The notes under the pieces are model-generated. The model did no database searches and was not told where the DNA came from. It saw only the letters and a list, made by a program, of their open reading frames with translations. From positions 14,838-78,837 of the forward strand of contig CAZWVF010000003.1 of assembly GCA_964637695.1 (NCBI GenBank): a stretch of 64,000 nt of DNA. Reading direction: 5' to 3'. Below are positions 1 through 64,000 of the stretch, one piece after another. Both the position numbers and the translations under genes were made by a program. Each line of letters starts with the position of its first letter. Within the stretch, counting starts at the first letter, position 1. The stretch is from an uncultured Gemmatimonadota bacterium (lineage in GTDB: Bacteria > Blakebacterota > Blakebacteria > Blakebacterales > Blakebacteraceae).

Positions 1-710
1 GCCAGCTTCTCCAGAGATGTGTCAGACCTGGGGCCCTCATCCCGATCCACGATGACGGGATCGCCCTTTCGCTGAGGTATCACCACCGGCACGATCTCGT
101 CATTGAATCGGCCGGTGTTCCAGGCGGTTATCGCTCTCCGGTGGCTTTCGAGAGCGAACCGGTCCTGATCCTCCCTCTCGATACCATACGATTCAGCCAC
201 ATTCTCCGCGGTTGCTCCCATACTTACGGGTGGATGCTGTGCGGCAAGCTTGGGATTGGTAAAGTGCCATCCTATGGTGGAATCACAGATCTCCTGGTTT
301 CGATCGAACGCAGTTTCGGCTTTGGAGATAACGAGGGGCGAGCGGCTCATACTTTCAACGCCGCCGGCAATGAAGACGTCTCCCATTCCTGTTTTGACGG
401 CCATCGCCGCCTGGTTGATGGCCTCCAGGCCCGATCCACAAAGACGATTCAGGGTGCATCCTGCGATCTCCACAGGGAAGCCTGCCAGAAGCGCTGCCAT
501 CCTGGCCACGTTGCGATTATCCTCACCGGCCTGGTTCGATGCGCCGAACAGGACGTCCTCCAGCAGCCCGGGATCGATCCCGCTCCGATCGGCCGCCTCC
601 CGCATGACCAGGGCTGCCATGTCATCCGGGCGGATATCTTTCAGAGCACCGCCATATCTGCCGACAGGAGTTCTTACTGCTTCGACGATAACCGCCTCGC
701 GAGATTCCAT
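1..710 (-). CDS. acetyl-CoA acetyltransferase / 3-ketoacyl-CoA thiolase. Only the N-terminal ~236 aa are present because the gene runs off the window edge.
   Basis: Reverse-complement translation from ATG (complement of 708-710) gives MESREAVIVEAVRTPVGRYGGALKD...NRLCGSGLEAINQAAMAVKTGMGDVFIAGGVESMS, typical of a thiolase N-terminus with the active-site Cys region. GAGGG RBS 9 nt upstream. Missing from the ORF track because no stop lies inside the window. The plus-strand ORFs 141..830 and 250..714 are its antisense shadows. Confidence 0.8.
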   Translation of the reverse strand, partial: MESREAVIVEAVRTPVGRYGGALKDIRPDDMAALVMREAADRSGIDPGLLEDVLFGASNQAGEDNRNVARMAALLAGFPVEIAGCTLNRLCGSGLEAINQAAMAVKTGMGDVFIAGGVESMSRSPLVISKAETAFDRNQEICDSTIGWHFTNPKLAAQHPPVSMGATAENVAESYGIEREDQDRFALESHRRAITAWNTGRFNDEIVPVVIPQRKGDPVIVDRDEGPRSDTSLEKL

Positions 711-861
711 ATGATCATAACCCTCATATCGGGTGTGCGACTCCGATTACTGCTTAACGGGGATGCTACATGTTGCAGACCATTTCGGCAATCTGTCCTG
801 CGCTCTTTCCATCTGATTCGGACAGGTTGACGCTCCGGCCGCAACCGCACTACGATATTCT

Positions 862-876
862 TTCGAACGTTCGTTC
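862..876. promoter_or_regulatory. candidate operator TTCGAACGTTCGTTC (contains the 10-bp perfect palindrome CGAACGTTCG) in the thiolase/tetR divergent promoter
   Basis: Perfect palindrome 864-873, 29 bp upstream of the tetR ATG. An identical 15-mer recurs at 22010-22024. Confidence 0.5.
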
Positions 877-897
877 TGCAGCGTTCCGATCGAATCG

Positions 898-1575
898 ATG
901 AACCGGTTAACCCCGACTGCAGTGACAGATACGAAGATGGCCGATAACGAGACAGAAGCCAATTCCATATCAGGAGAACGATCAGCCGCCAAACTGGAGA
1001 AACTGCTGACTGTTGCGGCCGAACTGATGGCCGTGCAGGGTTACGACCAGACCTCTGTGCGCGACGTAGCGCGGGAAACGGGCTTCAGCCTGGCCGGGAT
1101 GTACTACTACTTCCAGAGCAAAGAGGATCTGCTGTACCAGATCCAGTACCGCACCTTTGACTCTCTGCTTCAGGAGCAGGAGGGCATCTCCAGGGGTGAG
1201 GGGAGTGCCGAGGAGAGGCTTCGTCTCTTCGTTCAGAATCATCTCTCATTCTACACCACGCATTTCAACGAGATGAAAGTCTGCACTTTCGAACTTCATT
1301 CCTTGAAGGATGAGCGATACACAACCATCGAGTCGCTCCGCCGGAAGAACTTCAAGATCGCCATGGAAATCGTAAGAGAGATCGTCGAGGGATCCGGCCG
1401 GCCGGATGACGGAGGAGAGGTTGTCCGTCATTACACGCTTTTCATTTTCGGAATGCTCAATTGGATTTTCATGTGGTTCGATCCGGAGCGCGATGCGCCT
1501 CTCGAAAAACTGAGTGACGAACTGGTACAACTGGCGCTGCACGGACTGCGGGACGGCAGTTCACGTGGTGCCTGA
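898..1575 (+). CDS. TetR/AcrR family transcriptional regulator
   Basis: N-terminal HTH signature LLTVAAELMAVQGYDQTSVRDVARETGFSLAGMYYYFQSKEDLL. Divergent from the thiolase gene. A palindromic operator candidate lies 29 bp upstream. Alternative start at M14 (position 937). Confidence 0.85.
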   Translation: MNRLTPTAVTDTKMADNETEANSISGERSAAKLEKLLTVAAELMAVQGYDQTSVRDVARETGFSLAGMYYYFQSKEDLLYQIQYRTFDSLLQEQEGISRGEGSAEERLRLFVQNHLSFYTTHFNEMKVCTFELHSLKDERYTTIESLRRKNFKIAMEIVREIVEGSGRPDDGGEVVRHYTLFIFGMLNWIFMWFDPERDAPLEKLSDELVQLALHGLRDGSSRGA

Positions 1576-1617
1576 CAGCCTGCCGACAGAGGACAGGACA
1601 GAAAAGGAAATCGGGAA

Positions 1618-2580
1618 ATGACACTCTTTCCTTCCAGACCAGCAAGTGAGTTCGATTTTCAGGAGATCCTGTACGAAAAGAAGGACCTCGTAGCCCGAAT
1701 AACGATAAACCGGCCGAAGGCTTACAATGCCTATACGACCCATACCCTCCAGGAACTGATCACGGCATTTACCGATGCTGCGAACGACGACGGAGTGGGG
1801 GTCATAATTTTCACAGGTGCGGGTGACAGGGCCTTTTGCACCGGGGGGGACGTCAAGGAGTACGCCTCGGTTTACACGCAGCGTCCGAGGGACTACTGGA
1901 AGTATATGGGTCTCTTCTCCGGTTATATCGAAAGCATCCTGAAAACCGGTAAGGTGACGATAGCGCGCCTGAACGGCATGGCGGTCGGAGGCGGGAATGA
2001 ATCGCAGCTTGCCTGTGATCTGGCCGTGATGGCCGATGACACTTATATCGCTCAGGTGGGAACGAGTGTGGGCAGTGTGGCCTGCGGTGGTGCCACCCAG
2101 TGGCTCTCCATAGTCGTCGGTGACCGTCGCGCCCGTGAGATCCTCTTTCTGAATCACAAGATACCAGCCGGGCAGGCGCTCGAATGGGGCCTGGTCAACC
2201 GGGTGGTCCCCAGAGACCGGTTGGATGAGGCGGTGGATGAGATGGCCCAGGAGCTGCTGGACAAATTCCCCGAATGCACACGCTACACAAAGGCGCAGCT
2301 CAATTACTGGAAAGAGTCAGTCTGGTACTCGACTGTCGGCCATGCACGTGACTGGCTCAGCACTCACTTCACATCAATGGAACCGTACGAGGGAATGACC
2401 GCCTTCGTGGAGAAGCGCCAGGCCCGTTATCGCGAACTTCGGGAGAAAGCAGCTTCAGGCGGCAGCAGTGAATTCCTGTGGGGACCCTACTCCCATACGT
2501 GCCAGGTATGCGGAGCCGCTGGTATTCCGGCAGAATTTGAATACTGCGGAGTGTGCGGGGCCAAACTGGAGAAAGAATAA
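1618..2580 (+). CDS. MenB/BadI-like crotonase-superfamily enzyme with a C-terminal CxxC-x11-CxxC zinc ribbon. Candidate 2-ketocyclohexanecarboxyl-CoA hydrolase (BadI) or dihydroxynaphthoyl-CoA synthase-type hydrolase.
   Basis: ILYEKKDLVARITINRPKAYNAYT...IFTGAGDRAFCTGGDVKEY...RLNGMAVGGGNESQLACDL closely follows the MenB/BadI pattern (MenB: ILYEK..GIAKITINRP..NAFRP...ILTGAGDKAFCSGGDQ). GGAAA RBS-like stretch before ATG 1618. C-terminal CQVCGAAGIPAEFEYCGVCGAKLEKE. Confidence 0.8.
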   Translation: MTLFPSRPASEFDFQEILYEKKDLVARITINRPKAYNAYTTHTLQELITAFTDAANDDGVGVIIFTGAGDRAFCTGGDVKEYASVYTQRPRDYWKYMGLFSGYIESILKTGKVTIARLNGMAVGGGNESQLACDLAVMADDTYIAQVGTSVGSVACGGATQWLSIVVGDRRAREILFLNHKIPAGQALEWGLVNRVVPRDRLDEAVDEMAQELLDKFPECTRYTKAQLNYWKESVWYSTVGHARDWLSTHFTSMEPYEGMTAFVEKRQARYRELREKAASGGSSEFLWGPYSHTCQVCGAAGIPAEFEYCGVCGAKLEKE

Positions 2581-2591
2581 AGGAGAGATCG

Positions 2592-3341
2592 ATGGAGCTG
2601 GGACTCGACGGCAGGGTTGCCCTTGTAACCGGAGGCGCAAGGGGGATAGGCGCAGCCATTTCACTGGAGCTGGCCCGCCAGGGATGCAGCATTGCGATTG
2701 TCGATATCAGCCCTGCAGATGCGATGAAAGACCTGATTGCCATGATCGATGAGCAGGGAGGCAGAACCCTGGTTCTGCAGTCGGACGTGTCGAAATTCGC
2801 TGAAGCCGAAAAATGTATTGAGTCGGTTCGGACAGATCTGGGAACTCTCGATATCGTGGTCTGCAATGCAGGCGTCAACAGGGATGGCGTTATCTGGAAG
2901 ATGACGGAGGAATTGTGGGATGAGGTTCTGGATATCAACCTGAAGGGCTGCTTCAATTTCTGCAGAGCTGCAGCCAGGGTTTTCCGCGAGCAGGGTCACG
3001 GCAAAATCGTGAATATCGCCTCGATCAACGGCCTGAGGGGCAAATTCGGGCAGAGCAACTATGCTGCTTCGAAGGGGGGCATAATCGCGCTGACCAAATC
3101 TGTCGCCGTTGAACTCGGTCGCTTCGACGTCAATGTCAATGCCGTGGCTCCAGGTATGGTCATGACCGATATGGCCGTTGACATGCCGCAGGAGTTTCTC
3201 GATCAGGCCATCGAAGAGACGGTTCTGGGTCGAATTGCCGAACCCGGGGAGATCGCACACCTGGTGGCATTTCTCTGTTCCGATTACGCCCGCCACATAA
3301 CAGGCGAAGTGATCAAGATAGACGGCGGACAGTATATCTGA
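2592..3341 (+). CDS. short-chain dehydrogenase/reductase (FabG/BadH-like 3-oxoacyl / 2-hydroxyacyl-CoA dehydrogenase)
   Basis: LDGRVALVTGGARGIGAAISLELARQGCSIAIVD Rossmann motif, NAG motif (VCNAGV) and catalytic YAASK. AAGGAGAG RBS at 2581-2588 before ATG 2592. The track ORF begins upstream at 2553, which is probably spurious. Confidence 0.85.
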   Translation: MELGLDGRVALVTGGARGIGAAISLELARQGCSIAIVDISPADAMKDLIAMIDEQGGRTLVLQSDVSKFAEAEKCIESVRTDLGTLDIVVCNAGVNRDGVIWKMTEELWDEVLDINLKGCFNFCRAAARVFREQGHGKIVNIASINGLRGKFGQSNYAASKGGIIALTKSVAVELGRFDVNVNAVAPGMVMTDMAVDMPQEFLDQAIEETVLGRIAEPGEIAHLVAFLCSDYARHITGEVIKIDGGQYI

Positions 3342-3377
3342 CGATATAGAGACCGCAAGAGGAGGAGAGATCGTGGA

Positions 3378-4151
3378 ATGAGTGAAAACAGTGAACTGAC
3401 CAGGTATGAGGTCCGCGAGGATGTAGCGTATATTACCCTCGACTCCCCTCCTTTGAATATCATGACCATTGCGATGATGGATGAGATCAGTGAACTGCTG
3501 GAGAAAGCCGAATCTGACCCATCGGTTAAGGCGGTAGCCTTCACTGCCGAAGGAAAGGCCTTCAGCGGCGGCGCAGACATCGGAGAGCACCGTCCCGAGC
3601 AGGTCGAAGGGATGATCGGTTCGTTCGGACGACTCTTTAATAAGCTGGGTACTCTGGAACTTCCGGTTGTCATGGCTGTGAACGGGGCAGCGCTGGGTGG
3701 TGGATTCGAACTGGTGATGATGGCGGATATCCTGCTGGCAACCCCTGAAGCCACATTTGGACAGCCCGAGATTCGACTCGGATTCTTCGCTCCCGCAGCA
3801 ATAGTCCGTCTGCCCGACCTGGTCGGGACTGCGCGGGCTATTGAGATCACCTGTTCGGGGAAAACGTATGCCGCTGCCGAAATGCGTGAGATGGGTGTGG
3901 TTACACAGATCGTTTCAGAGGAAAACCTGGAGGACACTCTGGAAACCGTACTGAAGGACTTTCGAAGGTCGAGTCCCCTGGTGATGAGAATGAATGTACG
4001 TACCTTGAAAAGTCTGAAAGGGATTGGATTTGTTGAAGCGCTGGCGGAAGCGGAAAAAGTATTCCTCGAGAAACTGATGGCGACTGAGGAGCCTATTGAA
4101 GGGATAGCCTCCTTTTATGAGAAGAGACGTCCGGAGTGGAAGAACAGGTGA
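3378..4151 (+). CDS. enoyl-CoA hydratase/isomerase (crotonase family; BadK/Dch-like)
   Basis: YITLDSPPLNIMTIAMMDEISELL...AVAFTAEGKAFSGGADI...AVNGAALGGGFELVMMAD are crotonase-fold motifs. GAGGAGAG RBS before ATG. Confidence 0.85.
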   Translation: MSENSELTRYEVREDVAYITLDSPPLNIMTIAMMDEISELLEKAESDPSVKAVAFTAEGKAFSGGADIGEHRPEQVEGMIGSFGRLFNKLGTLELPVVMAVNGAALGGGFELVMMADILLATPEATFGQPEIRLGFFAPAAIVRLPDLVGTARAIEITCSGKTYAAAEMREMGVVTQIVSEENLEDTLETVLKDFRRSSPLVMRMNVRTLKSLKGIGFVEALAEAEKVFLEKLMATEEPIEGIASFYEKRRPEWKNR

Positions 4152-4193
4152 TCATGTGATGGAACTTATTGCAGGGGATCCGGGAGTGATGCG

Positions 4194-6443
4194 ATGCACA
4201 CGGTTGTAATAGGCGCCGGGGCTCTGGGAGGCCTGATAGGTGCTCAACTCCACATGGCTGAGAAGAAAGTCACGATGGTCGAGATCAATCAGGCCAGAGC
4301 ACGCCTGATCAACGAGACGGGTATTTACGTCTCAGAGGGGCAGAAGGGGGAACGGTGCGTTCCGGTTACGGTAGCTACTTCCTGCGAAGGCCTCGAACCT
4401 GCCGATCTGATATTCGTGGCTGTGAAGAGCTATCAGACCGATAAAGCAACTCGCAGCGTGCTGCCCCTGATGGGTCCCGACAGCATGGTTCTTTCAATGC
4501 AGAACGGCATTGGGAACACAGATGTGATGGCAGACATCATCGGACCCGAACGCGTGCTCTGCGGAATCACGTATCACAGTATCCAGCATACGGGGCCTAA
4601 CAGACTTCGCTTCAGACCGGGTATAAAGCCGATCCAGATTGCACCGTTTGACGGGAAAATCACACCAGGGATAGAGTCGATCGGTGAACTCTTCACAAGT
4701 GCAGGCCTGGCAACAGAGATTCTTGAGAATATCGATAACGTCATATGGCAGAAACTCCTGCATAACGCCGTCGTTAATCCCGTCTCCGCTCTTTCAGGTC
4801 TGACGTGCAGGGAACTGCTCGATGACGAAGACCTTCAGGACTTCATGCGCGACATGTGCATGGAAATCATCGAGGTTATGAAGGCAAAGGGGATCCCGAT
4901 TATCGACGACGAGGATCCATACAGGCCGGTAACGAATTCACAGAGAGCTCTGGGCAAGAACCGTCCTTCGATGTGGCAGGACCTCGCCCGTGGATTTCGG
5001 ACGGAAGTCGATGCACTCAACGGTGCAATCGTCGTTGAGGCTGAGCGCCTCGGCCTGCCGGCGCCACTCAACCGGACCATCGTCCGTCTGATCCATTCAA
5101 GTGAACGTCAGGGATTCATGCGCCGGGAAGAGATCGCAGAGACACTGAAAAGCGCTGCCGGAGTCATGCCCATACCTGTCTCTCGTCCTACAGTACCGGA
5201 GAAACAGGAAGACATCCCGTCCGGCAGGATCCCCCTGCAGACCGCGCCGGCATTGAAGGAACTGATACGTGAATATTATCAGGAGATCCAGAAGGGCAGT
5301 GAAAATCCCGACCAGCTGTTGGCGTGGGCATCCGGAATGGCTCCTGTTGAGATCATCCGGGCGATGGGGATACTGCCCTACTTCCCGGAAAATCATGCAG
5401 CACTTATCGGATCGAGCCGGCAATCGGGCAAATACATCGCCAGAGCTCTGGCAGAGGGATTTTCGCAATTCGCAAGTACTGCGATGACCTGTGACATAGG
5501 AGCCGTGCTGGTCGGCGACAGTCCTCTGGTGAGTGTTTACGATATCAAGGGTCCTCCCAGAGCCGATGTCATGGTATTCAGCACCAACTTCGGACAGAGG
5601 CTCATCAGGTGGTTCGACTTCTACGGCAGCCACTTCGGTGTTCCCGTTCTGGGGCTTCATCCTCCGGTCGCCCTGAGTGACGTGGGCAAGATCGAAGTCG
5701 ACGCTGCAGCCGGACAGATGATGCGTCTGACTGCAGAGCTGGAAGAGATTGCCGGCAGGAAGCTCGATCCTGACCGTCTTGCAGAAGTCGTAGACCTGTC
5801 GGCACAGTCATCCCGGTTGTGGAGCGAGATACTCGATCTGGCCCGCAACGTGCCGTCTCCGTTCACGACTTTCGATCTCTTCGTGCATATGGCCCCGATG
5901 GTGATGATGAGAGGGACTCAGGAGGCGATAGAGTACTACACGATCCTGAAGGCTGAAATTGAAGAACGGGTCTCCAGCATGCAGGCCGCGGTTCCCGGAG
6001 AGAGATACCGATTTTACTGGGAGGGTCCGCCGGTGTGGGGTGCCCTGCGCACTCTGGCCAAAATGTTCTTCGACAACCGGATTGCCCTGATCGTTTCAAC
6101 ATACTGCAACATGTGGGCGCTCGAGGGACTCGATCCTGGCAACCCGTTCGAGAGCATGGCCCGTACCTATACGGGGATCTTTCCGAACCGCTCCGATGAT
6201 TTCAAGGCAACTTACCTGGTATCGCAGTTTGAGGAACACGGTATAGACTGCGTCGTATATCATGACGGTCGCACCGCTTCGGAGCATAGTAACGTCCGCT
6301 ACGGGCTCGAATTGAAGTTGAGAAGGAAGACCGGCCTGCCTTCCATAGTGATAGAGGCCGATTCGCATGACCTCCGTCTCTTCTCTGCACCTGAAGTCGA
6401 GCGTCAGCTGACCGATTTTCTGGAACAACAGGAGGAACTTTGA
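4194..6443 (+). CDS. fusion protein. N-terminal 2-dehydropantoate 2-reductase (KPR/ApbA)-like NAD(P)-binding domain (~310 aa), then a C-terminal benzoyl-CoA reductase / 2-hydroxyacyl-CoA dehydratase-family catalytic subunit (~430 aa).
   Basis: N-terminus MHTVVIGAGALGGLIGAQL (Rossmann) ... DALNGAIVVEAERLGLPAPLNRTIVRLI (KPR C-terminal helix region). From ~aa 335: LKELIREYYQEIQK...MAPVEIIRAMGILPYFPENHAALIGSSRQ..., which is paralogous to the ORF at 8217..9479 and has the HgdB/BcrB-family look. Continuous ORF with no stop or frameshift. An internal GGAG-2nt-ATG at ~aa 320 has poor RBS spacing. Confidence 0.7.
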   Translation: MHTVVIGAGALGGLIGAQLHMAEKKVTMVEINQARARLINETGIYVSEGQKGERCVPVTVATSCEGLEPADLIFVAVKSYQTDKATRSVLPLMGPDSMVLSMQNGIGNTDVMADIIGPERVLCGITYHSIQHTGPNRLRFRPGIKPIQIAPFDGKITPGIESIGELFTSAGLATEILENIDNVIWQKLLHNAVVNPVSALSGLTCRELLDDEDLQDFMRDMCMEIIEVMKAKGIPIIDDEDPYRPVTNSQRALGKNRPSMWQDLARGFRTEVDALNGAIVVEAERLGLPAPLNRTIVRLIHSSERQGFMRREEIAETLKSAAGVMPIPVSRPTVPEKQEDIPSGRIPLQTAPALKELIREYYQEIQKGSENPDQLLAWASGMAPVEIIRAMGILPYFPENHAALIGSSRQSGKYIARALAEGFSQFASTAMTCDIGAVLVGDSPLVSVYDIKGPPRADVMVFSTNFGQRLIRWFDFYGSHFGVPVLGLHPPVALSDVGKIEVDAAAGQMMRLTAELEEIAGRKLDPDRLAEVVDLSAQSSRLWSEILDLARNVPSPFTTFDLFVHMAPMVMMRGTQEAIEYYTILKAEIEERVSSMQAAVPGERYRFYWEGPPVWGALRTLAKMFFDNRIALIVSTYCNMWALEGLDPGNPFESMARTYTGIFPNRSDDFKATYLVSQFEEHGIDCVVYHDGRTASEHSNVRYGLELKLRRKTGLPSIVIEADSHDLRLFSAPEVERQLTDFLEQQEEL

Positions 6444-6497
6444 ATCGTTCTATTGATAAGACAGGAAACGGGCAGGTTCCGACAAACGGGTGTTGCC

Positions 6498-7283
6498 ATG
6501 TCTGAAGAGAAGAGGATTGTAGCAGCGATTGACGTGGGTACGGAATGTATCAAGGCGGTCGTCATGGATGAAACTACCGCCATCCTGGGTCGTTCCATTA
6601 TTCCTGCCAGCGGTTATTTCCGGCATCGTGTCAAGGAAGCTCTCGACGGCGCACTCGATGACGCCCGATTGGAGCATTCTGATATCGATTCAATTTCGTC
6701 AACCGGTTTCGGCGCCAGCTGTGTCGAGGAGGCGGCAGCTCAACTGGGCGAGACTGCATGTCACGCACGGGGTGCGTTCTTCCACCATAAAGGTGCCATG
6801 TCTGTCATAGACATCGGCGGCCGCGATCCAAAGGTCCTTTACGTCAGCGAAGAGGGTCAGGTCCTCGAGGCCCACATGGTGAGACGGTGTGCGGTCGGTA
6901 TAGGCACCTTTCTCATGTTCACCGCCCGCCACCTCGACGTTCATCCGACACGCCTTCAGGAGCTGGCGGCCGAGGCCGGAGAACCGGCGGACATCGGAAG
7001 TTACTGTTCGGTATTCGCAGGATCGGAGGTCCTCGAACAGCTCCGGGAAGGTACCAGTCGTGAGAATATCGCCTCGGGAGCAATGCGCTCGGTGGCCGAG
7101 AGGATCTTCGAGATCGGCGGCCTGCAGGAACCGGTACGCGTTACAGGCGGAGTCGCTGAATATTTTCCAGGGGTGCTCAAATCTCTCTCTGAAATGACAG
7201 GGATCGAGATCGAGGCTGTTCCGGAACCGATCATGGCGGGAGCAATCGGAGCTGCCCTGAAGAGTCTGAACAGCAGTTCTTGA
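6498..7283 (+). CDS. BcrAD/HgdC-family ATPase subunit (CoA-substrate-specific enzyme activase fold) with both [4Fe-4S]-bridging Cys motifs
   Basis: MSEEKRIVAAIDVGTECIKAVVMDE (ASKHA phosphate-1 motif), VRRCAVGIGTFLM and IGSYCSVFAGSEVL (conserved Cys pair), IMAGAIGAAL at the C-terminus. The track ORF starts 45 nt earlier (6453). ATG 6498 is the chosen start. Confidence 0.8.
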   Translation: MSEEKRIVAAIDVGTECIKAVVMDETTAILGRSIIPASGYFRHRVKEALDGALDDARLEHSDIDSISSTGFGASCVEEAAAQLGETACHARGAFFHHKGAMSVIDIGGRDPKVLYVSEEGQVLEAHMVRRCAVGIGTFLMFTARHLDVHPTRLQELAAEAGEPADIGSYCSVFAGSEVLEQLREGTSRENIASGAMRSVAERIFEIGGLQEPVRVTGGVAEYFPGVLKSLSEMTGIEIEAVPEPIMAGAIGAALKSLNSSS

Positions 7284-7293
7284 ATTTCCATCG

Positions 7294-8094
7294 TTATATA
7301 TCCATGATGATGTCTGCTTGTCCGGTACTCTCTTTCGCAAACAGTGCTGCTCCAAAAGCTCCGCTGAGTTGTGGTTCAGGCGGTATCAGCACCTCTCCAC
7401 GTATATACTTCTTCATCACTTCGAGCATGATGTCATTGTAGGCCACGACCCCTCCCGTCATCACAACAGGTCCCTCCAGGGTATCCATTTCGATCACCCT
7501 TCTGGCGACAGACTCATATGCACTCTTTACCATGTCTTCCAGATTCTCACCCTCTCTTATCCTCGTGAGTATCTCTGAGGAAGCGAAAACGGTGCAGAAA
7601 CTGCTCAAAGCCACATCGTTTTCAGACTTCCGGGCCAGTTCGTTCATCTGGTCCATCTCGATCTGCAGTTTGCCGGCGATCTCTTCCAGAAATGTGCCTG
7701 TCCCCGCTGCACACTTGCGGTTCATCTTGAAACCGGTTCGTTTCCCTTCGCCGTCCAGCTTTATCACTTTGGTATCCTGGCCTCCGATATCTATTACGGT
7801 AATCTGTCGAGGGAAGTGATGAAATGCTCCTTTTGAGTGGCAGGCGATCTCTGTTTTCACATTATCGGCAAGCGTGACATTCTTCCGGCCGAAACCTGTA
7901 GCAGTGATGTGCTGAATCGATTCCCGCTCAGTGGAGCTTGAAAAGAGCAGAGCCTCAAATGTCGAATGGATGGACGATTGCAGATCGGCACCGGAACGCC
8001 CGATGGAGTGTCCGATTATCTCAGCTTTCTCATCTATCAGAACAGCTTTGATGTAAGATGTGCCGACGTCTATGCCTGCAGAGAGTCCAGCCAC
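7294..8094 (-). CDS. second BcrAD/HgdC-family ATPase subunit. It is convergent with the previous gene and stops 10 bp apart from it.
   Basis: MAGLSAGIDVGTSYIKAVLIDE, KMNRKCAAGTGTFLE, LSSFCTVFASSEIL, LSGAFGAALFA are canonical activase/BcrD motifs, including the Cys pair. Confidence 0.8.
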   Translation of the reverse strand: MAGLSAGIDVGTSYIKAVLIDEKAEIIGHSIGRSGADLQSSIHSTFEALLFSSSTERESIQHITATGFGRKNVTLADNVKTEIACHSKGAFHHFPRQITVIDIGGQDTKVIKLDGEGKRTGFKMNRKCAAGTGTFLEEIAGKLQIEMDQMNELARKSENDVALSSFCTVFASSEILTRIREGENLEDMVKSAYESVARRVIEMDTLEGPVVMTGGVVAYNDIMLEVMKKYIRGEVLIPPEPQLSGAFGAALFAKESTGQADIIMDI

Positions 8095-8216
8095 GGTTAT
8101 CTCCGATCTGCTGTCTCGGTTTCGACTTTACAGCAGCAGGTTTAGGATACCACCTCCGCTCCCCTTTCTGTTACTGTCTAATTATCATCCCTCTGTTTTT
8201 CAGTGTGGTCACTCGT

Positions 8217-9479
8217 ATGGAGCAGATCGATATGGCAGAAGAGAAGAAACAGCTCAGAAAGAAAATTGAAGCGACGACTGAGATGGCCCGGATAATGGGC
8301 GAATACTTTTATGAACTGGATAAGGCAGCGAAGTCACCCGAAAAGAAAGTGGCATGGTGCACCAGTGTCGGTCCCGCGGAGCTGCTGCGTGCAATGGGAT
8401 TCTACGTTCACTTTCCCGAGAACCACGGCGCCATACTGGGAAGCAGCCGGATGGCCTCCGACCTGATCCCCTATGCAAACGCTATCGGTTACTCGCCCGA
8501 TATCTGTTCATACCTGACCTCCGATGTCGGGGCATATCTGCAGGGAGTCACTCCTCTCTCCAGGGTATATGAGGGAATTGAAAGCATACCTGAACCAGAT
8601 GTCCTGGTGTTCAATACCAACCAGTGCAGGGCCGTTCAGGACTGGCTTGCCTGGTTTGGCAGGGAGTTCGACGCTCCGGTTCTGGGAATACATACACACA
8701 GAGGGATATCGGATGTTACCAACCTCCACATAAATTCGATAACCGCACAACTGGAGGCACTGGTCAATCCACTGGAGGAAATCATGGGAAGTCCTCTGGA
8801 TCCCGCCGAGCTGGAAAGGGTGGTGGGACTCTCCCGTGAATGTTCTGAATTATGGAAAAAGGTTCTGGATACGGCAGCAGCAAGGCCGTCTCCATTCACT
8901 TTCTTTGACGGTACCATTCACATGGGTCCGGCGGTCGTTCTGCGTGGAACCCAGCCGGCAATAGACTACTACAAACTGTTGCTGGCCGAACTTGAATCGA
9001 GAATATCCAGTGGTGAAGGGGCGGTAGAGGGAGAAGAGTTCAGACTTTACTGGGAGGGGATGCCGATATGGGGCAGGCTGCGCGCTCACTCCGAACTCTT
9101 TGCCTCCAACCGTGCGTGCGTGCTTGCCTCCACATACTGCAACAGCTGGATCTTCACCCGGTTCGATGGAGCTGATCCCTTCAAAAGCATGGCAAGGGCG
9201 TATACTGAACTATTCATCGTCCGTTCCGACGAGATAAAGGAGCAGTATATAAAGGAGATGTTCGACACCTTCCAGATCGATGGCATCATCTACCACGATG
9301 CCAGGACCTGTCTCGACAACACCAACAGCCGGTTCGGCATGCCTCAGAGACTGGAGGAGGAAACGGGTATACCGAGCCTGACCATAAATGGTGACCTGAA
9401 CGACCTCCGGTGTCTCAGTGATGAACAGACCAATACCAGTATCGAAGCGTTCATAGAGCAGCTCGAGGAGATGCGATAG
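8217..9479 (+). CDS. benzoyl-CoA reductase / 2-hydroxyacyl-CoA dehydratase-family catalytic subunit (paralogue of the C-terminal domain of 4194..6443)
   Basis: MEQIDMAEEKKQLRKKIEATTEMARIMGEYFYELDKAAKSPEKKVAWCTSVGPAELLRAMGFYVHFPENHGAILGSSRM. It shares the FPENH block and overall collinearity with the fused subunit. The track ORF extends to 8058 with a low-complexity Cys/Leu-rich N-terminus that overlaps the divergent gene and is judged spurious. Start at ATG 8217 or 8232. Confidence 0.75.
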   Translation: MEQIDMAEEKKQLRKKIEATTEMARIMGEYFYELDKAAKSPEKKVAWCTSVGPAELLRAMGFYVHFPENHGAILGSSRMASDLIPYANAIGYSPDICSYLTSDVGAYLQGVTPLSRVYEGIESIPEPDVLVFNTNQCRAVQDWLAWFGREFDAPVLGIHTHRGISDVTNLHINSITAQLEALVNPLEEIMGSPLDPAELERVVGLSRECSELWKKVLDTAAARPSPFTFFDGTIHMGPAVVLRGTQPAIDYYKLLLAELESRISSGEGAVEGEEFRLYWEGMPIWGRLRAHSELFASNRACVLASTYCNSWIFTRFDGADPFKSMARAYTELFIVRSDEIKEQYIKEMFDTFQIDGIIYHDARTCLDNTNSRFGMPQRLEEETGIPSLTINGDLNDLRCLSDEQTNTSIEAFIEQLEEMR

Positions 9480-9480
9480 C

Positions 9481-11559
9481 ATGCTCGATGCACTCTTCTT
9501 TCCGAAATCGGTTGCCGTAATCGGCGCATCGACAAAAGATCTGTCAATAGGCAACAGGATCATCAGGAACCTGCACGACTTCGGTTACAAAGGCTCCATT
9601 TATGCCATCAATCCCAGGGGAGAAGAGGTCAGAGGGCTGGAACCATTCGCGTCCATACTCGATGTTCCAGACGATGTTGAGCTGGTGCACATCGTTATCC
9701 CCTCGAAATATGTCCCCCAGGCTGTTGATGACTGCGGGAAGAAGGGTGTCAGGGTAGCGATCATCAACACTGCCGGTTTCAAAGAGGTGGGAGGGGAAGG
9801 TGTTGAGCTGGAGGATCAGGTTGTCGCCAAAGCCGGTGAGTACGGTATCAGGATTTTCGGACCGAACTGCCAGGGGATTATCAACACCGATCCCGATATA
9901 AGGGCTTACTGCAACTTCACATTCACACGACCTTCAGAAGGTTCCATCTCCATCGTTGCCCAGAGTGGTGGTGTAGGGGAGGTGCTGAACCAGCGATTCT
10001 CAGAGCTGGATGTTGGAGTCAGGATGTACGCCTCCAACGGCAATGCCTGCGACATTTCCATCCCCGAAGTAATCCGCTACTGGGGATCGGATGAGAAGAC
10101 CAGAGTGATCGTGGTTTACATAGAGAGTCTTGCCGATCCGCTCGAGTTCATGGAGGCAGCCAGGGAGGTAGCTGCCGGCAAGCCTGTCCTCGGCATGAAA
10201 GCCGGCCGGACGGCAGAAGGTGCCAGGGCTGTCTCCTCCCACACCGGAGGTCTGGCTCAGCAGGAGATCGCGATAGAACTGATATTCAATAAGACCGGTA
10301 TCGTGACCTTCCGGGACCAGGAGGAACTGTGTCAGGCGGCGGTGGCCTTTGCTTCTCAACCTGTTCCCGGTGGTAACAGGGTAGGGCTGATTACCAATAC
10401 CGGTGGACCGGCCATTATCGCGACAGACGAGCTGGTAGATGCCGGCCTGGTTATCCCTCCACTCTCTGATAAGGCCGAAAACATTCTTAAGGAAAAGCTG
10501 CATGCTGCTGCCTCCATTTCCAATCCGATAGACGTACTGGCAACTGCAGGAGCGGAACACTTCAAAGCGGCCGCTGATGTATTGATGGATGAAGAGGAGA
10601 TAGACAGCATATACATTAATTTCGTCACGCCTTTCTTCGTCGATAACGAAAGTGTCGCGCGGGTACTGGTAGAGGTTAACCAGGCCGGTTTCAAGCCCGT
10701 TGTCTGCAATCTCATGACCGACAGGGTTGAGTGGGCCGATACGCTCAGGATCCTGAAAGAGGGAGGGATCCCCTGTTACAGTTTCGCCGAAACTGCCGCA
10801 AAGGCTCTGGCTGCCATGACACGTTATGGCGGGCTGCGCTCCAGGAATGTGGGCGAATCCCCTGCCTTTGATGATATAGATCGTGTGCAGGCGGAGAAAG
10901 TCATTGAAAACGCCACGACCGGTGGAACAGGAATGTTGACTACCACGCAGGTACACAGACTGCTGGAGGCATACGGGATACCTGCCGCGGCCTGGAAGGT
11001 GGCAACATCCGCATCGGAAGCTGTCGCCGCAGCAGGGGAAATAGGTTTTCCGGTAGTTGTGAAAGTCGATTCCACGTCGATTGTTCACAAATCCGACGAA
11101 GGTGGTGTAGCAGTTGATCTGAGCGATGCAGAATCGGTTGAATCTGTTGTGAACGGGATGAACGAGAGATTTGGAGCCGACGATCTCAGGTTCCTGGTTC
11201 AGAAATATGTGCCGGGTGGGAGGGAAGTGATAATAGGGGCGACGGCTGAAGAAGGTCTGGGACACCTTATCATGATCGGACTGGGTGGCATCCTTGTTGA
11301 AGTTCTCAAGGATGTGTCGTTCGCGATAACCCCTGTGACGGAGTATGAAGCCCGGGAGCTGATGAGTTCACTTAAATCATATCCTGTACTGGAAGGGATT
11401 CGGGGTGAGGAGGGGGTCAACAGGGATGCACTGATCGGAATCGTGCTGAGGATCTCACAGATGGTTACCGATCATCCCTCCATTCGGGAGATTGACCTGA
11501 ATCCCGTTATCGCCTGTGAGAAGTATGTGTCTGTTGTCGATGCCAGGATCGTAATCTGA
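9481..11559 (+). CDS. acyl-CoA synthetase (NDP/ADP-forming), fused alpha+beta domains (Acd type)
   Basis: N-terminal CoA-binding VAVIGAS...IYAINP, succinyl-CoA-synthetase-like flavodoxin domain, then C-terminal ATP-grasp domain (GFPVVVKVDSTSIVHKSDEGGVAVDL). The start overlaps the stop of the upstream gene (TAGcATG), so translational coupling is likely. Confidence 0.85.
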   Translation: MLDALFFPKSVAVIGASTKDLSIGNRIIRNLHDFGYKGSIYAINPRGEEVRGLEPFASILDVPDDVELVHIVIPSKYVPQAVDDCGKKGVRVAIINTAGFKEVGGEGVELEDQVVAKAGEYGIRIFGPNCQGIINTDPDIRAYCNFTFTRPSEGSISIVAQSGGVGEVLNQRFSELDVGVRMYASNGNACDISIPEVIRYWGSDEKTRVIVVYIESLADPLEFMEAAREVAAGKPVLGMKAGRTAEGARAVSSHTGGLAQQEIAIELIFNKTGIVTFRDQEELCQAAVAFASQPVPGGNRVGLITNTGGPAIIATDELVDAGLVIPPLSDKAENILKEKLHAAASISNPIDVLATAGAEHFKAAADVLMDEEEIDSIYINFVTPFFVDNESVARVLVEVNQAGFKPVVCNLMTDRVEWADTLRILKEGGIPCYSFAETAAKALAAMTRYGGLRSRNVGESPAFDDIDRVQAEKVIENATTGGTGMLTTTQVHRLLEAYGIPAAAWKVATSASEAVAAAGEIGFPVVVKVDSTSIVHKSDEGGVAVDLSDAESVESVVNGMNERFGADDLRFLVQKYVPGGREVIIGATAEEGLGHLIMIGLGGILVEVLKDVSFAITPVTEYEARELMSSLKSYPVLEGIRGEEGVNRDALIGIVLRISQMVTDHPSIREIDLNPVIACEKYVSVVDARIVI

Positions 11560-11600
11560 AGTGTCCTGAGTCAGGGCACAAGGAGGGAGGGCAATACCAG

Positions 11601-13154
11601 GTGGCTGAATGGCTGAACCTTGGAGAGATATTAAGGGTAAATGCGGGCAAGTTCCGGGGGAAGATATGCCTGAAGGATGCAGAGCGAAGCCTTACTTTCG
11701 AAGAGGTCAACTCCAGGGTCAACCGTCTGGCTCAGGGGTTCCTGGATATCGGGCTGAAAAAGGGAGATCGTGTGGCGGTCTTCCTCGATAACTCGGTCGA
11801 GATCTGTGAAGTCTATTTTGCAGCAGCCAAAACCGGTGTCGTGGTTGCACCGATCAATTTCCGTCTCGATCCGAAGACAGTCTGTTATATTACCGACAAT
11901 TCCGATGCCAGGGCGCTGGTTGTGCACGATGAGTGGACGCCGATGTTCGATGAGATGAAGGGTGATCTGCCGCGTGTCGAACATTTCCTCAGCGTTGGTG
12001 AAGAGAGTTCCGGATGGACTGATTATGAAAGTTTTCTGAGCAGTTACCCCGATAAGGAACCACATGCAGCGGTCCTGCCCTCCGATCCATGGTTGCAGCC
12101 GTACACCTCAGGTACTACAGGGGTACCGAAGGGTATTGTCAGGTCCCACGAATCGTATATCGCCTTCTATCTGATCAACGCCGGTGATTTCGGTTTCACG
12201 AGCCGGGACATCTGCCTGAACGTCATGCCCCTCTGTCATGTGAACTCCACCTTCTTCACATTCACATTCACATATATAGGAGGCGCGGCGTATATCCACC
12301 CGGCCAGATCTTTCCAGCCACTGGAGATACTCGAAGTTATCGAGAGAGAGAAGATCACCTTCATATCCCTGATCCCGACCCACTATAACATCATCCTGAA
12401 CGCTCCAAGGGAGGAGGCCGAGAAGTACGACGTTTCCTCGATACGAAAACTTCTCTGTTCCTCAGCCCCTGTATTCGCCGAATGTAAAAAAGCCGTGATG
12501 GAGTTCTTCCCGGACGCCGAGCTCTATGAGGCATATGGTTCAACAGAGGCCGGCATAGTGACCACCCTCATGCCGTGGGATCAGATGAGTCATCTTGGAT
12601 CAATCGGAAAGGAATCGGCCGGTACAGACACAATCAAACTGCTCGACGAGGATGGCAATGAGGTCCCCGTGGGAGAGGTCGGGGAGATCTACTCCCGCAG
12701 CCCGATGATGTTCACCGAGTACTACAAGATGCCTGAGATGACCAGGATCTCATTCAGGGGTGATTATTTCTCAGCGGGTGATATGGGCAGAAAAGATACC
12801 GATGGTTACTACAGCATCGTCGACCGGAAGGACAACATGATCATCACCGGCGGTGAGCATGTTTACCCATCGGAAGTGGAGAGTGTCATATGCTCCCACC
12901 CGGGAGTTTTCAGTGCGGCGGTGATCGGACTGCCCCACGAGAAATGGGGTGAGGCAGTTACTGCCATCGTGGTTCCCAGGGATGATCATTCTCTGGAAGA
13001 GGAAGAGATTATCACTCATTGTGCCGGTGAACTGGCGTTATTCAAAAAGCCGAAGGCGGTAATATTCATTTCACAGGATGAGATGCCCACAACGGGCAGC
13101 GGCAAGATACTGCACCGGGTACTTCGAGAACGCTTCAGTGGCGGGCAGACCTGA
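11601..13154 (+). CDS. AMP-forming acyl-CoA ligase (aromatic/alicyclic acid-CoA ligase, BadA/AliA-like)
   Basis: AMP-binding signature YTSGTTGVPKGIV, YGSTEAG, GEIYSRSPMMFTEYYK, the hinge D...ITGGEHVYPSEVE, and the C-terminal GKILHRVL lysine motif. Confidence 0.85.
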   Translation: MAEWLNLGEILRVNAGKFRGKICLKDAERSLTFEEVNSRVNRLAQGFLDIGLKKGDRVAVFLDNSVEICEVYFAAAKTGVVVAPINFRLDPKTVCYITDNSDARALVVHDEWTPMFDEMKGDLPRVEHFLSVGEESSGWTDYESFLSSYPDKEPHAAVLPSDPWLQPYTSGTTGVPKGIVRSHESYIAFYLINAGDFGFTSRDICLNVMPLCHVNSTFFTFTFTYIGGAAYIHPARSFQPLEILEVIEREKITFISLIPTHYNIILNAPREEAEKYDVSSIRKLLCSSAPVFAECKKAVMEFFPDAELYEAYGSTEAGIVTTLMPWDQMSHLGSIGKESAGTDTIKLLDEDGNEVPVGEVGEIYSRSPMMFTEYYKMPEMTRISFRGDYFSAGDMGRKDTDGYYSIVDRKDNMIITGGEHVYPSEVESVICSHPGVFSAAVIGLPHEKWGEAVTAIVVPRDDHSLEEEEIITHCAGELALFKKPKAVIFISQDEMPTTGSGKILHRVLRERFSGGQT

Positions 13155-13185
13155 CAATCACTGATAACATAACGGGGAAAACATC

Positions 13186-14253
13186 ATGGAAGATGCGATG
13201 ACCATCAGAGGATGGATGATGACAGGTGCCGGTCAGCCTTTCGAAGAAGGCTCGATTCCGGTCGAATCGATACAGCCGGGTGAAGCTCTCATCGAAGTTG
13301 CCGGATGCGGTGTCTGTCATACAGATATCTCCTTCCTGCATTTTGGTGTCAAGACGCGCGCCGGGCTTCCCCTGGTCCTGGGGCATGAAATCAGCGGTAC
13401 GGTTGTGGAGGTCGGCGATGGGGTGGACGCTTCACTGGCCGGCAAACCGGTCCTTGTGCCGGCTGTCCTGCCATGCGGTGAATGCGAATTATGCAGGTCG
13501 GGTGACCTCAGAATCTGTCGTGCACAGATAATGCCCGGCAATGACCGGCATGGGGGCTTCGCATCTCATGTTGTTGTGCCGGCTCGTTATCTATGTCCGG
13601 TCGATGATACGGTACTGGCAGATCACAAACTGTGGGAGCTGGCAATCGTATCAGATGCCGTAACCACACCGTTTCAGGCTGTCAGACTTTCCAACCTCAA
13701 GGAGGACGATCTGGCGGTGGTTATCGGAACAGGTGGGATCGGGATCCATGCTGTGCAGATAGCAGCGGCGGTGGGAGCGAAAGTAGTGGCTCTCGATATT
13801 GATGATGTCAAACTGGATGTGGCTTCCAGGCATGGTGCCGATGCCGTTATCAATGTATCCGGTCTGGATATCAAAGAGATCAGGGGAAACCTCAAAGAAG
13901 AAGTATCACGCATCGGTGCACCGAAATTGAAATGGAGGATATTCGAGACATCCGGAGTGGGAGCGGGGCAGGAGCTGGCCTACTCCCTGCTCAATTTCGG
14001 AGCTCATCTGGCAGTTGTCGGTTTCACGATGGACAAGCTGGAGTTGAGGTTGAGCAATCTGATGGCATTCGATGCAACCGCCATGGGGAACTGGGGCAGC
14101 GATCCGACGCTCTATGCCGAAGTGCTCGACTGGATAGCCGACGGTAGAATCCAGGTTAAGCCATTTATTGAAAAACATCCTCTAAGTTCGATTAACGAGG
14201 TGTTTGATTCGGTGCATGCAGGAGAACTTCAGGGCAGGGCAGTTCTCGTTTAA
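13186..14253 (+). CDS. Zn-dependent alcohol dehydrogenase (MDR family; possibly a 6-hydroxycyclohexene-carbonyl-CoA dehydrogenase Had-like or secondary alcohol dehydrogenase)
   Basis: GCGVCHTDISF and GHEISGTVVEVG are catalytic Zn ligand motifs. The structural-Zn Cys cluster is CGECELCRSGDLRIC. Rossmann motif VIGTGGIGIHAVQIAAAVGAKV. Confidence 0.85.
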   Translation: MEDAMTIRGWMMTGAGQPFEEGSIPVESIQPGEALIEVAGCGVCHTDISFLHFGVKTRAGLPLVLGHEISGTVVEVGDGVDASLAGKPVLVPAVLPCGECELCRSGDLRICRAQIMPGNDRHGGFASHVVVPARYLCPVDDTVLADHKLWELAIVSDAVTTPFQAVRLSNLKEDDLAVVIGTGGIGIHAVQIAAAVGAKVVALDIDDVKLDVASRHGADAVINVSGLDIKEIRGNLKEEVSRIGAPKLKWRIFETSGVGAGQELAYSLLNFGAHLAVVGFTMDKLELRLSNLMAFDATAMGNWGSDPTLYAEVLDWIADGRIQVKPFIEKHPLSSINEVFDSVHAGELQGRAVLV

Positions 14254-14269
14254 TCAGAGGAGTTGTAGA

Positions 14270-14845
14270 ATGTCACTCACCGAATCGACAATGCTGCCAA
14301 TCGGCACTGTCGCTCCTGATTTCATTCTCCCTGACACCGACGGATCGAAGGTATCGCTGGAAGATCTGTCCGGCAATGTCGGGCTGGCAGTGATCTTCAT
14401 GTGCAACCACTGCCCCTACGTGAAACACATACAGTTCAAGCTGGCAGATCTGGCCTGGGAGTATCAGGAACCGGGGATTCAGTTCGTCGGAATCAACTCG
14501 AACGATATCGAGGCGTATCCCGAAGACAGTCCCGAGCTCATGAGAGATGATAAAGCACGGGTCGGCTATCCCTTCCCATATCTGTTCGATGAGACCCAGG
14601 ATATTGCCAAAGCCTACCGGGCAGCCTGCACACCCGACATCTACCTGTTCGACGGTGACAATAAACTTGTATACCGTGGCCAGTTCGACAGCAGCCGCCC
14701 GAATTCGGGTGACCCGACCGGCGAGGATCTCCAGGCAGCGATGGACGCTCTTCTGGACAACCTGCCGGTGCCGGAAGATCAGGTCCCGAGCATCGGATGC
14801 AACATCAAGTGGAAGCCGGGAAACAGTCCTGACTACTTCGAGTAG
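14270..14845 (+). CDS. thioredoxin-fold thiol-disulfide oxidoreductase (AhpC/TSA / thioredoxin-like family)
   Basis: AGAGGA RBS at 14256-14261 then ATG 14270. MSLTESTMLPIGTVAPDFILPDTDGSKVSLEDLSGNVGLAVIFMCNHCPYV contains the CxxC motif. The track ORF starts at 14204 and overlaps the ADH 3' end. Confidence 0.7.
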   Translation: MSLTESTMLPIGTVAPDFILPDTDGSKVSLEDLSGNVGLAVIFMCNHCPYVKHIQFKLADLAWEYQEPGIQFVGINSNDIEAYPEDSPELMRDDKARVGYPFPYLFDETQDIAKAYRAACTPDIYLFDGDNKLVYRGQFDSSRPNSGDPTGEDLQAAMDALLDNLPVPEDQVPSIGCNIKWKPGNSPDYFE

Positions 14846-14956
14846 TACTCGCTCAATGGGTACCGATCACAATAGATCTTCTTTCTGGTGCCCGCTCACC
14901 GTGCAACTATGGTCGATCCTGTAGAAGCGCTGAACTACGAGTAGGCTCGGGACACT

Positions 14957-17452
14957 CTAAAAGAGGTCGTCCAGTTCGTCCGCCGAGCCTTCCGGCATCT
15001 CTCCCTGCTCCTGAAGAGTCCTCTGCAGCAGTTCGCTCTCCAGTTTCGTAAACATCGGATCGAGCTGATAAATGAAGTAGGGGATACCCTCATCCTGGTT
15101 CAATCTGGCTGTAAGGGCCTCCACCAGGTCGGGAGCGCCGACAACGGCCACAACCTTTCCAGACGCATCCAATAGCTGGTATGCACCTGGTTCAGCCGGA
15201 ACTTCAGCAACCTGCCCGGCAGTGAAATCAAACCATTCACGCGGAGGCAGGGCAGCAGGCTCGATCTCCAGGCGGGTGTCGCAGCGCAGACAGCGGCCAC
15301 CTTCGGCTTCCGACCCGCTGCAGGTCAGACCCGGTTCCACGGTATTGAATGATCTGCGTTCTTCCAGGGCCGGCCGGGGCATCTCCTGCCGCTGCAACGC
15401 CGCGAATCCTTCTGCACACCCCGGATATGACGGAATTGAATCACGTTCAATCAATTGAAGCGAGATATCTCCGGAACCTCCCAGGAAGGAATCAACAGCT
15501 TCAGCAGTGCGTCTGGCGGAGGCAACAGCCTCTATAACCGATAGAGGGCCGGTGGCGAAATCGCCTGCAGCGAATACTTCCGGTCGATCAGTCGTGCCTT
15601 TCCCGGCATCGATCTTCAGAGGAGAGGCGTTGAAATCCCAGTCTGTCTCCTGACCGATAGCCAGGATCACACTGTCGGCGCGAAAGGAGCATTTTTCACT
15701 GTCGTCATATGTAGGAGAAAATCTCCCCTCCTGGTTAAAAACTGAGATACATCGTCTGAACTCGATACCCTTCACTGCTCCATCATCGCTGTGGATAGAA
15801 GTGGGTCCCCACCTGTGGTGGATGTTCACACCCTCTTCGAGGGCCTCCCTGATCTCCGTTTCGTATGCAGGTATCTCATCTTCAGATTCGAGGCAGAGCA
15901 GGTCGATCTTTTCGGCACCAAGTCTCCAGGCCGACCGTGCCACATCGATGGCAACGTTGCCGCCGCCTACGATCACACAACTGCCGTGCAGATCAGGAGC
16001 TGTTCCGATGTTGATCTCACGCAGGAATTCCAGTCCCCGGTAAACCCCGTCCAGATCGCTTCCAGGCAGGGGAATCGTTTTGCTCCGGCCGGCACCAATG
16101 GCGAGAAGCAGGGCGTTATACCCGTCGCCGAGCAGCTCCTCCACGGTCCCATCACTTCCCAGCTCGAAACCGGTGACTACTTCAATGCCAAGATCGGTGA
16201 TTTCGGTCAGTTCACGGTCCAGCCCCCCGCGTGGCAGTCGAAAGGCAGGGATGGCGGTCCGGAGCATGCCCCCGATACCCTCTTCTTTGTCCAGCAGTGT
16301 CACTCGATGTCCGGCAGCGATCAGGAAATAAGATGCCGTCAGCCCGGCCGGGCCGGCACCGATGACGGCAACTTTCTTCCCGGAGGGGGCGGGAGTCGGG
16401 AAGGCACTCTTCCACCTGCCGTCGTCCTCTTCGGCGGCTGTCCTCTTTATCGCCCTGATTGAAATCGGTTCGTTGATTTCACCGCGGCGGCAAACCTGCT
16501 CACAGGGGTGATAGCAGATGTGTCCGAGAGTGAAAGGCATTGGTGCACGTTCCCGAACGACAGCGGCAGCGTCGGCAAAGCGGCCTTCGGCTGCAAGGCC
16601 CACGTAGAGAGGCACGTCGGTTCCGGCAGGGCAGCCGGCCCGGCAGGCGACCAGTGCATCGTGTCGATCTCCTGCAGGAAGATCCCGGTCGCGCAGCGCA
16701 CCTGTTGGACAGACTTCCACGCAGGCTGTGCAGAAATGGCAGTCCGACTCGGCCAGTGAAGGAGCTTTCGCGCCGATCCAGACCCTGCCCTCACTGACCG
16801 TGAAGCCAATGGCGTCCACTCCGCGCAGATCCCTGCATGCTCTCACGCAGCGAGTGCAGCCGATGCACAGATTGTAATCACGCGTTAAGAGCGGATCACT
16901 GGTTGCCTGCGGTCTGTTTTCGGGATGGAAACGACCCAGATTGGCGGGCAGACCGACATATTCCGCAACCCTTTCAAGTTCGCAGTTGCCCAGCAGAGAG
17001 CAGCATCGTTCATCGACCGGGACATCTGTTGAACAGGGTTCCCTGCTGCAGCCGACCTTCTGTGCACACGTCAGGCATGCGTGAGGATGATGGTGGAAAA
17101 TCCCGGCCAGTTTCTCCCGGCGGAGTTCTTTCAGATCTTCTCTTTCGACCTGAACCTGCATGCCCTCTTCGACCCGGGTCATACAGGCTCGAACCGGTTC
17201 TGCCAATTCTTCCACGGCAACCATGCAGAGGCCGCAGCCTTCATCGGGTCTTTCAGCAGACCGGTCGGAGGTGATCTTCTCACTGCCCTGGAATACTTCG
17301 GGCCATTCTTCGAGACCGTCCCAGGGTGGCAGGCCGGGATGAGCGCAGAAGGCAGGTATGTAGAGACCGGCCCCCCTTGAAGCTTTCAGAATAGTGGTAC
17401 CGGATGGAACCTCGACGGCACTGCCATTAATAGTAAGCCTGACGCTGCTCAT
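14957..17452 (-). CDS. multidomain iron-sulfur flavoprotein. It has an N-terminal 2Fe-2S ferredoxin-like domain, NuoG/HndD-type 4Fe-4S modules and a GltD-like (glutamate synthase small-chain) FAD/NAD(P)H domain. It is probably an NAD(P)H:ferredoxin oxidoreductase serving the adjacent reductase.
   Basis: MSSVRLTINGSAVEVPSGTTILKA...CGLCMV (2Fe-2S), CIGCTRCVRACRDL and CHFCTACVEVCPTGAL (4Fe-4S), CRAGCPAG...HICYHPCEQVCRRGE, then VAVIGAGPAGLTASYFLIAAGHRVTLLDKEEGIGGMLRTAIP (GltD dinucleotide fold), and an acidic C-terminal ~150 aa of unknown function. All plus-strand ORFs between 15.2 and 17.4 kb are antisense shadows. Confidence 0.8.
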   Translation of the reverse strand: MSSVRLTINGSAVEVPSGTTILKASRGAGLYIPAFCAHPGLPPWDGLEEWPEVFQGSEKITSDRSAERPDEGCGLCMVAVEELAEPVRACMTRVEEGMQVQVEREDLKELRREKLAGIFHHHPHACLTCAQKVGCSREPCSTDVPVDERCCSLLGNCELERVAEYVGLPANLGRFHPENRPQATSDPLLTRDYNLCIGCTRCVRACRDLRGVDAIGFTVSEGRVWIGAKAPSLAESDCHFCTACVEVCPTGALRDRDLPAGDRHDALVACRAGCPAGTDVPLYVGLAAEGRFADAAAVVRERAPMPFTLGHICYHPCEQVCRRGEINEPISIRAIKRTAAEEDDGRWKSAFPTPAPSGKKVAVIGAGPAGLTASYFLIAAGHRVTLLDKEEGIGGMLRTAIPAFRLPRGGLDRELTEITDLGIEVVTGFELGSDGTVEELLGDGYNALLLAIGAGRSKTIPLPGSDLDGVYRGLEFLREINIGTAPDLHGSCVIVGGGNVAIDVARSAWRLGAEKIDLLCLESEDEIPAYETEIREALEEGVNIHHRWGPTSIHSDDGAVKGIEFRRCISVFNQEGRFSPTYDDSEKCSFRADSVILAIGQETDWDFNASPLKIDAGKGTTDRPEVFAAGDFATGPLSVIEAVASARRTAEAVDSFLGGSGDISLQLIERDSIPSYPGCAEGFAALQRQEMPRPALEERRSFNTVEPGLTCSGSEAEGGRCLRCDTRLEIEPAALPPREWFDFTAGQVAEVPAEPGAYQLLDASGKVVAVVGAPDLVEALTARLNQDEGIPYFIYQLDPMFTKLESELLQRTLQEQGEMPEGSADELDDLF

Positions 17453-17510
17453 TATATGACCTTATATGATCTTCATGGGGCTGGAACTAGCCACATGGGA
17501 TCCTTGAAGA

Positions 17511-17786
17511 TTACCAGGAGTGCTCGATTGCACCAGGTTCACAGGCCGCCGTGCAGGGCAGGGGAGGCTGCGAGCCGACCGGTTTGCATTCGGCGCACGA
17601 GTACTTGATCTTTTTCCTGTGTTCATCCGTGACGGCTGCCACGACATCGTCGTAATCGTCGGTAATCATTTCCAGTACCCCCGCCGGGCACGCAGCAACG
17701 CAATCATTACAGGATGTGCACAGGTTGCTGTCGATCGTGATGAAGAATTCTCCGGAGCCGTCCTTGTAACCATAGTTTGCTCTCAT
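17511..17786 (-). CDS. 2[4Fe-4S] ferredoxin, Alvin/Thauera Fdx type (probable electron donor to benzoyl-CoA reductase)
   Basis: CTSCNDCVAACP and CAECKPVGSQPPLPCTAACEP. The second cluster has the extended Cx2Cx8Cx3C spacing seen in the Allochromatium/Thauera benzoyl-CoA-reductase ferredoxin. The start overlaps the stop of the upstream ATPase gene (ATGA). Confidence 0.8.
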   Translation of the reverse strand: MRANYGYKDGSGEFFITIDSNLCTSCNDCVAACPAGVLEMITDDYDDVVAAVTDEHRKKIKYSCAECKPVGSQPPLPCTAACEPGAIEHSW

Positions 17787-18658
17787 GACCTTACTTTTCC
17801 TTCTTTCTCGGCCAGAGCCCTGGCAAAGAGAGCACCTCCCAGAGCACCGGCGATCTGGGTGTCATGTTTCGGCTCGAGTGCCTCCACACCCATTTGTTTT
17901 GTCAGTCGCCTGACGACTCCGGCGTTCTTGGCGATGCCTCCGGTTATCGCGAAATCTTCCTCCACACCTATCCGTTCGAGAAGGGCGAAGACACGATCGG
18001 CCATGGCGGAACAGTACGCAGCCAGTACATCGTTCTTGGGCCATCCCTGACGCAGCAGACCGGTTGCCTCCGATTTGGCGAATATTACACATGTACTGCT
18101 TACAGGCTCCGGTTCCTCATCTATATCGAAGCTCAGATCCCCTATCTCCTCGATCGAGATCTCGAGCAGGTCGGCGAACACTTCCATGCCGCGTCCCGTT
18201 CCGGCGGCACATTTGTCGTTCATCAGGAACTCCTGGACCTTCCCCTTCTCGTCGATCCGGATCGCCTTGCAGTCCTGGCCGCCCATATCCAGAATCGTCC
18301 TCACGGCAGGGCCGTACATGTAGTTCGCACCTCGTCCGTGACAGGCGATCTCTGTAATTGCCCGGTCAGCAAAAGGTACGTTCACGCGCCCGTAGCCGGT
18401 ACCCACTACGTAATTGAGGTCATCCAGGGTCATTCCGGTGTCTTCAAAGGCCCAGTTCATGGCATTCTGTGCACTCTCGGGGCTGTCTGAACCGGTCCGC
18501 ATGTTGCTGTAGGCGAAGAGTTCTCCATCGGTCATTATCACCGCCTGCGAACTGACCGATCCGACGTCGACTCCGGCCGATATCACACCGGCCTGTTGCC
18601 AGTCTCTGTCAGGATCTCTCCAGTTGTATTCTTTCCAGCGCCAGTACTCGGTCGTCAT
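17783..18658 (-). CDS. class I benzoyl-CoA reductase ATPase subunit (BcrA/BzdQ/BadF-like, 291 aa)
   Basis: AGVDVGSVSSQAVIM, NDKCAAGTGRGME, TCVIFAKSEATGL, IAGALGGALFA are activase-fold motifs with the Cys pair. Its start overlaps the upstream gene's stop by 4 nt. Confidence 0.8.
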   Translation of the reverse strand: MTTEYWRWKEYNWRDPDRDWQQAGVISAGVDVGSVSSQAVIMTDGELFAYSNMRTGSDSPESAQNAMNWAFEDTGMTLDDLNYVVGTGYGRVNVPFADRAITEIACHGRGANYMYGPAVRTILDMGGQDCKAIRIDEKGKVQEFLMNDKCAAGTGRGMEVFADLLEISIEEIGDLSFDIDEEPEPVSSTCVIFAKSEATGLLRQGWPKNDVLAAYCSAMADRVFALLERIGVEEDFAITGGIAKNAGVVRRLTKQMGVEALEPKHDTQIAGALGGALFARALAEKEGKVRS

Positions 18659-19455
18659 GACTGCTCACCCCTTTCGCTGTCTGCTGCGGCCCTTTCGGCT
18701 GCCACCAGGGCGGCACCTATGGCTGCTGTGTACTCCGGATCGGGTGGTATCAGCAGTTCTGTCTCCAGGTCGCGGCCGAGTGAATCTATGAAGCCGACGT
18801 TGTAGGCCAGACCACCAACCAGAGCCACTGCCGGTTCTATTCCGACCCGCCGGACCATTGAGCTTATCCGGCTGGCTATGGCATCGTGGACAGCGCGGGC
18901 GATGTCTTCCTTCGGGGTCTTTGCATGAACCAGGCTCACCACTTCCGACTCGGCGAACACAGCACACTGGGCATTCATCGGGATCTCTCGATCCGACCTC
19001 AGAGAGAGAGCTCCGAACTCTTCCAGCGGAACTTCCAGGGCGCGGGCCATCGACTCGGTGAAGGAGCCGGCTCCGGCCGCGCATTTTTCGTTTACGACGA
19101 AGTCGAGTACCTTGCCCCCCTCATCGCATCTGACACCGCGACCCTCTTCGGCACCCACGTCAATAACGGTCCGCACGTTGTCGAAGAAGAAGTGTGCTCC
19201 CCTGGCTGCCGCCCCGACCTCCGTAATGTCGTCACGGGCCATGGGGACATCTTTCCGGCCTGCTCCAGTAGAAGTGATGTTCGGGATTTCGCTGTAATCG
19301 AGGTCGGCTGTCTGTGATGCCTGTTTCAATGCCTCCTGAAGTGCACCCTCCGTGTCGAGCCCTGCCGTAACCAGCGACTTGCTGATAATCTCTCCGTCGC
19401 GGAGGAATACCACCTTGACATTCTTGGCACCCATGTCCACACCAATTGAAATCAT
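18655..19455 (-). CDS. class I benzoyl-CoA reductase ATPase subunit (BcrD/BzdP/BadG-like, 266 aa)
   Basis: MISIGVDMGAKNVKVVFL, NEKCAAGAGSFTE, QCAVFAESEVVSL, TAAIGAALVAA. AAGGGAG RBS 9 nt before ATG. Confidence 0.8.
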   Translation of the reverse strand: MISIGVDMGAKNVKVVFLRDGEIISKSLVTAGLDTEGALQEALKQASQTADLDYSEIPNITSTGAGRKDVPMARDDITEVGAAARGAHFFFDNVRTVIDVGAEEGRGVRCDEGGKVLDFVVNEKCAAGAGSFTESMARALEVPLEEFGALSLRSDREIPMNAQCAVFAESEVVSLVHAKTPKEDIARAVHDAIASRISSMVRRVGIEPAVALVGGLAYNVGFIDSLGRDLETELLIPPDPEYTAAIGAALVAAERAAADSERGEQS

Positions 19456-19479
19456 GAATGTAAACTCCCTTGTTCTTTA

Positions 19480-20790
19480 TCAGGCCATGGCCCGGCTCAG
19501 ATCGAGCGTCTCCATGAATGCATCGATCCGGGTCATGGTTCTGGCTTCATCGAATTCCCGCTCATCACCCATGTTTCCCTCGAATGTCATGACAGGGTAT
19601 CCTGCTTCCTGCAGGGCCAGCCTGTTCTCGGCTATTCCCACCGAAAGGCCTTCGCAGCCGCGGTTGTAATGCAGCATTACACCTTCGAGCTGCCACTCCC
19701 TGGCGATACGGATCATCATCTCGTTCTTGTAGCGGGGAGAATAGAAGTGCTGCCACTCCGGTTTGCTCAGGTTCCAGTCGGCCAGAACGCGCAGGGCCTG
19801 CTCGCGCGTTTCCAGCTTGATCCCCAGTTGTTCGGGAGTGGTCCGCGGGCCCCAGCTGCCGTCGGGTTTGACCTCCCAGATACCTATCAGGCCGAAAGTG
19901 TATAGTGAACCCACAGAAACCACTCCGAATTCCTCCAGATAGCGGAAAATCTTGAGGAAGCCCCAGGGAGGCTGTGTATCGGAGATCAGGCGGCACCTCT
20001 CGTTGGCTACCGCTGCAATTCCATTATCTACCCGATCCTGTACCTCGTCGCGGAGTTCCTCGTAGAAGTCAGCCACCGATCCGGCGTGCTTCTCAAGCGT
20101 GCCCAGCACGTAGAGAGAGTACATGGTCTTTTCATCCAGAGGAGCTGGTATCGCCTTGTTGAGGGTGCAGATCTCGGCCCAGAGGGAGGTACTGCGGCAC
20201 TCATTATTTACCGCCTCGATGAGCAGGTCGTCGTTATACTCACGACCCGTTACTTTTTCCATCCACTCGATACCATCCATCATCTGGCCCACCACGTAAT
20301 CGAGCCCATTGTCGTCCAGCTCTTCGTATGGACCGCATCCAACATCGATGCAGAAGCTGGGGATATCGGGCTCCATGTCGGTGACCACCTGGTACCATTT
20401 TGCATGGCTGCAGCAGATGTGATCCTGCCAGATGAAATCGGGTTTGGGGAATTTGCCTCCGAATGCATACTCGTCGAGCAGGATCGAACCCCAGTAGTTT
20501 CGCATGTAGGAACAGAGGTCACGGGCATAACCCGCCTTTTCAACCGCTTCCAGACATCGTGTGGAAAACTCCCTGTTAAATGCGATAGAGGCTCCGTAGG
20601 GCTCCGATGTTATCGACCTGACATCAGTTCCCAAACCGGCAGGGATGGCGTCGAATGACCATGCACCTCCAGCCCAGCGGATGGCTCCTTTTCCGTGGGC
20701 ATCTGCATAGTCGGTGTAGTATTCCTGCCTCAGTTCCTTTGCTTTATTCCAGCATTCCAGGGGCCTGGTGGGGTACTTTGCATCGGCCAT
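19480..20790 (-). CDS. class I benzoyl-CoA reductase catalytic subunit (BcrB/BzdO/BadE-like, 436 aa)
   Basis: 436 aa, HgdA/BcrB-family. AAGGAG RBS 6 nt before the ATG at 20790. Size and gene order match the BzdO/BcrB position. Confidence 0.8.
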
Positions 20791-20832
20791 CTCATGCTCC
20801 TTTAACCCGATCTTTAAGAGAATCCGGGTGAA

Positions 20833-21960
20833 TTAGAAAAGGTCCTCGTCGCTCAGCATCTCCAGGAACGCCTCCACACGGACCCTGAACTGTCCGAGCG
20901 GCACCGTGACATCGAATTCCAGGAAGAGTGTTTTTATTCCGGCCTCATGGAAGGCTTTCTGAAGTGCGGGGATATCCAGCTCATGCGGATCGCAGAACTT
21001 CTGCTGTATCAGGATTGCCCCGCTTGCATCGTAGTCCTTTGCAAGCTCAAGCACATGCGGAATACGGGTACGTACCGGCCAGTCTTTCGAGGGACAGGCG
21101 GGACGCTCAACGTAACGGCGGGCTATCGACTCGAGCGGATCTCCGCCGTTCGATTCTGCTTCATTCCAGAAATACCGCGTCCCGGTGCAGTGATCGTCGA
21201 TAACAACTGTCGCTCCTACCGACTCAACCATCTCGACGAAATCGGTATCGTCATCTTCGCTGCCGACCAGCATAAGACGTACTCCGGTGGAACGGCCGGT
21301 CGAGTGATCCTTCAACCGGGGGAGAACCCTCTCCATCTCCCGGTTGTGGTCCTCTTTCGCAGTGGTCTGGCTGGAAACGGTCAGGTACATGGCCTCCAAC
21401 CCGGTCAGTGGAGGATTCTCCTGTTGACGCAGGTCGTAGATTTCTTTCTGATGCCGGCGATTCCGGTTCATCAGTTTGATTCCGCCATTCAGCTTTTCAT
21501 CTGAAATCGGTTCACCCGACCACTCCTCCAGGGAACTCTTGAATTTCTCCAGTTCGCCCCTCAGGAATGGTACGGCTCGCTGGCTCTGCACATGATTGGG
21601 CATCGGCAGGTAGTAGCTGAAATCGATCGGAATGTGCATCTCCCAGCTAGAGAATGCCTGCCTGATGTGCAGGCACGACTGGGCTATCATGATGCCATCC
21701 AGGTAATCGAACCGGCCCTTCAATCCCTGTGCAAGGCAATCGCGGCAGAAGGGGCAGAACATGCCGAAGATATGGGGCTCGGTTAAGTCCTGAGGTTCAT
21801 GACTTCCCAGAATCCGCACCGGGAGGATATCGGCGGCACAGAGGATCTCTTCCGGAACGTATGTACAGAAGTATCCCATCACTTTTCCGCCTGTTTCCTC
21901 TTTCCAGTTCTGTGCGTAGGAATGGCGGTTTTCGGCCCATTTCTGGAACTGCTGCATCAT
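20833..21960 (-). CDS. class I benzoyl-CoA reductase catalytic subunit (BcrC/BzdN/BadD-like, ~375 aa)
   Basis: MMQQFQKWAENRHSYAQNWKEETGGKVMGYFCTYVPEEILCAADILPV is an HgdB/BcrC-family N-terminus. GGAGG RBS 8 nt before the ATG at 21960. The track start at 21978 uses a TTG with no RBS. Confidence 0.75.
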   Translation of the reverse strand: MMQQFQKWAENRHSYAQNWKEETGGKVMGYFCTYVPEEILCAADILPVRILGSHEPQDLTEPHIFGMFCPFCRDCLAQGLKGRFDYLDGIMIAQSCLHIRQAFSSWEMHIPIDFSYYLPMPNHVQSQRAVPFLRGELEKFKSSLEEWSGEPISDEKLNGGIKLMNRNRRHQKEIYDLRQQENPPLTGLEAMYLTVSSQTTAKEDHNREMERVLPRLKDHSTGRSTGVRLMLVGSEDDDTDFVEMVESVGATVVIDDHCTGTRYFWNEAESNGGDPLESIARRYVERPACPSKDWPVRTRIPHVLELAKDYDASGAILIQQKFCDPHELDIPALQKAFHEAGIKTLFLEFDVTVPLGQFRVRVEAFLEMLSDEDLF

Positions 21961-22007
21961 ATTTACTTCCTCCCGCAATTCGTGTGCAGCGCTTGCTACA
22001 ATATACT

Positions 22008-22027
22008 CGTTCGAACGTTCGTTCGAA
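22008..22027. promoter_or_regulatory. candidate operator CGTTCGAACGTTCGTTCGAA (overlapping palindromes CGTTCGAACG and CGAACGTTCG) in the promoter of the minus-strand benzoyl-CoA reductase operon
   Basis: It shares the 15-mer TTCGAACGTTCGTTC with the site at 862-876. It lies ~50 bp upstream of the ATG at 21960 (minus strand). Confidence 0.5.
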
Positions 22028-22405
22028 TATTAATTCTAGGCGTGTGGTAAGACAGAGTCAAGGCGGTTTGGCCATAATTCTACACTTCAGACACTGAACA
22101 TCGGTACCTATCCCTCGTTAAAATTCCACCCTGCTTGATAATGGAAATCCATGAATCTCCATGATCGCTCACAATCTAAAAGTCGCAGATTGGTGGCGGG
22201 GGTCCGCTACGTTTTATACCGTCAAAACGCTACTGAAACCTCTAGCAAGTACTCCTCATTTGCCACAAACGCTTATTCTATGCAGTCGAATGGAATATTG
22301 GCGAGGGACAGGGTAAATAGGAGCTTGAAACAGAAGATGTAGAATACGTGTAACTTGTTATGATTCAAAGAGGACGGAATTTTTCGGGGGGACAGATTGT
22401 GCACA

Positions 22406-22440
22406 TTGACATATTGTCCATTATTCTGTACGTTATACTA
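22406..22440 (+). promoter_or_regulatory. possible sigma70-type promoter for hipBA (TTGACA-N17-TACGTT, or TATACT further downstream) in an AT-rich gap
   Basis: TTGACA at 22406-22411, a 17-nt spacer, TACGTT at 22429-22434 and TATACT at 22435-22440. hipB starts at 22468/22480. Confidence 0.3.
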
Positions 22441-22467
22441 TGTAGCGGTTAATAAAATGAACAATAA

Positions 22468-22836
22468 ATGAGAATAATTATGAAACGTTCAGCCTCAGCG
22501 ATACCGATCCCGATCAGGCGAGCCTTGCGCAAGTTTGGTCAGGATATCCGTGACGCAAGATTGCGACGACGAATTCCGGTAGTCGTCATGGCCGAAAGGG
22601 CGTCAATCAGCCGCACTACGCTGAACAAGCTGGAAAAAGGCGAACCGGGCGTCTCGATTGGCAGCTATGCCACCGTGCTTTTCGTATTGGGTATGGCCGA
22701 AAGGCTCAGCGATCTGGCGGATGTGAAGAGCGATATAGTGGGGCTTGAACTGGAAGAGGAGCGTTTGCCCAAGCGTATCCGGAAATCAGGCCGGCGGAAA
22801 TCGGTTCAGCCTGACCTGAAAATAAAAAAAGTGTAA
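22468..22836 (+). CDS. hipB: XRE-family HTH regulator, HipB-like antitoxin
   Basis: SISRTTLNKLEKGEPGVSIGSYATVLFVLGM is a Cro/C1-type HTH. It lies immediately upstream of hipA. Start at 22468 or at the M at 22480. Confidence 0.7.
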   Translation: MRIIMKRSASAIPIPIRRALRKFGQDIRDARLRRRIPVVVMAERASISRTTLNKLEKGEPGVSIGSYATVLFVLGMAERLSDLADVKSDIVGLELEEERLPKRIRKSGRRKSVQPDLKIKKV

Positions 22837-22841
22837 AAGCA

Positions 22842-24074
22842 ATGGATACCGAAGTTCTTGTCTATGTTGATGTTGACGGCGCTTCGTACCTCACGGGACG
22901 GCTATGGGCACGAGTACGTAAGAACCGTCAAAGCGCCACATTTGAGTATGAACAAACATGGCTTGAGTATAAAGACCACTTCTCCCTGGAGCCGGCTTTA
23001 AAACTGGGTTCCGGTCCCTATCACACGGCAGGGGATAAACCTTTGTTTGGCGCAATCGGCGATTCCGCGCCCGATCGCTGGGGCAGGATGCTCATGCGCC
23101 GGGCCAAACGTCGGAGCGCAGAACGTGCAGGCGAGACGCCACGCACTTTGATGGAAATTGACTATCTGCTGATGGTCGATGACGAAGTGCGGCAGGGCGC
23201 ATTGCGATTTGCGACCACGGAGGGTGGACCATTTCTTTCCGCACGTGATGCTGCCCCCATTCCACCATTGATTGACCTGCCAAAGCTGTTATCGGCTGCC
23301 GACCATGTGGTCAGCGATTCTGACAGTGATGAAGATTTGCACCTGTTGCTTGCGCCTGGCTCATCATTGGGTGGTGCCCGTCCCAAGGCTTCTGTCCGGG
23401 ACAGGGACGGGGCGTTGGCGATTGTCAAGTTTCCGCACCGAGGTGATGAAATCGACACTGTGAGATGGGAGGCAGTCGCGTTGACGCTTGCTGCAAATGC
23501 AGGTCTTTCGGTGCCGAAATGGCGATTGGAGAATGTTGTCGATAAGCCGGTCCTTCTCTTGCGACGCTTCGATCGCATGGACGGCATGCGCATCCCCTTT
23601 CTGTCAGCCATGAGTATGCTTGGTGCCACAGATAACGAGGCTCGCAGCTATCTCGAATTCGTGGATGCCCTGCGTCAGCACGGGGCAGCTCCGAAAGAAG
23701 ACATGCACGCCCTGTGGCGGCGTATCGTCTTCAGCATCCTGATTTCCAATACGGACGACCACCTGCGCAATCACGGCTTTCTTTATGAAGGCCCCGATGG
23801 ATGGCGGTTGGCTCCGGCATATGACCTTAATCCTGTGCCTGTGGACATCAAACCACGCATCCTGACGACAGCGATCAATCTTGATGACGGTACAGCATCG
23901 GTTGATCTGGCGATGAGTGTTGCCGAGTATTTTGAACTCACGACTGATAAAGCGCGCAGCATAGTATCTGAGGTCGAAAGTGCAGTGGCCCAATGGCGAG
24001 AGACTGCAACAGGCTTGGGCTTTCGTGCCGGCGAAATCGACCGCATGGCATCAGCCTTCGAGTATCAATCATAA
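22842..24074 (+). CDS. hipA: HipA-family serine/threonine kinase toxin
   Basis: The HipA N-terminal coupling domain and the C-terminal kinase motifs LAPGSSLGGARPKASV and ISNTDDHLRNHGFLY...LAPAYDLNP are present. Gene order is hipB-hipA. Confidence 0.85.
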   Translation: MDTEVLVYVDVDGASYLTGRLWARVRKNRQSATFEYEQTWLEYKDHFSLEPALKLGSGPYHTAGDKPLFGAIGDSAPDRWGRMLMRRAKRRSAERAGETPRTLMEIDYLLMVDDEVRQGALRFATTEGGPFLSARDAAPIPPLIDLPKLLSAADHVVSDSDSDEDLHLLLAPGSSLGGARPKASVRDRDGALAIVKFPHRGDEIDTVRWEAVALTLAANAGLSVPKWRLENVVDKPVLLLRRFDRMDGMRIPFLSAMSMLGATDNEARSYLEFVDALRQHGAAPKEDMHALWRRIVFSILISNTDDHLRNHGFLYEGPDGWRLAPAYDLNPVPVDIKPRILTTAINLDDGTASVDLAMSVAEYFELTTDKARSIVSEVESAVAQWRETATGLGFRAGEIDRMASAFEYQS

Positions 24075-24128
24075 TATGGATTACTACGGATTTATTATTC
24101 AGGGCACCATCCAACAAGGCCGGTTGAA

Positions 24129-25136
24129 ATGATCCGTTTTGGTGTTGTCGGCTTCGGGCTTCATGCCCAAAAGAGATTGATGCCTGGCTTTCTGCAGTCT
24201 GAGAAGTGCACAGTGTCTGCACTATCCCGCCGCAATCCCGAGAAAGCGATACAGTCAGCTGAAGAATACGGTATCCCTCGCGCATTCAGTTCGACAGAGG
24301 AGCTGTGCAGTTCAGAAGAGGTGGATGCCGTATTCGTAACTTCTCCTGATGCACTCCACTATTTCGATGTGCTCTGTGCAATTGAGCATGGCAAGCCAGT
24401 GCTTTGCGAAAAGCCTATGGCCATGAACGGCAGAGAAGCAGCCGAAATGGTGACTGCTGCAGAAGCTGCCGGAGTGCTTCTGGGTGTGGCTCATGTGTTC
24501 CGTTTTGAGCAGAGCACCCGACGGTTCAGGGAGCGGATCGCCGCCGGAGATATAGGCAGACCTGTTCTGGCCAGGGCTGAATTCTGTTACTCCGTAGCCG
24601 GGCACGGACGCAAGTGGATTAATGATCCCGAGCTGGCTTGCGGTGGGCCGATCGCCGATGTGGGAGTTCACTGCCTCGACGCACTGCGGTTCGTGCTTCA
24701 GGATGAAGTGGTATCCGTTCAGACAGAGGCGGTCACAGATGAAGCTTCCAGGCCATTCGAATCGGCGGCAGTCATTTCACTGGCCTTCGGGAGCGGAGCG
24801 ATCGGTGCTGTATCTGTATCCACGAGGTCAGATTACCGTACCGTTCTGGAAGTGATCGGTGAAGAGGGCACCCTGACCGCCTGTGACGGGCTGAATGTTG
24901 AACGACCTCTGGTAATCGAGTTCAGCAGAGGAACCGGTTCGGGGGATGCGGAATATGAAGAAATGACCAATCTGGATGCATACTCAAAACAGGTGGATGC
25001 CTTTGCAGCAGCTATAGAGTCGGAAACGGTATTTGAAGTTCCCGGAAGGGAGGGCCTGATCAACCAGCTCATTCTGGATGCAGCTTATTCGAGCTGGAAA
25101 TCGGGACAGAGAGAAAGCATAGAAATCCCCGATTAA
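24129..25136 (+). CDS. Gfo/Idh/MocA-family NAD(P)-dependent oxidoreductase
   Basis: MIRFGVVGFGLHAQKRLMPGF...VDAVFVTSPDALHYFDVLCAIEHGKPVLCEKPMA is the N-terminal Rossmann domain plus the EKP motif. Confidence 0.8.
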   Translation: MIRFGVVGFGLHAQKRLMPGFLQSEKCTVSALSRRNPEKAIQSAEEYGIPRAFSSTEELCSSEEVDAVFVTSPDALHYFDVLCAIEHGKPVLCEKPMAMNGREAAEMVTAAEAAGVLLGVAHVFRFEQSTRRFRERIAAGDIGRPVLARAEFCYSVAGHGRKWINDPELACGGPIADVGVHCLDALRFVLQDEVVSVQTEAVTDEASRPFESAAVISLAFGSGAIGAVSVSTRSDYRTVLEVIGEEGTLTACDGLNVERPLVIEFSRGTGSGDAEYEEMTNLDAYSKQVDAFAAAIESETVFEVPGREGLINQLILDAAYSSWKSGQRESIEIPD

Positions 25137-25351
25137 ACTCTTCTGATGATCGGAATCCCGCCCAGCGCATGCGGAGCCGGGGCAAAGCCCACTGCAGGAA
25201 ATCTACACAATCGATATCATTCATACGACAGCTTCACAGATCGTTCACCGAAACCTCTTTACTGGACTTGAAGAGCAATACAATAAACAATAGCAGGATA
25301 GTGTGGATCGATGGAGGCGATATTTGAATCTGAAGCTGGAGGGAGCAGCAG

Positions 25352-26947
25352 ATGAGCTTCAAATGGACCATGAGCCGAAGAGAAGCGATGAGTCTGGTGG
25401 CACGTGCCGGAGCAGGGGCTGCAATAGCTGGAACCCTGCCCACAATATCGGGATGTGCACAGTTGGGTGGCGGCAGGCGTCCGAACATTCTGTTCATCTT
25501 CTCCGATGATCACGCCACGCATGCGATCAGCGCCTGCGGCTCCAGGATCAATACCACTCCCAGTATCGATCGGATCGCAGAAGAGGGAGCGGTCTTCGAC
25601 AACAGCTTCTGTACCAACTCGATCTGTGCCCCCAGCCGGGCGGTGATTCTGACGGGCAAGTACAGTCATCTGAATGGAAAGCTCGACAACAGAGGCACAT
25701 TCGATATGTCGCAGCAGACATTCAGCAAGCTGATGCAGCAGGCCGGGTACCAGACCGCCATGATCGGGAAATGGCACCTGCGGGCCGAACCGGAGGGCTT
25801 CGATTACTGGAATGTACTCCCCGGGCAGGGTGCATACTACAATCCCGATTTCCTGACACCGGAAGGGAGAACGCGGCATACCGGCTATGTGACCGATATC
25901 ATCACCGATTTCACACTCGACTGGCTGCAGAATGGCAGGGACTCCGAAAAGCCCTTTATGGCCATGTGCCAGCACAAGGCCCCGCACAGGCAATGGATGC
26001 CCGGACCCGACCACCTCACGATGTACGAAGGAGTCAAGATCCCGGAACCGGAGACTCTCTTCGACGACTACTCCAACAGGGCCACTCCGGCTGCAAATCA
26101 GGAGATGACGATAGCCGGTCATTTCCGTCTCCTGCAGGATCTGAAGATCTCGGCGGCACCGGGGGAGCTTTCCGGTGATCAGAATCCATGGGGAACCCTG
26201 CTCAACAGGCTGAATGATGAGCAGAGAGAACGCTGGATAGCAGCGTATCAACCCAGGAACGAATGGTTTCATAGCGCGGGACTGGAGGGCCGGGCGCTGG
26301 TGAGCTACTACTATCAGCGGTACATGAAGGATTACCTCCGCTGTATCGCCTCAGTGGACGATAACGTCGGCAGACTCCTCGACTATCTGGATGAGTCGGG
26401 ACTGGCCGGAAATACGATGGTGATCTACTGCTCAGACCAGGGCTTCTTCCTGGGCGATCACGGCTGGTTCGACAAGCGATGGATGTACGAAGAATCCCTG
26501 CGGATGCCCTTTATCGTGCGCTGGCCGGGTCAGATCAGACCTGGCGGCAGGATCCCTCATATGATCCAGAATGTCGATTATGCACCGACATTTCTGGATG
26601 CGGCCGGGATAGCCGTTCCGGAGGACATGCAGGGTGAGTCTCTGGTACCCCTGATGAGGGGGCGCAGGTCCATACCCTGGCGAAACAGCATCTACTATCA
26701 CTATTACGAGTTCCCCGCGGTCCATATGGTGGCAAAGCATTACGGCGTACGCACGGAACGCTACAAGCTTATCTACTACTATGAAACCGATGAGTGGGAA
26801 CTTTTCGATCTTGAGGAAGACCCGCAGGAACTCAACAGCGTCTACGGCGATTCTGATCGCAGTGCCATTACAGCCGAATTGAAAGCCGAGCTGAAACGCC
26901 TCCGTCTCTACTACAATGACACAACCGGCAGCGACTTCGATATGTAA
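25352..26947 (+). CDS. Tat-exported Cys-type sulfatase (arylsulfatase family)
   Basis: Twin-arginine signal [21 protein letters not shown]. Sulfatase signature [14 protein letters not shown]...[13 protein letters not shown] (C-x-P-x-R formylglycine motif). GGAGGG RBS 8 nt before ATG 25352. The minus-strand ORF 25259..26272 is an antisense shadow. Confidence 0.85.
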
Positions 26948-27002
26948 GCCTGGAGACCAGCCCTCACTCGATTTCAGATGATTCTGTTGAGAGGAGCAGA
27001 GA

Positions 27003-29276
27003 TTATCTCTTCCTGTGTTTCCTCTTCCCAGGGTGATATGAATAGAGAAGCTGCTCTTCTATCTCCGCTTCTGTAAATGCCACCCTTTTCATCTGGTTGC
27101 TGGCGAACATCGCTGCCTGGTCGCTGTGGTGCGGTGAATCCTCCCGTGTCGTCTGACCGTATGCCAGGATCGAATAAGCCCGGGGAATTTTGCCGAATTC
27201 CACCGCCAGCACCCACCCGTCACCGCTGTTTGCTGCCAGCTTGCCATCTGTATCTCTGCGGAAACTGAGGACCCTGAAGCATCCCATATTGCCGGGACCA
27301 CCTCCGACAGGTACGTCCACATCACCAATCCTGACTCTGTGCACATCACCCCACGAAACATCCCAGGCGCCCCAGCGCTCTTTCGTTTCTTCTACAGCCT
27401 CCATGAAGGCCCCGACTGCCAGGTCGGTTCTGGCCAGCCCTGCAGGAGTGTTGATCGGATCTTCGGGGTCCCACATCTGAACAAAGATATCCGCATCGGA
27501 TAACGTTCGTGCGTCAGGTCCTTCTCTGCTCCGCTTCTCCTCCAGGATCAACCTCGTGAGCCTGCTGTACCACCTCTCGAAGAGCACACTGCCCCTGCTT
27601 TCTGCAGAAACGGTATTGTCCCAGTCGGCTACCAGCTCGATGGCACCGCTGATCTCCGGGTCGGGATCCGATTGCCGTACCATCCGCACAAGATCATCCT
27701 TGAGGCGGTCGGCCATGAGCATCCGCATGCTGTGCTTCAACTCGATCACGTCTTCCAGGCTCAGACGCTTCTCGGGATGGATCAACTGCAGGCTGTGCTG
27801 GCTCCTCAGTCTCAACACGGGTTCCCGAATGCTCGGGGGATAGGAATTGGCATCGAGGATCTGGTTCAGGTTGGTATAGAAAGGAGGGTCGTTGCTGTTC
27901 TGCAGGTAGCCTCCGGCCGGATTCAGCAATTGGGGCAGATCTTCGTATGGGAGGAGCGAAGTCCAGATATCTGATGATCTGCTCGCCGGAACCGCCTCCT
28001 CCTCCTTCGCATCATGAGGCAGAACGGGCAGTTTCGCATTCCAGACATAGTAGATATTTCCTTCTCTGTCGGCATAGGTGTAGTTGGAGGATGAGATGGC
28101 TCTCATCTTCATTGCGTCCTGCCATTGATCAAGATCGGTTGCACGCATCATCCTCAGGAACTGCTCACCCCTGCGATACTCACCATCGTTTGCCGACCGC
28201 ATGACATAGATTTTCGAACCGGTCCGGTAGATCACCGGGCCGATCGTGGTGTTCCACGACTCCCTGGTCTCGCTCTCCCCGATACCATCCCCCGACAGGT
28301 ATTCAACCGTGATCTCCTCCCGTCTCAGTTGTATCGAACTTCCGTCGAACAGGTAGTTGTCGGGATTTTCAGGATCGAGATCGAGTTCGTAGATTTCATC
28401 CAGATCGGGGTAGTTGTTCGTTGTGGACCACCCGAGGTATTCATTGAATCCGCCGATAATGGAGAAGAATCCGCCGATCCGGATGTCTCCGTAGAAGTTA
28501 AGGATACCGGGTACGGTCAGGTGGATCTCGTAGTAGCCCGAAGTCCATGAAAGGTGTGGATTTCGTAAAAGAATTGCGCTGCCTGAAGTGGTTCTGGATG
28601 GCGCCAGTGCCCAGGCATTGGAACCGTCGCTGCTGCTTGCTGGATAAGTCATGGGCCCGCTGTCGATACTATTCTCTGTGATTGCATCTGAACCGTCACT
28701 TCCGGCATCCAGGGTCTGAATGAAGCGGCGGGCAAGGCTCATGTTCGGCCCCCCGACCGTCAGGGCGGCTACATCGTGACCATTGAAATCGGGTTCCGGC
28801 CAGTCGGGGAATTCTTTTCTGTTTATTACCATATAATAGTTCACACCGGCCGCAAATCCTTCGAGGATGTCCCTGACATCCTGGCTGAGAAGATGGTACG
28901 TTTCGACCGCCCTCATGTATGCCGGCTTGCGCCTGAAGTCCTGCTCCAGATTGTTGCGGTCAGCGAACATTCTGGCGGTTTCACCGCGTGCGCCGGCCAG
29001 ACCTGAAGCTACCCGCACTCCATAATCTTCGAGCTGGCACCAGGCTGTTCCGAATGCAAGTGCACGCAGATTCTCTCCCTTTACGTGCGGTACTCCGTAG
29101 TGCGTCCGTCTTATCTCCACCTGTGCCGCAAGCTCCATGTACTCAGGTTGTACTTCCCATCTTTTCTGATATCCGAACAGGGAACAGCCTGACAGAAGAG
29201 AAGTGACTAACAGTAAAAACAGAAGAATACGGTGAAAGTTTCCGAGCCGATGCCCGACAGCGGTGAGATGATTCAT
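27003..29276 (-). CDS. penicillin amidase / acyl-homoserine-lactone acylase family (Ntn hydrolase, S45) lipoprotein
   Basis: Lipoprotein signal with lipobox LLSGC. SDGSNAWALAP contains the SNAWA motif around the beta-subunit N-terminal catalytic Ser. 757 aa. Confidence 0.85.
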   Translation of the reverse strand: MNHLTAVGHRLGNFHRILLFLLLVTSLLSGCSLFGYQKRWEVQPEYMELAAQVEIRRTHYGVPHVKGENLRALAFGTAWCQLEDYGVRVASGLAGARGETARMFADRNNLEQDFRRKPAYMRAVETYHLLSQDVRDILEGFAAGVNYYMVINRKEFPDWPEPDFNGHDVAALTVGGPNMSLARRFIQTLDAGSDGSDAITENSIDSGPMTYPASSSDGSNAWALAPSRTTSGSAILLRNPHLSWTSGYYEIHLTVPGILNFYGDIRIGGFFSIIGGFNEYLGWSTTNNYPDLDEIYELDLDPENPDNYLFDGSSIQLRREEITVEYLSGDGIGESETRESWNTTIGPVIYRTGSKIYVMRSANDGEYRRGEQFLRMMRATDLDQWQDAMKMRAISSSNYTYADREGNIYYVWNAKLPVLPHDAKEEEAVPASRSSDIWTSLLPYEDLPQLLNPAGGYLQNSNDPPFYTNLNQILDANSYPPSIREPVLRLRSQHSLQLIHPEKRLSLEDVIELKHSMRMLMADRLKDDLVRMVRQSDPDPEISGAIELVADWDNTVSAESRGSVLFERWYSRLTRLILEEKRSREGPDARTLSDADIFVQMWDPEDPINTPAGLARTDLAVGAFMEAVEETKERWGAWDVSWGDVHRVRIGDVDVPVGGGPGNMGCFRVLSFRRDTDGKLAANSGDGWVLAVEFGKIPRAYSILAYGQTTREDSPHHSDQAAMFASNQMKRVAFTEAEIEEQLLYSYHPGKRKHRKR

Positions 29277-29377
29277 GGAGAAAGAAGCCTTTCACAGCGG
29301 GTGGGTAACCTGCTTCAATACCATTTGTAATCTATTTGATGCGTAATTGCCAGCAGGAGGGTTGCGACACCGCCGCT

Positions 29378-31660
29378 CTATTGATTGTCCAGGACTTCTC
29401 TAACCTTCTGCCCCAGTTGTCTGGATGTAAAAGGTTTGGGAAGGAAGTTCCCTTTTTCAGAAATACCGTTTATCTGTTTTATAATATCTCCGGTGTATCC
29501 GCTCATGTATAGAACAGGTGTTTCCGGCATGGCCTCGTTGATTTGATTGGCGAGTTCTTTCCCGTTCATGCCGGGCATTACTACGTCTGTCAAAACAAGG
29601 TCAATTCCACTTTTACCAGACTCAACGAACTTGAGTGCTTCCTCCGGGTGACTGAAGCTCTCGACTGAATAACCAAGACCTGTCAGCACATCAACTGCCA
29701 GCTGGAGAACATCTTTTTCATCTTCGATCAGGAGTATCCTTTCATGACCTGAAGGTACGGCGTTACTTTTGACATCACCGACGGAAGGTTCAACATCTCC
29801 AGATGCCACAGGCAGATAGACTTTGAAAGTAGTACCCAATCCCTCTTCGCTATAAACATGGATCGAACCATTATGCTGGTTGACGATCCCATACACAGTT
29901 GCCAGACCCAGGCCGGTTCCCTCTGATTTTGTCGTAAAGAAGGGTTCGAAGATCTTCGCCTTTGTCTCGGCATCCATACCACACCCGGTATCCGAAACGC
30001 TGAGCATTACATATGAACCCTCTTCAAGATCAGGCCGTAAATGCGTGTAATCACTTTCGAGAAGTACCTGATCCATTGAGATTGCCAGAACACCGCCGTT
30101 TGGCATGGCATCCCTTGCGTTCACAACCAGGTTCATCAAAACCTGTTCTATCTGTCCGGGATCCGCGATTACAGGTCCGATATTCTCCTCGAGCTTGAGA
30201 GAGAACTCAATGTCCTCTCCAATCACCCTGCAAAGCATTTTTTCGATCTGGGACAGTATTTCATTCAGATTCACCAGTTGCCGCTCGGTGATCTCCTTTC
30301 TGCTGAAAGCGAGCAACTGACGAGTCAGAGTGGCTGCACTCGAGGAGGCTCTTGCGACTGTCTCCAGCTTCTCTCTCACAGGGTGATCATCCTCGATGGT
30401 CATAAGAGTCAGATCGAGGTTTCCCTTGATCACCGTCAGCAGATTATTGAAATCGTGTGCCACACCCCCAGCCAATCTGCCAATCGCCTCCATTTTCTGG
30501 GATTGGCGAAACTGCTCTTCCATGATTATCTGGTCGGTGATGTCGTGCACTGTTCCCACAGACCGGATTGTCCTGCCCGATGCATCCCTGATTTCCTCAC
30601 TCATCTCACGGACGTATCGCACTTCGCCATCCGGCCTTACGATCCGGTGCACAACATCATACGGAGTGTTGTTTTCAACAGAGTCGGTATATGCCTTATC
30701 AACAAATTCCCTGTCATCAGGATGGATGGTATCCAGGAAAGCCTCGTAGGTAGCCCCGAATTCCTGAGGCTGCAGGCCAAATATCCTGTAGATTTCATCG
30801 GACCATGTAAGGACGTTTCTTTCCAGGTTCAGCTCCCAGCTTCCCAGATGGGTTAAGCGCTGTGCTTCAGCAAGACTTCTCTGGCTGAGGCTCAGTTCAA
30901 CCTCGGTTTCCTTTCTTTCACGGATTCGACGGACCAGACGGGTCGTTGCACAGGTCAATCCAATAAGGCCAAGTGCCCAGAACAGCAGATGACCTATCCA
31001 GAAAGATTGAATATTCCGGCCTGCTATGGTACGGTACGGCGCCATCGGCACTGAGACGCTTATACCGCCTCTGGCATCGCCGATTGCATAGCCCTGTTGA
31101 GCATGGCACTTCAGGCAGCTCTCTTCAACGATCATGACATTCATGAATCGAAGGTATTCTTCACCGTTGAGTGAATTGATTTCACTGAATTCGGTTTCGC
31201 CTCCTTCAAACAGATTAAGTGCCCGGCGCTCCCACGGATCGGGATCGTTACCGGGACGAATTGGATTGAGACTGGTAATGTGACCCTTTATACCATATTG
31301 CCCTTCACTCAGTTCATGGACCTGCCGCGTCATATAGGCTGGATTGAGAAGTGTCAGCTTTTTCCCCGAAGGAGATGTAATGTCACGCTCCTCGATGTCT
31401 GCAAGGAAAGGATTCGGAGGGTATAGATCAGAAACCGGCACGTACACTCCGCCATAGCTGGAAGCCCACGTCCGATAGGCGAGATCTTTGTTGTATGCAC
31501 CCCTGGCTTCAGAAAGTGCCAGGTCATGGATGCTCTTATTTACCTGCCTGATATTCCACGCAAGAGAAATGCTGATCAGAATAGTCCAGAAGACAGCAAC
31601 AGCTGCAAAAATTGCCTTGAGATGGGAGTATCGGGTACCGTCTGTAGACATAGCCAACAT
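29378..31660 (-). CDS. hybrid sensor histidine kinase. It has two TM segments flanking a periplasmic sensor domain, then PAS, HisKA, HATPase_c and a C-terminal receiver domain.
   Basis: H-box AHDFNNLLTVIKGN, the N/G1/G2 boxes (LMNLVVNARDAM, DTGCGMD, GTGLGLATV), and the receiver RILLIEDEKDVL...VLTDVVMPGMNGKEL...LYMSGY. Confidence 0.85.
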   Translation of the reverse strand: MLAMSTDGTRYSHLKAIFAAVAVFWTILISISLAWNIRQVNKSIHDLALSEARGAYNKDLAYRTWASSYGGVYVPVSDLYPPNPFLADIEERDITSPSGKKLTLLNPAYMTRQVHELSEGQYGIKGHITSLNPIRPGNDPDPWERRALNLFEGGETEFSEINSLNGEEYLRFMNVMIVEESCLKCHAQQGYAIGDARGGISVSVPMAPYRTIAGRNIQSFWIGHLLFWALGLIGLTCATTRLVRRIRERKETEVELSLSQRSLAEAQRLTHLGSWELNLERNVLTWSDEIYRIFGLQPQEFGATYEAFLDTIHPDDREFVDKAYTDSVENNTPYDVVHRIVRPDGEVRYVREMSEEIRDASGRTIRSVGTVHDITDQIIMEEQFRQSQKMEAIGRLAGGVAHDFNNLLTVIKGNLDLTLMTIEDDHPVREKLETVARASSSAATLTRQLLAFSRKEITERQLVNLNEILSQIEKMLCRVIGEDIEFSLKLEENIGPVIADPGQIEQVLMNLVVNARDAMPNGGVLAISMDQVLLESDYTHLRPDLEEGSYVMLSVSDTGCGMDAETKAKIFEPFFTTKSEGTGLGLATVYGIVNQHNGSIHVYSEEGLGTTFKVYLPVASGDVEPSVGDVKSNAVPSGHERILLIEDEKDVLQLAVDVLTGLGYSVESFSHPEEALKFVESGKSGIDLVLTDVVMPGMNGKELANQINEAMPETPVLYMSGYTGDIIKQINGISEKGNFLPKPFTSRQLGQKVREVLDNQ

Positions 31661-31767
31661 TTTCTGCTCCCGGATATATAATTCCAGGGAAATATTTGAG
31701 GTCGTCGCTCAGAAGCCCAATTCCTAGATCGTAGAGGCCATTATAGCCGAGGAGTGCAGTTGGAATA

Positions 31768-31809
31768 TGTAGGACATTTTCTGAAACTTATGTAAGTATT
31801 TGTCCTACA
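31768..31809. promoter_or_regulatory. 9-bp perfect inverted repeat TGTAGGACA-N24-TGTCCTACA between the nhaC stop and the sensor-kinase start (minus-strand transcription)
   Basis: Seen directly in the sequence. There is no T-run after it on the coding strand, so it is a protein-binding palindrome or an RNA hairpin rather than a classic intrinsic terminator. Confidence 0.3.
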
Positions 31810-31815
31810 TGGAAT

Positions 31816-33216
31816 TCAGCTGCCGGGGATTGTTTCATCTTCACGTATTTTCGGAGCGATCCCGATACCTGTGGCTGCGCAGATCAGTGCGAATAGAAAG
31901 CCGGTGTAATTCATGACCGCCCATGGAAGGTACTGGATGGTTGGTACACCAAGAGTGGCTGCCATGAACACACCGGCGGCGCTCCACGGGATCAGTGGAA
32001 CCACCACAGTTCCCGAATCCTCCGTTGTTCTGGACAGGTTCTTGGCGGCCAGATTCCGGCTCCTGAAGGCTGAGGAGAAGAGCTCCCCCGGAACAATAAT
32101 TGACAGGTAGCTCGAGCCGGTAACCAGGGCAGTGGTGATGCCGGTTGCCACTGTCGAAGCCACCAGGCCGAAGGTGGTTTTTATTCTGGTCATCAGAGCT
32201 TCCAGAATGCGGTCGAGCAGGCCGCAGTGGCTCATGATTCCCGCGAATCCAAATGCGCAGAACACGATCAGGGTAACATCCATCATCGCCATCATTCCGC
32301 CCCGGGCCAGAAGGCTGTCCAGCTCGGCAACGCCGGTGGAGGGCTGATAGCCCAGAACGGTCGATTCGAGTACAACCCTGAATGAAGCTCCCTGAAAGAG
32401 TACGGCGATGATCGCGGCAACGAGGCTGGCCAGGAGGATCCCGGGCAGGGTGGGGCGTTTCCTGATGGCGAACCAGAGGATGATCGCCAGTGGTGTCAGC
32501 AGAACCAGGTTGAACCTGAAAGAGCTGCGGAGACCTTCCTGGAGGGTTCCTACGTCCACAACAGCATCCGCCGAAATACCGAGACCTGCGATCAGATAGA
32601 CGATCAGGCCGAGCGTCCAGGCAGGTGCCGTGGTCCAGAGCATCCATCTGATATGGTCGAAGAGGTTCGCCCTGGCTATAATCGGAGCCAGGTTGGTTGT
32701 GTCGCTGAAGGGGCTCAGTTTGTCTCCGAAGTAGGCACCGGAGACCACCGCGCCGGCCGCAGCTCCCATGGGAACTCCCAGGCCCTGGGCTACTCCGATC
32801 AGGGCGACACCCACCGTTCCCACTGTTCCCCAGCTCGTACCTGTCGAAATGGAGATAATGGAACAGAGTATGCATGCTGTCACCAGGTAGAGACGGGGAG
32901 AGATCAGCTTGAGGCCGTATGAGACCAGCATTGGGATAGTACCGGCTGCAATCCAGGTGGATATGAGTGCGCCAACGGTGATCAGGATCATCACGGCGGG
33001 CATGGCCTTGCTGAGGGATGAGACGATCCCCTCTTCCATGTCGCGCCAGGTATATCCCAGGCGCAGAGATACGAATCCGGCTGCAGCCGCTGCTCCCAGC
33101 AGAACTACCTCTATGCGGTATCCAAGCCAGGCGTAACCGACACTCAGCAGGATCGCCATGATAACCAGAGGTGTCAGCGCCTCCACCAGTGTCGGTTTGC
33201 GAGTTTCACTCTTCAT
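31816..33216 (-). CDS. NhaC-family Na+/H+ antiporter
   Basis: Polytopic membrane protein. GTSWGTVGTVGVALIGV and SGAYFGDKLSPFSDTTNLA are NhaC family signatures. A paralogue lies at 57546..58949. The minus-strand ORF 31841..32875 is an alternate-frame artefact. Confidence 0.8.
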   Translation of the reverse strand: MKSETRKPTLVEALTPLVIMAILLSVGYAWLGYRIEVVLLGAAAAAGFVSLRLGYTWRDMEEGIVSSLSKAMPAVMILITVGALISTWIAAGTIPMLVSYGLKLISPRLYLVTACILCSIISISTGTSWGTVGTVGVALIGVAQGLGVPMGAAAGAVVSGAYFGDKLSPFSDTTNLAPIIARANLFDHIRWMLWTTAPAWTLGLIVYLIAGLGISADAVVDVGTLQEGLRSSFRFNLVLLTPLAIILWFAIRKRPTLPGILLASLVAAIIAVLFQGASFRVVLESTVLGYQPSTGVAELDSLLARGGMMAMMDVTLIVFCAFGFAGIMSHCGLLDRILEALMTRIKTTFGLVASTVATGITTALVTGSSYLSIIVPGELFSSAFRSRNLAAKNLSRTTEDSGTVVVPLIPWSAAGVFMAATLGVPTIQYLPWAVMNYTGFLFALICAATGIGIAPKIREDETIPGS

Positions 33217-33374
33217 GGCCGGCCATGATATTTTATTCCGGACTTGTGCTCAAGCTCTCTTCTCGGTCTTGCTGGCTATCTTCCGGATGATTTTGTTAAT
33301 TTTATTGTTCCTTATTTCTGGATGTCAGTCAGCTGAATCTGCTTTCGGTTCTCAAGAAATGAAAGGGGCAGTAC

Positions 33375-33914
33375 ATGCCTTTCGACCGGCGTGATACGAA
33401 AAGACGTGACAGGGAACGGCGCCTCGCGGATCGAAGGGCCCTCGATAGACGACAGGGGCCCGAAATCGCCGCCGCGGGTGAACCGAAAACCGTGGAAGAC
33501 ATAAACCAGCTACGCAGCCATATAGAGTATGAGATGTGGATGATCAAGGAGACAGCCGACTATCTGATCGAGCATGGCCAGCGGGTTGGTGAATCGGATA
33601 TGAATGCTTACCTGGAGTCGTTCCTCCTGCATACGGTTACCATGGTCAATTTCTATTTCCCTCCCGGCAGAGACCGGATACACGATTTCGTGGCACACGA
33701 TTTTATACCAAACTGGTCCGATCACGTGGATTTCTCAGATCAACTCAGAAGGATCAGAGAGAGTGCCGACCGCGGTCTGGGACGTCTCTCCTACAGATCT
33801 CTGGAACTGCCCACAAAGAAACAGATAGCTGCCATTAATGCCGAACTCGATTCACTCCGCTCCAGGTTCGAGCTGCTTCTGAAGACCCAGGAAGAACCTT
33901 CAGAGGAAAAGTAA
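33375..33914 (+). CDS. hypothetical protein with an Arg-rich N-terminus
   Basis: AAGGGG RBS before ATG. N-terminal MPFDRRDTKRRDRERRLADRRALDRRQ followed by a ~150-aa probable helical domain. No motif recognised. Confidence 0.4.
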   Translation: MPFDRRDTKRRDRERRLADRRALDRRQGPEIAAAGEPKTVEDINQLRSHIEYEMWMIKETADYLIEHGQRVGESDMNAYLESFLLHTVTMVNFYFPPGRDRIHDFVAHDFIPNWSDHVDFSDQLRRIRESADRGLGRLSYRSLELPTKKQIAAINAELDSLRSRFELLLKTQEEPSEEK

Positions 33915-33929
33915 GCTGGTCGGAAGCTC

Positions 33930-35168
33930 TTAAAACCAGACCGTAATACGCGTAACCAGTGACGCCAGACCGGGCGGGAATGCACCCTCCTCATCGCCAA
34001 ATGTAAACCCGCCGTAAACAACCATGTCCGCGTTCTGAGCGATCGAGATGTCGAGTCGTGGATTCAGCACCAGCGAACCATCCGGTGTACCGAAGAAATA
34101 GAAACTTCCCGTTGACAGGTCGGTCAATGAGTTTCTCACCCCCACCAGGTACCACCACGGCCCGACCGGTTCGCCATACATGATGTACGCCAGCCAGTCG
34201 TGAACGGGGTAGGGGGTATTACTTTCGGCTCGGCCGTTGTACAGAGCTTCGGCAATCAGGTATATGCCGCTGTTCAGCGTGTAGTCGGTGCCGAATGCCA
34301 TCCTGCTGAAATTGTCCTCCACTTCCATCCAGTTGTAGTTGCCTTCGAACCAGAGCCCCAGACCCAGAAACTCACCGGAGAATTCCAGTCCGGCTGCCCG
34401 GCGTCGCTGCGTATATGGAAACCAGAAATCGGGATTGAGAGCCGTGGAGTCGGTCACTGAATGAGCTGTCAACGCCACGTCGTATCCAATTGCCTTCAGG
34501 TGTGTTCCCAATCGCAGGGCGTATCCGGTGTCGGCGAAGTTATCGCCCGGGGCGGCGATCAGGGCGAGCTGTCCTCCGAAACCCCACCTGTAATCCAGCC
34601 GGAGTGCCGTCACTCCCTCCTTTTCATAGGTCGGATCGAACTGGTTCTTCCTGTGGAAGAGATCGGTGGGATTGAAACTGTAGGCCGGTCCCCACGACAG
34701 CTGCTGCTTTCCGGCCCGCAGGCGGATGCTGCCCAGCTGCCAGCTCAGATAGGCGTTGTCGAGATAGAAGCGTTCACCGGGCAGATAGAAAACAGCGGGC
34801 ACGCCTGCCTGATCCAGTGCTTCCGAGACCGAGGGAGGCAGGTACGGGCTGATATCTCTTCGGACAGCAGAGTGGTACACGATGAAGTTCAGATTCCCAT
34901 TGAAACTGAGCCCCTCTCCATTACCACTGCTGAAATCGAGTCTCAGCTTGGAGGCGTCCATAAGGAGTTCTTTCATCTCCTTCTGGTAGTCCACCTGGAG
35001 AGTGTGTTCATAATAACCTGCGATGCCCAGTTCCTGGCCGTAAGCTGGTCTAAATGATGTCAGCAGGCCTGCCGGGAGGAAGAACACGTATGTCATGACC
35101 ACAGCCATTACCGCCCGGGTACTGCAGGAGTTCTGAAGTCTGTCCCGGAGGTTGCCAGAGAGTCTCAT
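33930..35168 (-). CDS. putative outer-membrane beta-barrel protein (porin-like), transcribed after the MMPL exporter gene
   Basis: N-terminal signal-like region (...AVMAVVMTYVFFLPAGLLTSFRPAYGQE), alternating amphipathic beta-strand pattern and a C-terminal aromatic residue (ITVWF). An alternative start at the ATG complement of 35106-35108 is possible. Confidence 0.5.
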   Translation of the reverse strand: MRLSGNLRDRLQNSCSTRAVMAVVMTYVFFLPAGLLTSFRPAYGQELGIAGYYEHTLQVDYQKEMKELLMDASKLRLDFSSGNGEGLSFNGNLNFIVYHSAVRRDISPYLPPSVSEALDQAGVPAVFYLPGERFYLDNAYLSWQLGSIRLRAGKQQLSWGPAYSFNPTDLFHRKNQFDPTYEKEGVTALRLDYRWGFGGQLALIAAPGDNFADTGYALRLGTHLKAIGYDVALTAHSVTDSTALNPDFWFPYTQRRRAAGLEFSGEFLGLGLWFEGNYNWMEVEDNFSRMAFGTDYTLNSGIYLIAEALYNGRAESNTPYPVHDWLAYIMYGEPVGPWWYLVGVRNSLTDLSTGSFYFFGTPDGSLVLNPRLDISIAQNADMVVYGGFTFGDEEGAFPPGLASLVTRITVWF

Positions 35169-35182
35169 CGTGCCGCTCCTTT

Positions 35183-38100
35183 CTAACGTCCGGGAGGAAT
35201 GGGGCGGGCAAGGGCCGCCATCGTGAACATCGAGGGATCGGGCTCCTGTGCAAAGGTGATCTCTGTCATCTCCATCAGTGTGCGTGAGTTCTTCACGTGG
35301 CTGACCATCTCGAACCTCATCGCAACAGTTCTGCCCTCGATTTCCTGAAAATCGCTTATATAAAGCGTCTTCAGGTGTTCACCTTCGTTGTAGTACTCGA
35401 TCTGCCTGGTAAGTGCATCTTCCACTCCCGCCCATAAAATGATGTAGTCGTACGATGGTCCATCGGGTGTGGGTGTGCATTTCAGCTTAACGCATTCCAC
35501 TCCCTCCAGTCGTTCGTAGCCCATGATCTCAGCAGTGTAATCTTCAGAGAAGTCTCCCGACGCCATATCCTCGTAAGAGAAATCTGAACCCTGAGCGCTC
35601 TGGCGGCGGGTGTGTCCGGCGAAATGACGTGTGAGATCGCGCCTCTTCATGTAGTACCAGATATCATCGCCGCCATTCAGCTGCAGGATCTTGTCTCCGG
35701 CCACACGCGCCGGTTCGACATAGGCCATCAGGCCCACGTCGCCTCCCTGGGCCGACCACGACCGGATCGTGAATGTGCGCTCGGCACCGGTAGAAGTTGT
35801 TATGGTCTGGCGTATTACACTATAGGAGTGATCGACTCGCTCGACATTTTCGATCCTCTCAATCCACCCGGCACCGGTCTCCTGCGCCCGAGATATCGAA
35901 GGGAGCAGGATGAGCAGGGCAAGAGAGAGCATGGCGGCAGTCGAAACCGGACTTGCCTTGAAATTACGTCCTCCGAGCAACTTCATGAGAGCCGGCAGGA
36001 ATACCACGGTTGTAATGAAGCAGGTTCCGACACCGAGCATGAGGACGATCCCGAAACTCGCCATGGCCACGTGAGGTATGAAACCGAGACTGCCGAATCC
36101 AATCATTGTCGTTAATGTAGTAAGCAGGATGGCCCGCCCGACGAATCGGAAGGAATTGTAAACCCGGTCGGAGCCCGCGGATGTATCCTCCTGGAACCGG
36201 TGAATAGCGTGAACGCCATCGTCGATTCCTATTCCGAGGATGACAGGTATCGCCATGAAGTTCATGAAGTTGTACTTCATGCCAATCAGATACATGATGC
36301 CCAGCATCATTACGGAGCCACCCAGAAGAGGCAGCAGTGACAGGAGTCCGACCGGTCCCCTGAAGGTGATCAGCAGGAGCACTACTATAACCGCAAAGGC
36401 GACGATCATGCCCTTGCGTCCATCCCGGCCCGATTCGGTCAGGTAATCGAGTGTGAGCTGAGCCGTGCCGCTGATACGGGGATCGACCTCCTCCATCTGT
36501 TCGCTGAACCTCTTCAGATTCGTCTGATGCCACAGATAATCACGGGCGGTTATATTGACCAGGAACTGTTCTGATCCGTCTCGCGGGAGCAGGCTCCTCT
36601 TAAGGACATCGGGCAGGTCATCAACACCGAACCGTTCGGTATTGCTCATCCGGATCAGGTTCTCCTTCATCCGGGCGTGCCAGCTGCTGCTGACAGCTGA
36701 GCTTATCTGCGGATCGATACCGGATTCCAGAAGTCGTACAAGCGTCGGCAGAACAGCATTATCATCAATCGTATTCGTATCGCTGTCGTAGCCGGTCAAC
36801 CGGTCAAGACTCCTTACAGCTCTGTCGAGACCACCGGTGAAGGCCAGATTGCTCATCAGGTCCAGATTATCTCCCAGCCTGCTGATCTCGGCAACCAGCT
36901 CTGCGTCGCTGGTGCCGGCCCGCCAGACGGGTGTTCTGGAACTCTCCGTCCGGGAGCGGAATGCATCCAGTCTGCCTGAATATTCTTCGAAACGGTCCTC
37001 TGTAGGCAGGAAATCGCTGATGGTCGACACCTCGCCGACCATTGACAGATTCTTGATACGTTTTTTCATTTCGCGGGCTTCTTCGATCGAATTGACGATC
37101 ACCCAGCCTCCTTCGGTCATCGACCCATATCGCTCCGGAATTTCCCGCTGGAGCCGGACGTTTTCCAGCCCTCTCGGTTCCAGGTTCAACCAGTCGAGTT
37201 CGAACTCGTTCTTCAGACCGGTCCAGAGTGAAACTCCGATCACAACCAGAAAGAAAACCAGAAACAGACCGGAATGACGCCAGCTGAGAGCTGCAATCTT
37301 TCCGATTACCGGAAAACCTTCACTCGCTCCAGGTACTGACGAGGTCTTACCTTTTCGTTCATGACGACGACTGCGCAGCACGAGAAGCGGTGGCAGAGTC
37401 AGAAATACTGCCAATAGAGTCAGGAAGAGGCCGGCTCCGATAGTGAACCCCAGCTCGCTGATACCTTTCGTCTCACCGACAATCAGGGCCAGGAATGCGG
37501 CGGCTGTGGTAAGCCCGCCGGCCAGCACTCCAACACCGGTTCCCGAGATTGTATAGATCAGAGATTCGCGGATCGAGTGACCGCGGCTCCTCTCTTCGTA
37601 ATACCGGGTGATCAGGTGAATTGCGAAGTCGATTCCAAGCCCCAGCAGTATTATCGCGAACATGGCCGTGAAGAGGTTCAGTTCTCCATATACTATCTCG
37701 AGGGTGGCAGCGGTCCATGTTATCCCGATGATAAGAGGCAGAAGAGCAACCAGCGGCAGCACCCACCCGCCGAAATTCCTGGCCAGCAGAAGATAGATGA
37801 GAACGAGAGCGACCAGCATCAGCACCGCACTGCTGGTTGTCATGGCGTCCATCTCCTCCTTCTGAAGAGGCCCGTTTCCGGTGAGTCCTATCTCGACATC
37901 CGGAAACTGCGGCCGCAGCTCAGCCAGGAGTTCCTGAACCTGGACGGTCATTTCCATCAGGGGATCGATCTCCAGGAGAGGATGGAGTGGAGTACAGAGG
38001 ATGAGCATCATCCCGCGATCGAGGCTCAGAGCCCATGGATCCCCTGCGATCATTGCATCAGCCGCCTCTTCGACGGAGGCGTAGTCTTCACCTGCAAATC

Positions 38101-38650
38101 GCGCCGCAAGGATCTCCAGCGAGCGCTCCATGCCGTGCATCGACTGAGCTATCTCCACCTCATCGTTACGCAGGTTCTCTTCACTGTCGGTATACTCCCG
38201 CTCGAAACTGTCATTGATACCACGCAGGATACCGACCAGAGAGGGATCGGAGAGCTGGTCGATTGTGCGGTCCAGGTCCTTCTCCTCAACCAGCATCAAT
38301 CCATGATCGATAAAGTAATCGAGAGGTATGGTGCCCTGGACGTTATAGAGGAGATCGAGAGCTTCCAGGCGCGGGATTATCACCTGGGCAGCCTCTACCA
38401 TCCTGTCCCTCTCACCTTCCAGCACTACCACCGTGTTCGCCTCACCAAAGCGTTCAGTTACTTCCAGGTATGATTGGACAGCCGGTGAATGCGCAGGAAG
38501 CATATCGACAACATTTGTCTTCATCTCGAGTCCCCGGGAGATGAATGCTGCGATAATGGTGATCACGATCACAGTGATCAGTATTCGCCAGGGGTGGTCG
38601 TCACTGATCCCTGCCAGCAGACCGCCGATGTTTTTCAATATCTTTCTCAT
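35183..38650 (-). CDS. MMPL/RND-superfamily exporter (two 6-TM bundles, HpnN-like) with a fused C-terminal LolA-like 'outer membrane lipoprotein-sorting' domain (~250 aa)
   Basis: 1155 aa. Two sterol-sensing-like TM blocks (GIDFAIHLITRYYEER..., GIGIDDGVHAIHRFQED...). After the last TM comes a soluble domain (SRAQETGAGWIERIENVERVDHSYSVIRQTITTSTGAERTFTIRSWSAQGG...YIILWAGVEDALTRQIEYYNE) of the LolA-like type that is usually encoded by a separate adjacent gene. Minus-strand ORFs 35964..36533 and 37473..37766 and plus-strand ORFs 35612..36115 and 37577..38473 are artefacts. Confidence 0.8.
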   Translation of the reverse strand: MRKILKNIGGLLAGISDDHPWRILITVIVITIIAAFISRGLEMKTNVVDMLPAHSPAVQSYLEVTERFGEANTVVVLEGERDRMVEAAQVIIPRLEALDLLYNVQGTIPLDYFIDHGLMLVEEKDLDRTIDQLSDPSLVGILRGINDSFEREYTDSEENLRNDEVEIAQSMHGMERSLEILAARFAGEDYASVEEAADAMIAGDPWALSLDRGMMLILCTPLHPLLEIDPLMEMTVQVQELLAELRPQFPDVEIGLTGNGPLQKEEMDAMTTSSAVLMLVALVLIYLLLARNFGGWVLPLVALLPLIIGITWTAATLEIVYGELNLFTAMFAIILLGLGIDFAIHLITRYYEERSRGHSIRESLIYTISGTGVGVLAGGLTTAAAFLALIVGETKGISELGFTIGAGLFLTLLAVFLTLPPLLVLRSRRHERKGKTSSVPGASEGFPVIGKIAALSWRHSGLFLVFFLVVIGVSLWTGLKNEFELDWLNLEPRGLENVRLQREIPERYGSMTEGGWVIVNSIEEAREMKKRIKNLSMVGEVSTISDFLPTEDRFEEYSGRLDAFRSRTESSRTPVWRAGTSDAELVAEISRLGDNLDLMSNLAFTGGLDRAVRSLDRLTGYDSDTNTIDDNAVLPTLVRLLESGIDPQISSAVSSSWHARMKENLIRMSNTERFGVDDLPDVLKRSLLPRDGSEQFLVNITARDYLWHQTNLKRFSEQMEEVDPRISGTAQLTLDYLTESGRDGRKGMIVAFAVIVVLLLITFRGPVGLLSLLPLLGGSVMMLGIMYLIGMKYNFMNFMAIPVILGIGIDDGVHAIHRFQEDTSAGSDRVYNSFRFVGRAILLTTLTTMIGFGSLGFIPHVAMASFGIVLMLGVGTCFITTVVFLPALMKLLGGRNFKASPVSTAAMLSLALLILLPSISRAQETGAGWIERIENVERVDHSYSVIRQTITTSTGAERTFTIRSWSAQGGDVGLMAYVEPARVAGDKILQLNGGDDIWYYMKRRDLTRHFAGHTRRQSAQGSDFSYEDMASGDFSEDYTAEIMGYERLEGVECVKLKCTPTPDGPSYDYIILWAGVEDALTRQIEYYNEGEHLKTLYISDFQEIEGRTVAMRFEMVSHVKNSRTLMEMTEITFAQEPDPSMFTMAALARPIPPGR

Positions 38651-39309
38651 GATCCCAGCCCTCCTTTGTCTTCCTCGTCTGCCTGCTTTTCTCTCTTTTC
38701 CAGAGCCTTCTTCAGGAAGTCGACAAAGGTCAGTGTGAAGCGTTCTCTTTCCGGTTTGTCCATCTCCTGCCAGTGTGCCCCCAGCCAGCGGTCGTGAACG
38801 CTGTCGAGGGCCATCAGCAGTTCCATCTCAAGTTCTTCGGGCAGATCTGTGCGCATTGCACCTGTCTCACGACCGTACCGGATCAGTCCCCTGACCCACT
38901 CCATTGCTTCGGTGAAAACCATACCCAGGTGCCCCGACTTGCGCATCTCTTCGGGCAGTTCCCAAACCGAGCGCCCGAAACCGAGCATCCAGGGATGGAT
39001 CTCCAGATCTACAAAGGGGTGGAGGTAAAGTTCTTCGATCTTCTCCCAGAAAGTTGCTGTGTTGAAGGCCGAGAGAGCGAATTGGGGTACGTCGATGAAC
39101 TGCAGCCAGTAGTGCCTGACTACCGTTGCGATAAGATCTTCCTTATCCTCGAAGTAGTAGTAGGCGGTTCCCTTGCTGATGCCGGCCCGCTCCAGGATCC
39201 TGTTCATGGAGGTTTTCTCATAGCCGTTGGCCGCGAATTCTTGTGCGGCAGCCTCCAGAATCAGTTTCTTCTTGTCTTTGGGCATCTTTTCGAATCGTGG
39301 CAGAGGCAT
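38647..39309 (-). CDS. TetR/AcrR-family regulator of the MMPL exporter operon
   Basis: KKKLILEAAAQEFAANGYEKTSMNRILERAGISKGTAYYYFEDKEDL is the HTH. AGGAG RBS 8 nt before the ATG at 39309. The stop overlaps the MMPL start (ATGA). The track ORF extends 90 nt upstream with no RBS. Confidence 0.8.
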   Translation of the reverse strand: MPLPRFEKMPKDKKKLILEAAAQEFAANGYEKTSMNRILERAGISKGTAYYYFEDKEDLIATVVRHYWLQFIDVPQFALSAFNTATFWEKIEELYLHPFVDLEIHPWMLGFGRSVWELPEEMRKSGHLGMVFTEAMEWVRGLIRYGRETGAMRTDLPEELEMELLMALDSVHDRWLGAHWQEMDKPERERFTLTFVDFLKKALEKREKQADEEDKGGLGS

Positions 39310-39614
39310 CTGAACGCTCCTCGTTTTTTCTTGCCTGTGCTCGTTTTTCCGTAGACCTGTCGGTGTATACGAACTGGTTATACTTAATGTTTCGACCACA
39401 TGGTTTATAATTATAATTCTGCTTCAGTCAAGATCAAAGAAGATTGCATCGGAGCTGTACAGGCAGTTCATAAATGATAATCCGTAGAATAACCGCTATC
39501 GGGAGAATATCTTGACATCGTCAACCGGTGGCATAAGATACCCATCGATCATACTTATCAAGCCGGAAGGAACATGCCATAGAAGACCTGGGCAGGAAGA
39601 TCGCTGAGAAGGGA

Positions 39615-40253
39615 TTGAGCATAGGTGCAATAATGCTCAATCCCGATAATCCCTTCCAGTGGGCATCCGGTTACCGCATGCCCGTATATAACGACAACCG
39701 GATGTTCCTCTTCTTTCCTGAAATCAGGGAGACAATCGCCACCGGCCTTTCGTATATCATTGAGACAGAAGCGATATCCTTCGATGTGGTTGCCGGCACA
39801 GCCACTGCAGGGATCCCTCACGGTACTACTCTGGCCGACATGCTGCGTCTGCCTTACATCTATATCAGGGATAAACCGAAGTCACACGGGTTGAGAAACA
39901 GGATCGAAGGGATTGACGCCGAATCAGATCTGGGTGGCAGGGAAGTGATCGTCATCGAGGACCTCATTTCAACGGGCGGAAGTTCGGCTGCTGCTGTTGA
40001 AGCCGTGCGCGAGGCGAACGGATCGTGCAACTGGTGCCTGGCTATTTTCAGCTATGGGCTCGACAGGGCAGAGGAACACTTTTCGGCTCTCCAGCCCCCC
40101 TGTCAGGTGAGGTCTCTGCTGACCTTCGATACCCTGCTCGATGTGGCTTCCTCGGGCGGATATCTCACGGATGAGCAGATCTCAATGCTGGCAGAATGGC
40201 GGGCAGATCCATTCAACTGGGGAGAGAAGCACGGCTTCCCCCGGGTAGATTAA
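39615..40253 (+). CDS. pyrE: orotate phosphoribosyltransferase (Bacillus-type PyrE)
   Basis: IGAIMLNPDNPFQWASGYRMPVYNDNR...VVAGTATAGIPHGT...VIVIEDLISTGGS is collinear with type-II OPRTases. The start is uncertain: a TTG at 39615 or the ATG at 39633. There is no in-frame ATG/GTG upstream before the stop at 39534. Confidence 0.8.
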   Translation: MSIGAIMLNPDNPFQWASGYRMPVYNDNRMFLFFPEIRETIATGLSYIIETEAISFDVVAGTATAGIPHGTTLADMLRLPYIYIRDKPKSHGLRNRIEGIDAESDLGGREVIVIEDLISTGGSSAAAVEAVREANGSCNWCLAIFSYGLDRAEEHFSALQPPCQVRSLLTFDTLLDVASSGGYLTDEQISMLAEWRADPFNWGEKHGFPRVD

Positions 40254-40267
40254 AGAGAATCCAGGCT

Positions 40268-41020
40268 ATGACAGACCTTTCAGCAAAGGAACAGAAGGCC
40301 AGGGAGATAGTCTGCCTGCCTCTCGATGGACTCCATTCAATTGATGCTGTCAGGGATCGGGTGGAAGAACTCAGTCCATTCGTGGGGTTCTTCAAGGTGG
40401 GCAAGGAGACCTTCACCCGGTTCGGACCGGATATCGTCAATATCGTGAAAGGGCATGGGGCCGGAGTATTCCTCGATCTCAAATACCACGATATCCCCAG
40501 CACCGTTAAGGGGGCTGCCCGGGCCGCCGCCGAGCTCGGTGTTTCTATGTTCAATGTTCACGCCATCGGTGGATTGACGATGATGAAGGCGGCGATGGAG
40601 GGTATCGATGAGGCGGATATAACCGGCGGTGGAAGGCCGAAGATTGTGGCCGTAACCGTACTTACAAGCATCGACCAGGAGATCCTCAATCTGGAGTGCG
40701 GGATACTGGGCAGTGTCGAGGATCTGGTTTACCGACTGTCTGAACTGACCGCTCAGGCCGGTCTGGACGGGATCGTCTGTTCCGCCGTGGACCTTCCGGT
40801 TCTGAAGGATTCCATGCCATCCGGATTCATGTTTGTAACTCCGGGTATCAAGGGGACCACAACAGCCGCCGGCGAGGATCAGAAGAGGGTGCTGACGCCG
40901 GGCGCCGCAGTACAGGCGGGTTCCACAATGCTGGTGGTCGGAAGGGCTATTACCGGTGCGGATGACAGAACAGCTGCGGCCCGCGAGGTGCTGGACGATA
41001 TCGTGAGAGTGCTGGAGTGA
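40268..41020 (+). CDS. pyrF: orotidine 5'-phosphate decarboxylase
   Basis: MTDLSAKEQKAREIVCLPLDGL...FFKVGKETFTRFGPDIV...VFLDLKYHDIPSTV...MLVVGRAIT are PyrF motifs. The track ORF begins at 40196 inside pyrE. ATG 40268 is the chosen start. Confidence 0.85.
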   Translation: MTDLSAKEQKAREIVCLPLDGLHSIDAVRDRVEELSPFVGFFKVGKETFTRFGPDIVNIVKGHGAGVFLDLKYHDIPSTVKGAARAAAELGVSMFNVHAIGGLTMMKAAMEGIDEADITGGGRPKIVAVTVLTSIDQEILNLECGILGSVEDLVYRLSELTAQAGLDGIVCSAVDLPVLKDSMPSGFMFVTPGIKGTTTAAGEDQKRVLTPGAAVQAGSTMLVVGRAITGADDRTAAAREVLDDIVRVLE

Positions 41021-41030
41021 ACGGGTCTCC

Positions 41031-42701
41031 ATGATCGAATTCCTGGGCAAGAAGGTGCGGGGCCGCTTCGGACTGCCTTCAGGTGTAATCGCGACCAACA
41101 GCGATACCGCCGGATGGATGATCCGGAATATCCCGCAGATCGGATTCTTCAACGGCAAGAGTACAACTATCGAGCCTCGCCAGGGCTATGACGAAGACAT
41201 CCTGACCCAGCCGGCACCAGATTCTTTATGGAACGCGGTCGGTTATGCCAACCCGGGTCTCGAAGCGATGGTGGAGGCTTTCAGGGAGTTGAAAGAGGCA
41301 TTCCCACCCGATGTTTTCCTGATGCCTCAGATCGGCGAAAGCAGTGCTGAAAGTTTCGAACACTGTGTGACCGAGTTCGACAGAGCAGGGGATGCAGTTG
41401 ACGGGATAGAGATCAACCTTTCCTGCCCCCATGTCGAGAAGGGGGGCATCCTGATCGGGTCTAATCCCGAAAGTGTTCACAGCATAGTGTCGGCATCCCG
41501 GCGGGCGACCGGAAAGCCTCTGATTGTGAAGTTGAATGCGGGCGTTCACAGGCTGGAGGAGGTCGCCCTGGCTGCTGTTGATGCCGGTGCGAACGCTCTA
41601 TCTGCCATCAATTCACTGGGTGGGCCGAACCCGGAGCTGAGCAACCAGTTCGGCGGTCTCTCCGGAGCGCAGGTTTTCCCTGCAACCCTGGAGACGATCC
41701 GGAAGATCAGGGGTGTTGTGGATCTGCCCTTCCTGGTGATGGGCGGGATCAGGGGCGCAGCCGACATCAGGCGTCTCGATGAGATCGACAGTTCTTTTCT
41801 CTACGCGATCGGTTCAACTCTGGGCGGTCTCGACTCCGAACAGATAAGGCAGTACTTCCACCAGCTCGAGATCGATCTTGCAGAAGGGACCGATCTGGCA
41901 TCTGAAATGACGATGTCAGAGATGATGATGGATTACCGTCCCTTTGTGATCTCGGAGACCGTCGAATACAGTCCAACACTCAGACTGATCAGGTTCCATC
42001 AGAACCTGGATGCCGAAGTCGGTCAGTTCGTCTTCCTGAAGCTGGGGAGGGGGCTCTCCAAACCATTCTCGGTTGCAAGGGATCGAGACTGTCTGGAACT
42101 GGTGGTGCGGAAGGTCGGGAAGATGACGGCCAAATCGTTCGATCTCAAACCGAATGATGTGGTTCGGATCAACGGTCCATTCGGTAAACCGTTCCAACTC
42201 CCCGCCGATCGGCTGGTCATATTCGTAGGTGCCGGAGTCGGTATAGCACCGATCCTGCATGCAGCCGAGCATCATGACGGCCCCTGCCGCTTCGTCATAG
42301 GGGCGGTGACGGCGGACGAGCTGGTCTACCTGGATGATTTCAGGGAAATGGGCGAGGTGGCATATTCGACCGATGACGGAAGCGCCGGCTTCCACGGATT
42401 GGTTACCGAACTTCTGGATGAAGTGCTCGCTTCAGAAAGACCGGAGAATCCCTGTTTCTATACATGCGGTCCCGAGACAGCCATCAGGGGGGTGGATGAG
42501 ATCGCCCGCAGGTATGCACCCCCCGAAGATATCTATCATCTGGTCGAGCGGATGACCAGCTGCGGCATCGGAATCTGCGGCAAGTGCTCCATCCCTTCGG
42601 GGGAGCGGGCGTGTGTGGACGGACCGGTCTTTACAGCAACCGAGTTCACACCCGGGGACTATATGAGGGATAAGAGTGGAGCGAAGATCCCTGCCCACTG
42701 A
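41031..42701 (+). CDS. pyrD: dihydroorotate dehydrogenase class 1B catalytic domain (PyrD) fused to the electron-transfer subunit (PyrK: FAD/NAD-binding + 2Fe-2S)
   Basis: N-terminal half: TIM-barrel DHODH motifs (IEINLSCPH, LIVKLNAG, LVMGGIRGAADI). C-terminal half: FNR-like fold (RLIRFHQNL...FLKLG..., VIFVGAGVGIAPI) and the cluster motif CGIGICGKCSIPSGERACVDGPVF. Single continuous ORF of 556 aa. Confidence 0.8.
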   Translation: MIEFLGKKVRGRFGLPSGVIATNSDTAGWMIRNIPQIGFFNGKSTTIEPRQGYDEDILTQPAPDSLWNAVGYANPGLEAMVEAFRELKEAFPPDVFLMPQIGESSAESFEHCVTEFDRAGDAVDGIEINLSCPHVEKGGILIGSNPESVHSIVSASRRATGKPLIVKLNAGVHRLEEVALAAVDAGANALSAINSLGGPNPELSNQFGGLSGAQVFPATLETIRKIRGVVDLPFLVMGGIRGAADIRRLDEIDSSFLYAIGSTLGGLDSEQIRQYFHQLEIDLAEGTDLASEMTMSEMMMDYRPFVISETVEYSPTLRLIRFHQNLDAEVGQFVFLKLGRGLSKPFSVARDRDCLELVVRKVGKMTAKSFDLKPNDVVRINGPFGKPFQLPADRLVIFVGAGVGIAPILHAAEHHDGPCRFVIGAVTADELVYLDDFREMGEVAYSTDDGSAGFHGLVTELLDEVLASERPENPCFYTCGPETAIRGVDEIARRYAPPEDIYHLVERMTSCGIGICGKCSIPSGERACVDGPVFTATEFTPGDYMRDKSGAKIPAH

Positions 42702-42720
42702 AGCCTCATATTAGTTTCTG

Positions 42721-43464
42721 TTGCCTTCCATGGCTACAGGGCTACCTTTGCGTAACTGTCAGATTCTCAATTCTCAGGAAATTTGTGTGAAACAGTCAGA
42801 TAAAAAGGTCAGTGAAAGCAGTTCCAAAGAGGAAACCGCCCATCCTCCAAATCGCCTTCTTGAAGGGGGAAAATTCGTACTGTGGGTTGTCGTCATCACA
42901 ATGGTGCTCAGAGTTTCCGTTGCAGAGGCCTACCGTGTTGAAATGTCATCGATGGAGAATACGCTTCTTCCCGGCGATACGATTCTTGGAAATAAGTTCC
43001 TGTATGGCGCCAGATTGCCCCTTATCGGCCTGCGTCTTCCGCCCATCCGAAACCCACGGCCCGGAGACATTATCGTTCTGCAACACCCCGTAGAGATCGG
43101 TCAGAGATTAATCAAAAGGGTGATAGCAGTAGAGGGGCAGGTGATCGAGATCCGCGACAAACAGCTCTATGTGGACAACCAGCCGGTCCCGCTGCCAGAC
43201 AGGGGCAAGTTCGTGGACAGCAGGGTTCTGCCCAGGGGAGTCTCGAATCGAGACAACTTCGGGCCGCTTACCGTACCTGATAAGAGTCTATTTGTGATGG
43301 GTGACAACAGGGACATTTCACTCGACAGCAGGGGGTGGGGATTTGTGGGTCGTGACAAAGTGCTCGGTCTGGCTATAATCATTCTCTACTCGTGGGACCA
43401 CGATCCAACAGAGCCTTTCTGGGAAAGGATACGCTGGAGCCGCTTTGGTCACATTCCAAATTAA
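42721..43464 (+). CDS. lepB: signal peptidase I
   Basis: TM anchor, then SMENTLLPGDTILGNKF (the catalytic Ser SM-x-P-T-L box), RVIAVEGQ, and GDNRDISLDSRGWGFV (catalytic Lys/box E region). The N-terminal extent is uncertain. Confidence 0.8.
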   Translation: MPSMATGLPLRNCQILNSQEICVKQSDKKVSESSSKEETAHPPNRLLEGGKFVLWVVVITMVLRVSVAEAYRVEMSSMENTLLPGDTILGNKFLYGARLPLIGLRLPPIRNPRPGDIIVLQHPVEIGQRLIKRVIAVEGQVIEIRDKQLYVDNQPVPLPDRGKFVDSRVLPRGVSNRDNFGPLTVPDKSLFVMGDNRDISLDSRGWGFVGRDKVLGLAIIILYSWDHDPTEPFWERIRWSRFGHIPN

Positions 43465-43506
43465 CCGCTTTGCAGCAACCGCTTTCTTCATGGGAGGAGT
43501 GATACG

Positions 43507-45624
43507 ATGTTGAAAGGAATGCTGATTCTCAGTACAGCCGTAGTAGTGCTGGGTGCCTATTCCGTGCCATCAACGGCTCCGCAGGTGCAACCGGACAATC
43601 CCCTGTTCGGCGAATTCAATACTCCATTCGAGGTGCCTCCCTTCGATCTCATCAGGGAGGAACACTTCCTCCCGGCATTCAAAGAGGGGATAGAGAGAGA
43701 GCGGGAAGAGGTCAAAGCGATTACTGCGAACAGTGAAGCCCCGACTTTCGCCAATACGATCGAAGCCCTCGAATACAGTGGGGCGTTTCTGACCCGCGTT
43801 GACAACATCTTCAGCAATCTGACATCGGCCCAGACCAATGATGAGCTGCAGGAGATCGCCCGCGAGGTGACACCACTGCTCTCAAAACACTCGGATGACA
43901 TTCTCCTCGATCCCGGATTATTCATGCGCGTCAAGAGTGTCTTTGATCAGAAAGATACCCTCAATCTGTCACCGGAGCAGGAGCGATTGCTGGACATGTA
44001 CTACAAACGGTTTGTACGCGGCGGGGCGAATCTGGGTGAGGCTGAAAAGGCCAGGATGAGAGAGATCAACGAAGAGATCTCCATGCTCACTCTCGAGTTC
44101 GGCGAACACGTTCTGGAAGAGAACAACAAATTCAAAATGGTCCTGGATAACAGGGCCGATCTGGCCGGTCTGCCCGATGCTGTCATTTCTGCTGCAGCCG
44201 AAGCCGCAGCCGACCGAGGGCATGACGGAAAGTGGGTCTTCACGATACACAAGCCGAGCCTGATACCCTTCCTGCAGTTCTCAGAACGCCGCGACCTGCG
44301 TGAGATCATGTTCAAGGCCTATATATCCAAGGGAGCTAACGGTGACGAACTGGATAACAGGTCGGTTCTCTCGCGTATTGCCGCTCTCAGAGTTGAGAGG
44401 GCCAATCTGCTCGGCTATCCGACCCACGCTGATTACGTGCTGGATGAGAACATGGCGAAGGTACCCGGCAATGTATACGACCTGCTGAATCAGCTCTGGG
44501 TACCGGCACTGGCCATGGCTCAGCGGGAAGCACGGGACATGCAGGCGATGATCGATGTTGAGGGCATGGATTTCAACCTGGAGGCATGGGACTGGTGGTA
44601 CTATGCCGAGAAGATCAAGAAGGAACGCTACGATCTGGATGACGAGCAGCTGAGGCCTTACTTCATGCTCGACAACGTACGGAACGGAGCTTTCGACCTG
44701 GCCGGCAGACTGTTCGGGATCACCTTCGAAGAGATCGTGGACATACCGAAATACCACGAAGAGGCAAGGGCTTTCGAGGTCAGGAATGCAGACGGGAGCC
44801 ACCTCGGTGTTCTCTACACCGACTACTTCCCACGGACCGGCAAGCGGAGCGGAGCGTGGATGAACTCCTTCCGTAAACAGATGAAGATTAATGGCCGCAA
44901 CGTCACCCCCGTTATCATCAACTGCGGCAATTTCTCCCGGCCGACAGGTGATAAACCCACTCTGATCAGCCTGGAGGAGGCCCTTACTCTCTTCCACGAA
45001 TTCGGTCATGCCCTTCACGGTCTGCTTTCAGACTGCACCTATCCGTCACTGTCGGGTACCGCGGTGCCGAGGGACTTCGTCGAGTTACCCTCACAGATCA
45101 TGGAGAACTGGGCGACCGAACCGGAAGTGATGAAGTCGTACGCCAGGCATTACCTGACGGGAGAACCGATCCCCGATGAACTGATCGAGAAGATCAGGAA
45201 TGCCAGCCTCTTCAACCAGGGATTCGCCACCGTCGAGTACCTGGCGGCATCCTTCCTCGACATGGACTGGCACACCCTGACAGAAGCGGTGGAACTGGAT
45301 GCTGACTCCTTCGAGAACAGATCGATGGAGAAAATCGGTCTGATTCCCGAGATCGTGGCCCGTTACAAGAGTCCCTTCTTCAACCACATCTTTTCGGGTG
45401 GTTACTCCTCCGGGTACTACAGTTATATCTGGGCGGAAGTGCTCGATGCAGATGCTTTCCAGGCGTTCAAGGAGACCAGCCTGTACGATCAGGAGGTCGC
45501 CCGTTCATACAGGGAGAACATTCTTTCGAGGGGTGGCACTGAAGATCCGATGACGCTCTACGTACGGTTCCGTGGTGCCGAGCCGAGCATCGATGCTCTC
45601 CTGGCCCGGAAGGGATTCAAGTAG
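43507..45624 (+). CDS. dcp: M3-family peptidyl-dipeptidase (Dcp) / oligopeptidase A-like zinc metallopeptidase with signal peptide
   Basis: Signal peptide MLKGMLILSTAVVVLGA. HEFGHALHG is the HExxH zinc motif, with the M3 fold signature around it. 705 aa. Confidence 0.85.
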   Translation: MLKGMLILSTAVVVLGAYSVPSTAPQVQPDNPLFGEFNTPFEVPPFDLIREEHFLPAFKEGIEREREEVKAITANSEAPTFANTIEALEYSGAFLTRVDNIFSNLTSAQTNDELQEIAREVTPLLSKHSDDILLDPGLFMRVKSVFDQKDTLNLSPEQERLLDMYYKRFVRGGANLGEAEKARMREINEEISMLTLEFGEHVLEENNKFKMVLDNRADLAGLPDAVISAAAEAAADRGHDGKWVFTIHKPSLIPFLQFSERRDLREIMFKAYISKGANGDELDNRSVLSRIAALRVERANLLGYPTHADYVLDENMAKVPGNVYDLLNQLWVPALAMAQREARDMQAMIDVEGMDFNLEAWDWWYYAEKIKKERYDLDDEQLRPYFMLDNVRNGAFDLAGRLFGITFEEIVDIPKYHEEARAFEVRNADGSHLGVLYTDYFPRTGKRSGAWMNSFRKQMKINGRNVTPVIINCGNFSRPTGDKPTLISLEEALTLFHEFGHALHGLLSDCTYPSLSGTAVPRDFVELPSQIMENWATEPEVMKSYARHYLTGEPIPDELIEKIRNASLFNQGFATVEYLAASFLDMDWHTLTEAVELDADSFENRSMEKIGLIPEIVARYKSPFFNHIFSGGYSSGYYSYIWAEVLDADAFQAFKETSLYDQEVARSYRENILSRGGTEDPMTLYVRFRGAEPSIDALLARKGFK

Positions 45625-45651
45625 GGTAGGTAAGTGTAATTACGGAAAGGA

Positions 45652-45981
45652 TCACCTGGCCTGGTATCGGTCTGCCTGATCGAAGAAGATTACTGCTCTG
45701 TACCCGGCGCCGACCACGGCACCGTGGACAGCTCCAGCTGGGATATAAAAAGAATCACCCTCTCTGTACGTATTCTCCACGCCGTCCACCGTGAGTCTGA
45801 GTTCGCCGGCAACTACCAGTTCCCACTGAGAGGCATGACTGTGTTCGGGAACTACCGTCTCATCTTCGAATCGAACGAAAGCCGTCTGGTGGTCTTCACC
45901 CTGCAGCAGATGTCCCGAAACACCTTCGAAAGGAATATCGAGCTCAGGCAGTCTTGTTATGAATTCAGGAAAGTCATCCAT
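45652..45981 (-). CDS. cupin-domain protein
   Basis: 109 aa. The two-His/Glu cupin motif region PEHSHASQWELVVAGELRLTVDG...GDSFYIPAGAVH is present. Confidence 0.7.
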   Translation of the reverse strand: MDDFPEFITRLPELDIPFEGVSGHLLQGEDHQTAFVRFEDETVVPEHSHASQWELVVAGELRLTVDGVENTYREGDSFYIPAGAVHGAVVGAGYRAVIFFDQADRYQAR

Positions 45982-46001
45982 TTCGATTTCCTTTCAACCC
46001 G

Positions 46002-46334
46002 CTACAGTTTTCCCAGAAGGGGTTCCAGGCCGGTCCACATTCTCCGGAGGGCATCGCGGGTCTCGTTCAGAGCCTCAAAACCCTCAGGTTCGACCCGGTA
46101 GTATCTGCGGGCCATTCCGCTGCGCGGTGCCGGATTAGCGCTTTTCACAGAGGAGAGGAGCCCCTTGCTTTCGAGACGGTCGAGAGTAGTATAAACAGCC
46201 CCCCTCGAAACTGCACGGCCGGTCTGGCCCTCGATTTCCCGGCGGATCGCGACTCCATAAGCCTCTGATTCGAGGCGGAGAACGGCCAGCATGACCAGCT
46301 GTTCAAATTCACCCAGTCCTGCAGTATTACCCAT
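46002..46334 (-). CDS. PadR-family transcriptional regulator
   Basis: LVMLAVLRLESEAYGVAIRREIEGQTGRAVSRGAVYTTLDRLESKGLL is a PadR winged-helix. It lies upstream of the cupin gene on the same strand. Confidence 0.8.
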   Translation of the reverse strand: MGNTAGLGEFEQLVMLAVLRLESEAYGVAIRREIEGQTGRAVSRGAVYTTLDRLESKGLLSSVKSANPAPRSGMARRYYRVEPEGFEALNETRDALRRMWTGLEPLLGKL

Positions 46335-46448
46335 GGAATCCCTCTTCAGGAAGTTTCAGGATGTCTACAATGTATACGTCCTGTATGTCAATATGTTGCG
46401 CTGCAGCCTGCTATTTAAACGAGATATCCTGAATAAGATTTGCACCTT

Positions 46449-49220
46449 TCAGGTAGTATCGGGTAGTGCACTCCAGAAACCGGGGGTGCCGCCGACTCCG
46501 GTTGCATGTGGTCCTTGAAATAATGCAGAGTTAAACAGTACTCGAAATGTGCCGAAGGGCTGGCCTCTCCACTGCGGCTTGAATCCGATTAGTACAACAT
46601 GCCCATTACCGTGTTTTACATCCAGGGCAGCTGCATACCCGTTAAGGTGCTCCTCTCCCAGTAAGAAACCCGAAAGCAGGGGGGAACCCGACTGTTGATA
46701 TTTGGCCAGGGCAGTACCTGTAAAGCCTTCTGTTGTATTGAACACCGGGCTCTGGCTGAAAAATATCTTTGCCTTCGAAGGCATGCCGGCCATCACTGGA
46801 TGAGCTGGATCGACAGTCACTTCAAGTATCGATCCGCCTGCGGAAAACGCGTCTCGAGCGAGCCCTCTGGTCACGTCTTTTACAGGAAGATTGAGTTCAT
46901 CGATCGCGAACCTGCTGCTGCCGTTCATACATACGAGCGTACCGCCAGAGCGGATGAAAGCATCCAGGGCGCGTATACCCTCCTGGCCGATTCCGCCCTC
47001 ATATTGTACCGGCACCGAACCTTTTCCGTATCCATTCATGATCGTACGCGAACCGAAATCGGCGAATATGATGACATCGTAATATTCCCGGAGATCACCA
47101 CTGCGGAGATTGGAATTCCGGATACTGCTGAAATCGAAATCGTATTGTTCGAGCAGCCATCTGGTCCAACCCTCGTCCATGCTGGGTGACCAGGGACGGT
47201 AGAGACCGATTCGCGGTTTCGTCATGACCAGACCAGAAGTTTGTGTGCGCTCAGCTCTCAGTTGCAGGGACTCGACCATCTCGTCGACCAGCTGCCGATT
47301 CAATCCAGTGATTATAAATCGACCTTCCGAACCGGGTTCCGTTTCATCAGCCTCCCCTGGTACGAACCTCACTGCCCCCCCTTCACGCCAGGCGATGTTG
47401 ACTGCACGAAATGCGTTATTCTGTGAAGCATCGACAGAGACAGCCGATCCGGAGCCCGTCAACCTGCCTGCAGGTGGCAGGATTCCAGCCGCAACGGTAT
47501 CAGTATCGAATCCAGGACCCGGCACACTGTCGAATGGAGAGACATCGATTCCCGGATCGCCTTTACCACCTCTCGCTGACATCCAGTCCAATCCTTCACC
47601 TTCAACAACTCTCATCGAATTCAGAACATCATCATTGAGGGGTTCAGATGCCTCTACTACCCGGACATCGAACTGATAGGGCAGGGTCCAGCCCGAAACA
47701 TCGTACGGTCTCTTGGGGGGGCCGCCTGAATACTCCCGCAGGTCAGGATATACCTGGACTTCCATTAGAGTTCTTGCCAGCTCGCCATACTCCTGATTCA
47801 TCGGAATCACCCAGGTGCCGGCCGGATACCTGATCCCTTCAGAAACAACTTCACTGCCCAGTTGGCAGACCCTGATGCCGTTGAATGCCAGGCGGCGCAG
47901 GAGTTCCACCGGTGCAACTGGATCGCGCTGGTCCTGGAGAATGAAATACGCATAAGGCGGCTCTTCGGAGTATTTACGGATCGCATCCCTGCCTGCCTGA
48001 TAACGGTTGTAGAGCAGGTCGAACTTATACTTGGCTGCAAAGTCAAGCACAGCCGTCGAAGCTGTCACCATATATTCGACAGCGTCCCGGAGCCTCCACC
48101 AGCCTCCCGGCCAGGGGCTCGAATACAATGACTCCGGTTGTTGCCCGCTGCTGCCGCCCGGCAGTTCGGAAGGGCTGTAAAAGCGCGGTGTTGCGTATCT
48201 GAACAGGGCAGTTTCAGTCCAGAATGCCGCTACGTTCTGCAGCATCGGCAGATAATCGATGTATCCGGGGTACCAGGCGTCGAAAGGTGCCATATGGGTT
48301 GCCCCGACCTGTCCTCTTTCCTCCAGTGCCTGCGCCATCAGCATCCCGATGGTGTTGACGGTGCGTGCCATCAGCGGATGGACCCTGTTTCCGACCGGAT
48401 CATCGAATGGGGGCAGCCAGATCCTGCTGGGGAAGGGAGCTGTCTGATGGTGAACATAGATGATCTGAGGTTCCCAATACCGCCATGTCCTGCCTATGAC
48501 CCGGGATTCGATCATATTGAGCATGTAGGAATCACGGTTGTTATCGTGACCGACGTACTTCTGATAGAGCTGCGGCATTGACGAGGTTTCGTAAGGAGTG
48601 CCCAGATTCGATTCGTACCATTCTACAACCATGGTCTGGCCATCAGGATTAAGCGTTGGCCACAGCATGAAGATCACATTCTCCAGGATGGCCTCGATCT
48701 CATCGTCATCTTTGGATGACAATAGATCGTAGGCAAGCTGGATAGTGTGCTGGTGGGATGCGACCTCGGATGCGTGAACGGCTCCGTCTATATGGACTAT
48801 CGCCCTGCCTTCCATGGCGAGCTGTCCGGCTTCCTCATCAGTCAAATCATAAGGATGGGCCAGACGAAGTGATATCTTCCGATATCGCTCGACGTCAGCG
48901 AGATTTTCAGCTGAAGAAATCAGTGCCAGATAGAATGGACGACCCTCCGAAGTCCTGCCGACATCCACCAGCTGCAGCATGTCAGTGGCAGCATCAAGCC
49001 GTTTGAAATAGGCGATCGACTCTTCATAAGTAGCCATTTCGAAATCAGCGCCAACCTGGAAGCCCAGTACCGATTCAGGTGTGGGAATGACCGAGGATTG
49101 TCCGAGAATGACCGAATTCCACGAAAAAGATGCCAGCAGGAGGATCGCAGCAGGAGGCACGGTTCTCCGAAACAGTGTTTTCTCCATTAAATACCGCCCT
49201 TTATGTGGTCTCTGACCCAT
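46449..49220 (-). CDS. large M14-family zinc carboxypeptidase (secreted)
   Basis: Signal peptide, then M14 motifs (HIDGAVHASEVASHQHTIQLAYDLL - the HxxE zinc ligands, and WPTLNPDG). ~900 aa with C-terminal extra domains. The start could be the internal MEKTLF (49187). Confidence 0.8.
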   Translation of the reverse strand: MGQRPHKGRYLMEKTLFRRTVPPAAILLLASFSWNSVILGQSSVIPTPESVLGFQVGADFEMATYEESIAYFKRLDAATDMLQLVDVGRTSEGRPFYLALISSAENLADVERYRKISLRLAHPYDLTDEEAGQLAMEGRAIVHIDGAVHASEVASHQHTIQLAYDLLSSKDDDEIEAILENVIFMLWPTLNPDGQTMVVEWYESNLGTPYETSSMPQLYQKYVGHDNNRDSYMLNMIESRVIGRTWRYWEPQIIYVHHQTAPFPSRIWLPPFDDPVGNRVHPLMARTVNTIGMLMAQALEERGQVGATHMAPFDAWYPGYIDYLPMLQNVAAFWTETALFRYATPRFYSPSELPGGSSGQQPESLYSSPWPGGWWRLRDAVEYMVTASTAVLDFAAKYKFDLLYNRYQAGRDAIRKYSEEPPYAYFILQDQRDPVAPVELLRRLAFNGIRVCQLGSEVVSEGIRYPAGTWVIPMNQEYGELARTLMEVQVYPDLREYSGGPPKRPYDVSGWTLPYQFDVRVVEASEPLNDDVLNSMRVVEGEGLDWMSARGGKGDPGIDVSPFDSVPGPGFDTDTVAAGILPPAGRLTGSGSAVSVDASQNNAFRAVNIAWREGGAVRFVPGEADETEPGSEGRFIITGLNRQLVDEMVESLQLRAERTQTSGLVMTKPRIGLYRPWSPSMDEGWTRWLLEQYDFDFSSIRNSNLRSGDLREYYDVIIFADFGSRTIMNGYGKGSVPVQYEGGIGQEGIRALDAFIRSGGTLVCMNGSSRFAIDELNLPVKDVTRGLARDAFSAGGSILEVTVDPAHPVMAGMPSKAKIFFSQSPVFNTTEGFTGTALAKYQQSGSPLLSGFLLGEEHLNGYAAALDVKHGNGHVVLIGFKPQWRGQPFGTFRVLFNSALFQGPHATGVGGTPGFWSALPDTT

Positions 49221-49551
49221 GACTGCAAAAGAATGTAATATAGTACTCTATCACAACGGGCCGGATTTACACGAGACATATATGGGAACAGATCCTTCTG
49301 TTCACGGCATTCTCAATGAATCTGATTGGGGCAGGCCGGCAGAATGCGCCTCGGTCAATTGCCCAACTGCTCCCGTTAACAGCCGCTGAAAATCGGAACA
49401 GGTTGATGACAGGACGATTCTGGCACTCCAGGTTATTTGAATCTGTTACATTACCTTATGAAGATTCTGGATCTGACAGCCGGTTCCAAGAATGAAAATC
49501 ACATTCGGTTCCTTACCCTGACAGCCAGGATACATCTTTTCAATACGATGC

Positions 49552-50205
49552 TTGAATTCTGGAAGAAAAATTTCTGACATGGATGACTCCTATTCCCGGT
49601 TCGCCCGGTACTACGATCCCATAATAGGGAAGGTCAACCGAAAGCTCAGATCCATAGGATTGAGAATCCTGCCTCCCCGACCGGGGATGCACGTTCTCGA
49701 TGTTGGATGTGGTACCGGGCTGCTGCTTGAAGAATATCAGGAAGCAGGATGCCTGGTCACCGGTCTCGACTCATCACCGGCGATGCTGGGGATTGCCGAT
49801 AGACGGTTGGGCGACACAGCTGATCTTCTACTGGGCAGTGCTGCTGAAATGCCCTATGCAGAGGACACTTTCGACCTTATTACAGCCTCCCTGATCCTGC
49901 ACGAACTGGCTCCAGAGGTACGGATCGCGGTGCTTGGCGAAATGAGTAGAGTGCTCAGGCAGGATGGACGCATTCTGATTACAGACTACCATCCCGGCCC
50001 TGTCAAACCGCTGAGAGGTTGGATGACAAAGATCGGCATCACAGTTGCGGAAACCATTGCCGGTGGTGAGCACCACAGGAACTATCGCCATTTTATGGCC
50101 AGTGGCGGTATATACCCCCTCCTGGATGAACACCGGCTTTCAATTGAGGCACAGAAGATAGTCGGAGGAGATACAATAGGATTGTATGTCCTGGCAACCT
50201 CTTAG
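49552..50205 (+). CDS. class I SAM-dependent methyltransferase (UbiE/COQ5-like)
   Basis: HVLDVGCGTGLLLEEY (motif I), LDSSPAMLGIA, AEDTFDLITASLILHEL. An alternative start is the MDDSY at 49579. Confidence 0.75.
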   Translation: MNSGRKISDMDDSYSRFARYYDPIIGKVNRKLRSIGLRILPPRPGMHVLDVGCGTGLLLEEYQEAGCLVTGLDSSPAMLGIADRRLGDTADLLLGSAAEMPYAEDTFDLITASLILHELAPEVRIAVLGEMSRVLRQDGRILITDYHPGPVKPLRGWMTKIGITVAETIAGGEHHRNYRHFMASGGIYPLLDEHRLSIEAQKIVGGDTIGLYVLATS

Positions 50206-50297
50206 GCGGATTTACTCGACCGGCATCTCAGGCATTCCCTGAAGGGCGCTGGTGGATCGCACCGATTGAAGCCTTCAAATCAGATTACCAGTCGTGC

Positions 50298-51434
50298 CTA
50301 TTCCAGCACATGAATGTTCCGGGGCTCGCAGATATCCTTGAGAGCCCTGGGCCAGACAGTTACGCTCACCTCACCCAGATGGGCGGTACGGAGCAGGTAC
50401 ATGTAGGTTCGTGACTGACCGATGCCGCCACCAATGCTCAGCGGTATCTCATCATTCAGAATCGCCTGGTGGTAGGGCAGCTGCAGGAAGTCTTCCTGTC
50501 CCGACAGCTTCAACTGGACCTTCAGCGTGTCCCTGGTGACGCGAATGCCCATTGAAGTAAGTTCGTGCCGACGCCGTGTTACCGGATTCCAGACCAGGAT
50601 GTCACCGTTGAGGCCGTGGCACACTTCACCTTTATAATCCACGGTCTCGGTTACCCAGTCGTCGTAGTCAGCGGCACGCATTTCATGCGGATAACCGTCT
50701 TTCAGCACCCAGCCGATCCCGATGATGAAAATGGCGGGCGCAACTTCCGTGATCATTTTCGTCTCGCGCTGCTTTCTGGGCAGGTCGGGGTAGCGGTCCA
50801 GAATCTCCTCGGCATGAAAGAACTGGAGTTCCTCAGGGAAGTCGGGATACATGTCGGTCCGCAGTGCCGGAAACTGCTCCTGGGCGGACTTACCGGCGCC
50901 GTAGAGGACCTTCCATATCTTCCGGACCACATCCTTGAGGAAGTCGAGGTTACGATGCTCCTCGGTAATCGCCATCTCCCAGTCCCACTGGTCAACGTAT
51001 GCGGAGTGGTCGTGGTCCAGAAAATAATCCTTCCTCACGGCCTTCATGTCGGTGCAGATACCTTCACCAACAGCGCAATCGAACTGCTTGAGCGCCATAC
51101 GCTTCCACTTTGTTGCTGCCTGTACAACCTGCGCCTGAATCGGTGATTCAAGGCCGAGACCGCAGGGGAACTCAACCGGTGTTCTCGATCCGTCACGGTC
51201 GAGATAGTCATTTACTCCGCTGTCACGATCCACGATAAGAGGAACCTGAACCATGTGCAGATTCAGTTCCCTGCACAGGTTCTCCTCAATGTAGTTCTTC
51301 ATCGTAAAGAGAGCCTGCATGCGCTCAAGCGGTGTCTGCAGGGGCTCATAATCGTCGGGTAATATCCTAGCCACTTCCGGATAGGTGCTGATTCCTGGTC
51401 CAGCTAGATCTGCTGTCTTGTCTGTGTTTGCCAT
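50298..51434 (-). CDS. asnA: aspartate--ammonia ligase (asparagine synthetase A) with a ~30-aa N-terminal extension
   Basis: Collinear with E. coli AsnA along the whole length: ...YVDQWDWEMAITEE..., ...HAEEILDRYPDLPRKQRE..., GLNGDILVWNPV, LTSMGIRV, IGGGIGQSRTYMYLL. AAGGAG RBS 8 nt before the ATG at 51434. The track ORF extends to 51689 with no RBS. Confidence 0.85.
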   Translation of the reverse strand: MANTDKTADLAGPGISTYPEVARILPDDYEPLQTPLERMQALFTMKNYIEENLCRELNLHMVQVPLIVDRDSGVNDYLDRDGSRTPVEFPCGLGLESPIQAQVVQAATKWKRMALKQFDCAVGEGICTDMKAVRKDYFLDHDHSAYVDQWDWEMAITEEHRNLDFLKDVVRKIWKVLYGAGKSAQEQFPALRTDMYPDFPEELQFFHAEEILDRYPDLPRKQRETKMITEVAPAIFIIGIGWVLKDGYPHEMRAADYDDWVTETVDYKGEVCHGLNGDILVWNPVTRRRHELTSMGIRVTRDTLKVQLKLSGQEDFLQLPYHQAILNDEIPLSIGGGIGQSRTYMYLLRTAHLGEVSVTVWPRALKDICEPRNIHVLE

Positions 51435-51723
51435 CAATGAATCTCCTTTGAACTGCTCCTGCTCTCTTTTCAGGGGCGGGATGAATTCAGTCCCGCCCGG
51501 GTAATGATGTCCCCGCGATCGGAAAGCCTGTTGCCCTCCGACATCAGGGTGAACCCGAAAGGAATCGGGCAAAAATATCACGGCCAGGGAGAGAAGATCT
51601 TCTTCCAGAGGAATGAACGCGTATACATGAACGGAAATATATCGGGGGCTGCGGTTTTGTCCATCCCCATAAGCGACCGGAGATGGCACAATAACGCAAT
51701 CGGACGAACGGCCGTAATTTCAG

Positions 51724-52194
51724 CTATTCCAATCTCAGGCATTCCAGGGGATCGAGCCGCGATGCGCGGATTGCCGGGAGAAGAGTTGAGATCCCGGCAA
51801 TCAGCAGTATCAGGGTGGTTACTGAAATCAGTGTGATCGGATCAAATGGTGATATCTCATAGAGCTGGCTTCTGATAGTTTCCACCAGCAGCAGTGCAAT
51901 CAGCAATCCCGTCGCTGTTCCGAATAACGCCAGTCTTAAACCCTGTTTCAGTATCATCTGGATCAGGCTATTGCCCGATGCACCACAGGCCATTCTGACA
52001 CCGATCTCACGGATTCTCTCACCGACCATCTGAGACATGACTCCATAGATACCGAGAGAGGCCAGGGTGACGGCAAAAACAGCAAAGAGAACAAGCAGTA
52101 ACATAGTTGTTTTCCGGTCGCCGATCGAAGCTGCAATAAGATCCTCCATCACCGCAATATTCGCGACAGGTTGATTCTGATCCATGGAAAGCAC
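51724..52194 (-). pseudogene. remnant of an FtsX/MacB-type ABC-transporter permease (only the C-terminal TM2-TM4 block)
   Basis: ...LLVLFAVFAVTLASLGIYGVMSQMVGERIREIGVRMACGAS...LPAIRASRLDPLECLRLE is the conserved FtsX C-terminal domain. The N-terminal TM1 and the periplasmic domain (normally >250 aa upstream) are absent. No ATPase or partner gene is nearby. Confidence 0.6.
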
Positions 52195-52401
52195 AGTTCC
52201 CCGTAAGGCAGAAACAAATTCAAGGGGATCCGATTCCGTGCGATGGAACCTCCTCAGATTCTTGTTTTCCCTACAATGTCTATGAAAAAAGGGAACAGGA
52301 AGTTACATATTTCCCTGCAATGTACTGGAATAATATTTCTGCGGGATCAGTCACTGAAGCTTCTGGGTTTCGACAGTTGAGTTGGAGTAGGATACCTGAT
52401 A

Positions 52402-54072
52402 ATGGACAGATCGAATACCGGCATAACGAGCGATTTGAAGGTCTACGGCGATGGCTCTCCAGGGGGCAAGGGGATCGGCCTGATAATGATAAGTGAATGT
52501 TCCATCCCGCAGATCGAGAAAATCCAGACACGGATATTGAGTACTGCCTTCTACGACCACTTCCTGGGACGGGACAGGAGATTCACCGAAAAGGAGATGA
52601 ATACTATTCGAGCGGTTGTCGAAGAGCTGGACGATGGTCCGATCAGTGTCCGTTCTTCTGCCACCGATGAGGCCGGAGGTGAAGAGAGGGAGGGGGATCA
52701 TCTCCACGCCGGTGAATATCTTTCGTTCATGCTCCCGAATAATCAATCCGATCCCGAAGTGCGATTCCAGCAGGTACTCAAGGCAATAACATACATTTAC
52801 GATGATTTCATCGACAGGCAGACTACTTCCAGTTCCGAGAAGATGGCGATCATTATCAATCCAATCCCGGGTGTCTTCGATAATACCAATGCCGGACCCT
52901 GTTTCTACCCGTGCATCTCGGGCGTTGCGAATTCTTACTTTCCATATGCTCTCAAAACGCAGGATCCGAATGATGGATTCGCACGGATCGCTTTCGGGCA
53001 CGGCTACGCCGCCATTCTGGATGATTTCCCGATAGTCTCCATGGCGACCATAAGAGATCCCATCCCGCTCGAACTGCTCCAGAGCGGAAACCGTCAGCAG
53101 TATTTCTATGCGCTGAATATGGCTCGGGATTCGGAACTCACCGGTGATGAACTGGCTACCATGCAGATTCTGCACGCCCGGTTCGCCGACCAATCGGTTA
53201 TCCATTTGCTGGGAGTGAAGGAGAACCGGATTTCCCTGGAGAACCTCATCCGGGAGGATCATTTCAATTTCAGGACCACGCTGGTTGAGATAATGGAAGC
53301 GATCAAGGCACGCATTATTCCTCACTTCCAGATCGAATTCGTCTTCAACCTGGATCATTCAGAAAAGGATCCGCAGGAGGGTGTGTTCCACATCGTCCAG
53401 CTCACTCTCCTGCCGGAACTGCAACGGGATGCAGTCCAGATTCCATTGAATGCTGCAGATTCGCTCCTATCTATCACCAACTCCCAGGGACATGGCATAA
53501 CCAGGGGAATACGGTATGCTGTCGTGGTCTCGCCCTTTATCTATTCTCAGGAAATGAATGACGAAGTTCGACAGGGGATTGCAGAGATCAACAGCCGGAT
53601 GAAGGAGATGAATGAGCGCTATGTTCTGATCGTACCGGGTCGATTGGGCAGTGCCAACCGGGACTGGGGTATCTTTGTCCAGTACAGGGAGGTTAGCCAG
53701 GCCGCCGCCATTTTCGAATACGGTGTCGATATCGCAGGGCGGGAGGAACCATTGACGGAAAGAGACACTGTCACCGGCGGAATTTACGGAACCCATTTCC
53801 TATATTTGATTCAGGGCCGTCACGATGAGGAGAAGAAACGGATGCAGACCCGGATGTACGGCACTCAGGGTACCCATTTCCTCACCAACCTGGTGGCCAA
53901 CAATACCGTATACGGGTTCATCGCACCTGCCGAAGACTACCTCGATCCATGGTTCTTCACCTCGGTCAATCCCGGTGAACCAATCTCTCAACTGGAATTT
54001 CCCGTACCGGTGACAGTATATGCGGATTCAATCCGCCAGTTCTGCAAGGTGATCCCCGATCATGCCCACTGA
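52402..54072 (+). CDS. hypothetical protein with a PPDK_N-like (PEP-utilising enzyme, nucleotide-binding ATP-grasp) N-terminal domain
   Basis: The glycine-rich loop YGDGSPGGKGIGLIM resembles the GGK(G/A)xxL ATP-binding loop of the pyruvate-phosphate dikinase / PEP synthase N-domain. No swivel phospho-His domain is recognisable. 556 aa. The minus-strand ORF 52351..53358 is an antisense shadow. Confidence 0.5.
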   Translation: MDRSNTGITSDLKVYGDGSPGGKGIGLIMISECSIPQIEKIQTRILSTAFYDHFLGRDRRFTEKEMNTIRAVVEELDDGPISVRSSATDEAGGEEREGDHLHAGEYLSFMLPNNQSDPEVRFQQVLKAITYIYDDFIDRQTTSSSEKMAIIINPIPGVFDNTNAGPCFYPCISGVANSYFPYALKTQDPNDGFARIAFGHGYAAILDDFPIVSMATIRDPIPLELLQSGNRQQYFYALNMARDSELTGDELATMQILHARFADQSVIHLLGVKENRISLENLIREDHFNFRTTLVEIMEAIKARIIPHFQIEFVFNLDHSEKDPQEGVFHIVQLTLLPELQRDAVQIPLNAADSLLSITNSQGHGITRGIRYAVVVSPFIYSQEMNDEVRQGIAEINSRMKEMNERYVLIVPGRLGSANRDWGIFVQYREVSQAAAIFEYGVDIAGREEPLTERDTVTGGIYGTHFLYLIQGRHDEEKKRMQTRMYGTQGTHFLTNLVANNTVYGFIAPAEDYLDPWFFTSVNPGEPISQLEFPVPVTVYADSIRQFCKVIPDHAH

Positions 54073-55510
54073 GGAACAGAACAGGGAAAATCCCTTCGTC
54101 CCGCGGATAATAAATCCGATCAAGATCGACCATGCAGTTGTCTTTGCCGGAGAAACACTCATCCGGGATGCAGCACCGCTGCTGGTTGAGGATATGCCCT
54201 GGATAAAGATCGATGTCTGTCACGATCCCGGTACGGCTGCCCGGTTCGTTGCCGATGGTGCGGCAGTCTTCATCTTCGACGATACAGCTCTACCGCTGGT
54301 CGATACCGATACGATCCGTAAGAACAATCGTGATGCCGTAATCGTGCTGCTCTCTGCAAATCCCTATATCCAGTGCTCTCCTCCCGGACCCGCCCTTGAG
54401 AGATACCCCTACACGGGCAGGGCCGATCTCGTGTTTGCATACGATACAACCGAATGCGTTCCCCGCACCGTCATCACACCGGCGGTCAAAGCGGCCGAGG
54501 ACCTGATTAATATCCGGACCACATCCCTTGATGTCCGTCGTTTCATCTTCCTGGTGGTTGATGATGAACCGCGCTGGCTGTCTCAATTCCTGCCTGTTCT
54601 CCACAGTATCATCGCACAGCGTGCCGATGTCATGGTCACCCGCACTTACGAGGATACCCTGCAATTCCTTTTCGCAGCGGAAGATGAGTGTGAGATAGAT
54701 CCCGAGACCATGCGCAGGAGGGGGCAGGCCAGAGATGTCATCTTTCTGATCACCGATATCTTCTTCCCCCGCGGTGATGAGCCGGAGAGCGATGCCGGAC
54801 GCGACCTGATCCGCCTGGTAAATCAGTACTACCCCCGTATACCGATAGTAATAGCCTCAAAGGCTGAGGAGGCCGAGACCTTCAGGGACAGGGCATATCT
54901 GCTTCCCAAGGGAGATCCGGGCAGCCTTCAGGAGCTGTCCAACTACATCCGGGATTTCTCGGGAATGGGTGACTTCCTGATCAGGACCGGCAAAGGTGAA
55001 GTTCTTCACCGTATCAAGAACATCCATGGTCTCTATCAATTGGTTCTTGAAGCGGGAAAAGACACTCCGGAAGGACATGAACTGCGTGCGATTATCGAAA
55101 ATTACGCAGAAAAAGACAGGTTTTCCACCTGGCTCTACATGCACAGCTACCGGGAACTCGGTGACAAGCTCAGGCCGAGGCATACCAGGGGAAGGGAATT
55201 GATCTCTTTGTTGAAAGAGGACTTTGGAAAGCAGATAGACTGGCTGAAGTCTACTCCTTTGATAATCGATGGTATCAGAATCCATTCGATTTCAGATCTG
55301 CTGCATATGCTCCGCACCGCAGATAAAGAGGTCATCCAGCCGTTTTCCGATAATGATGTCCTCTCCTCATGGCTTGATCGGCAGGGGTATTCAGAGCTGG
55401 CCGAGGAATTGCGTCCAATCCACGGAAGCGGGGAAGAACTGACCCGTACTCTAATCTCAGTGATTGAGAAGTGGCAGGCATTCTACGAGAAAGATACCAA
55501 CTTACGTTAA
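54062..55510 (+). CDS. hypothetical signalling protein with two tandem receiver (REC)-like domains and a C-terminal ~180-aa domain of unknown function
   Basis: First REC-like: AVFIFDDTALPLVD...AVIVLLSANP. Second: RFIFLVVDDEPRWLS... DVIFLITDIFFPRGDEPESDAGRDLIRLVNQYYPRIPIVIASKAEE (D-x-x-F-P and S/T-K pattern). Its start overlaps the end of the upstream PPDK_N-like gene by 11 nt, so the two are probably co-translated. Confidence 0.5.
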   Translation: MPTEEQNRENPFVPRIINPIKIDHAVVFAGETLIRDAAPLLVEDMPWIKIDVCHDPGTAARFVADGAAVFIFDDTALPLVDTDTIRKNNRDAVIVLLSANPYIQCSPPGPALERYPYTGRADLVFAYDTTECVPRTVITPAVKAAEDLINIRTTSLDVRRFIFLVVDDEPRWLSQFLPVLHSIIAQRADVMVTRTYEDTLQFLFAAEDECEIDPETMRRRGQARDVIFLITDIFFPRGDEPESDAGRDLIRLVNQYYPRIPIVIASKAEEAETFRDRAYLLPKGDPGSLQELSNYIRDFSGMGDFLIRTGKGEVLHRIKNIHGLYQLVLEAGKDTPEGHELRAIIENYAEKDRFSTWLYMHSYRELGDKLRPRHTRGRELISLLKEDFGKQIDWLKSTPLIIDGIRIHSISDLLHMLRTADKEVIQPFSDNDVLSSWLDRQGYSELAEELRPIHGSGEELTRTLISVIEKWQAFYEKDTNLR

Positions 55511-55636
55511 TTGAGACTCAGAGTAAAAGTGACTGCCTGACGCTGCGTTGCAGATTGTCATTCGCCAATATTCCATCTGACGATATCATGCCTGGCACGC
55601 TGGCCGGTTTGCACGGATGGAAGCGGCAGTCGAGGG

Positions 55637-57298
55637 ATGGAGGAGCACATGACGGAGGAAGTCGTCGAGGCGGACGTTCTGTGTGTGGGAGGAGGGATCG
55701 CAGGTCTGATGGCCGCGATCCGGGCCGGAGAGTCGGGAGCGTCGGTGGTTGTCGTCGAGAAGGGTAATGTCCGCTACAGTGGATGCGGGCGTTCGGGAAA
55801 CGACCATTTCGAGGCCTATATTCCCGAGGTCCACGGATCCGATATTGACGAATTTATCGAAGAGCTGCTGAAGACCGCCAAGGGTGAGATCCTGCTGGGC
55901 AGGAACATCTTCAGGACCCAGTTCGCCAGGACGTTGAGTATCGTGAAGCTCTGGGACCAGTGGGGCATTCCCATGAAGTACCAGGGGGGGTGGGAATTTG
56001 CCGGTCACTCCTTCCCGGGACACAAGATGACCCATATCAAATACGAGGGAAGGTTTCAGAAGGAGGTACTGGTAAAGCAGGCGAAAGACCGGGGAGCAGT
56101 CATTCTGAACCGTGTAATGGTGTTTGATCTTCTGCGACATGGTGACCGCGTCATCGGTGCTCTCGGCGTCCATACGAGAGAGGAGAAGATTCTCCTGTTC
56201 AGGGCGAAGGCCGTGATCCTGGCGACCGGCAAATGCTCCAGGCTCTACCCGAGTCTGACCCCCGGGTGGATGTTCAACGATCCCCACGGAGGAGTGCAGT
56301 CGGGAGATGGTCGGGCCATGGCATATCGGGCTGGAGTCGAGCTGCAGAACGTGGAGATGCCCCAGCGTCACATTGGACCCAAGTACTTCACAAAGTTCGG
56401 ACAGGCCTCCTGGATAGGGGTAGTGAAGGATCCTCAGGGGGAGCCTGTCGGCGACTTTGTACAGAAGCCGGACCGGAAGTACGGGGACATGATTCTGGAG
56501 GCCAACAAGCTTGTAGCCGAGGAGTATCGGGCTGAGGGGAAGGGCCCTCTCTACATGGACTGCACCGGAATTACCGAAGAGGATTATAAGTACATGATGC
56601 ACTGGATGGAGCACGAGGGGAACATATCTCTCCTGGACCACATGAGAGAGGAGGGGATCGATATCCGCAGACACCCGATTGAGTTTTCAACCTATCCCCT
56701 CCGGGCGGGGGGATTGATCGTCGCCAATGAGAAGGCGGAGACGAATCTGGAAGGATTGTACTCCACAGGCGATGAATCTTTTGGAGACATCTCTGCTGCG
56801 GCAACTTTCGGCTGGATAGCGGGTGAAAATGCGGCACTTGCTTCCCAGGAGACGCAGGCCGGTGACATCGAAGTCGAGAGGCCGAAGATCGACGAGATGG
56901 GGAGCTTCATCGAGCAGCTCAGGGTAAGATCGCAGGGACCTGACTGGATTGAGACGAACATCGCTCTGCAGCAGGTGATGAACGACTACGCCGGTATGGT
57001 CCGTAATGGAGCATTGCTGGAGCAGGGCCTGAGCCACCTGAAGAGGGTCAGGGAGAAGGCCCGTTGCGAGTTGATCGCCAGAAATCCTCATGAGCTCTGG
57101 CGATGCCTGGAGGTTATCAACCTGCTTGAGATTGGTGAACTGGTCCTGCTCATGGCGCTCGATCGCAAGGAGACAAGAGGCCTTCATCGGCGTCCCGATT
57201 TTCCTGAAATGGATCCGATGCTGGACAAGGCTCATGTTGTGCACCTGATCGATGGCACGCCCAGAATCGAGTGGCGGAGCTATCAGGGAGGAAGATAA
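55637..57298 (+). CDS. FAD-dependent oxidoreductase of the succinate dehydrogenase / fumarate reductase / AprA flavoprotein family
   Basis: ADVLCVGGGIAGLMAAIRAGESGASVVVVEKGNVRYSGCGRSGNDH is an FAD dinucleotide fold with AprA/FrdA-like continuation. 553 aa. The start may be the second ATG at 55649 (GGAGG 5 nt upstream). The minus-strand ORF 55586..56674 is an antisense shadow. Confidence 0.75.
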   Translation: MEEHMTEEVVEADVLCVGGGIAGLMAAIRAGESGASVVVVEKGNVRYSGCGRSGNDHFEAYIPEVHGSDIDEFIEELLKTAKGEILLGRNIFRTQFARTLSIVKLWDQWGIPMKYQGGWEFAGHSFPGHKMTHIKYEGRFQKEVLVKQAKDRGAVILNRVMVFDLLRHGDRVIGALGVHTREEKILLFRAKAVILATGKCSRLYPSLTPGWMFNDPHGGVQSGDGRAMAYRAGVELQNVEMPQRHIGPKYFTKFGQASWIGVVKDPQGEPVGDFVQKPDRKYGDMILEANKLVAEEYRAEGKGPLYMDCTGITEEDYKYMMHWMEHEGNISLLDHMREEGIDIRRHPIEFSTYPLRAGGLIVANEKAETNLEGLYSTGDESFGDISAAATFGWIAGENAALASQETQAGDIEVERPKIDEMGSFIEQLRVRSQGPDWIETNIALQQVMNDYAGMVRNGALLEQGLSHLKRVREKARCELIARNPHELWRCLEVINLLEIGELVLLMALDRKETRGLHRRPDFPEMDPMLDKAHVVHLIDGTPRIEWRSYQGGR

Positions 57299-57525
57299 TG
57301 CCACCGATCATTGATTCTGATCTGTGCTCACGCTGCGGTCTGTGTGTGGAGATCTGCTCGGAAGATGTCTTTTTTGGATCAGAAGAGGGTGAGCTCCCAA
57401 CGGTGACATATCCTCTGGAGTGTATCCACTTCAGCGGATGCGTCTACGAATGTCCGGATGGAGCAATTAAGCTCCGTATCCCTCTGCCGATGCTGCTGGT
57501 GTACAGACCCACCTCAACCGGCTGA
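57298..57525 (+). CDS. small 2[4Fe-4S] ferredoxin resembling the N-terminal ferredoxin domain of AprB
   Basis: MPPIIDSDLCSRCGLCVEICSEDVFF...LECIHFSGCVYECPDGAIKL. The CxxCxxCxxxCS ... CxxxGCxxxCP spacing resembles the AprB N-terminus. GGGAGGAAG RBS. The start overlaps the stop of the flavoprotein (TAATG). Confidence 0.65.
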   Translation: MPPIIDSDLCSRCGLCVEICSEDVFFGSEEGELPTVTYPLECIHFSGCVYECPDGAIKLRIPLPMLLVYRPTSTG

Positions 57526-57545
57526 TAGCGCGAATACCTGCTGAC

Positions 57546-58949
57546 ATGAGACAAACGAAGGCCCCACCGGCGGAAGAGCGATCTCCCACATTCCCTGAAG
57601 CGGTTATCACGGTGGTAGTCATCGCCGTCACGATCATCGTCTGCCTGCCTCTGCAATCGGGCCTGCAGGCCGTATTCCTGCCGTTGACCCTGGGTGTGGG
57701 CGTTGTCGGGGTGCTGAACCTCATCCTCCGCAGGTCGTGGGGGGGCTTTCAAAGAGGCGTAATCGAAGGAGTCAGCAAGGTGAGCATCGCGATGCTCATC
57801 CTGCTGCTGATCGGTGCGCTCGTGGGGGTATGGATCCAGGGGGGAGTCATCCCGACTCTCATCTACTACGGCCTGCACATACTCTCACCTTCCTTTTTTC
57901 TCCCGGGTGCGTTTCTGGTCTGTCTGATCATTTCGATGGTCATGGGTACCTCCTTCGGCACAATCGGAACGGTGGGCATTGCCCTGATAGGCGTGTCGGT
58001 GGCCCTCGGAGTGCATGTACCCGCAACCGCGGGGGCTATTCTGAGCGGTGCGTATTTCGGCGACAAGATGTCACCCCTTTCGGATACAACCAACATCGCG
58101 TCCGCCGTGGGGGAGGTCGATATATTCCGCCATATCCACTCGATGATGTACACGACGGTCCCCGCCGGGATCATCACCTTCGTCCTTTTCTATTTCGCCG
58201 GACAACGTGCCCTCTCCGCGGATCTTACCCAGCTGCAGCCGATGCTGGAGGGAATCGGGAATTACTGGAACATCTCCCTGTTCCATATCGTCCCGATCGT
58301 GTTGATGCTGGGAATGGCACTCTGGAGAGTCGGTACGCTGCTGCTTCTGTTCATCAGTTTTGTCGTGGGGGCGGTCTGGGCAGTGGTTTTCCAGAACGCC
58401 TCTCTGACGTCGGTGTTCATCGTCGCTACGTCCGGCTTTCAAAGCGAATCCGGTGTCGCGAGTGTGGACCAGGTGTTGACGCGCGGGGGGATTACCTCCA
58501 TGCAGGCGGTGATAATCCTGATTCTTCTCGCGGGAGCCCTGGGTGGCGCCATGAAGGTCACCGGGGTGCTGGATGTTCTCGTAGATGGTCTGGCGCGGTG
58601 GATCAAGAGCACGGGGTCCCTCATTGTAGCGGTGCTCGTCTCGGCATATATCGTGATTCTGTTCACGGGCAATCAGGCGCTCGCCCTCATCCTGGTAGGC
58701 CAGGTTTTCCTGCCCGTTTTCAGGGAGCGGGGTATCGACAGTACCGTGCTCACACGATCGCTGGAAGACTCTGGAACGATTGCAGCTCCGCTGGTTCCCT
58801 GGGGAGTGGCCGGGGGAGTGTGCTCCGAACTGCTTGGTGTCCCCACAATCCAGTATCTGCCCTATATGTGGTTTGCATTTCTCGTGCCTGTTTTCTCGGT
58901 AGTCTATGGCTATACCGGATTTGCCGTATGGAAGGCGACGAACGATTGA
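57546..58949 (+). CDS. NhaC-family Na+/H+ antiporter (second paralogue)
   Basis: GTSFGTIGTVGIALIGV and SGAYFGDKMSPLSDTTNIA are collinear with the product of 31816..33216. The overlapping ORF 57737..58954 is a GC-rich alternate frame. Confidence 0.8.
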   Translation: MRQTKAPPAEERSPTFPEAVITVVVIAVTIIVCLPLQSGLQAVFLPLTLGVGVVGVLNLILRRSWGGFQRGVIEGVSKVSIAMLILLLIGALVGVWIQGGVIPTLIYYGLHILSPSFFLPGAFLVCLIISMVMGTSFGTIGTVGIALIGVSVALGVHVPATAGAILSGAYFGDKMSPLSDTTNIASAVGEVDIFRHIHSMMYTTVPAGIITFVLFYFAGQRALSADLTQLQPMLEGIGNYWNISLFHIVPIVLMLGMALWRVGTLLLLFISFVVGAVWAVVFQNASLTSVFIVATSGFQSESGVASVDQVLTRGGITSMQAVIILILLAGALGGAMKVTGVLDVLVDGLARWIKSTGSLIVAVLVSAYIVILFTGNQALALILVGQVFLPVFRERGIDSTVLTRSLEDSGTIAAPLVPWGVAGGVCSELLGVPTIQYLPYMWFAFLVPVFSVVYGYTGFAVWKATND

Positions 58950-59141
58950 TATAGGAAACCATCGACCGCTATCCCCTTGAAATATTTCATCTTCTATGTG
59001 CCGCAACGAGTCACGAATACTATAACATCTCCTGATTTACTTGTGACAGTCTGTCATATCTGATATGAATATTTATTCCCCCCAAGTAGCAGCTCTCCAG
59101 TGAAATAGATCTGAACCTCCTCAGAACTATAACGCATCAGG

Positions 59142-59161
59142 ATATTCCCTTGAAGGAATAT
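59142..59161. promoter_or_regulatory. inverted repeat ATATTCC-N6-GGAATAT 20 bp upstream of the HigB-like toxin start. Candidate antitoxin operator.
   Basis: Seen directly. A second palindrome TGACAGTCTGTCA lies at 59044-59056. Confidence 0.3.
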
Positions 59162-59180
59162 TCCGGGAAGGTTATAATTT

Positions 59181-59546
59181 ATGTGGCAGGTCGAATATAC
59201 GGAAGAATTCGGAGAGTGGTGGGAATCGTTAACGGAATCTGAGCAGATCGACATCGATACTGTTGTCGGAGTGCTCGAACGCCTGGGTCATCACTTGCCG
59301 TATCCGTACAGCTCAGCGATTAAGGAATCCATGTACGGACATATGCGGGAGTTGCACATCCAGCATGTCGGGCAACCGTACCGCATCCTGTACGCATTCG
59401 ATCCGAGACGGATTGCCATCCTCCTGATTGGTGGGAGGAAAACCAGTGGCAGCAGGTGGTACAGGAAGCATCTCCCCATCGCAGATCGGCTGTACACAAC
59501 TCACCTCCGGATGCTCCAGAATTCAGGGGAGGGAAACGATGACTGA
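59181..59546 (+). CDS. RelE/ParE-superfamily toxin (HigB/Gp49-like type II TA toxin)
   Basis: MWQVEYTEEFGEWWESLTESEQIDIDTVVGVLERLGHHLPYPYSSAIKESMYGHMRELHIQHVGQPYRILYAF has the phage Gp49/HigB-like fold pattern. It is followed by an overlapping HTH gene. Confidence 0.75.
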   Translation: MWQVEYTEEFGEWWESLTESEQIDIDTVVGVLERLGHHLPYPYSSAIKESMYGHMRELHIQHVGQPYRILYAFDPRRIAILLIGGRKTSGSRWYRKHLPIADRLYTTHLRMLQNSGEGNDD

Positions 59547-59850
59547 GCCATACAGAAACCTGAGGGAAAAGATATCTCCCAGGGCCAGGGAACTGGCTGT
59601 CCGGAAGACGCAGGAGATTGTGGCTGAAATGGCTCTGCAGGAGCTGCGTCTGGCGTTGGAGTTAACCCAGGAGGAGGTAGCGCGGCTCCTGAAAACGAGT
59701 CAGGCGAATGTTTCTAAACTTGAGCGTCGGACCGATATGTATATCAGCACATTACGGGAATTCATCCAGGCAATGGGTGGACAGTTGGAAATTGTCGCCA
59801 GGTTCCCCGGGGGATACGTGAAAATCGATCAGTTTCAGGATATCGCATGA
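59539..59850 (+). CDS. HTH XRE-family antitoxin (HigA-like)
   Basis: ATG 59539 with AGGGGAGGG upstream, overlapping the toxin stop. LTQEEVARLLKTSQANVSKLERRTDMYISTLREFIQAMGGQLEI is a Cro/C1 HTH. The track ORF 59428..59850 is in the same frame but its upstream part is an extension. Confidence 0.7.
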   Translation: MTEPYRNLREKISPRARELAVRKTQEIVAEMALQELRLALELTQEEVARLLKTSQANVSKLERRTDMYISTLREFIQAMGGQLEIVARFPGGYVKIDQFQDIA

Positions 59851-59893
59851 TAGCGAAGGGGCGTTGGATGAGATTTGACGGGGGACAGGGAAC

Positions 59894-59923
59894 CTGGTGC
59901 CGGGGGCGGGACTCGAACCCGCA
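59894..59923 (-). repeat. repeat copy A: 30-nt perfect match to the reverse complement of a tRNA 3' end (GCGGG-TTCGAGT-CCCGC T-arm, CCCCGGC acceptor strand, A, CCA). No 5' half is present.
   Basis: TGGTGCCGGGGGCGGGACTCGAACCCGCAC is identical in copies A, B and C. No GCCGGGG partner strand within 100 nt, so it is a tRNA-3'-end fragment (att-like) and not a gene. Confidence 0.6.
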
Positions 59924-59985
59924 CGCCAGTGGCAGGTTTGCTGTAACGTCACTCACACCACTATACTGTATACAGGAAACGAACA

Positions 59986-60300
59986 ATGAAATACGGAGAG
60001 ACCAGCATGTCCCGTGACGAAATACTTGAGTTATTGAGGTCACACTATACTGAAATGGTCGAGCGCTACGATATTGCCTCACTTTCTATCTTTGGGTCGA
60101 TAAGCCGTGATGAGCATGATGACAGCAGTGACCTGGATGTGCTTGTATCCTTCCAGGGGGCAGCAACATTCGATGGATATATGGGACTGAAGTTCTATCT
60201 GGAGGAACTACTTGGCAGACATGTAGATCTCATCACTCCGCCAGCCTTGAAACCTCGTTTCAGACGTAGAATCGAGAATGAGCTGCTCCATGTCGCGTGA
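59986..60300 (+). CDS. nucleotidyltransferase-domain protein (MntA-type antitoxin)
   Basis: IFGSISRDEHDDSSDLDVLVS is the GS-x9-DxD minimal nucleotidyltransferase motif. It is paired with a HepT/DUF86 gene. Confidence 0.8.
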   Translation: MKYGETSMSRDEILELLRSHYTEMVERYDIASLSIFGSISRDEHDDSSDLDVLVSFQGAATFDGYMGLKFYLEELLGRHVDLITPPALKPRFRRRIENELLHVA

Positions 60301-60637
60301 TCCTTTGCTCTATCTTGAGGATATTATCGAAGCATGTGATAAGATCCTGCTCTACACAAAGGACACCAACTTCGATAAACTGAAATCAGATTCAATGTTA
60401 TTCGATGCAGTTGTGCGAAACATCGAAGTAATGGGAGAAGCTGCTAAAAACGTTTCTGATGCTCTCCGTCAGGAAGTACAGGAAGTTCCCTGGAAGGAAA
60501 TCGCTGCAATGAGGGATGTTTTGGCGCACGTATATTTCGGCGTCGATCCCGAGATTGTTTGGGATATCGTTACAACTAAGGTCGAGCCTCTAAAGAGTGC
60601 TATTGGCAGGTACCTGGAACAGCACTCTGAAGAATAA
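60290..60637 (+). CDS. HepT/DUF86 HEPN-domain toxin
   Basis: RDVLAHVY is the R-x4-6-H HEPN motif. It overlaps the MntA stop by 11 nt (alternative start 60278). Confidence 0.8.
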   Translation: MSRDPLLYLEDIIEACDKILLYTKDTNFDKLKSDSMLFDAVVRNIEVMGEAAKNVSDALRQEVQEVPWKEIAAMRDVLAHVYFGVDPEIVWDIVTTKVEPLKSAIGRYLEQHSEE

Positions 60638-60649
60638 TAAAACAATCCC

Positions 60650-60727
60650 TGGTGCCGGGGGCGGGACTCGAACCCGCACACTTCATTCACCTATTGTCAT
60701 CTATTTGGAGCACAGTTTAGGGCGCAG
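60650..60727 (-). repeat. repeat copy B: tRNA-3'-end fragment plus the conserved downstream block ATTGTCATCTATTTGG...GGGCGCAG
   Basis: Same 32-nt head as A and C. It shares ATTGTCATCTATTTGG and the GGGCGYAG tail with copies C and D. Confidence 0.6.
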
Positions 60728-60752
60728 ATAAACAGCGCGCCTGATGTGTGTC

Positions 60753-61341
60753 TTAATCCGATATCTCTCCAGAGTCTTCATTTGTCTGCCAGGGCCCGCC
60801 GGGCGGCCAAGATTGAATGGTTGTTTTCTCGTCACGGGCTGATGCAAGGACCGGCAGCAGGAAGGCAGCCAGTTCCTCGATAACAATCTTCAGATCTTTG
60901 GCCGGTTTTTCCAGTCGGTTCTTACTCAGAAATGCCTGCCACTGTTTCTGCTTTTCTGGGCTGCTGCCGAATTCCCCGCTCAGGGCGGTCGGTGTATTCT
61001 CGGGTAGAGGCGTCTGACGACGTGTGAAGGTGTTCCGAACAGCTGCGGCCAAGGGAGTATTATTGTACTGCTGTGCTCGTGATAGGATGAGAATATCGTA
61101 AAAGTCCTTCATGCGGCTGTTGGCGAAATCGCGTCCGACTGCCGAACCATATGAGCATCAGAGCAGCACCTTTGAGAGTAAACTGCTCTACATGGGAAGA
61201 GCAGGAAAGACGGTAAAGGAAGCGCTCAATGGCGAAGCGGGTAAAGAGCAGGTTTGGATCGACACCCTCATCTTGGCTGAGATTCAATAGCCGCTGTTTA
61301 ACAGAGGCGGCTATGTTTTTCAGCGGTGATCGCGCAGTCAT
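60753..61341 (-). pseudogene. AbiEii-type nucleotidyltransferase toxin gene, disrupted by a frameshift
   Basis: The N-terminal part (ORF 61060..61341: MTARSPLKNIAASVKQRLLNLSQDEGVDPNLLFTRFAIERFLYRLS...FTLKGAALM) and the C-terminal part (ORF 60753..61112) lie in different frames and overlap around 61060-61112. Confidence 0.6.
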
Positions 61342-61946
61342 TGAACCAGAGTCTCCAGGTAGGGCTGGATGACCTTCTGCACCCGACAGACGACAGCGTA
61401 CCGGTTCAGTGCAGACAGGTCCAGCCGTCGTTCTCGCCAGGCTTCTGTAAGAGCCTCCAGGACGACATCCATACCGATCTTGTTCCTGTATTTGAAACAG
61501 TCGGCAATAGTTTTATTGAGATTGAAAACAGCTATCTTCTGCTTCTCGATAGTGTGGAACTCAACTCCTGTTGAGAGAGCCGGGTCTGAATATCTCACAA
61601 CACGTAGAAGAGGATATTTAAGAGCGGGTTTTCGCATGCGGTTTGGAATTGCTAGCCATACCTCGGATGGTATCTGAGTCCCTACTCCATGATATTGAAG
61701 AGAGGAGAGAAGACAGATCACACCGCGTGAGACGGCAGCTGAGACTAGCACCAGGGCGTGATATTCAGTAACATCACTCCCCTTCCAGCGGTAATAGCCA
61801 CGACTGATCCATTCCAGGAGTCCTTCTTCCACAAGTCGAGTCAGTACCTGGGAATGGATACCATTCTCGAGTGCCTGTTTAGCCGAAATAATCCCGCTTG
61901 AACGTGCAATCTCAATGGTTCTGGTACGTTGTGTAGCATGCTTCAT
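61338..61946 (-). CDS. AbiEi-type antitoxin / transcriptional regulator
   Basis: N-terminal winged-HTH-like region (IEIARSSGIISAKQALENGIHSQVLTRLVEEGLLEWISRGYYRW) and a position directly upstream of the AbiEii remnant, overlapping it by 4 nt. Confidence 0.7.
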   Translation of the reverse strand: MKHATQRTRTIEIARSSGIISAKQALENGIHSQVLTRLVEEGLLEWISRGYYRWKGSDVTEYHALVLVSAAVSRGVICLLSSLQYHGVGTQIPSEVWLAIPNRMRKPALKYPLLRVVRYSDPALSTGVEFHTIEKQKIAVFNLNKTIADCFKYRNKIGMDVVLEALTEAWRERRLDLSALNRYAVVCRVQKVIQPYLETLVQ

Positions 61947-62057
61947 GTGTGATAATGTATATAAATATTAATAAATGTCAACACAATCACACACACTATT
62001 AACATTCTTATTGTAGTCCTCCAATACCTTCCGACATATGATATCCTCGAATATTTC

Positions 62058-62132
62058 TGGTGCCGGGGGCGGGACTCGAACCCGCACACCACCACCAATT
62101 GTCATCTATTTGGGGCACAATCTGGGGCGTAG
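62058..62132 (-). repeat. repeat copy C: tRNA-3'-end fragment plus conserved block ATTGTCATCTATTTGGGGCACAATCTGGGGCGTAG
   Basis: See copy B. It lies between abiEi and the secreted hypothetical gene. Confidence 0.6.
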
Positions 62133-62220
62133 TTTCCTGATGTAATTGCGTTTGCTTCAATAAGGTAGTCTAATCCGAGTAGAATCCAGTTACACTGATC
62201 ATTGTTGGAGGAAGTCATCG

Positions 62221-63438
62221 ATGAGATTTTTACGGATATTCATGGTAGGAGCCATATGCTGCACTGGTATTGCTCTTCTCCCTGCCTGGGCAGGTTTGAT
62301 ACCTACCTCTCAGGTACAGTTAGGGCCAGACGGAGTACAGGAGGTTGTTTCGAGAGCCCGCCGACCACTGCCACCACCCTGGCGTCTCGAGGAAGATCTC
62401 ATTGTCGGTGTGGAATATGGGGATGAAGAGTACATGATCAGGAATCCAAGGGATTTCACTGTCCTCGAGGACGGTTCGATCGTCATCTTCGACAGCAATC
62501 CCTTTCAACTCAGGGTGTATGATTCAGAAGGCAGATTCATAACGGAATTCGGACAGGCCGGCCAGGGACCGACAGATCTGCCAAGTTATGCTGTTGGAAG
62601 AGGTGTATTAAGGGACGCCGGACCGGATCGCTTCGAAATCTGGAGCGGTTGGCCAACCAGGCTACAAACCTGGAATATAATCGGCGAGATGCTATCGGTG
62701 GAGACCCTTGATGAGGACCATCCCTTCCTGCGGGGCAGGGCACCCAGGATAATCAAATTATCGGGAGAACGTGTTTATGGATTAACCCTGGCGGTCAGGA
62801 GCCCTCGCCCGGAACTGCGCCAATGGGTCACTACCCTTCTAGTTTCGGGTTGGGAAGCCACTGAAGCAGATACCGTCAGGTTTGTTGAACACTCCGAAAT
62901 GCCTTTTGAGACCGGCTGGTTCCTGGAAGGATCGGGCGTCTTCCCTTACGACGACATACTCCTCACACGAAATGGGAAATTGTATATCTCCAGTTATGAG
63001 GAGGACTGGGTGCGGGAACTGAATCCGGCTTCAGGTCAGGAATTGCTCCGCTTCAAATGGGAACATGAACCGGATTCCTTTTCGCAAATGGAGATAGATA
63101 ATCCGAACAAAGAATTCGTGGATAATGTCAGGACCGGCTTCGAATGGTTCCAGGAGAGAGTATCGATCATGCATCTGGCCGAAGGACCGGATAGTGAGAT
63201 CTGGGTCCAGCGCATCGTGTGGCCCCGTGCAGGAGCAGGCAGGACATTCAAACATGGCTATGAGGAGGGAACCTGGCCGACTGATGTGTTCAGCGCTTCC
63301 GGAGAATACCGGGGCCGAATGACCCTTCAATATGAACCTCGGACACAGAAGATGGTAGGTGACTACATCTACGCCATCGGCTCGATCGAAGGAGGCGCCG
63401 CGGCCCTGATACGATTCAGGCCCATACCAATACGGTAA
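62221..63438 (+). CDS. hypothetical secreted protein (signal peptide; repeated Gly/Trp-containing beta-strand segments suggest a beta-propeller-like fold)
   Basis: N-terminal MRFLRIFMVGAICCTGIALLPAWAG signal. 405 aa with no recognisable catalytic motif. Internal minus-strand ORFs 62310..62508 are artefacts. Confidence 0.45.
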   Translation: MRFLRIFMVGAICCTGIALLPAWAGLIPTSQVQLGPDGVQEVVSRARRPLPPPWRLEEDLIVGVEYGDEEYMIRNPRDFTVLEDGSIVIFDSNPFQLRVYDSEGRFITEFGQAGQGPTDLPSYAVGRGVLRDAGPDRFEIWSGWPTRLQTWNIIGEMLSVETLDEDHPFLRGRAPRIIKLSGERVYGLTLAVRSPRPELRQWVTTLLVSGWEATEADTVRFVEHSEMPFETGWFLEGSGVFPYDDILLTRNGKLYISSYEEDWVRELNPASGQELLRFKWEHEPDSFSQMEIDNPNKEFVDNVRTGFEWFQERVSIMHLAEGPDSEIWVQRIVWPRAGAGRTFKHGYEEGTWPTDVFSASGEYRGRMTLQYEPRTQKMVGDYIYAIGSIEGGAAALIRFRPIPIR

Positions 63439-63484
63439 AGGATAAACTGGCACGCCTTATCTCTTGTACCGTTACAGGTCAATT

Positions 63485-63548
63485 GGACTCGAACCCGCAT
63501 TCTACAATCACTTATTGTCATCTATCTGGGGTGCAATCCGGGGCGCAA
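63485..63548 (-). repeat. repeat copy D: degenerate copy (GGACTCGAACCCGCA...ATTGTCATCTATCTGGGGTGCAATCCGGGGCGCAA) lacking the acceptor/CCA part
   Basis: It shares the T-arm half and the ATTGTCATCTATYTGG block with copies B and C. It lies between the hypothetical gene and the Ser/Thr kinase gene. Confidence 0.5.
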
Positions 63549-63604
63549 ATTCCGGTCGTATTTGCTTCACTACCAGTATCCGACTCCGGTAGAATCGCGA
63601 TATT

Positions 63605-64000
63605 ATGATCGGCAAAACCATCAGCCACTATAAGATCGTCGACAAACTCGGCGAGGGCGGTATGGGCGCTGTCTTCAAAGCCGAAGATACGACCCTCCAC
63701 CGCTTGGTGGCGCTCAAGATTCTCTCCAGCCAACTGGCCGGGGACGAAGAAGCCCGGGAACGCTTCGTCCGTGAAGCACAGGCAGCTTCAGCCCTCAACC
63801 ACTCCAACATCACAACGGTCTATGAGCTGCTTGAAGATGAGGGAGAGCAGTTCATCGTCATGGAGTATGTAGAGGGCAAGACTATCCGAGATATTGTCGA
63901 GTCAGGACATGTATCTATCAGGAAAGCCCTCGATATCATCATACAGGCCGCTGAAGCACTGGATGCTGCCCACAACAAGGGCATCCTCCACCGGGATGTT
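63605..64000 (+). CDS. Hanks-type serine/threonine protein kinase, N-terminal part (runs off the window)
   Basis: YKIVDKLGEGGMGAVFKAEDTTLHRLVALKIL (Gly-loop + VAIK lysine), ...HNKGILHRDV (catalytic loop HRDxK begins at the window edge). Missing from the ORF track because no stop lies inside the window. Confidence 0.75.
   Translation, partial: MIGKTISHYKIVDKLGEGGMGAVFKAEDTTLHRLVALKILSSQLAGDEEARERFVREAQAASALNHSNITTVYELLEDEGEQFIVMEYVEGKTIRDIVESGHVSIRKALDIIIQAAEALDAAHNKGILHRDV

Follow-up and report, generated by a model that had tools for sequence, protein, structure and literature searches.

A putative counterpart of the 831-residue iron-sulfur flavoprotein analyzed here is BzdV, of which, to our knowledge, no representative has been biochemically characterized. 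The BzdV of the Azoarcus/Aromatoleum bzd cluster has been described as a "putative NADPH:ferredoxin oxidoreductase" (PMC5658619), and genes labeled "BzdV" are found in Chloroflexi and Hermodarchaeota genomes (PMC5736913, PMC8163825). Judged by these descriptions, BzdV resembles our protein in being encoded in a bzd-type cluster downstream of a ferredoxin gene and in its proposed role (PMC5658619, PMC5736913, PMC8163825), but in the Azoarcus order bzdNOPQMSTUV its gene is not adjacent to the ferredoxin gene (PMC5658619), unlike in the operon studied here. The thn operon of N47, likened by gene order and not by sequence, consists of four reductase genes (thnB-E) that are followed by the ferredoxin gene thnF and the oxidoreductase gene thnG (PMC12016498, PMC6849830). 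The Thn reductase uses tetrahydro-2-naphthoyl-CoA, unlike the benzoyl-CoA/aryl-CoA proposed here, and in N47 extracts the activity of this bzd-type reductase needs ATP and NADH or NADPH, with NADH being the best donor and NADPH reaching 69% (PMC12016498). The idea of an electron-donor module is hence already known, as papers on metagenome-assembled genomes name such a neighbor "BzdV" and the N47 operon has the same order (thnB-G). The genetics of AadN show that electrons for a class I reductase can come from a GltD/Nfn-like flavoprotein (PMC9973337). AadN of Rhodopseudomonas palustris, a fused "pattern B" Nfn, combines NfnS with NfnL and carries two FAD and an NAD site, whereas the 831-aa protein has no NfnS/PyrK-like part, and AadN serves a Thauera/Rhodopseudomonas-type reductase with an Alvin-type ferredoxin, again unlike the pair studied here.

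In the 64-kb window, i.e. the whole stretch of DNA that was analyzed, the flavoprotein and ferredoxin genes are the last two of a minus-strand operon with the order bzdN-O-P-Q-ferredoxin-831-aa protein (Table 1). Both genes are real and their coordinates had been given exactly in a preliminary description of this DNA, which had also correctly placed them downstream of reductase genes: BzdN, BzdO and BzdQ pass their TIGR cut-offs and are encoded on the same strand, with a BzdP-like ATPase between them. The intergenic gaps are 42, 24, -4, -4 and 58 nt, the start of the ferredoxin gene thus overlapping the bzdQ stop by 4 nt, and a site scan detected no minus-strand terminator-like site inside the operon. 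The start codon of bzdN is probably an ATG a few codons inside the listed TTG. The promoter-like site upstream is weak evidence, since the regional total of such sites is not above the shuffle expectation. Public assemblies contain a protein that is 100% identical to the 831-aa product, with unchanged neighbors.

Table 1. Features of the bzd-type operon and of its terminal flavoprotein (positions in the window).
Feature	Position	Strand	Evidence
Had equivalog gene adjoining the cassette	13186..14253	+	TIGR03201, 449.7 bits (cut-off 338.65)
831-aa iron-sulfur flavoprotein gene (BzdV-like), final gene of the operon	14957..17452	-	ORF; Pfam and NCBIfam domains; full-length homologues at 44-85% identity; AlphaFold model
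Acidic C-terminal tail, residues 823-831, ending (D/E)(D/E)L(F/Y)	14960..14986	-	In 41/41 aligned homologues; disordered in models
GIY-YIG-fold domain (Pfam DUF7508), degenerate catalytic residues, residues 736-822 (fold ~750-822)	14987..15247	-	
GltD/NfnL-like FAD and NAD(P)H module with two [4Fe-4S] clusters, residues 262-726	15275..16669	-	Fer4_20 (269-342), Pyr_redox_2 (359-646); PDB matches
Ferredoxin-like 2x[4Fe-4S] module, residues 187-255 (C196/199/202/206, C238/241/244/248)	16688..16894	-	Fer4_Nqo3, Fer4_7, Fer4_21; NuoG/HydA-type at 187-253
Putative His-ligated [4Fe-4S] motif, residues 120-160 (H122, C126, C129, C157 in GxCELQ)	16973..17095	-	Alignments
NuoG/HydA-type [2Fe-2S] domain, residues 1-105 (C36, C73, C76, C90)	17138..17452	-	Fer2_4, E 6.6e-13 (residues 3-102); invariant Cys
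91-aa 2x[4Fe-4S] ferredoxin gene (cassette type)	17511..17786	-	ORF; Fer4 families; 13 syntenic orthologues aligned
bzdQ, ATPase subunit	17783..18658	-	TIGR03192, 441.5 bits (cut-off 380.2)
bzdP-like ATPase subunit	18655..19455	-	BcrAD_BadFG, E 1.8e-46; acyl-CoA dehydratase activase domain
bzdO	19480..20790	-	TIGR03191, 692.2 bits (cut-off 448.6)
bzdN	20833..21978	-	TIGR03190, 486.4 bits (cut-off 453.8); alignment from residue 7
Promoter-like TTGACT-17-TAGAAT upstream of bzdN	22033..22061	-	Consensus scan, 10/12 matches

Among the 21 independent loci with a gene for a full-length relative, 20 show the order BzdN-O-P-Q-ferredoxin-~840-aa protein. These represent at least 10 lineages, including Heimdall-, Hermod- and Bathyarchaeota, Thermoplasmata, Deltaproteobacteria, Anaerolineae, Pirellulaceae, Latescibacterota and Ignavibacteriales, and the Hermodarchaeota homologue (P0095, 46% identity) lies in the same cassette. 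The pathway context agrees: a Had equivalog gene adjoins the cassette in the window, and at two loci (L165 and L166) Had-, Oah- and Dch-like genes flank it. Among 1.84 billion representative proteins, only 426 contain the family's C-terminal marker domain. Because of this synteny across archaeal and bacterial phyla, the "dedicated electron-donor module" tied to the reductase is well supported, and the ferredoxin and the 831-aa flavoprotein are almost certainly the electron-supply pair of the reductase. One locus, L005, encodes a full-length relative beside a formate-tetrahydrofolate ligase and has no Bzd genes. This would suit a GltD-like diaphorase of generic type whose partner is encoded elsewhere and which neighbors reductase genes only by chance; some annotation pipelines call such a protein "formate dehydrogenase beta subunit" or "sulfide dehydrogenase", and the JGI and NCBI names of homologues favor this view. 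However, L005 has a YRR nucleotide motif and also a tail unlike that of the Bzd-linked clade, no molybdopterin or hydrogenase subunit is encoded nearby, and the synteny across domains of life comes close to refuting this explanation, which we consider extremely improbable.

The ferredoxin had been regarded as Alvin-type, and it indeed shares with the AlvinFdx-type proteins (Thauera aromatica Fdx, R. palustris BadB) the two [4Fe-4S] clusters, inserted residues between two of the Cys that bind the second cluster, and the role of donor to a class I reductase, which is proposed in our case. The assignment nevertheless does not hold. AlvinFdx-type proteins possess a C-terminal helix segment of 20-43 residues (criteria in PMC2984482), and our ferredoxin fails this second defining feature, as only 9 residues follow the last Cys and the helix is absent. 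It further differs by a conserved N-terminal extension of 22 residues, a longer inter-motif spacer, orthologues in Archaea, and the lack of a detectable sequence match: a PDB search returned no Alvin or Thauera ferredoxin at E<=0.01. The motifs are Cx2Cx2Cx3CP and C64x2C67x10C78x3C82, the spacing of the second one being Cx2Cx10Cx3C and not Cx2Cx8Cx3C as previously stated. In the alignment of the 13 syntenic orthologues, an N-terminal ANYGYKDGSG and a C-terminal HSW are retained. The ferredoxin of the EbN1 bzd cluster is not Alvin-type either (PMC2984482).

The domain content that had been proposed for the flavoprotein was recovered with Fer2_4, Fer4 modules, Fer4_20 and Pyr_redox_2, and it is compatible with a pyridine-nucleotide:ferredoxin oxidoreductase. 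All 28 Cys residues and His122 are invariant in the 41 aligned homologues, and the AlphaFold model has a pLDDT of 86.9 and a pTM of 0.82. The [2Fe-2S] domain carries a clade-specific insert of 26 residues that is missing in short relatives. In the following motif, for which analogy to NuoG/HydA suggests a His-ligated cluster, four further invariant Cys (C135, C140, C150, C151) form an insert that could possibly be an extra metal site; the confidence of the model is low at residues 129-149. The 2x[4Fe-4S] module matches models of NuoG, HoxU and the N-terminus of FeFe-hydrogenase A6. The GltD/NfnL-like module contains the FAD and NAD(P)H Rossmann motifs and is circularly permuted: a CxxxC (270/274), C313/C317/C321 and Lys336 precede the flavin domains, and a CxxC (721/724) follows them within a segment (residues ~697-726) that aligns with the N-terminal EEAxRCLxC segment of NfnB.

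The PDB matches are NfnA (9bov_A, 9n5u_A), StnC (8oh5_C) and NfnB (4ylf_B). Among solved proteins, NfnA of NfnABC (9bov, 9n5u) and StnC of StnABC (8oh5) come closest in both sequence and fold (E about 1e-96; Foldseek E 1e-50); they are the NADPH-input subunits of Bfu-type bifurcating transhydrogenases. They have in common with the 831-aa protein the combination of a GltD/NfnL-like FAD module with NuoG/HydA-like clusters, the permuted RCLxC ligand position and the Lys ligand of the FAD-proximal cluster. In our protein, in contrast, the domain order is reversed, an Fdh-like domain and BfuB/BfuC partner genes are lacking, the 4-Cys insert, the GIY-YIG domain and the acidic tail are additional, and the gene is instead linked to a reductase operon. 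The nucleotide site also differs: its motif is C520-L521-E522, with E522 in 41/41 sequences, whereas NfnA, StnC, NfnB and the Bfu-linked sisters have YRR at this position. This suggests NADH rather than NADPH as substrate; the latter is doubtful, since relatives that use NADPH have an Arg pair where an invariant Glu stands here.

Sister proteins without a GIY-YIG domain directly follow NuoE-like and NuoF-like genes (BfuB/BfuC), and NuoE/NuoF-like genes were never found beside the Bzd-linked clade nor within the window. The preliminary description would have taken its proposal as refuted by two things together, a grouping with formate dehydrogenase or hydrogenase diaphorase subunits whose partners are encoded elsewhere and a lack of co-transcription with the reductase operon. 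Only half of this applies: the nearest relatives are subunits of multi-subunit (Bfu) enzymes, but the Bzd-linked clade always lies within the reductase operon and never beside Bfu partners. These relationships bear on the suggestion that the protein bifurcates or confurcates, i.e. that NAD(P)H electrons are split between the low-potential ferredoxin and a higher-potential acceptor, via the NuoG-like wire or the 4-Cys site, or that NuoE/NuoF-like (BfuBC) subunits encoded elsewhere are recruited. In its favor, bifurcation would solve an uphill problem of 100-200 mV (potentials in PMC9304861). In NfnSL, it is the GltD-like fold that bifurcates; all closest solved relatives belong to bifurcating complexes; BfuB and BfuC genes accompany those of the sisters; those enzymes contact BfuBC through their NuoG-like N-terminal part (PMC12018979); and the invariant 4-Cys insert has no assigned role. 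We nevertheless do not favor the suggestion and regard it as unlikely. The GltD-like FAD of NfnA/StnC takes in electrons from NADPH without bifurcating and passes them to a linear chain of clusters (PMC10482914, PMC12018979), and the invariant Lys336 aligns with the Lys ligand of NfnA cluster A7, a position at which bifurcating NfnL has Glu (PMC12018979). Moreover, the protein has a single flavin site and, by Pfam search, no NfnS/PyrK-like domain, the clade-specific inserts sit in the region expected to contact BfuB, and neither the 20 syntenic loci nor the window contain a second-acceptor or BfuBC gene.

The protein might also operate in reverse or as a buffer, as a ferredoxin:NAD+ oxidoreductase that keeps NAD(H) and the dedicated ferredoxin pool in balance, if a 2-oxoacid:ferredoxin oxidoreductase (KorAB/PFOR) were the main reductant of the ferredoxin. 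This direction is downhill, an NADH-type site would suit a catabolic NAD+ acceptor, a relative with 65% identity has a KorAB-like two-subunit enzyme encoded 1.6 kb away from its cassette, and Chloroflexi are reported to carry both korAB and "bzdV" (PMC5736913). That the flavoprotein stands in for a 2-oxoglutarate:ferredoxin oxidoreductase, as the preliminary description had proposed, is thus, from a single window, a conjecture. On the other hand, no 2-oxoacid oxidoreductase is encoded within 10 kb of many cassettes, even where the contig is very long or complete (L163, L164), NADH is the donor in N47 extracts (PMC12016498), and a ferredoxin drain would compete with an ATP-spending enzyme, which makes the operon membership in 20/21 loci hard to explain. 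We thus consider a reverse function distinctly unlikely.

The C-terminal ~150 residues, previously thought to be without recognizable motif, comprise the NfnB-like segment, a GIY-YIG fold and the conserved acidic tail, which here ends with ELDDLF. Several catalytic positions of the fold are degenerate: the position of the second Tyr varies (Ala here), 30/41 sequences have Ala in place of the Arg, Gln occurs invariantly where Glu is expected, and our protein has Ser for the Asn. The Tyr and Arg assignments rest on a UvrC alignment, and the Glu and Asn mappings are our extrapolation past the aligned stretch. The domain appears to be a catalytically dead GIY-YIG fold of the DNA-nuclease type, previously unrecognized in such flavoproteins. 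It does not keep the catalytic residues of the UvrC N-terminal domain or of the AtGRXS16 N-domain and differs from both in its fusion to the C-terminus of a redox enzyme and in the acidic tail behind it. A functional nuclease or nucleic-acid binder, which would add a regulatory function like the one proposed for AtGRXS16, a GIY-YIG-glutaredoxin fusion, is very improbable given these degenerate positions. We rather infer that the domain and the tail form a module that helps to dock or assemble the ferredoxin or the reductase.

With a probability of about 0.55, the ferredoxin and the 831-aa protein form the branch through which electrons enter a bzd-type ATP-dependent (class I) benzoyl-CoA/aryl-CoA reductase, with the flavoprotein functioning as a non-bifurcating NAD(P)H:ferredoxin reductase. 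Physiological potentials are about -280 mV for NADH, about -380 mV for NADPH and about -420 to -500 mV for ferredoxin (PMC9304861). Against this reading, the electron transfer would be uphill by 100-200 mV and an NADH-type site widens the gap, the homologous module of NfnA/StnC functions only with a bifurcating BfuBC core, and the nearby KorAB-like enzyme of some relatives could reduce the ferredoxin directly, freeing the 831-aa protein for another role.

In the proposed electron-input branch, the clade would descend from the "A" subunit of Bfu-type three-subunit enzymes, having lost its NuoE/NuoF-like partners and gained a dead GIY-YIG-fold domain and an acidic tail. The pyridine nucleotide would be oxidized at the one FAD of the GltD/NfnL-like module, which would be of the non-bifurcating NfnA/StnC kind with an NADH-type-looking site. 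Single electrons would pass to the Lys336-ligated [4Fe-4S] cluster, the second GltD-type cluster, and then the NuoG/HydA-like wire, consisting of the 2x[4Fe-4S] module, the His-ligated [4Fe-4S] cluster, the [2Fe-2S] cluster and possibly the 4-Cys metal site. From there, the co-encoded ferredoxin would carry them to the BzdPQ ATPase module, where ATP hydrolysis would push them on to the active site in BzdNO. Ring reduction, being irreversible and coupled to ATP, would pull the uphill transfer from NAD(P)H to ferredoxin, which probably takes place in a complex.

The ferredoxin and flavoprotein genes lie on the minus strand exactly where the preliminary description had placed them; there they follow the four reductase genes, as genes five and six of a compact operon (see table). 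The products of bzdN, bzdO and bzdQ exceed the curated NCBIfam equivalog cut-offs for bzd-type benzoyl-CoA reductase, and the reductase genes form the series of two HGD-D and two BcrAD_BadFG genes (Pfam) that marks bzd-type class I enzymes. From bzdN to the flavoprotein gene, the intergenic gaps are 42, 24, -4, -4 and 58 nt. A promoter-like TTGACT-17-TAGAAT arrangement is found 5' of bzdN, and a minus-strand scan found no terminator-like hairpin inside the operon; as both scans were overall no better than with shuffled controls, it is solely the gene spacing and the synteny that argue for co-transcription. The window is metagenomic, and proteins of 100% identity are encoded with the same flanking genes on contigs of GCA_006243175.1 and GCA_006240825.1. 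The gene of a Had enzyme, called by a TIGR03201 equivalog match, adjoins the operon, and such neighbors fit a genuine benzoyl-CoA pathway setting, in which ATP-dependent benzoyl-CoA reduction is the predicted activity.

Several other genes in the window deserve mention. Convergent with the operon, whose reductase is an oxygen-sensitive enzyme, is an AhpC/peroxiredoxin gene; between its end and the stop codon of the flavoprotein gene are 111 nt, and the arrangement may represent a protective pairing. Directly upstream of the operon and divergent from it is a toxin-antitoxin pair of a HipB-like HTH protein (122 aa) and a HipA_C kinase (410 aa), and the window also contains an AbiEi-type antitoxin gene. 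A TetR regulator gene is followed by that of a crotonase-family protein, for which the Oah, BadI and MenB models score about equally, all below cut-off, and which may be the ring-opening hydrolase of the pathway. There is a second system of the 2-hydroxyacyl-CoA dehydratase/benzoyl-CoA reductase family, consisting of a 749-aa fusion of a ketopantoate-reductase-like (ApbA/PanE) domain with HGD-D, a separate 473-aa HGD-D subunit, and two activator-type ATPases of 276 aa (+) and 266 aa (-); HadB is the top model for both HGD-D proteins, below its cut-off. ApbA, BcrAD and HGD-D genes also occur near the cassette in Heimdallarchaeota (locus L163), and an HGD-D gene near that of an Anaerolineae locus (L166). 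In L166, an HGD-D gene is followed by the same pair of an ADP-forming acyl-CoA synthetase and an AMP-forming acyl-CoA ligase that is present in the window (692 and 517 aa), which suggests a larger conserved island. A 556-aa protein with a dihydroorotate dehydrogenase domain and the Fe-S binding domain of PyrK-type electron-transfer subunits looks like a PyrD-PyrK fusion within a pyrimidine cluster.

Positions of the operon, of other genes in the window, and of genes at loci that hold relatives (locus-internal coordinates)
Feature	Sequence	Position	Strand	Remark
bzdN	window	20833-21978	-	TIGR03190 486 bits, cut-off 454
bzdO	window	19480-20790	-	TIGR03191 692 bits, cut-off 449
bzdP-like ATPase gene	window	18655-19455	-	BcrAD_BadFG (Pfam)
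bzdQ	window	17783-18658	-	TIGR03192 441 bits, cut-off 380
Ferredoxin	window	17511-17786	-	91 aa
Flavoprotein	window	14957-17452	-	831 aa
TetR regulator, crotonase-family protein	window	898-2580	+
Second dehydratase/reductase family system	window	4194-9479	+/-
Acyl-CoA synthetase, acyl-CoA ligase	window	9481-13154	+
Had gene	window	13186-14253	+
AhpC/peroxiredoxin	window	14204-14845	+
HTH protein, HipA_C kinase	window	22468-24074	+
OMP decarboxylase	window	40196-41020
PyrD-PyrK-like protein	window	41031-42701	+
AbiEi-type antitoxin	window	61338-61946
Relative without Bzd genes	L005	8850-11360		Dehalococcoidia
Short relative, FAD_binding_2 flavoprotein	L017	955-5320
Short relative, FAD_binding_2 flavoprotein	L020	7453-12082
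Short relative, FAD_binding_2 flavoprotein	L088	6529-10124
Distant four-gene set, GltD-like protein	L060	2385-11899		Acidobacteriota
GNAT acetyltransferase	L163	4935-5375
GNAT acetyltransferase	L164	12612-13076
GNAT acetyltransferase	L165	12507-13016
GNAT acetyltransferase	L166	12581-13045
Acyl-CoA synthetase, acyl-CoA ligase	L166	19183-22529		Anaerolineae
KorAB-like enzyme	L167	14097-16717		POR_N; TPP_enzyme_C+POR

The dedicated pairing with the reductase that had been suggested from this one operon is borne out by synteny. Among the matches listed, which came from two collection scans and seven exact-protein look-ups and include few cultured organisms, a cassette-type ferredoxin gene lies immediately 5' of the relative with the C-terminal domain at 20 of 21 independent loci, counting relatives whose gene runs off the contig end. 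Again among these matches, Bzd ATPase genes precede the ferredoxin wherever there is sufficient upstream sequence, and the complete BzdN-O-P-Q set is present at 16 loci. The loci are from archaea (Thermoplasmatales/Thermoplasmata, Heimdall-, Hermod- and Bathyarchaeota) as well as from bacteria (Deltaproteobacteria, Anaerolineae, Pirellulaceae, Latescibacterota, Ignavibacteriales, Bacillota). This is strong comparative evidence that ferredoxin and flavoprotein function with the reductase. The sole exception among the matches listed is L005, where the gene follows that of a formate-tetrahydrofolate ligase and Bzd genes are missing; its product is full-length, with an NADPH-type YRRS motif and a non-acidic tail (...NESLF), and may reflect an ancestral or alternative use of the architecture with the GIY-YIG domain. 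In four distant lineages, the gene of a small GNAT acetyltransferase (146-169 aa) is directly beside the cassette, mostly as seventh gene after that of the flavoprotein; it is absent from the window.

The ferredoxin contains eight cysteines in the arrangements C23x2C26x2C29x3C33-P and C64x2C67x10C78x3C82. The first motif had been described correctly (Cx2Cx2Cx3C), and the x8 spacing given for the second (Cx2Cx8Cx3C) was a miscount; in 13 orthologues from syntenic loci, the spacing at the C67-C78 position is x9-x12. All 13 share an N-terminal extension (M)xANYGYKDGSG, an acidic loop between the motifs, and a ...HSW end nine residues past the last cysteine. The Alvin-type ferredoxins, to which the protein had been assigned, are characterized by an insertion of 6-8 residues between two Cys ligands of cluster II and by a partly helical C-terminal piece of ~20-43 residues past the last cysteine (PMC2984482). 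The C67-x10-C78 spacing does correspond to an 8-residue insertion, but C82 is followed by just nine residues (EPGAIEHSW) instead of ~20-43, a PDB sequence search (E<=0.01) returned no Alvin, Thauera or Pseudomonas ferredoxin, and orthologues in Thermoplasmata, Asgard and Bathyarchaeota loci do not agree with the bacteria-only distribution of that type. The Alvin-type label thus does not hold, and the protein is, as judged by its sequence, a cassette-specific 2x[4Fe-4S] ferredoxin. The ferredoxin of the bzd-type cluster of strain EbN1 is likewise of a non-Alvin type (PMC2984482).

Pfam and NCBIfam models recover the three modules that had been recognized in the flavoprotein, namely a NuoG/HydA-type [2Fe-2S] domain, NuoG/HndD-like 4Fe-4S modules with a His-ligated cluster motif followed by a 2x[4Fe-4S] ferredoxin-like part, and a GltD/NfnL-type module of Fer4_20 and two Rossmann domains (PF14691 and PF07992), which aligns with NfnB, NfnL and GltD. 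When 41 full-length homologues (44-85% identity) are aligned, all 28 cysteines and H122 are invariant, including C270, C274, C313, C317, C321, C721 and C724 of the GltD/NfnL-like module. There are two clade-specific inserts, one of 26 residues within the [2Fe-2S] domain, and a 4-Cys segment (C135, C140, C150, C151) that interrupts the canonical HxxxCxxC...GxCxLQ motif. Overall confidence in the AlphaFold model is high (pLDDT 86.9, pTM 0.82), and it is low at the 4-Cys insert, as expected of a metal-dependent loop. Residues ~697-726 correspond in the alignments to 15-44 of Thermotoga NfnB (...EEAQRCLQC) and to an equivalent late segment of StnC, which reveals a circular permutation: as also in NfnA and StnC, the flavin domains precede what is otherwise the first CxxC of the GltD-type cluster motif. 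By analogy to dihydropyrimidine dehydrogenase and NfnB, one cluster would be bound by C721, C724, C270 and C321, and the FAD-adjacent cluster by C274, C313, C317 and K336.

The best solved matches are NfnA of NfnABC (9bov_A, 9n5u_A) and StnC of StnABC (8oh5_C), which rank above NfnL/NfnB, DPD and GltD. In NfnA and StnC, electrons of NADPH enter at the GltD-like FAD, which does not bifurcate them and from which a linear cluster chain leads to a separate bifurcating NuoF/NuoE-like core (PMC10482914, PMC12018979), and a Lys ligand distinguishes them from the bifurcating NfnL, which has a Glu (PMC12018979). Like these subunits, the flavoprotein joins a GltD-like module to NuoG/HydA-like clusters and has the Lys ligand, as the invariant K336 aligns with Lys165 of Tsi NfnA, the ligand of the FAD-proximal cluster. 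Unlike in their case, genes of BfuB (NuoF-like) and BfuC (NuoE-like) are absent from the window and from all syntenic loci. NfnSL-type NfnL differs by the Glu ligand and by its PyrK-like (NfnS) partner, for which there is neither a domain nor an adjacent gene, and AadN or pattern-B fused Nfn differ by a PyrK/NfnS-like N-terminal half (FAD, [2Fe-2S], NAD) in place of the NuoG/HydA-like one. In the main alternative to a linear chain, the enzyme would bifurcate or confurcate electrons, together with some second acceptor or with BfuBC supplied from another part of the genome. Such a mechanism would resolve the energetic problem of ferredoxin reduction, but the Lys ligand of the FAD-proximal cluster, the presence of just one flavin and the consistent lack of genes for partners argue against it, and we disfavor it; the entire 64-kb window contains no NuoE/NuoF-like, KorAB/PFOR-like (2-oxoacid:ferredoxin oxidoreductase) or second-acceptor genes.

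The nearest relatives of the same architecture without the C-terminal domain are proteins of 704-712 aa from Elusimicrobia and a metagenome, encoded straight after NuoE-like and NuoF-like genes and by this context predicted to be BfuA subunits. As such genes accompany these short relatives and, among the syntenic loci, are never found with the Bzd-linked clade, the latter would seem to descend from a BfuA-type subunit that was separated from its partners, acquired the two inserts and the C-terminal module, and joined the reductase operon. A third group of short relatives (665-719 aa) with a CLE-type motif, also lacking the C-terminal domain, is encoded beside a FAD_binding_2 flavoprotein that resembles fumarate reductase. 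In an acidobacterial locus, a set of four distantly BCR/HGD-like genes, whose products are 24-41% identical to BzdNOPQ, is followed by the gene of a 650-aa GltD-like protein with a 40-residue insert in the nucleotide domain and additional C-terminal Fe-S motifs. A tblastn search of BzdO against plasmids gave no match.

The C-terminus, which had been regarded as devoid of any recognizable motif, consists of the NfnB-like segment, a GIY-YIG-fold domain and an acidic tail. Residues ~750-822 fold as beta-beta-alpha-beta-alpha, the GIY-YIG core; the family consensus matches the NCBIfam models of UvrC, Cho and DEDD-GIY-YIG (best E 3e-5), and in Pfam the region matches DUF7508 alone, of which we found no mention in the literature. 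Matches of the last helix to the designed repeat protein 8fje and to AAR2 were judged spurious. When mapped on UvrC, the first catalytic Tyr is kept (Y758; Phe in 19, Tyr in 16 and Ile in 6 of 41 sequences), the second is Ala at position 769 and variable in the family, and the catalytic Arg position 779 is Ala in 30/41; the catalytic Glu would be replaced by an invariant Gln (Q810) and the Asn by Ser at 823, both mappings being extrapolated past the UvrC-aligned stretch. With the catalytic set lost, the domain is very unlikely to be a nuclease. The last nine residues form the acidic tail, which ends with (D/E)(D/E)L(F/Y) in all 41 sequences. Among 1.84 billion cluster-representative proteins, the domain profile matches only 426, of which many are truncated fragments; in every protein among the matches listed the domain is at the extreme C-terminus, and full-length proteins have 800-856 aa. 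Shorter carriers (95-780 aa) were considered as other architectures, and the eight that were checked, of 608-743 aa, are mostly 5'-truncated or internally deleted.

With respect to the nucleotide, the motif that follows strand beta-2 of the nucleotide domain is Y-R-R-T in NfnA, StnC, NfnB and the Bfu-linked sisters. The flavoprotein lacks this NADPH-type Arg-Arg, and the Bzd-linked family has C520-L521-E522 at the same site, with Glu522 in 41/41. In Rossmann folds, an acidic residue at this position generally favors NADH and disfavors the 2'-phosphate of NADPH, and a preference for NADH is therefore what we infer from Glu522. Such an NADH-type site agrees with data from N47 extracts, in which ATP-dependent tetrahydronaphthoyl-CoA reduction was fastest with NADH and reached 69% with NADPH (PMC12016498). 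The N47 operon has ferredoxin and oxidoreductase genes in matching positions (PMC12016498), ThnG being likened here by gene position and not by sequence.

The most economical chain would lead from NAD(P)H via FAD, the two GltD-type clusters and the NuoG-like wire to the 91-aa ferredoxin, from there to BzdPQ and, with ATP, to BzdNO. As E' is about -280 mV for NADH, about -380 mV for NADPH and -420 to -500 mV for ferredoxin (PMC9304861), the step to ferredoxin is uphill, and it would have to be pulled by the ATP-coupled, irreversible ring reduction, probably within a complex, for which the dead GIY-YIG domain and the acidic tail are proposed to serve in docking. A second rival is that KorAB/PFOR reduces the ferredoxin, while the flavoprotein equilibrates ferredoxin with NAD(H). 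In its favor, a 65%-identical relative (L167) is encoded in a cassette that is followed, after 1.6 kb, by genes of a two-subunit 2-oxoacid:ferredoxin oxidoreductase, which indicates that flavoprotein and KorAB-like enzyme can coexist, and both KorAB and 'BzdV' have been reported in Chloroflexi (PMC5736913). We regard it as rather improbable that the flavoprotein is an NADH-specific donor that bridges ~200 mV by an undescribed coupling. This coupling may be a single-polypeptide bifurcation, its second branch being formed by the extra 4-Cys site or by the NuoG-like wire, or it may be a supercomplex in which the flavoprotein uses its acidic tail and dead GIY-YIG domain to dock stably on the BzdPQ ATPase, so that ATP hydrolysis would drive electrons directly from NADH to benzoyl-CoA. 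If true, a self-contained six-gene machine for ring reduction with NADH and ATP would explain the class I reductase in Asgard, Bathyarchaeota and other fermentative lineages.

What is new about this system? In the Thauera class I benzoyl-CoA reductase, the low-potential electrons come from 2-oxoglutarate:ferredoxin oxidoreductase. To our knowledge, the electron source is settled for Thauera only, and the bzd-type donor has long been a 'putative' annotation. The association as such has been published before, with the gene annotated as 'BzdV' in Azoarcus, Chloroflexi and Hermodarchaeota and as thnG in N47, and the Nfn-like AadN of R. palustris is a conceptual precedent for a flavoprotein that feeds a reductase (PMC9973337). 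What is new, as far as we found, is the use of the GIY-YIG-fold domain to delimit the family, its probable origin from BfuA-type subunits, the permutation of the cluster motif in the Bzd-linked setting, the NADH-type site, and the near-absolute six-gene synteny in both prokaryotic domains.

The flavoproteins form a discrete family whose gene almost always takes sixth place in the bzd cassette, in lineages that range from Proteobacteria-like bacteria to Asgard archaea, and this makes them a clear, clonable candidate for the missing bzd-type donor. The predictions are that the substrate is NADH rather than NADPH, that the FAD is of the non-bifurcating type, that the family originates from a BfuA-like subunit that became separated from its partners, and that a domain of nuclease fold now serves a non-catalytic purpose; the flavoprotein would gain further interest if the energetics required a new coupling mechanism. 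If confirmed, the six genes would be a portable unit for engineering anaerobic dearomatization, and metabolic inference from the genomes of uncultured organisms would become sharper.

Follow-up and report, generated by a model that had tools for sequence, protein, structure and literature searches.

Among the closest described systems is a gene pair of Thalassolituus oleivorans. TOL_3187 unites two MMPL domains with a LolA-like domain in one protein, and TOL_3188, a porin-like protein with no Pfam domain, is encoded immediately after it (2018; PMC6304351). Fused architecture and gene order are the same in the locus studied here, which lies in a 64,000-nucleotide stretch (the window) of an uncultured Gemmatimonadota bacterium, orthology being putative. 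The host of the pair is, in contrast, a gammaproteobacterium, and neither a TetR gene nor an analysis of the junction was reported for it (PMC6304351). The evidence on the pair is a proteomic induction on the n-C28 alkane, which its authors read as porin sorting or alkane uptake (PMC6304351). A literature search combining 'outer membrane lipoprotein-sorting' with RND and alkane found no papers. In IMG, such fused proteins bear the label 'RND superfamily exporter/outer membrane lipoprotein-sorting protein'. A sequence-only reading of this DNA had presented the fusion as unusual compared with separate genes; given the IMG annotation and the 2018 protein with its downstream porin, it is not unprecedented. 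The fused architecture is already known and annotated, and the window adds one member to it but no new principle.

AmeABCD of Castellaniella defragrans likewise comprises an HAE3-type RND pump, a periplasmic protein of the LolA superfamily and an outer-membrane barrel. Among such systems it alone has been studied genetically: its deletion led to lower monoterpene hydrocarbon tolerance and more Nile Red accumulation (PMC6394551). Its parts differ from those of the window: the barrel (605 aa) belongs to DUF1302, the carrier (451 aa) to DUF1329, and there is a fourth protein, of COG4447. Unlike the fusion described here, its genes are all separate, and they sit in a monoterpene catabolic island (PMC6394551). 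We rejected an AmeABCD-type cassette for the window, where barrel and carrier domain match neither DUF1302 nor DUF1329 and an ORF and domain check found no fourth gene in the operon. In the ApeL/ApeM/ApeN set of aryl-polyene clusters, an RND-family transporter, a LolA-like chaperone and an outer-membrane acceptor are again found together, and lipid delivery to the outer membrane is the proposed function; however, the acceptor is a LolB-like DUF3261 lipoprotein where the window has a barrel, and the genes are unfused and embedded in a biosynthetic cluster (PMC8253772). HpnN (PDB 5khn, 6wu0), the best match of our pump in sequence and fold, has the same 12 TM helices, two periplasmic domains and TM4/TM10 relay, but identity is about 21%, and HpnN functions with neither a carrier nor a barrel encoded alongside it (PMC6394551). 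In the canonical Lol pathway the partner of the carrier is the LolCDE ABC transporter, whereas that of the window carrier is an RND pump. Finally, stand-alone TP_0789-like proteins (9tp6, 4z48, 3bk5, 3buu) share a Pfam family or superfamily with the C-terminal domain of the window protein; they are about 250 aa long, have a signal peptide and are encoded by separate genes, which is the usual split form of the cassette. The literature on TP0789 and PF17131 yielded nothing informative on ligand or function.

Three coupled genes and their domains

An ORF check of the window found the three genes, all on the minus strand, exactly where they had been read, and the initial domain calls (TetR, MMPL, LolA-like, barrel) were correct. 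The transporter ORF (35183-38650, minus strand) encodes 1155 aa and, as had been observed from the letters, joins an MMPL transporter and a C-terminal LolA-like domain in one frame. The pump part, HpnN-like and HAE3-like, covers aa 1-889 (35984..38650, minus strand) and matches the MMPL profile PF03176 in two stretches (152.8 bits against a cut-off of 20.5, E 1.4e-44). Its 12 hydrophobic segments follow a 1+5 / 1+5 pattern, and the two MMPL halves, each made of 1+5 TM helices and a periplasmic domain, place it in the MMPL family of the RND superfamily. HpnN was the best PDB match both by sequence (5khn, E 4.9e-37) and when the AF2 model was compared by Foldseek (E 2.7e-32, TM 0.69), MmpL structures being also matched. 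Family profiles for HpnN hopanoid transporters (TIGR03480, 361.2 bits against 751.85; NF052374, 225.5 against 1100) and for the sterol transporter BstA (NF045600, 208.7 against 1400) all scored below their cut-offs, and the HAE3 profile (TIGR00921, 217.7 against 351.9) is related but below the trusted score. Hopanoid biosynthesis genes (shc/hpn) were absent from the 33 window proteins scanned and from the recurrent neighbours of 82 related loci. D341 and H345 in TM4 and D810, D811 and H814 in TM10 are invariant in 69 homologues. We take these charged residues to have the proton-coupling role known from MmpL3 and HpnN, and their invariance suggests that the pump is active.

The LolA-like domain makes up the last ~230 aa of the transporter (aa 923-1155; 35186..35884, minus strand). 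PF17131 (LolA_like), the TP_0789-like family, covers aa 973-1149, matched over profile positions 5-184 of 184 (149 bits, cut-off 30, E 1.5e-43), and PDB matches were 9tp6, an 'outer membrane lipoprotein-sorting protein' (3e-17), 4z48 (1.4e-13), 3bk5 (1e-10) and 3buu, 'LolA superfamily' (5e-6). A canonical LolA was rejected: no LolA family matched at E <= 0.01, and PF17131 was the sole LolA-type match. The third gene (33930..35168, minus strand) encodes 412 aa with a signal peptide, a closed antiparallel barrel of 18 strands and a C-terminal Phe, the aromatic residue of BAM substrates, which identifies it as an outer-membrane beta-barrel. It resembles OprD/Occ porins and Wzi in fold alone, at 6-13% identity; membership in either was rejected, as there was no OprD sequence match and the Wzi profile (PF14052) scored 25.3 bits against a cut-off of 30.1.

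The regulator gene (38647-39309, minus strand) encodes a 220-aa member of the TetR family, as indicated by its HTH (PF00440, 61.3 bits against a cut-off of 24, E 7.5e-17), and comparison with NCBIfam-type profiles reached no specific equivalog family. The tetR stop and the transporter start overlap by 4 nt (ATGA), with an AGGAGG Shine-Dalgarno ahead, and the barrel gene starts 14 nt past the transporter stop, preceded by AAGGAG. The barrel gene is thus directly downstream, as had been proposed, but with a gap of 14 nt instead of 15 bp. The 4-nt overlap and the 14-nt gap, each with a strong Shine-Dalgarno, indicate operon coupling. A terminator scan found no terminator after the barrel gene, counts not exceeding those of shuffled sequence. 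Upstream of tetR, whose open frame reaches to a GTG at 39399, lies the sequence TTGATC-16 nt-TATAAT (39410..39437, minus strand; 10/12 matches). This promoter is a candidate only, since the 5 promoter-like sites of the region are not above the 4.1 expected from shuffles. Just downstream of the -10 box, a candidate TetR operator consists of the half-palindrome ACCAtgTGGTC (39394..39404, minus strand) followed by GAAAC; the same motif, GACCAnnTGGTC-nAAAC, recurs in the tetR upstream regions of the orthologous loci L006 and L007, and more distant cassettes (L001, L004, L005) share another motif, AAACGA..TCGTTT.

Conservation and recurrence of the fusion

The genes of split relatives abut or overlap (L014, L016, L025), so that a single sequencing or assembly indel deleting the stop between adjacent genes would fuse them. 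We rejected this origin for the window clade, where it is extremely improbable, because the identical 1155-aa protein is encoded both on a Logan SRR6439360 contig and in NCBI GCA_006243145.1, which are independent assemblies, and is accompanied by many fused orthologues: 13 further full-length fused cluster representatives from four data sources fall in the same clade at 63-87% identity. In total, 20 further fused homologues were found in NCBI, JGI, ENA and Logan, with identities, 87 and 75% among them, down to 48%. The ancestral start Met, still present in other fusion lineages, has gone from the junction of the window clade, which points to an old fusion. No stop codon or frameshift interrupts the frame near 35.9 kb, where the sequence-only reading had said that one would speak against a single polypeptide.

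The survey proposed along with that reading bore out its statement that LolA-like proteins and barrels are normally separate genes beside the transporter: among GTDB genomes, 55 pump/LolA-like loci are split and 6 fused. MAGs of Gemmatimonadota, Calditrichota, Cloacimonadota, Rhodothermales, Ignavibacteria, Chitinispirillaceae and Aminicenantes, and also of Marinimicrobia, WOR-3, Zixibacteria, Lentisphaeria, Desulfobacterales and Bacteroidales, carry MMPL, LolA-like and barrel genes together. In poorly studied phyla it is common for an HAE3/HpnN-like RND pump to be encoded along with a LolA-fold carrier and a private outer-membrane barrel. The cassette has two gene orders. The LolA-like gene is directly ahead of the barrel gene in the four commonest arrangements (49 loci), and where the pump gene comes last, the carrier gene adjoins the barrel gene, not the pump gene. 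In 17 related MMPL loci, no LolA-like or barrel gene was present in the DNA examined, some of the contigs being short.

The fusion arose independently at least four times, with bootstrap values of 90-100% that come from a simple neighbour-joining tree. The window clade and the L001/P0016 clade are each supported at 100%, the fused L012 nests among split genes (90-98%), the fused L027 pairs with the split L026 (98%), and a single clade of all fused forms receives 0% support. The singletons L012 and L027, like the L018 fusion described below, could be indel errors in MAGs. More fused lineages are found in Rhodothermia and Limnochordia. Such recurrence indicates direct cooperation of pump and carrier; as strong genomic evidence of joint action, it leaves fewer models for the passage of hydrophobic molecules across the periplasm.

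The junction between pump and carrier

Pump and carrier domain are connected by aa 890-922 (35885..35983, minus strand), the 13th hydrophobic segment of the protein, which can be read as a Sec signal peptide kept from the carrier or as a 13th TM segment. It has a positive n-region (KLLGGRNFK), the h-region ASPVSTAAMLSLALLILLPSIS and the site S-R-A|Q; n-region, h-region and small residues at -3 and -1 are the features of a Sec signal peptide with a signal peptidase I site, and the stand-alone carriers bear the same kind of signal peptide. The motif [SGATV]-X-A|Q, with Ala at -1, Gln at +1 and a small residue at -3, is kept in 21/21 fused proteins despite poor conservation of the h-region. Since the mature domain also has this 'QE' (+1/+2) as its conserved N-terminus, part of the motif conservation may reflect the fold and not the cleavage site. 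In one further locus (L018), the outer-membrane barrel itself is fused behind the pump via its own signal peptide; such a protein can only work if cleaved, which counts for cleavage. From these sequence features, signal peptidase I most likely cuts at S-R-A|Q-E (A922|Q923), at slightly better than even odds. The earlier proposal of a conduit made of 'one polypeptide plus one partner' would then probably be true only of the precursor, given the complete and conserved signal peptide with AXA|Q at the junction. The conserved motif leads to a simple testable prediction, the processing of the precursor by signal peptidase I. A bacterial precedent for an internal signal peptide is B. japonicum FbcH, the cytochrome b/c1 precursor; a literature search on bacterial internal signal peptides returned no citable precedent.

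It is also conceivable, if rather unlikely, that the junction is a stable, uncleaved 13th TM helix, by which the LolA-like domain is permanently anchored beside the periplasmic domains of the pump. It would there be a built-in acceptor or adaptor, analogous to a membrane-fusion protein or MmpS, which bridges or docks to the barrel and does not shuttle. The reading frame is continuous and conserved, the uncharged stretch of 22 residues is long enough and could span the bilayer, and recurrent fusion would be expected if close fixed proximity were advantageous; static periplasmic adaptors were likewise proposed by the authors of AmeABCD (PMC6394551). Against this, small-X-A|Q and the helix-breaking Pro/Gly before it have no obvious role in an anchor, yet they are kept in 21/21 proteins and in independent fusions. 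There is no linker between motif and folded domain, so that a tethered domain could not reach its outer-membrane partner. In the full-length AF2 model, aa 901-923 are a disordered coil (pLDDT below 50) with no helix and are not packed into the TM bundle. The cassettes with the pump gene last, in which carrier and pump genes are not neighbours, do not fit a tether either. If cleavage does take place, an internal Sec signal peptide that follows the last TM helix would free a stoichiometric lipid carrier or outer-membrane protein at the pump site. More tentatively, and with odds somewhat below even, MMPL-LolA fusions and L018 may be envelope 'polyproteins' cut by signal peptidase I, and the cassette an unrecognised Lol/Lpt-like, RND-powered pathway for a non-protein hydrophobic cargo, widespread in the FCB group and other uncultured phyla.

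A putative route across the envelope

The best explanation of the locus, to which we give a probability of roughly 0.6, is a self-contained TetR-controlled operon that moves a hydrophobic or amphiphilic molecule from the inner membrane to or through the outer membrane. A general trans-envelope route for hydrophobic cargo had been suggested at the outset, and would fit the closest analogues AmeABCD, TOL_3187/3188 and ApeLMN. Powered by the proton-motive force, the 12-TM HpnN-like RND protein would lift the cargo into its periplasmic domains from the inner membrane's outer leaflet, a step that we propose because of the conserved TM4/TM10 Asp/His residues and of what is known of HpnN and MmpL3. 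The cargo would then be handed to the LolA-fold carrier of the TP_0789-like family and from there to the dedicated 18-strand barrel encoded immediately downstream. In this lineage, the carrier gene was joined in frame to the end of the pump gene and kept its whole Sec signal peptide. In the manner of a signal peptide, the junction segment would enter the membrane N-in/C-out after TM12, and cleavage would free the carrier 1:1 next to the pump, so that the fusion would be a device for translational coupling, not a permanent tether. The operon is probably repressed by TetR, bound at an operator that overlaps the promoter, until the cargo or some related ligand releases the regulator.

A housekeeping role, in which the cassette places an endogenous lipid in the outer membrane and takes no part in the efflux of foreign compounds, appears doubtful to us. 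LolA-fold carriers classically serve lipid moieties, and the nearest relatives in structure and sequence are HpnN and, by NCBIfam, BstA. HpnN (hopanoids), BstABC (sterols) and ApeLMN (aryl-polyene lipids) are precedents, the last being proposed to work in this way (PMC8253772). However, the HpnN and BstA family scores given above are far below their cut-offs, and no lipid-biosynthesis genes are conserved beside the cassette in 82 loci, where TetR is the only recurrent neighbour. Ligand-type TetR control is more typical of inducible efflux, and the presence of two cassette copies in some genomes (L001, L061) also argues against housekeeping. Movement in the opposite direction, with barrel and LolA-like carrier bringing long-chain alkanes, fatty acids or terpenes inward, is improbable. 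To our knowledge, every characterised RND/MMPL transporter uses proton influx to move its substrate out of the inner membrane in the outward direction, and the proton-relay residues are conserved in the window pump. The barrel does resemble the substrate-specific Occ/OprD uptake channels, and TOL_3187/TOL_3188 were induced 42-fold or exclusively expressed on n-C28, from which the authors proposed that the porin passes long-chain alkanes (PMC6304351), but the AmeABCD genetics point to export and tolerance (PMC6394551), and in the window the flanks of the cassette contain no genes for alkane or terpene catabolism.

The sequence-only reading had also taken a hint on the substrate from aromatic-acid catabolism genes, which found no support. 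These genes, of BcrAD/BadFG and HGD-D types, lie at about 4-22 kb of the window, more than 12 kb from the cassette, with HipA, oxidoreductase, sulfatase, penicillin amidase, histidine kinase and antiporter genes in between, and by Pfam the flanks differ in L006, a cassette at 75% identity. Because of this distance and these different flanks, the neighbours give no information on the substrate. All-against-all ORF clustering of the 82 loci detected no further conserved component or biosynthetic neighbour except TetR, the gene of which is ahead of the cassette in 44 of them. A TonB-type receptor turned up sporadically, in 9 of these loci, as did an ABC permease and ATPase in 5-7.

Structure and occurrence of the fused cassette

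The region at 33930-39309, whose base composition is ordinary, is occupied by three minus-strand ORFs. The first (38647-39309) encodes a TetR-family regulator of 220 aa (PF00440, E 7.5e-17), and its TGA overlaps the ATG (ATGA) of the second ORF, which is preceded by the Shine-Dalgarno sequence AGGAGG. The latter (35183-38650, 1155 aa) combines an MMPL transporter (E 1.4e-44) with a LolA-like domain (PF17131, LolA_like, presently named TP_0789-like; E 1.5e-43), the match covering the whole family at aa 973-1149. The third, a barrel ORF of 412 aa (33930-35168), starts behind AAGGAG. ORFs and domains were as described in the sequence-only reading, except that the barrel gene starts 14 nt, and not 15, past the stop of the fused ORF.

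The same fused protein was found, identical, in two independent assemblies, and a database search gave 20 additional fused proteins from four sources (1151-1216 aa, 48-87% identity), below which came unfused transporters of about 900 aa with 45-51% identity. The C-terminal 250 aa were also used as a query against 1.84 billion representatives. The matches were mainly stand-alone proteins of about 250 aa, with only three full-length fusions in the best 150, two of them from Rhodothermia and Limnochordia; the Limnochordia cluster is named by IMG 'RND superfamily exporter protein/outer membrane lipoprotein-sorting protein'. The fusion proposed earlier is real and conserved, as a minority form, and its structural reading was right. 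The fused architecture already exists in databases and in one paper, as a known but uncharacterised kind; what we add is support for repeated fusion events and for conservation of a signal-peptidase site inside the protein.

For the cassette survey, one genome per GTDB species was scanned, and the 80 loci returned were classed by ORF calling and BLASTP. Among cassette loci, 55 were split, with pump and LolA-like carrier encoded by separate genes, and 6 were fused, so that the survey of both forms called for by the sequence-only reading makes the split form the rule. Context look-ups showed the split form as TetR - MMPL - TP_0789-like - barrel of about 390 aa, and the genes flanking the fused form are the same. 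Pump, carrier and barrel are found together in a dozen phyla or more, in two gene orders, (TetR) MMPL - LolA-like - barrel or (TetR) LolA-like - barrel - MMPL, and no further consistently linked gene was found across cassette loci. The four arrangements seen most often, 49 loci together, all have the LolA-like gene immediately 5' of the barrel gene, frequently with a stop/start overlap. The order TetR - LolA-like - barrel - MMPL was seen at L030, L031, L033, L036, L039, L041 and about 25 more loci, and the frequent overlap of the LolA-like stop with the barrel start in these loci suggests that carrier and barrel are the tighter pair. The nearest genome matches of the window protein came from uncultured Gemmatimonadota (67-68% identity), so that the window probably belongs in or close to this phylum.

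To place the fused forms, a neighbour-joining tree of the pump part was built with 200 bootstraps. The window clade was monophyletic (100%), and it grouped with an unfused paralogue (93%) and not with the second fused clade, that of locus L001 and protein P0016, which was separately supported at 100%. The fused locus L012 fell inside split Gemmatimonadota genes (90-98%), the fused locus L027 was sister to the split L026 (98%), and a single clade of all fused forms received 0%. These four placements imply at least four independent fusion events, in addition to the Rhodothermia and Limnochordia lineages. Singleton fusions could be indel errors in MAGs; multi-member fused clades cannot be explained in this way. 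Tandem MMPL paralogues, possibly forming a heteromeric pump, were seen at L001:2152-8421 (+) and also at L061:8031-13684. The order at L001 is an unfused 915-aa gene, a fused 1164-aa gene and then the barrel gene, and it is with the unfused paralogue that the window clade's pump groups (93%).

Pump, barrel and probable processing of the junction

The pump part (N-terminal 890 aa) was nearest to the HpnN, HAE3 and BstA models of NCBIfam, missing each curated cut-off by far. The hopanoid transporter HpnN was its top solved relative, both by sequence (E 4.9e-37) and when the fold of the AF2 model was compared (Foldseek E 2.7e-32, TM 0.69); MmpL4, MmpL5 and MmpL3 came next. D341/H345 and D810/D811/H814, whose role we assign from general knowledge of MMPL proteins, were invariant in 69 homologues, which fits a working proton-driven transporter. 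The barrel protein begins with a signal peptide and ends in an invariant Phe. With 52 homologues as input, its AlphaFold model was confident (pLDDT 89.2, pTM 0.79, about 18 strands), and the Pfam search placed it in no family, Wzi scoring 25.3 bits, under its cut-off. Conservation is highest at aa 153-199 (QQLSWGP..NPTDLFHRK..DPTYEKEG), which the model shows as an unstructured loop and which may serve for constriction or binding.

A hydropathy scan of the 1155-aa protein gave the canonical 1+5 / 1+5 helices and a 13th hydrophobic segment at 902-920. The main rival to processing is that the junction stays uncut, with a stable 13th helix here. After TM12, the order is KLLGGRNFK, then ASPVSTAAMLSLALLILLPSIS, then R-A|Q-E-T-G; judged by its residues, the junction has every part of a Sec signal peptide, which the N-in, C-out topology would suit. 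All 21 aligned fused proteins have Ala at -1, S/G/A/T/V at -3 and Gln at +1, and their hydrophobic core is freely variable. Younger fusions keep the carrier's Met and n-region: MWRAGILLIP... (L012), MVKISVLIL... (L027), MKTKTV... (P0016) and MKRTLGIV... (the fused homologue P0286). The signal peptides of stand-alone carriers match the junction type. In the AlphaFold model, the 12 pump helices were confident and aa 901-923 had a pLDDT below 50, without helix. A further case is L018:4193-8077 (+), in a Gemmatimonadota MAG (DAOVKT010000071.1), where one 1294-aa ORF joins an MMPL pump straight to the barrel; the LolA-like gene is absent at this locus. The join consists of the barrel's Met, signal peptide and ARA|QE site (...ALPARA|QELQISGYYEH). 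An outer-membrane protein joined to an inner-membrane protein cannot function, so that this fusion, if real, needs processing by signal peptidase; it could alternatively be an assembly or indel error. Altogether, the conserved -3/-1/+1 residues, the retained carrier Met, the matching signal peptides, the coil in the model and the L018 join lead us to favour a cleavable precursor, which signal peptidase I would cut at A922|Q923. The FbcH cytochrome b/c1 precursor of B. japonicum is a precedent for such processing. The claim of one polypeptide therefore holds for the continuous ORF, but given the conserved internal site this is probably a precursor only. The window also has a signal peptidase I gene (42730-43464 (+), Peptidase_S26, E 4e-40); that it is only about 3.4 kb away from this operon is probably a coincidence.

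Neighbourhood, cargo and regulation

On one side of the operon are genes for a sulfatase, a penicillin amidase, a hybrid histidine kinase and a Na+/H+ antiporter, and an ORF without assigned function; on the other, pyrE, pyrF, a pyrD-pyrK fusion, signal peptidase I and an M3 peptidase. The pyrD-pyrK fusion (41031-42701 (+), 556 aa; DHO_dh with PyrK FAD/NAD-binding and Fe-S domains) adjoins the pyrE-like gene and pyrF. The substrate had been guessed from 'aromatic' genes at about 4-22 kb. These encode BcrAD/BadFG ATPases and HGD-D subunits (4194-6443 (+), 8058-9479 (+) and 17783-21960 (-)), with CoA ligases close by, and the cluster could be benzoyl-CoA-reductase-like or, equally, a 2-hydroxyacyl-CoA dehydratase. 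As it is uninformative on cargo, and the flanking genes differ at L006, a 75%-identical locus, the guess is unsupported. In one 749-aa ORF of this cluster, an HGD-D domain is joined with a ketopantoate-reductase-like (ApbA) domain. A possible toxin-antitoxin pair (22468-24074 (+)), consisting of a small 122-aa ORF and the HipA-like kinase toxin gene that follows it (HipA_C, E 5e-49), lies between the genes of CoA metabolism and the cassette. Two paralogous genes of the Na+/H+ antiporter family were found at 31816-33216 (-) and 57546-58949 (+); the L006 cassette is likewise near an antiporter gene, and near an M14 peptidase gene, which hints at partial synteny.

Like the cassette here, AmeABCD combines an RND-type (HAE3) pump, a LolA-superfamily protein and an outer-membrane barrel, and its deletion reduces monoterpene tolerance (PMC6394551). 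In T. oleivorans, n-C28 induces TOL_3187, an MMPL and LolA-like fusion with a porin gene, TOL_3188, downstream (PMC6304351). ApeL/M/N were proposed to deliver aryl-polyene lipids into the outer membrane (PMC8253772). By analogy, this points to hydrophobic molecules as cargo. Since the cassette is under TetR control and has no biosynthetic genes linked to it, its role is somewhat more likely to be the inducible export of a hydrophobic compound, exogenous or metabolic, than housekeeping delivery of lipids.

Upstream of tetR is a TTGATC-16-TATAAT site, such promoter-like sites being no commoner in the region than in shuffled sequence. Directly downstream lies ACCATGTGGTC-GAAAC, a candidate operator, which recurs at the orthologous loci L006 and L007 as GACCAnnTGGTC-nAAAC; more distant cassettes have a different motif in common. 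A perfect 12-bp palindrome, TTATAATTATAA (39394-39416 (-)), shares bases with the -10 box and borders directly on the conserved ACCATGTGGTC motif, and either of the two could be the TetR operator.

Follow-up and report, generated by a model that had tools for sequence, protein, structure and literature searches.

The locus lies in a 64-kb window, the whole stretch of DNA analysed here, and comprises a permease fragment, an intergenic region and two overlapping genes, referred to as A and B:

51724-52194, minus strand: ADOP/FtsX permease tail (156-aa ORF with TIGR03434 and Pfam FtsX matches; homology to ~52242)
52195-52401, no strand: divergent intergenic region (207 nt, GC 0.435)
52402-54072, plus strand: gene A (556 aa)
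54062-55510, plus strand: gene B (482 aa)

The initial annotation described an FtsX-type permease reduced to its last three transmembrane helices, which our searches bear out. The 156-aa ORF matched Pfam FtsX (E = 6e-16) and covered only positions 650-803 of 803 in TIGR03434, the ADOP duplicated-permease model, making it a fragment compared to a full-length duplicated permease of ~800 residues; three hydrophobic helices can be read from its sequence. Using tblastn with the full-length L082 ADOP permease, only query residues 765-936 were covered (51727 to 52242), and no further upstream permease homology was found in any frame beyond ~52242. All that remains of the permease gene is its last ~155-173 residues. 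The truncation point falls within the intergenic region, and the same remnant is present on four other contigs from the same organism. The promoter of A-B is presumably located in the same 207 nt, for which an Rfam scan returned no match and a simple scan of the plus strand no promoter-like match. Genes A and B were recovered as originally drawn, overlapping by 11 nt with the start codon of B inside A. Each has >500 homologues with very low E-values, and they are therefore not chance ORFs.

Protein A is a divergent PPDK_N-type ATP-grasp protein of the PEP-synthase/rifampin-phosphotransferase class, with the following parts:

52402-53430, plus strand: residues 1-343, divergent PPDK_N-type ATP-grasp nucleotide-binding domain
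52468-52470, plus strand: K23, ATP-grasp key residue, Lys of G-G-K-G
52651-52653, plus strand: R84, ATP-grasp key residue, Arg of V-R-S-S
53335-53337, plus strand: E312, ATP-grasp key residue, E/Q metal ligand
53398-53400, plus strand: Q333, ATP-grasp key residue, E/Q metal ligand
53449-54072, plus strand: residues 350-556, C-terminal swivel (phosphohistidine-carrier)-like domain
53794-53796, plus strand: His465, invariant, duplicated motif inside the insertion at ~442-490
53875-53877, plus strand: His492, invariant, in GTQGTHFLTNL

The N-terminal domain has a nucleotide-binding fold homologous to PPDK, RPH and PEP synthase, and its four key residues are invariant in 77-78 of the 78 aligned family members. 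The fold and these four residues agree with the PEP-synthase/PPDK-type assignment made earlier, with the Pfam PPDK_N profile (PF01326) staying under its 27-bit cut-off for the window protein (12 bits, E = 0.13) and matching 22 of 42 orthologues at E <= 1 (best 1.5e-7). In A, an invariant Thr (T335) takes the place of the Q-x-R Arg that both PPDK_N paralogues and E. coli PpsA keep, so the chemistry may differ from that of a standard dikinase. The C-terminal domain carries PGRLGS and GTQGTHFLTNL motifs, and its predicted fold resembles the phosphohistidine swivel domain of PPDK. This assignment comes from a medium-confidence model (pLDDT 64) that leaves the family-specific insertion with the duplicated His motif unmodelled, and sequence and profile searches detected no swivel or PEP-utilizers domain. 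The chain ends after the swivel-like domain, leaving no third, acceptor- or substrate-binding domain; Pfam, NCBIfam and structural comparisons matched neither a rifampin-binding domain nor a PEP/pyruvate TIM barrel, and the structural matches included HpeI. Nucleotidylation, suggested by the initial annotation, finds no basis in either protein: the only nucleotidyltransferase domain is carried by a paralogue in other genomes.

Protein B was proposed to be a tandem receiver-like protein with an uncharacterised C-terminal domain, which is correct; of the two receivers, the second is complete and the first degenerate:

54062-54511, plus strand: N-terminus and receiver-like domain 1 (residues ~20-150), based on AF2 secondary structure, conservation and fusion-family comparison
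54539-54937, plus strand: receiver domain 2 (residues 160-292), full phospho-acceptor pocket
54560-54565, plus strand: D167 and D168, acidic pair of receiver 2 after strand 1
54755-54757, plus strand: D232, acceptor Asp of receiver 2 after strand 3
54857-54859, plus strand: S266, Ser/Thr site of receiver 2 after strand 4
54908-54910, plus strand: K283, Lys of receiver 2 after strand 5
54947-55510, plus strand: C-terminal domain (residues 296-482), small beta unit and two helical repeats

Domain 2 has the (beta-alpha)5 receiver fold. Its five pocket residues are kept in 66-68 of 68 orthologues and 55-57 of 58 fused paralogues, and the expected phospho-acceptor, D232, is invariant on alignment. 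Pfam PF00072 found nothing in the window protein and matched 2 of 42 orthologues at E <= 1. Domain 1 conserves D73, D74 and S98; it is a probable pseudo-receiver, since neither the Lys nor the strand-1 acidic pair is present. In the C-terminal domain, the motif F-S-x-W-L...Y-x-E-L-x-x-x-L-R-P-x-H occurs in two copies, the first of which is also found in a family of REC-DUF5752-PPDK_N fusions. Pfam DUF5752 (PF19027) scored 13.5 bits against the window protein (cut-off 23), over profile positions 162-206 of 208 only, and stayed below threshold in the 20 of 42 orthologues that it matched at E <= 1 (best E = 0.0027); fused relatives scored 18-21 bits. A search of 1.84 billion proteins recovered only 34 representatives.

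The two genes proved to be conserved neighbours: in ~76 of 80 loci drawn from different species, B comes immediately after A in the same orientation, and the usual gap is -8 to +15 nt. The pair occurs in Gemmatimonadota, Aminicenantes, Zixibacteria, KSB1, Eisenbacteria and other phyla as one highly conserved copy per genome, with 55-60% identity and constant length across phyla; synteny beyond A-B is not kept between genomes. Fused relatives of ~990 aa (for example, Geothrix sp. 21YS21S-2, CP132910.1), named at source 'PEP/pyruvate-binding domain-containing protein' or 'CheY-like', align to B at their N-terminus (E = 1e-20) and to A at their C-terminus (E = 3e-38). Like B plus A, they consist of a pseudo-receiver, a pocket-conserved receiver, a DUF5752-like repeat, an ATP-grasp domain and a C-terminal His domain, and they share neighbours with A-B (glutamate dehydrogenase, histidine kinase, NtrC-type regulator and metallophosphoesterase). 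They are nonetheless paralogues rather than orthologues (~25% identity), with the B-like part first, only one DUF5752-like repeat, no second-His insertion and the Q-x-R Arg retained. With the fused form as query, 7,824 proteins were retrieved at E <= 0.001, a total that includes non-fusion PPDK_N proteins, and the best matches included sequences named as Zixibacteria, Planctomycetota, Deltaproteobacteria and Acidobacteriota (Geothrix, Holophaga and Vicinamibacterales). In these fusions the receiver precedes the enzyme, which is the order of classical response regulators; a single direct A-B fusion (1011 aa) runs from enzyme to receiver, as in hybrid kinases. No experimental study of any A or B family member or of a ~990-aa fusion was found in the literature searched.

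Neighbours of the pair in other genomes included glutamate dehydrogenase, a sensor histidine kinase with an NtrC-type regulator, two PPDK_N paralogues (584 and 1064 aa), a metallophosphoesterase and a PhoB-like regulator. A glutamate dehydrogenase homologue was located within 10 kb in 37 of 80 A-B loci, directly upstream of A in seven of them, and glutamate-synthase-like genes were also associated with the pair. The canonical sensor kinase and NtrC-type regulator were found directly upstream of A-B (7 loci) or beside fused relatives. Most A-B loci have no histidine kinase within 10 kb, and none adjoins the pair in the window, where the nearest is a hybrid kinase ~20 kb away. Aminicenantes-type clusters place a PhoB-like regulator next to A-B, with a histidine kinase within 10 kb in 2 of 17 loci. 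One N-terminal sensor domain occurred on two different cores, HisKA-HATPase (7 loci) or a PPDK_N-His-NTase paralogue (27 loci). Overall, the neighbourhoods point to glutamate and nitrogen metabolism, and the pair looks like signalling machinery tied to it and not like a defence island.

A defence role and a horizontal origin, the latter read from the truncated permease as an acquisition scar, had both been suggested for the pair, and the analysis lent support to neither. The adjoining truncated gene and the lack of conserved synteny outside A-B would fit anti-phage defence genes or the cargo of a mobile island. On the other hand, searching PADLOC-DB gave no match for A, B, the 584-aa paralogue or the fusion, and the only matches, which were weak, concerned the nucleotidyltransferase and metallophosphoesterase of other genomes (PDC-S09 and PDC-S10). 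Neither a tRNA nor an integrase, IS element or flanking repeat was found, and the GC content of both genes (0.52-0.53) matches the window average (0.54). Combined with the identity across phyla, the single conserved copy per genome and the nitrogen and regulatory neighbourhoods, these findings make acquired defence cargo highly improbable.

The PPDK_N paralogues raise another explanation, which is that A is an altered or inactive member of the family serving as scaffold or regulator for the canonical 584- and 1064-aa proteins, with B as an adaptor. Of the three, A has diverged furthest, with PPDK_N below threshold and the Q-x-R Arg changed to an invariant Thr, and its duplicated His motif could act as a pseudo-substrate. 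Yet K23, R84, E312, Q333 and His492 are all invariant, which is unexpected for a dead enzyme. Moreover, about half of the A-B loci have no such paralogue within 10 kb and none was seen in the 64-kb window. We consider this explanation improbable.

The signalling role proposed initially is still the best reading of the pair. We give about even credence to a split response regulator, in which phosphorylation of B at D232 controls A, an ATP-driven His-phosphocarrier enzyme. B would be the control subunit and A the enzymatic output. Receiver 2 would receive its phosphoryl group on Asp232, with a sensor histidine kinase such as those adjoining the pair in some lineages (though not in the window) as the most likely donor, and the C-terminal repeat domain would couple the receiver to A. 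The ATP-grasp domain of A would bind ATP through K23, R84, E312 and Q333 and load a phosphoryl group onto its own His492, by analogy with known dikinases through a pyrophosphoryl intermediate and with release of AMP and phosphate. The swivel domain would then hand the phosphoryl group to an acceptor which, because A has no acceptor-binding domain of its own, would probably be either another protein or a ligand bound to B. This model is supported by the dikinase-family fold and invariant catalytic-type residues of A, the full D-D/D/S/K pocket of receiver 2, the adjacency of the genes, the Rosetta-stone fusions, and the histidine kinase, NtrC-type regulator and glutamate dehydrogenase nearby. 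Counting against it are the scarcity of adjoining kinases (none in the window, and none within 10 kb of most A-B loci), a swivel model of medium confidence lacking sequence or profile support, the missing Q-x-R Arg and the enzyme-then-receiver order of the lone direct fusion.

That last arrangement, together with the A-then-B gene order, resembles kinase followed by receiver and would suit the opposite direction of control. In such a non-canonical His-to-Asp relay, the main rival of the split regulator, A would be the phosphodonor, passing phosphate from ATP through His492 (and/or His465) to Asp232 of B. It would thus do the work of a histidine kinase on a different fold, and the C-terminal domain of B would be the output. 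A combines an ATP-grasp with a His-carrier-like domain and has no acceptor-binding domain, and the translationally coupled B supplies an intact acceptor Asp. The PhoB-like regulator of Aminicenantes-type clusters adjoins A-B, yet histidine kinases are rare there. The sensor domain shared by two cores suggests that HisKA-HATPase and PPDK_N-His-NTase are interchangeable transmitters. However, direct phosphorylation of the receiver by A is less parsimonious than a split regulator, because the abundant fused relatives place the receiver N-terminal to the enzyme, the normal input-to-output order, and canonical kinases adjoin many related clusters. In addition, we know of no demonstration that a PEP-utilizer-type His can pass its phosphoryl group to a receiver Asp. 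We regard the relay as possible, though unlikely. A broader version, which we rate slightly lower, is that the A-type ATP-grasp and swivel-His module is a second, structurally unrelated autokinase feeding receivers. Under this version, the Aminicenantes-type sensor-PPDK_N-His-nucleotidyltransferase would replace the Zixibacteria-type sensor-HisKA-HATPase and serve the kinase-less PhoB-like regulator and B, controlling glutamate dehydrogenase and nitrogen metabolism.

The pair could also be a metabolic two-subunit dikinase of the HpeHI or phenylphosphate synthase type, acting as a kinase of a small molecule or polymer. B would then provide the acceptor-binding site through its C-terminal repeats or receiver-fold pockets, and the receiver Asp would bind metal or phosphate rather than signal. 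Split dikinases are known (HpeHI; PMC12167813), HpeI is among the structural matches of A, the very strong conservation and unchanging length from phylum to phylum resemble those of a housekeeping enzyme, and glutamate dehydrogenase and glutamate-synthase-like genes accompany the pair. Known split dikinases, however, keep the swivel with the substrate-binding subunit and not with the ATP-grasp subunit, and B shows no similarity to rifampin-binding or PEP/pyruvate-binding domains. The complete D-D/D/S/K pocket is a requirement of phospho-Asp chemistry, and the neighbouring sensor kinases and sigma-54 regulators point to signalling. On balance, a metabolic dikinase appears quite unlikely.

Both receiver domains and dikinases of the PEP-synthase type have been studied in great depth, and we found no description of their combination in the literature searched. 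Should the receiver control the enzyme, as in the split regulator, two-component signalling would gain a new class of enzymatic output, and probably also a new step, a covalent modification or a phosphorylation, connected with glutamate dehydrogenase. Should A phosphorylate B, two-component systems would have a phosphodonor of a new type. Most lineages carrying A-B or the fused form are uncultured and abundant in soils and sediments, and the fused form has a cultured host in Geothrix.

Among known systems, A resembles RPH, PPDK and PEP synthase in its PPDK_N-type ATP-grasp domain with the GGKG Lys, VRSS Arg and E/Q ligands, followed by a small domain with a predicted carrier fold and an invariant His at a helix start. 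RPH is the mechanistic template for A, and its Lys22, the equivalent of K23, is essential (PMC4844700). Unlike these enzymes, A lacks a PEP/pyruvate TIM barrel or rifampin-binding third domain, scores below threshold for PPDK_N with PEP-utilizers not detected, has Thr in place of the Q-x-R Arg, carries its His in a duplicated G-T-H-F-L motif instead of G-G-x-T-S-H-A-A and has a receiver protein as partner. HpeHI consists of a free-standing ATP-grasp subunit and a second subunit that unites the swivel with the substrate-binding domain (PMC12167813). In A, by contrast, ATP-grasp and swivel-like domains are joined, and B, with its receivers and helical repeats, is unlike HpeH-type substrate domains. 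Phenylphosphate synthase is a further two-component small-molecule dikinase.

EI-Ntr (PtsP) of the nitrogen PTS joins a sensor domain to an autophosphorylating His-swivel module and reports nitrogen and carbon status, using PEP through a TIM-barrel domain and passing phosphate to HPr-like proteins. A-B-type clusters likewise join sensor domains, His-swivel-like modules and glutamate dehydrogenase, but with an ATP-grasp domain instead and receiver domains adjoining; this is only an analogy, and the homology shown stops at the fold. Enzymes also serve as output domains of response regulators, as in the CheB, PleD/WspR and RpfG types, and the literature searched described no PPDK_N/His output for any response regulator. 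A-B resembles these regulators in its full-pocket receiver, which is N-terminal to the enzyme in fused relatives, and in having a cognate-type sensor kinase nearby in several lineages. It differs from them in dividing input and output between two translationally coupled proteins and in the additional pseudo-receiver and unique C-terminal domain of B.

The ORF listing confirmed the three genes proposed in the initial annotation and placed the start ATG of gene B 11 nt inside gene A:

51724-52194 (-): ADOP/FtsX permease remnant, 156 aa, with matches to Pfam FtsX and the ADOP duplicated-permease model
52402-54072 (+): gene A, 556 aa, from the ORF listing
54062-55510 (+): gene B, 482 aa, from the ORF listing

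Proteins A and B each have >500 homologues of constant length that are 55-60% identical across phyla. Scanning one genome per species yielded 80 loci from Gemmatimonadota, Aminicenantes and other Acidobacteriota, Zixibacteria, KSB1, Eisenbacteria, Zhuqueibacterota and others. B lay directly after A on the same strand in about 76 of the 80, most often at a spacing of -8 to +15 nt, which upholds the expectation of a conserved gene neighbourhood; two loci had no B, and the rest of the non-pairs were contig ends. Synteny beyond A-B was not common to the window and the other loci.

The permease product matched Pfam FtsX with an E value of 6e-16 and covered just positions 650-803 of the 803-position ADOP model. 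When a related locus supplied a full-length ADOP permease as the query, homology spanned 51727 to 52242 and ended there, with none upstream of that point. The suspected truncation was thus borne out, leaving the last ~155-173 residues, and an identical remnant with identical neighbours was present on four further contigs of the window organism. This truncation marks a rearrangement and says nothing about the origin of A-B. The initial annotation had read it as an acquisition scar pointing to horizontal origin, and this did not hold up: we found no tRNA near A-B or the remnant, no meaningful direct or inverted repeats flanking A-B and no GC anomaly (gene A 0.521, gene B 0.527, window mean 0.541). 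A mobile element was rejected on the same grounds, and we found no evidence of horizontal acquisition. Two other candidates at the locus were also discarded. An antisense ORF (52351-53358, 335 aa) overlaps gene A, has no permease homology and was taken as spurious; a regulatory RNA was rejected because the only Rfam match within 51000-56500 at E <= 1, to RAGATH-33, was at chance level and far below the gathering score (20.8 versus 120 bits).

In the window, A-B is flanked by an aspartate-ammonia ligase, a methyltransferase and an FAD protein with a ferredoxin. The ligase (AsnA; 50298-51689, -) serves nitrogen assimilation and lies 0.7 kb from A-B, perhaps by chance. Its ORF is 463 aa counted from the first GTG, but identical contigs carry a called gene of 378 aa, and Pfam similarity begins at residue 125, so the N-terminal ~85 residues are probably untranslated. 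Directly 3' of B (55637-57525) are a 553-aa FAD_binding_2/Succ_DH_flav_C flavoprotein and an overlapping 84-aa ORF. This pair also occurs on contig L004, where the gene called at the position of the small ORF encodes 75 aa with weak 4Fe-4S ferredoxin (Fer4) matches, and beside A-B in no other locus. Farther off, a hybrid sensor kinase (29378-31660, -; Tll0287-like, PAS, HisKA, HATPase_c and receiver domains), about 20 kb from A-B, is the sole histidine kinase among the window ORFs scanned with Pfam. The window also encodes a 1155-aa protein (35183-38650, -) with MMPL/sterol-sensing transporter domains and a C-terminal LolA-like lipoprotein-carrier domain, whose start is overlapped by a TetR-family gene (38647-39399), and two Na+/H+ antiporter-family (NhaC-type) paralogues that are 38% identical (31816-33216, -; 57546-58949, +).

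Protein A itself receives no name from Pfam or NCBIfam. Orthologues, paralogues and motifs place it in the ATP-grasp family of PEP synthase, pyruvate phosphate dikinase (PPDK) and rifampin phosphotransferase (RPH), in line with the original PPDK-type assignment. Pfam PPDK_N matches 22 of 42 A orthologues at E <= 1 (best E 1.5e-7). Across its full length, 490 columns, the profile of the A family can be aligned to that of a 584-aa PPDK_N-positive family that neighbours A in other genomes (E 9.5e-35); its alignment to a 1064-aa family carrying PPDK_N plus a nucleotidyltransferase has an E value of 2.9e-12. The protein contains the motifs G-G-K-G, V-R-S-S-A-T-x-E, I-E-F and V-Q-L-T, and among 78 orthologues, each from a different species, 77-78 keep K23, R84, E312 and Q333 unchanged; the RPH residue equivalent to K23, Lys22, is essential (PMC4844700). 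The Arg of the Q-x-R motif, retained by both paralogues and E. coli PpsA, is an invariant Thr in A. We consider it very unlikely that A is a catalytically altered scaffold.

Residues ~350-556 of A form a domain common to all three paralogous families, with G-R-x-G-S, one Glu, G-x-H-F and one Tyr invariant across them; the His of G-x-H-F is His492 in A (78/78 orthologues). When the family profiles were aligned to E. coli PpsA and PtsI with hhalign, the ATP-grasp region was picked up in the 584-aa and 1064-aa paralogues and the C-terminal domain in none. Profile searches against PDB sequences gave no significant match for this domain and no significant solved-structure relative of A. We infer from fold that it is a putative swivel domain, an assignment that stays fold-based because sequence and profile searches do not detect the domain. 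An A-specific insertion at ~442-490 repeats the G-[ST]-H-F-L motif, present in single copy in the paralogues, and supplies a second invariant His, His465. The two copies are encoded by a direct DNA repeat inside gene A (53778-53801 and 53859-53882, 19/24 nt identical); therefore, the putative phospho-His loop is tandemly duplicated in the A family. A has no third domain able to bind a phosphoryl acceptor.

In B, residues 160-292 make up domain 2, a (beta-alpha)5 unit that contains a complete receiver pocket of D167, D168, D232, S266 and K283, conserved in 66-68 of 68 orthologues; the phospho-acceptor Asp, whose absence would have counted against a receiver role, is thus retained as D232. Domain 1 (20-150) is receiver-like and has neither the acidic pair nor the Lys. 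The last 190 residues hold two copies of a helical motif, F-S-x-W-L...Y-x-E-L...L-R-P-x-H, and match DUF5752 below threshold only. Searched alone against 1.84 billion representatives, this C-terminal domain recovered 34 proteins, nearly all B-like, and no link to any characterised family. Profile searches against PDB sequences found no significant solved-structure relative of B.

The two modules also occur in single chains. Proteins of ~990 aa with Response_reg, DUF5752 and PPDK_N lie near A-B in Zixibacteria-type loci; alignments relate the first 400 residues of these chains to B (E 1.2e-20) and the last 560 to A (E 3.2e-38). Of the 8,000 candidates scored in a search with one fusion, 7,824 matched at E <= 0.001, a total that also takes in PPDK_N proteins that are not fusions; all of the matches listed (120) were full-length fusion-type proteins. 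Members include cultured Geothrix and Holophaga; their source records label them 'PEP/pyruvate-binding domain-containing protein', 'CheY-like' or, in error, 'histidine kinase'. Their first receiver has lost the acceptor Asp, and their second keeps the equivalents of D168, D232, S266 and K283 in 55-57 of 58. A direct A-then-B fusion, the single 1011-aa ORF P0371 (L092:926-3961(+)), was seen on this one contig only; it could reflect a frameshift/indel or an assembly error at the stop/start, which normally overlap. Taken together, the fusions show that the receiver and ATP-grasp/His modules function jointly.

When every ORF at the 80 loci was clustered, the following neighbours emerged.

Gene families at the A-B loci
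A family: 78/80 loci
B family: 73/80 loci
Glutamate dehydrogenase: 34/80 loci
584-aa paralogue: 33/80 loci
Metallophosphoesterase: 28/80 loci
1064-aa sensor-PPDK_N-nucleotidyltransferase paralogue: 27/80 loci
PhoB-like regulator: 17/80 loci
Glutamate-synthase-like protein: 12/80 loci
NtrC-type regulator: 11/80 loci

A separate tblastn count placed a glutamate dehydrogenase homologue within 10 kb of A-B in 37/80 loci, directly upstream of A in 7. In Aminicenantes the order is A-B-PhoB-like regulator-phosphoesterase, adjoining a convergent glutamate dehydrogenase-584-1064 unit; Zixibacteria-type loci have the order glutamate dehydrogenase-histidine kinase-NtrC-A-B-phosphoesterase, and in 7 loci the NtrC gene ends 41-361 nt before the start of A. 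On further contigs, a fused relative is divergent to a glutamate dehydrogenase-kinase-NtrC unit. By tblastn, the 64-kb window contains neither paralogue and no metallophosphoesterase, PhoB-like regulator or glutamate dehydrogenase. LS998015.1, a complete Zixibacteria genome, encodes the nucleotidyltransferase separately, as a 139-aa protein (L091:6223-6642(+)) that shares 67% identity with the C-terminal end of the 1064-aa paralogue and adjoins a metallophosphoesterase, a 128-aa single-domain receiver and a sensor kinase.

The defence role initially suggested for the pair found no support, and we regard it as extremely unlikely: when A and B were scanned with PADLOC alongside the paralogues and the fusion, neither A nor B was matched, and an anti-phage system was rejected. 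At the related locus L001, a metallophosphoesterase (L001:13924-14781(+)) weakly matched candidate family PDC-S10 (E 2e-6) and the nucleotidyltransferase tail of L001:14774-17968(-) weakly matched PDC-S09 (E 3.5e-8), which are probably generic domain matches.

We give about even credence to the most economical reading, in which A-B is a response regulator split over two proteins, with an enzyme as its output. A sensor kinase would transfer a phosphoryl group to Asp232 of B, and phosphorylated B would control A. On the RPH-type template of ATP-driven His phosphorylation on a swivel domain (PMC4844700), A would use ATP to phosphorylate His492 on its own swivel domain, as RPH and PPDK do, and pass the group to an acceptor outside A. 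The main rival, that A itself phosphorylates Asp232 of B, draws on the lack of an acceptor domain in A, the order of the two genes, the regulators without a kinase nearby (a histidine kinase lies within 10 kb in just 2 of 17 loci with the PhoB-like regulator) and a sensor-domain swap. The sensor domain at the N-terminus of the 1064-aa paralogue (motifs K-E-L-x-C-L-Y and G-W-Q-Y-P) also heads the histidine kinases of Zixibacteria-type and fused-relative clusters, sitting on a HisKA-HATPase core in 7 loci, on the PPDK_N-His-nucleotidyltransferase protein in 27 and on both in 1 locus only (examples at three loci: L001:14774-17968(-), L051:6407-8539(+), L091:7964-9700(-)). However, the abundant fusions place the receiver first and kinases adjoin many clusters, and we judge this rival unlikely. 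We hold it less likely still that A-B is a purely metabolic two-subunit dikinase.

Our literature search turned up no publication on a receiver-coupled PPDK_N enzyme, on DUF5752 or on the A-B pair, and nothing relevant on PPDK_N with response regulators or on 'PEP/pyruvate-binding domain-containing protein'. A-B joins familiar parts in a combination that is uncharacterised; it occurs widely among phyla that have been little studied and lends itself readily to testing. Of the systems that have been characterised, those nearest to it are RPH, PPDK, PEP synthase and the split dikinase HpeHI (PMC4844700, PMC12167813). Protein A has the fold and most of the residues of the dikinase family but falls below the Pfam threshold and lacks an acceptor domain and one conserved Arg; B has the structure and residues of a receiver, although its Pfam score falls short. 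In HpeHI the swivel domain travels with the substrate domain (PMC12167813), whereas the split in A-B is placed differently, with the swivel-like domain in A.
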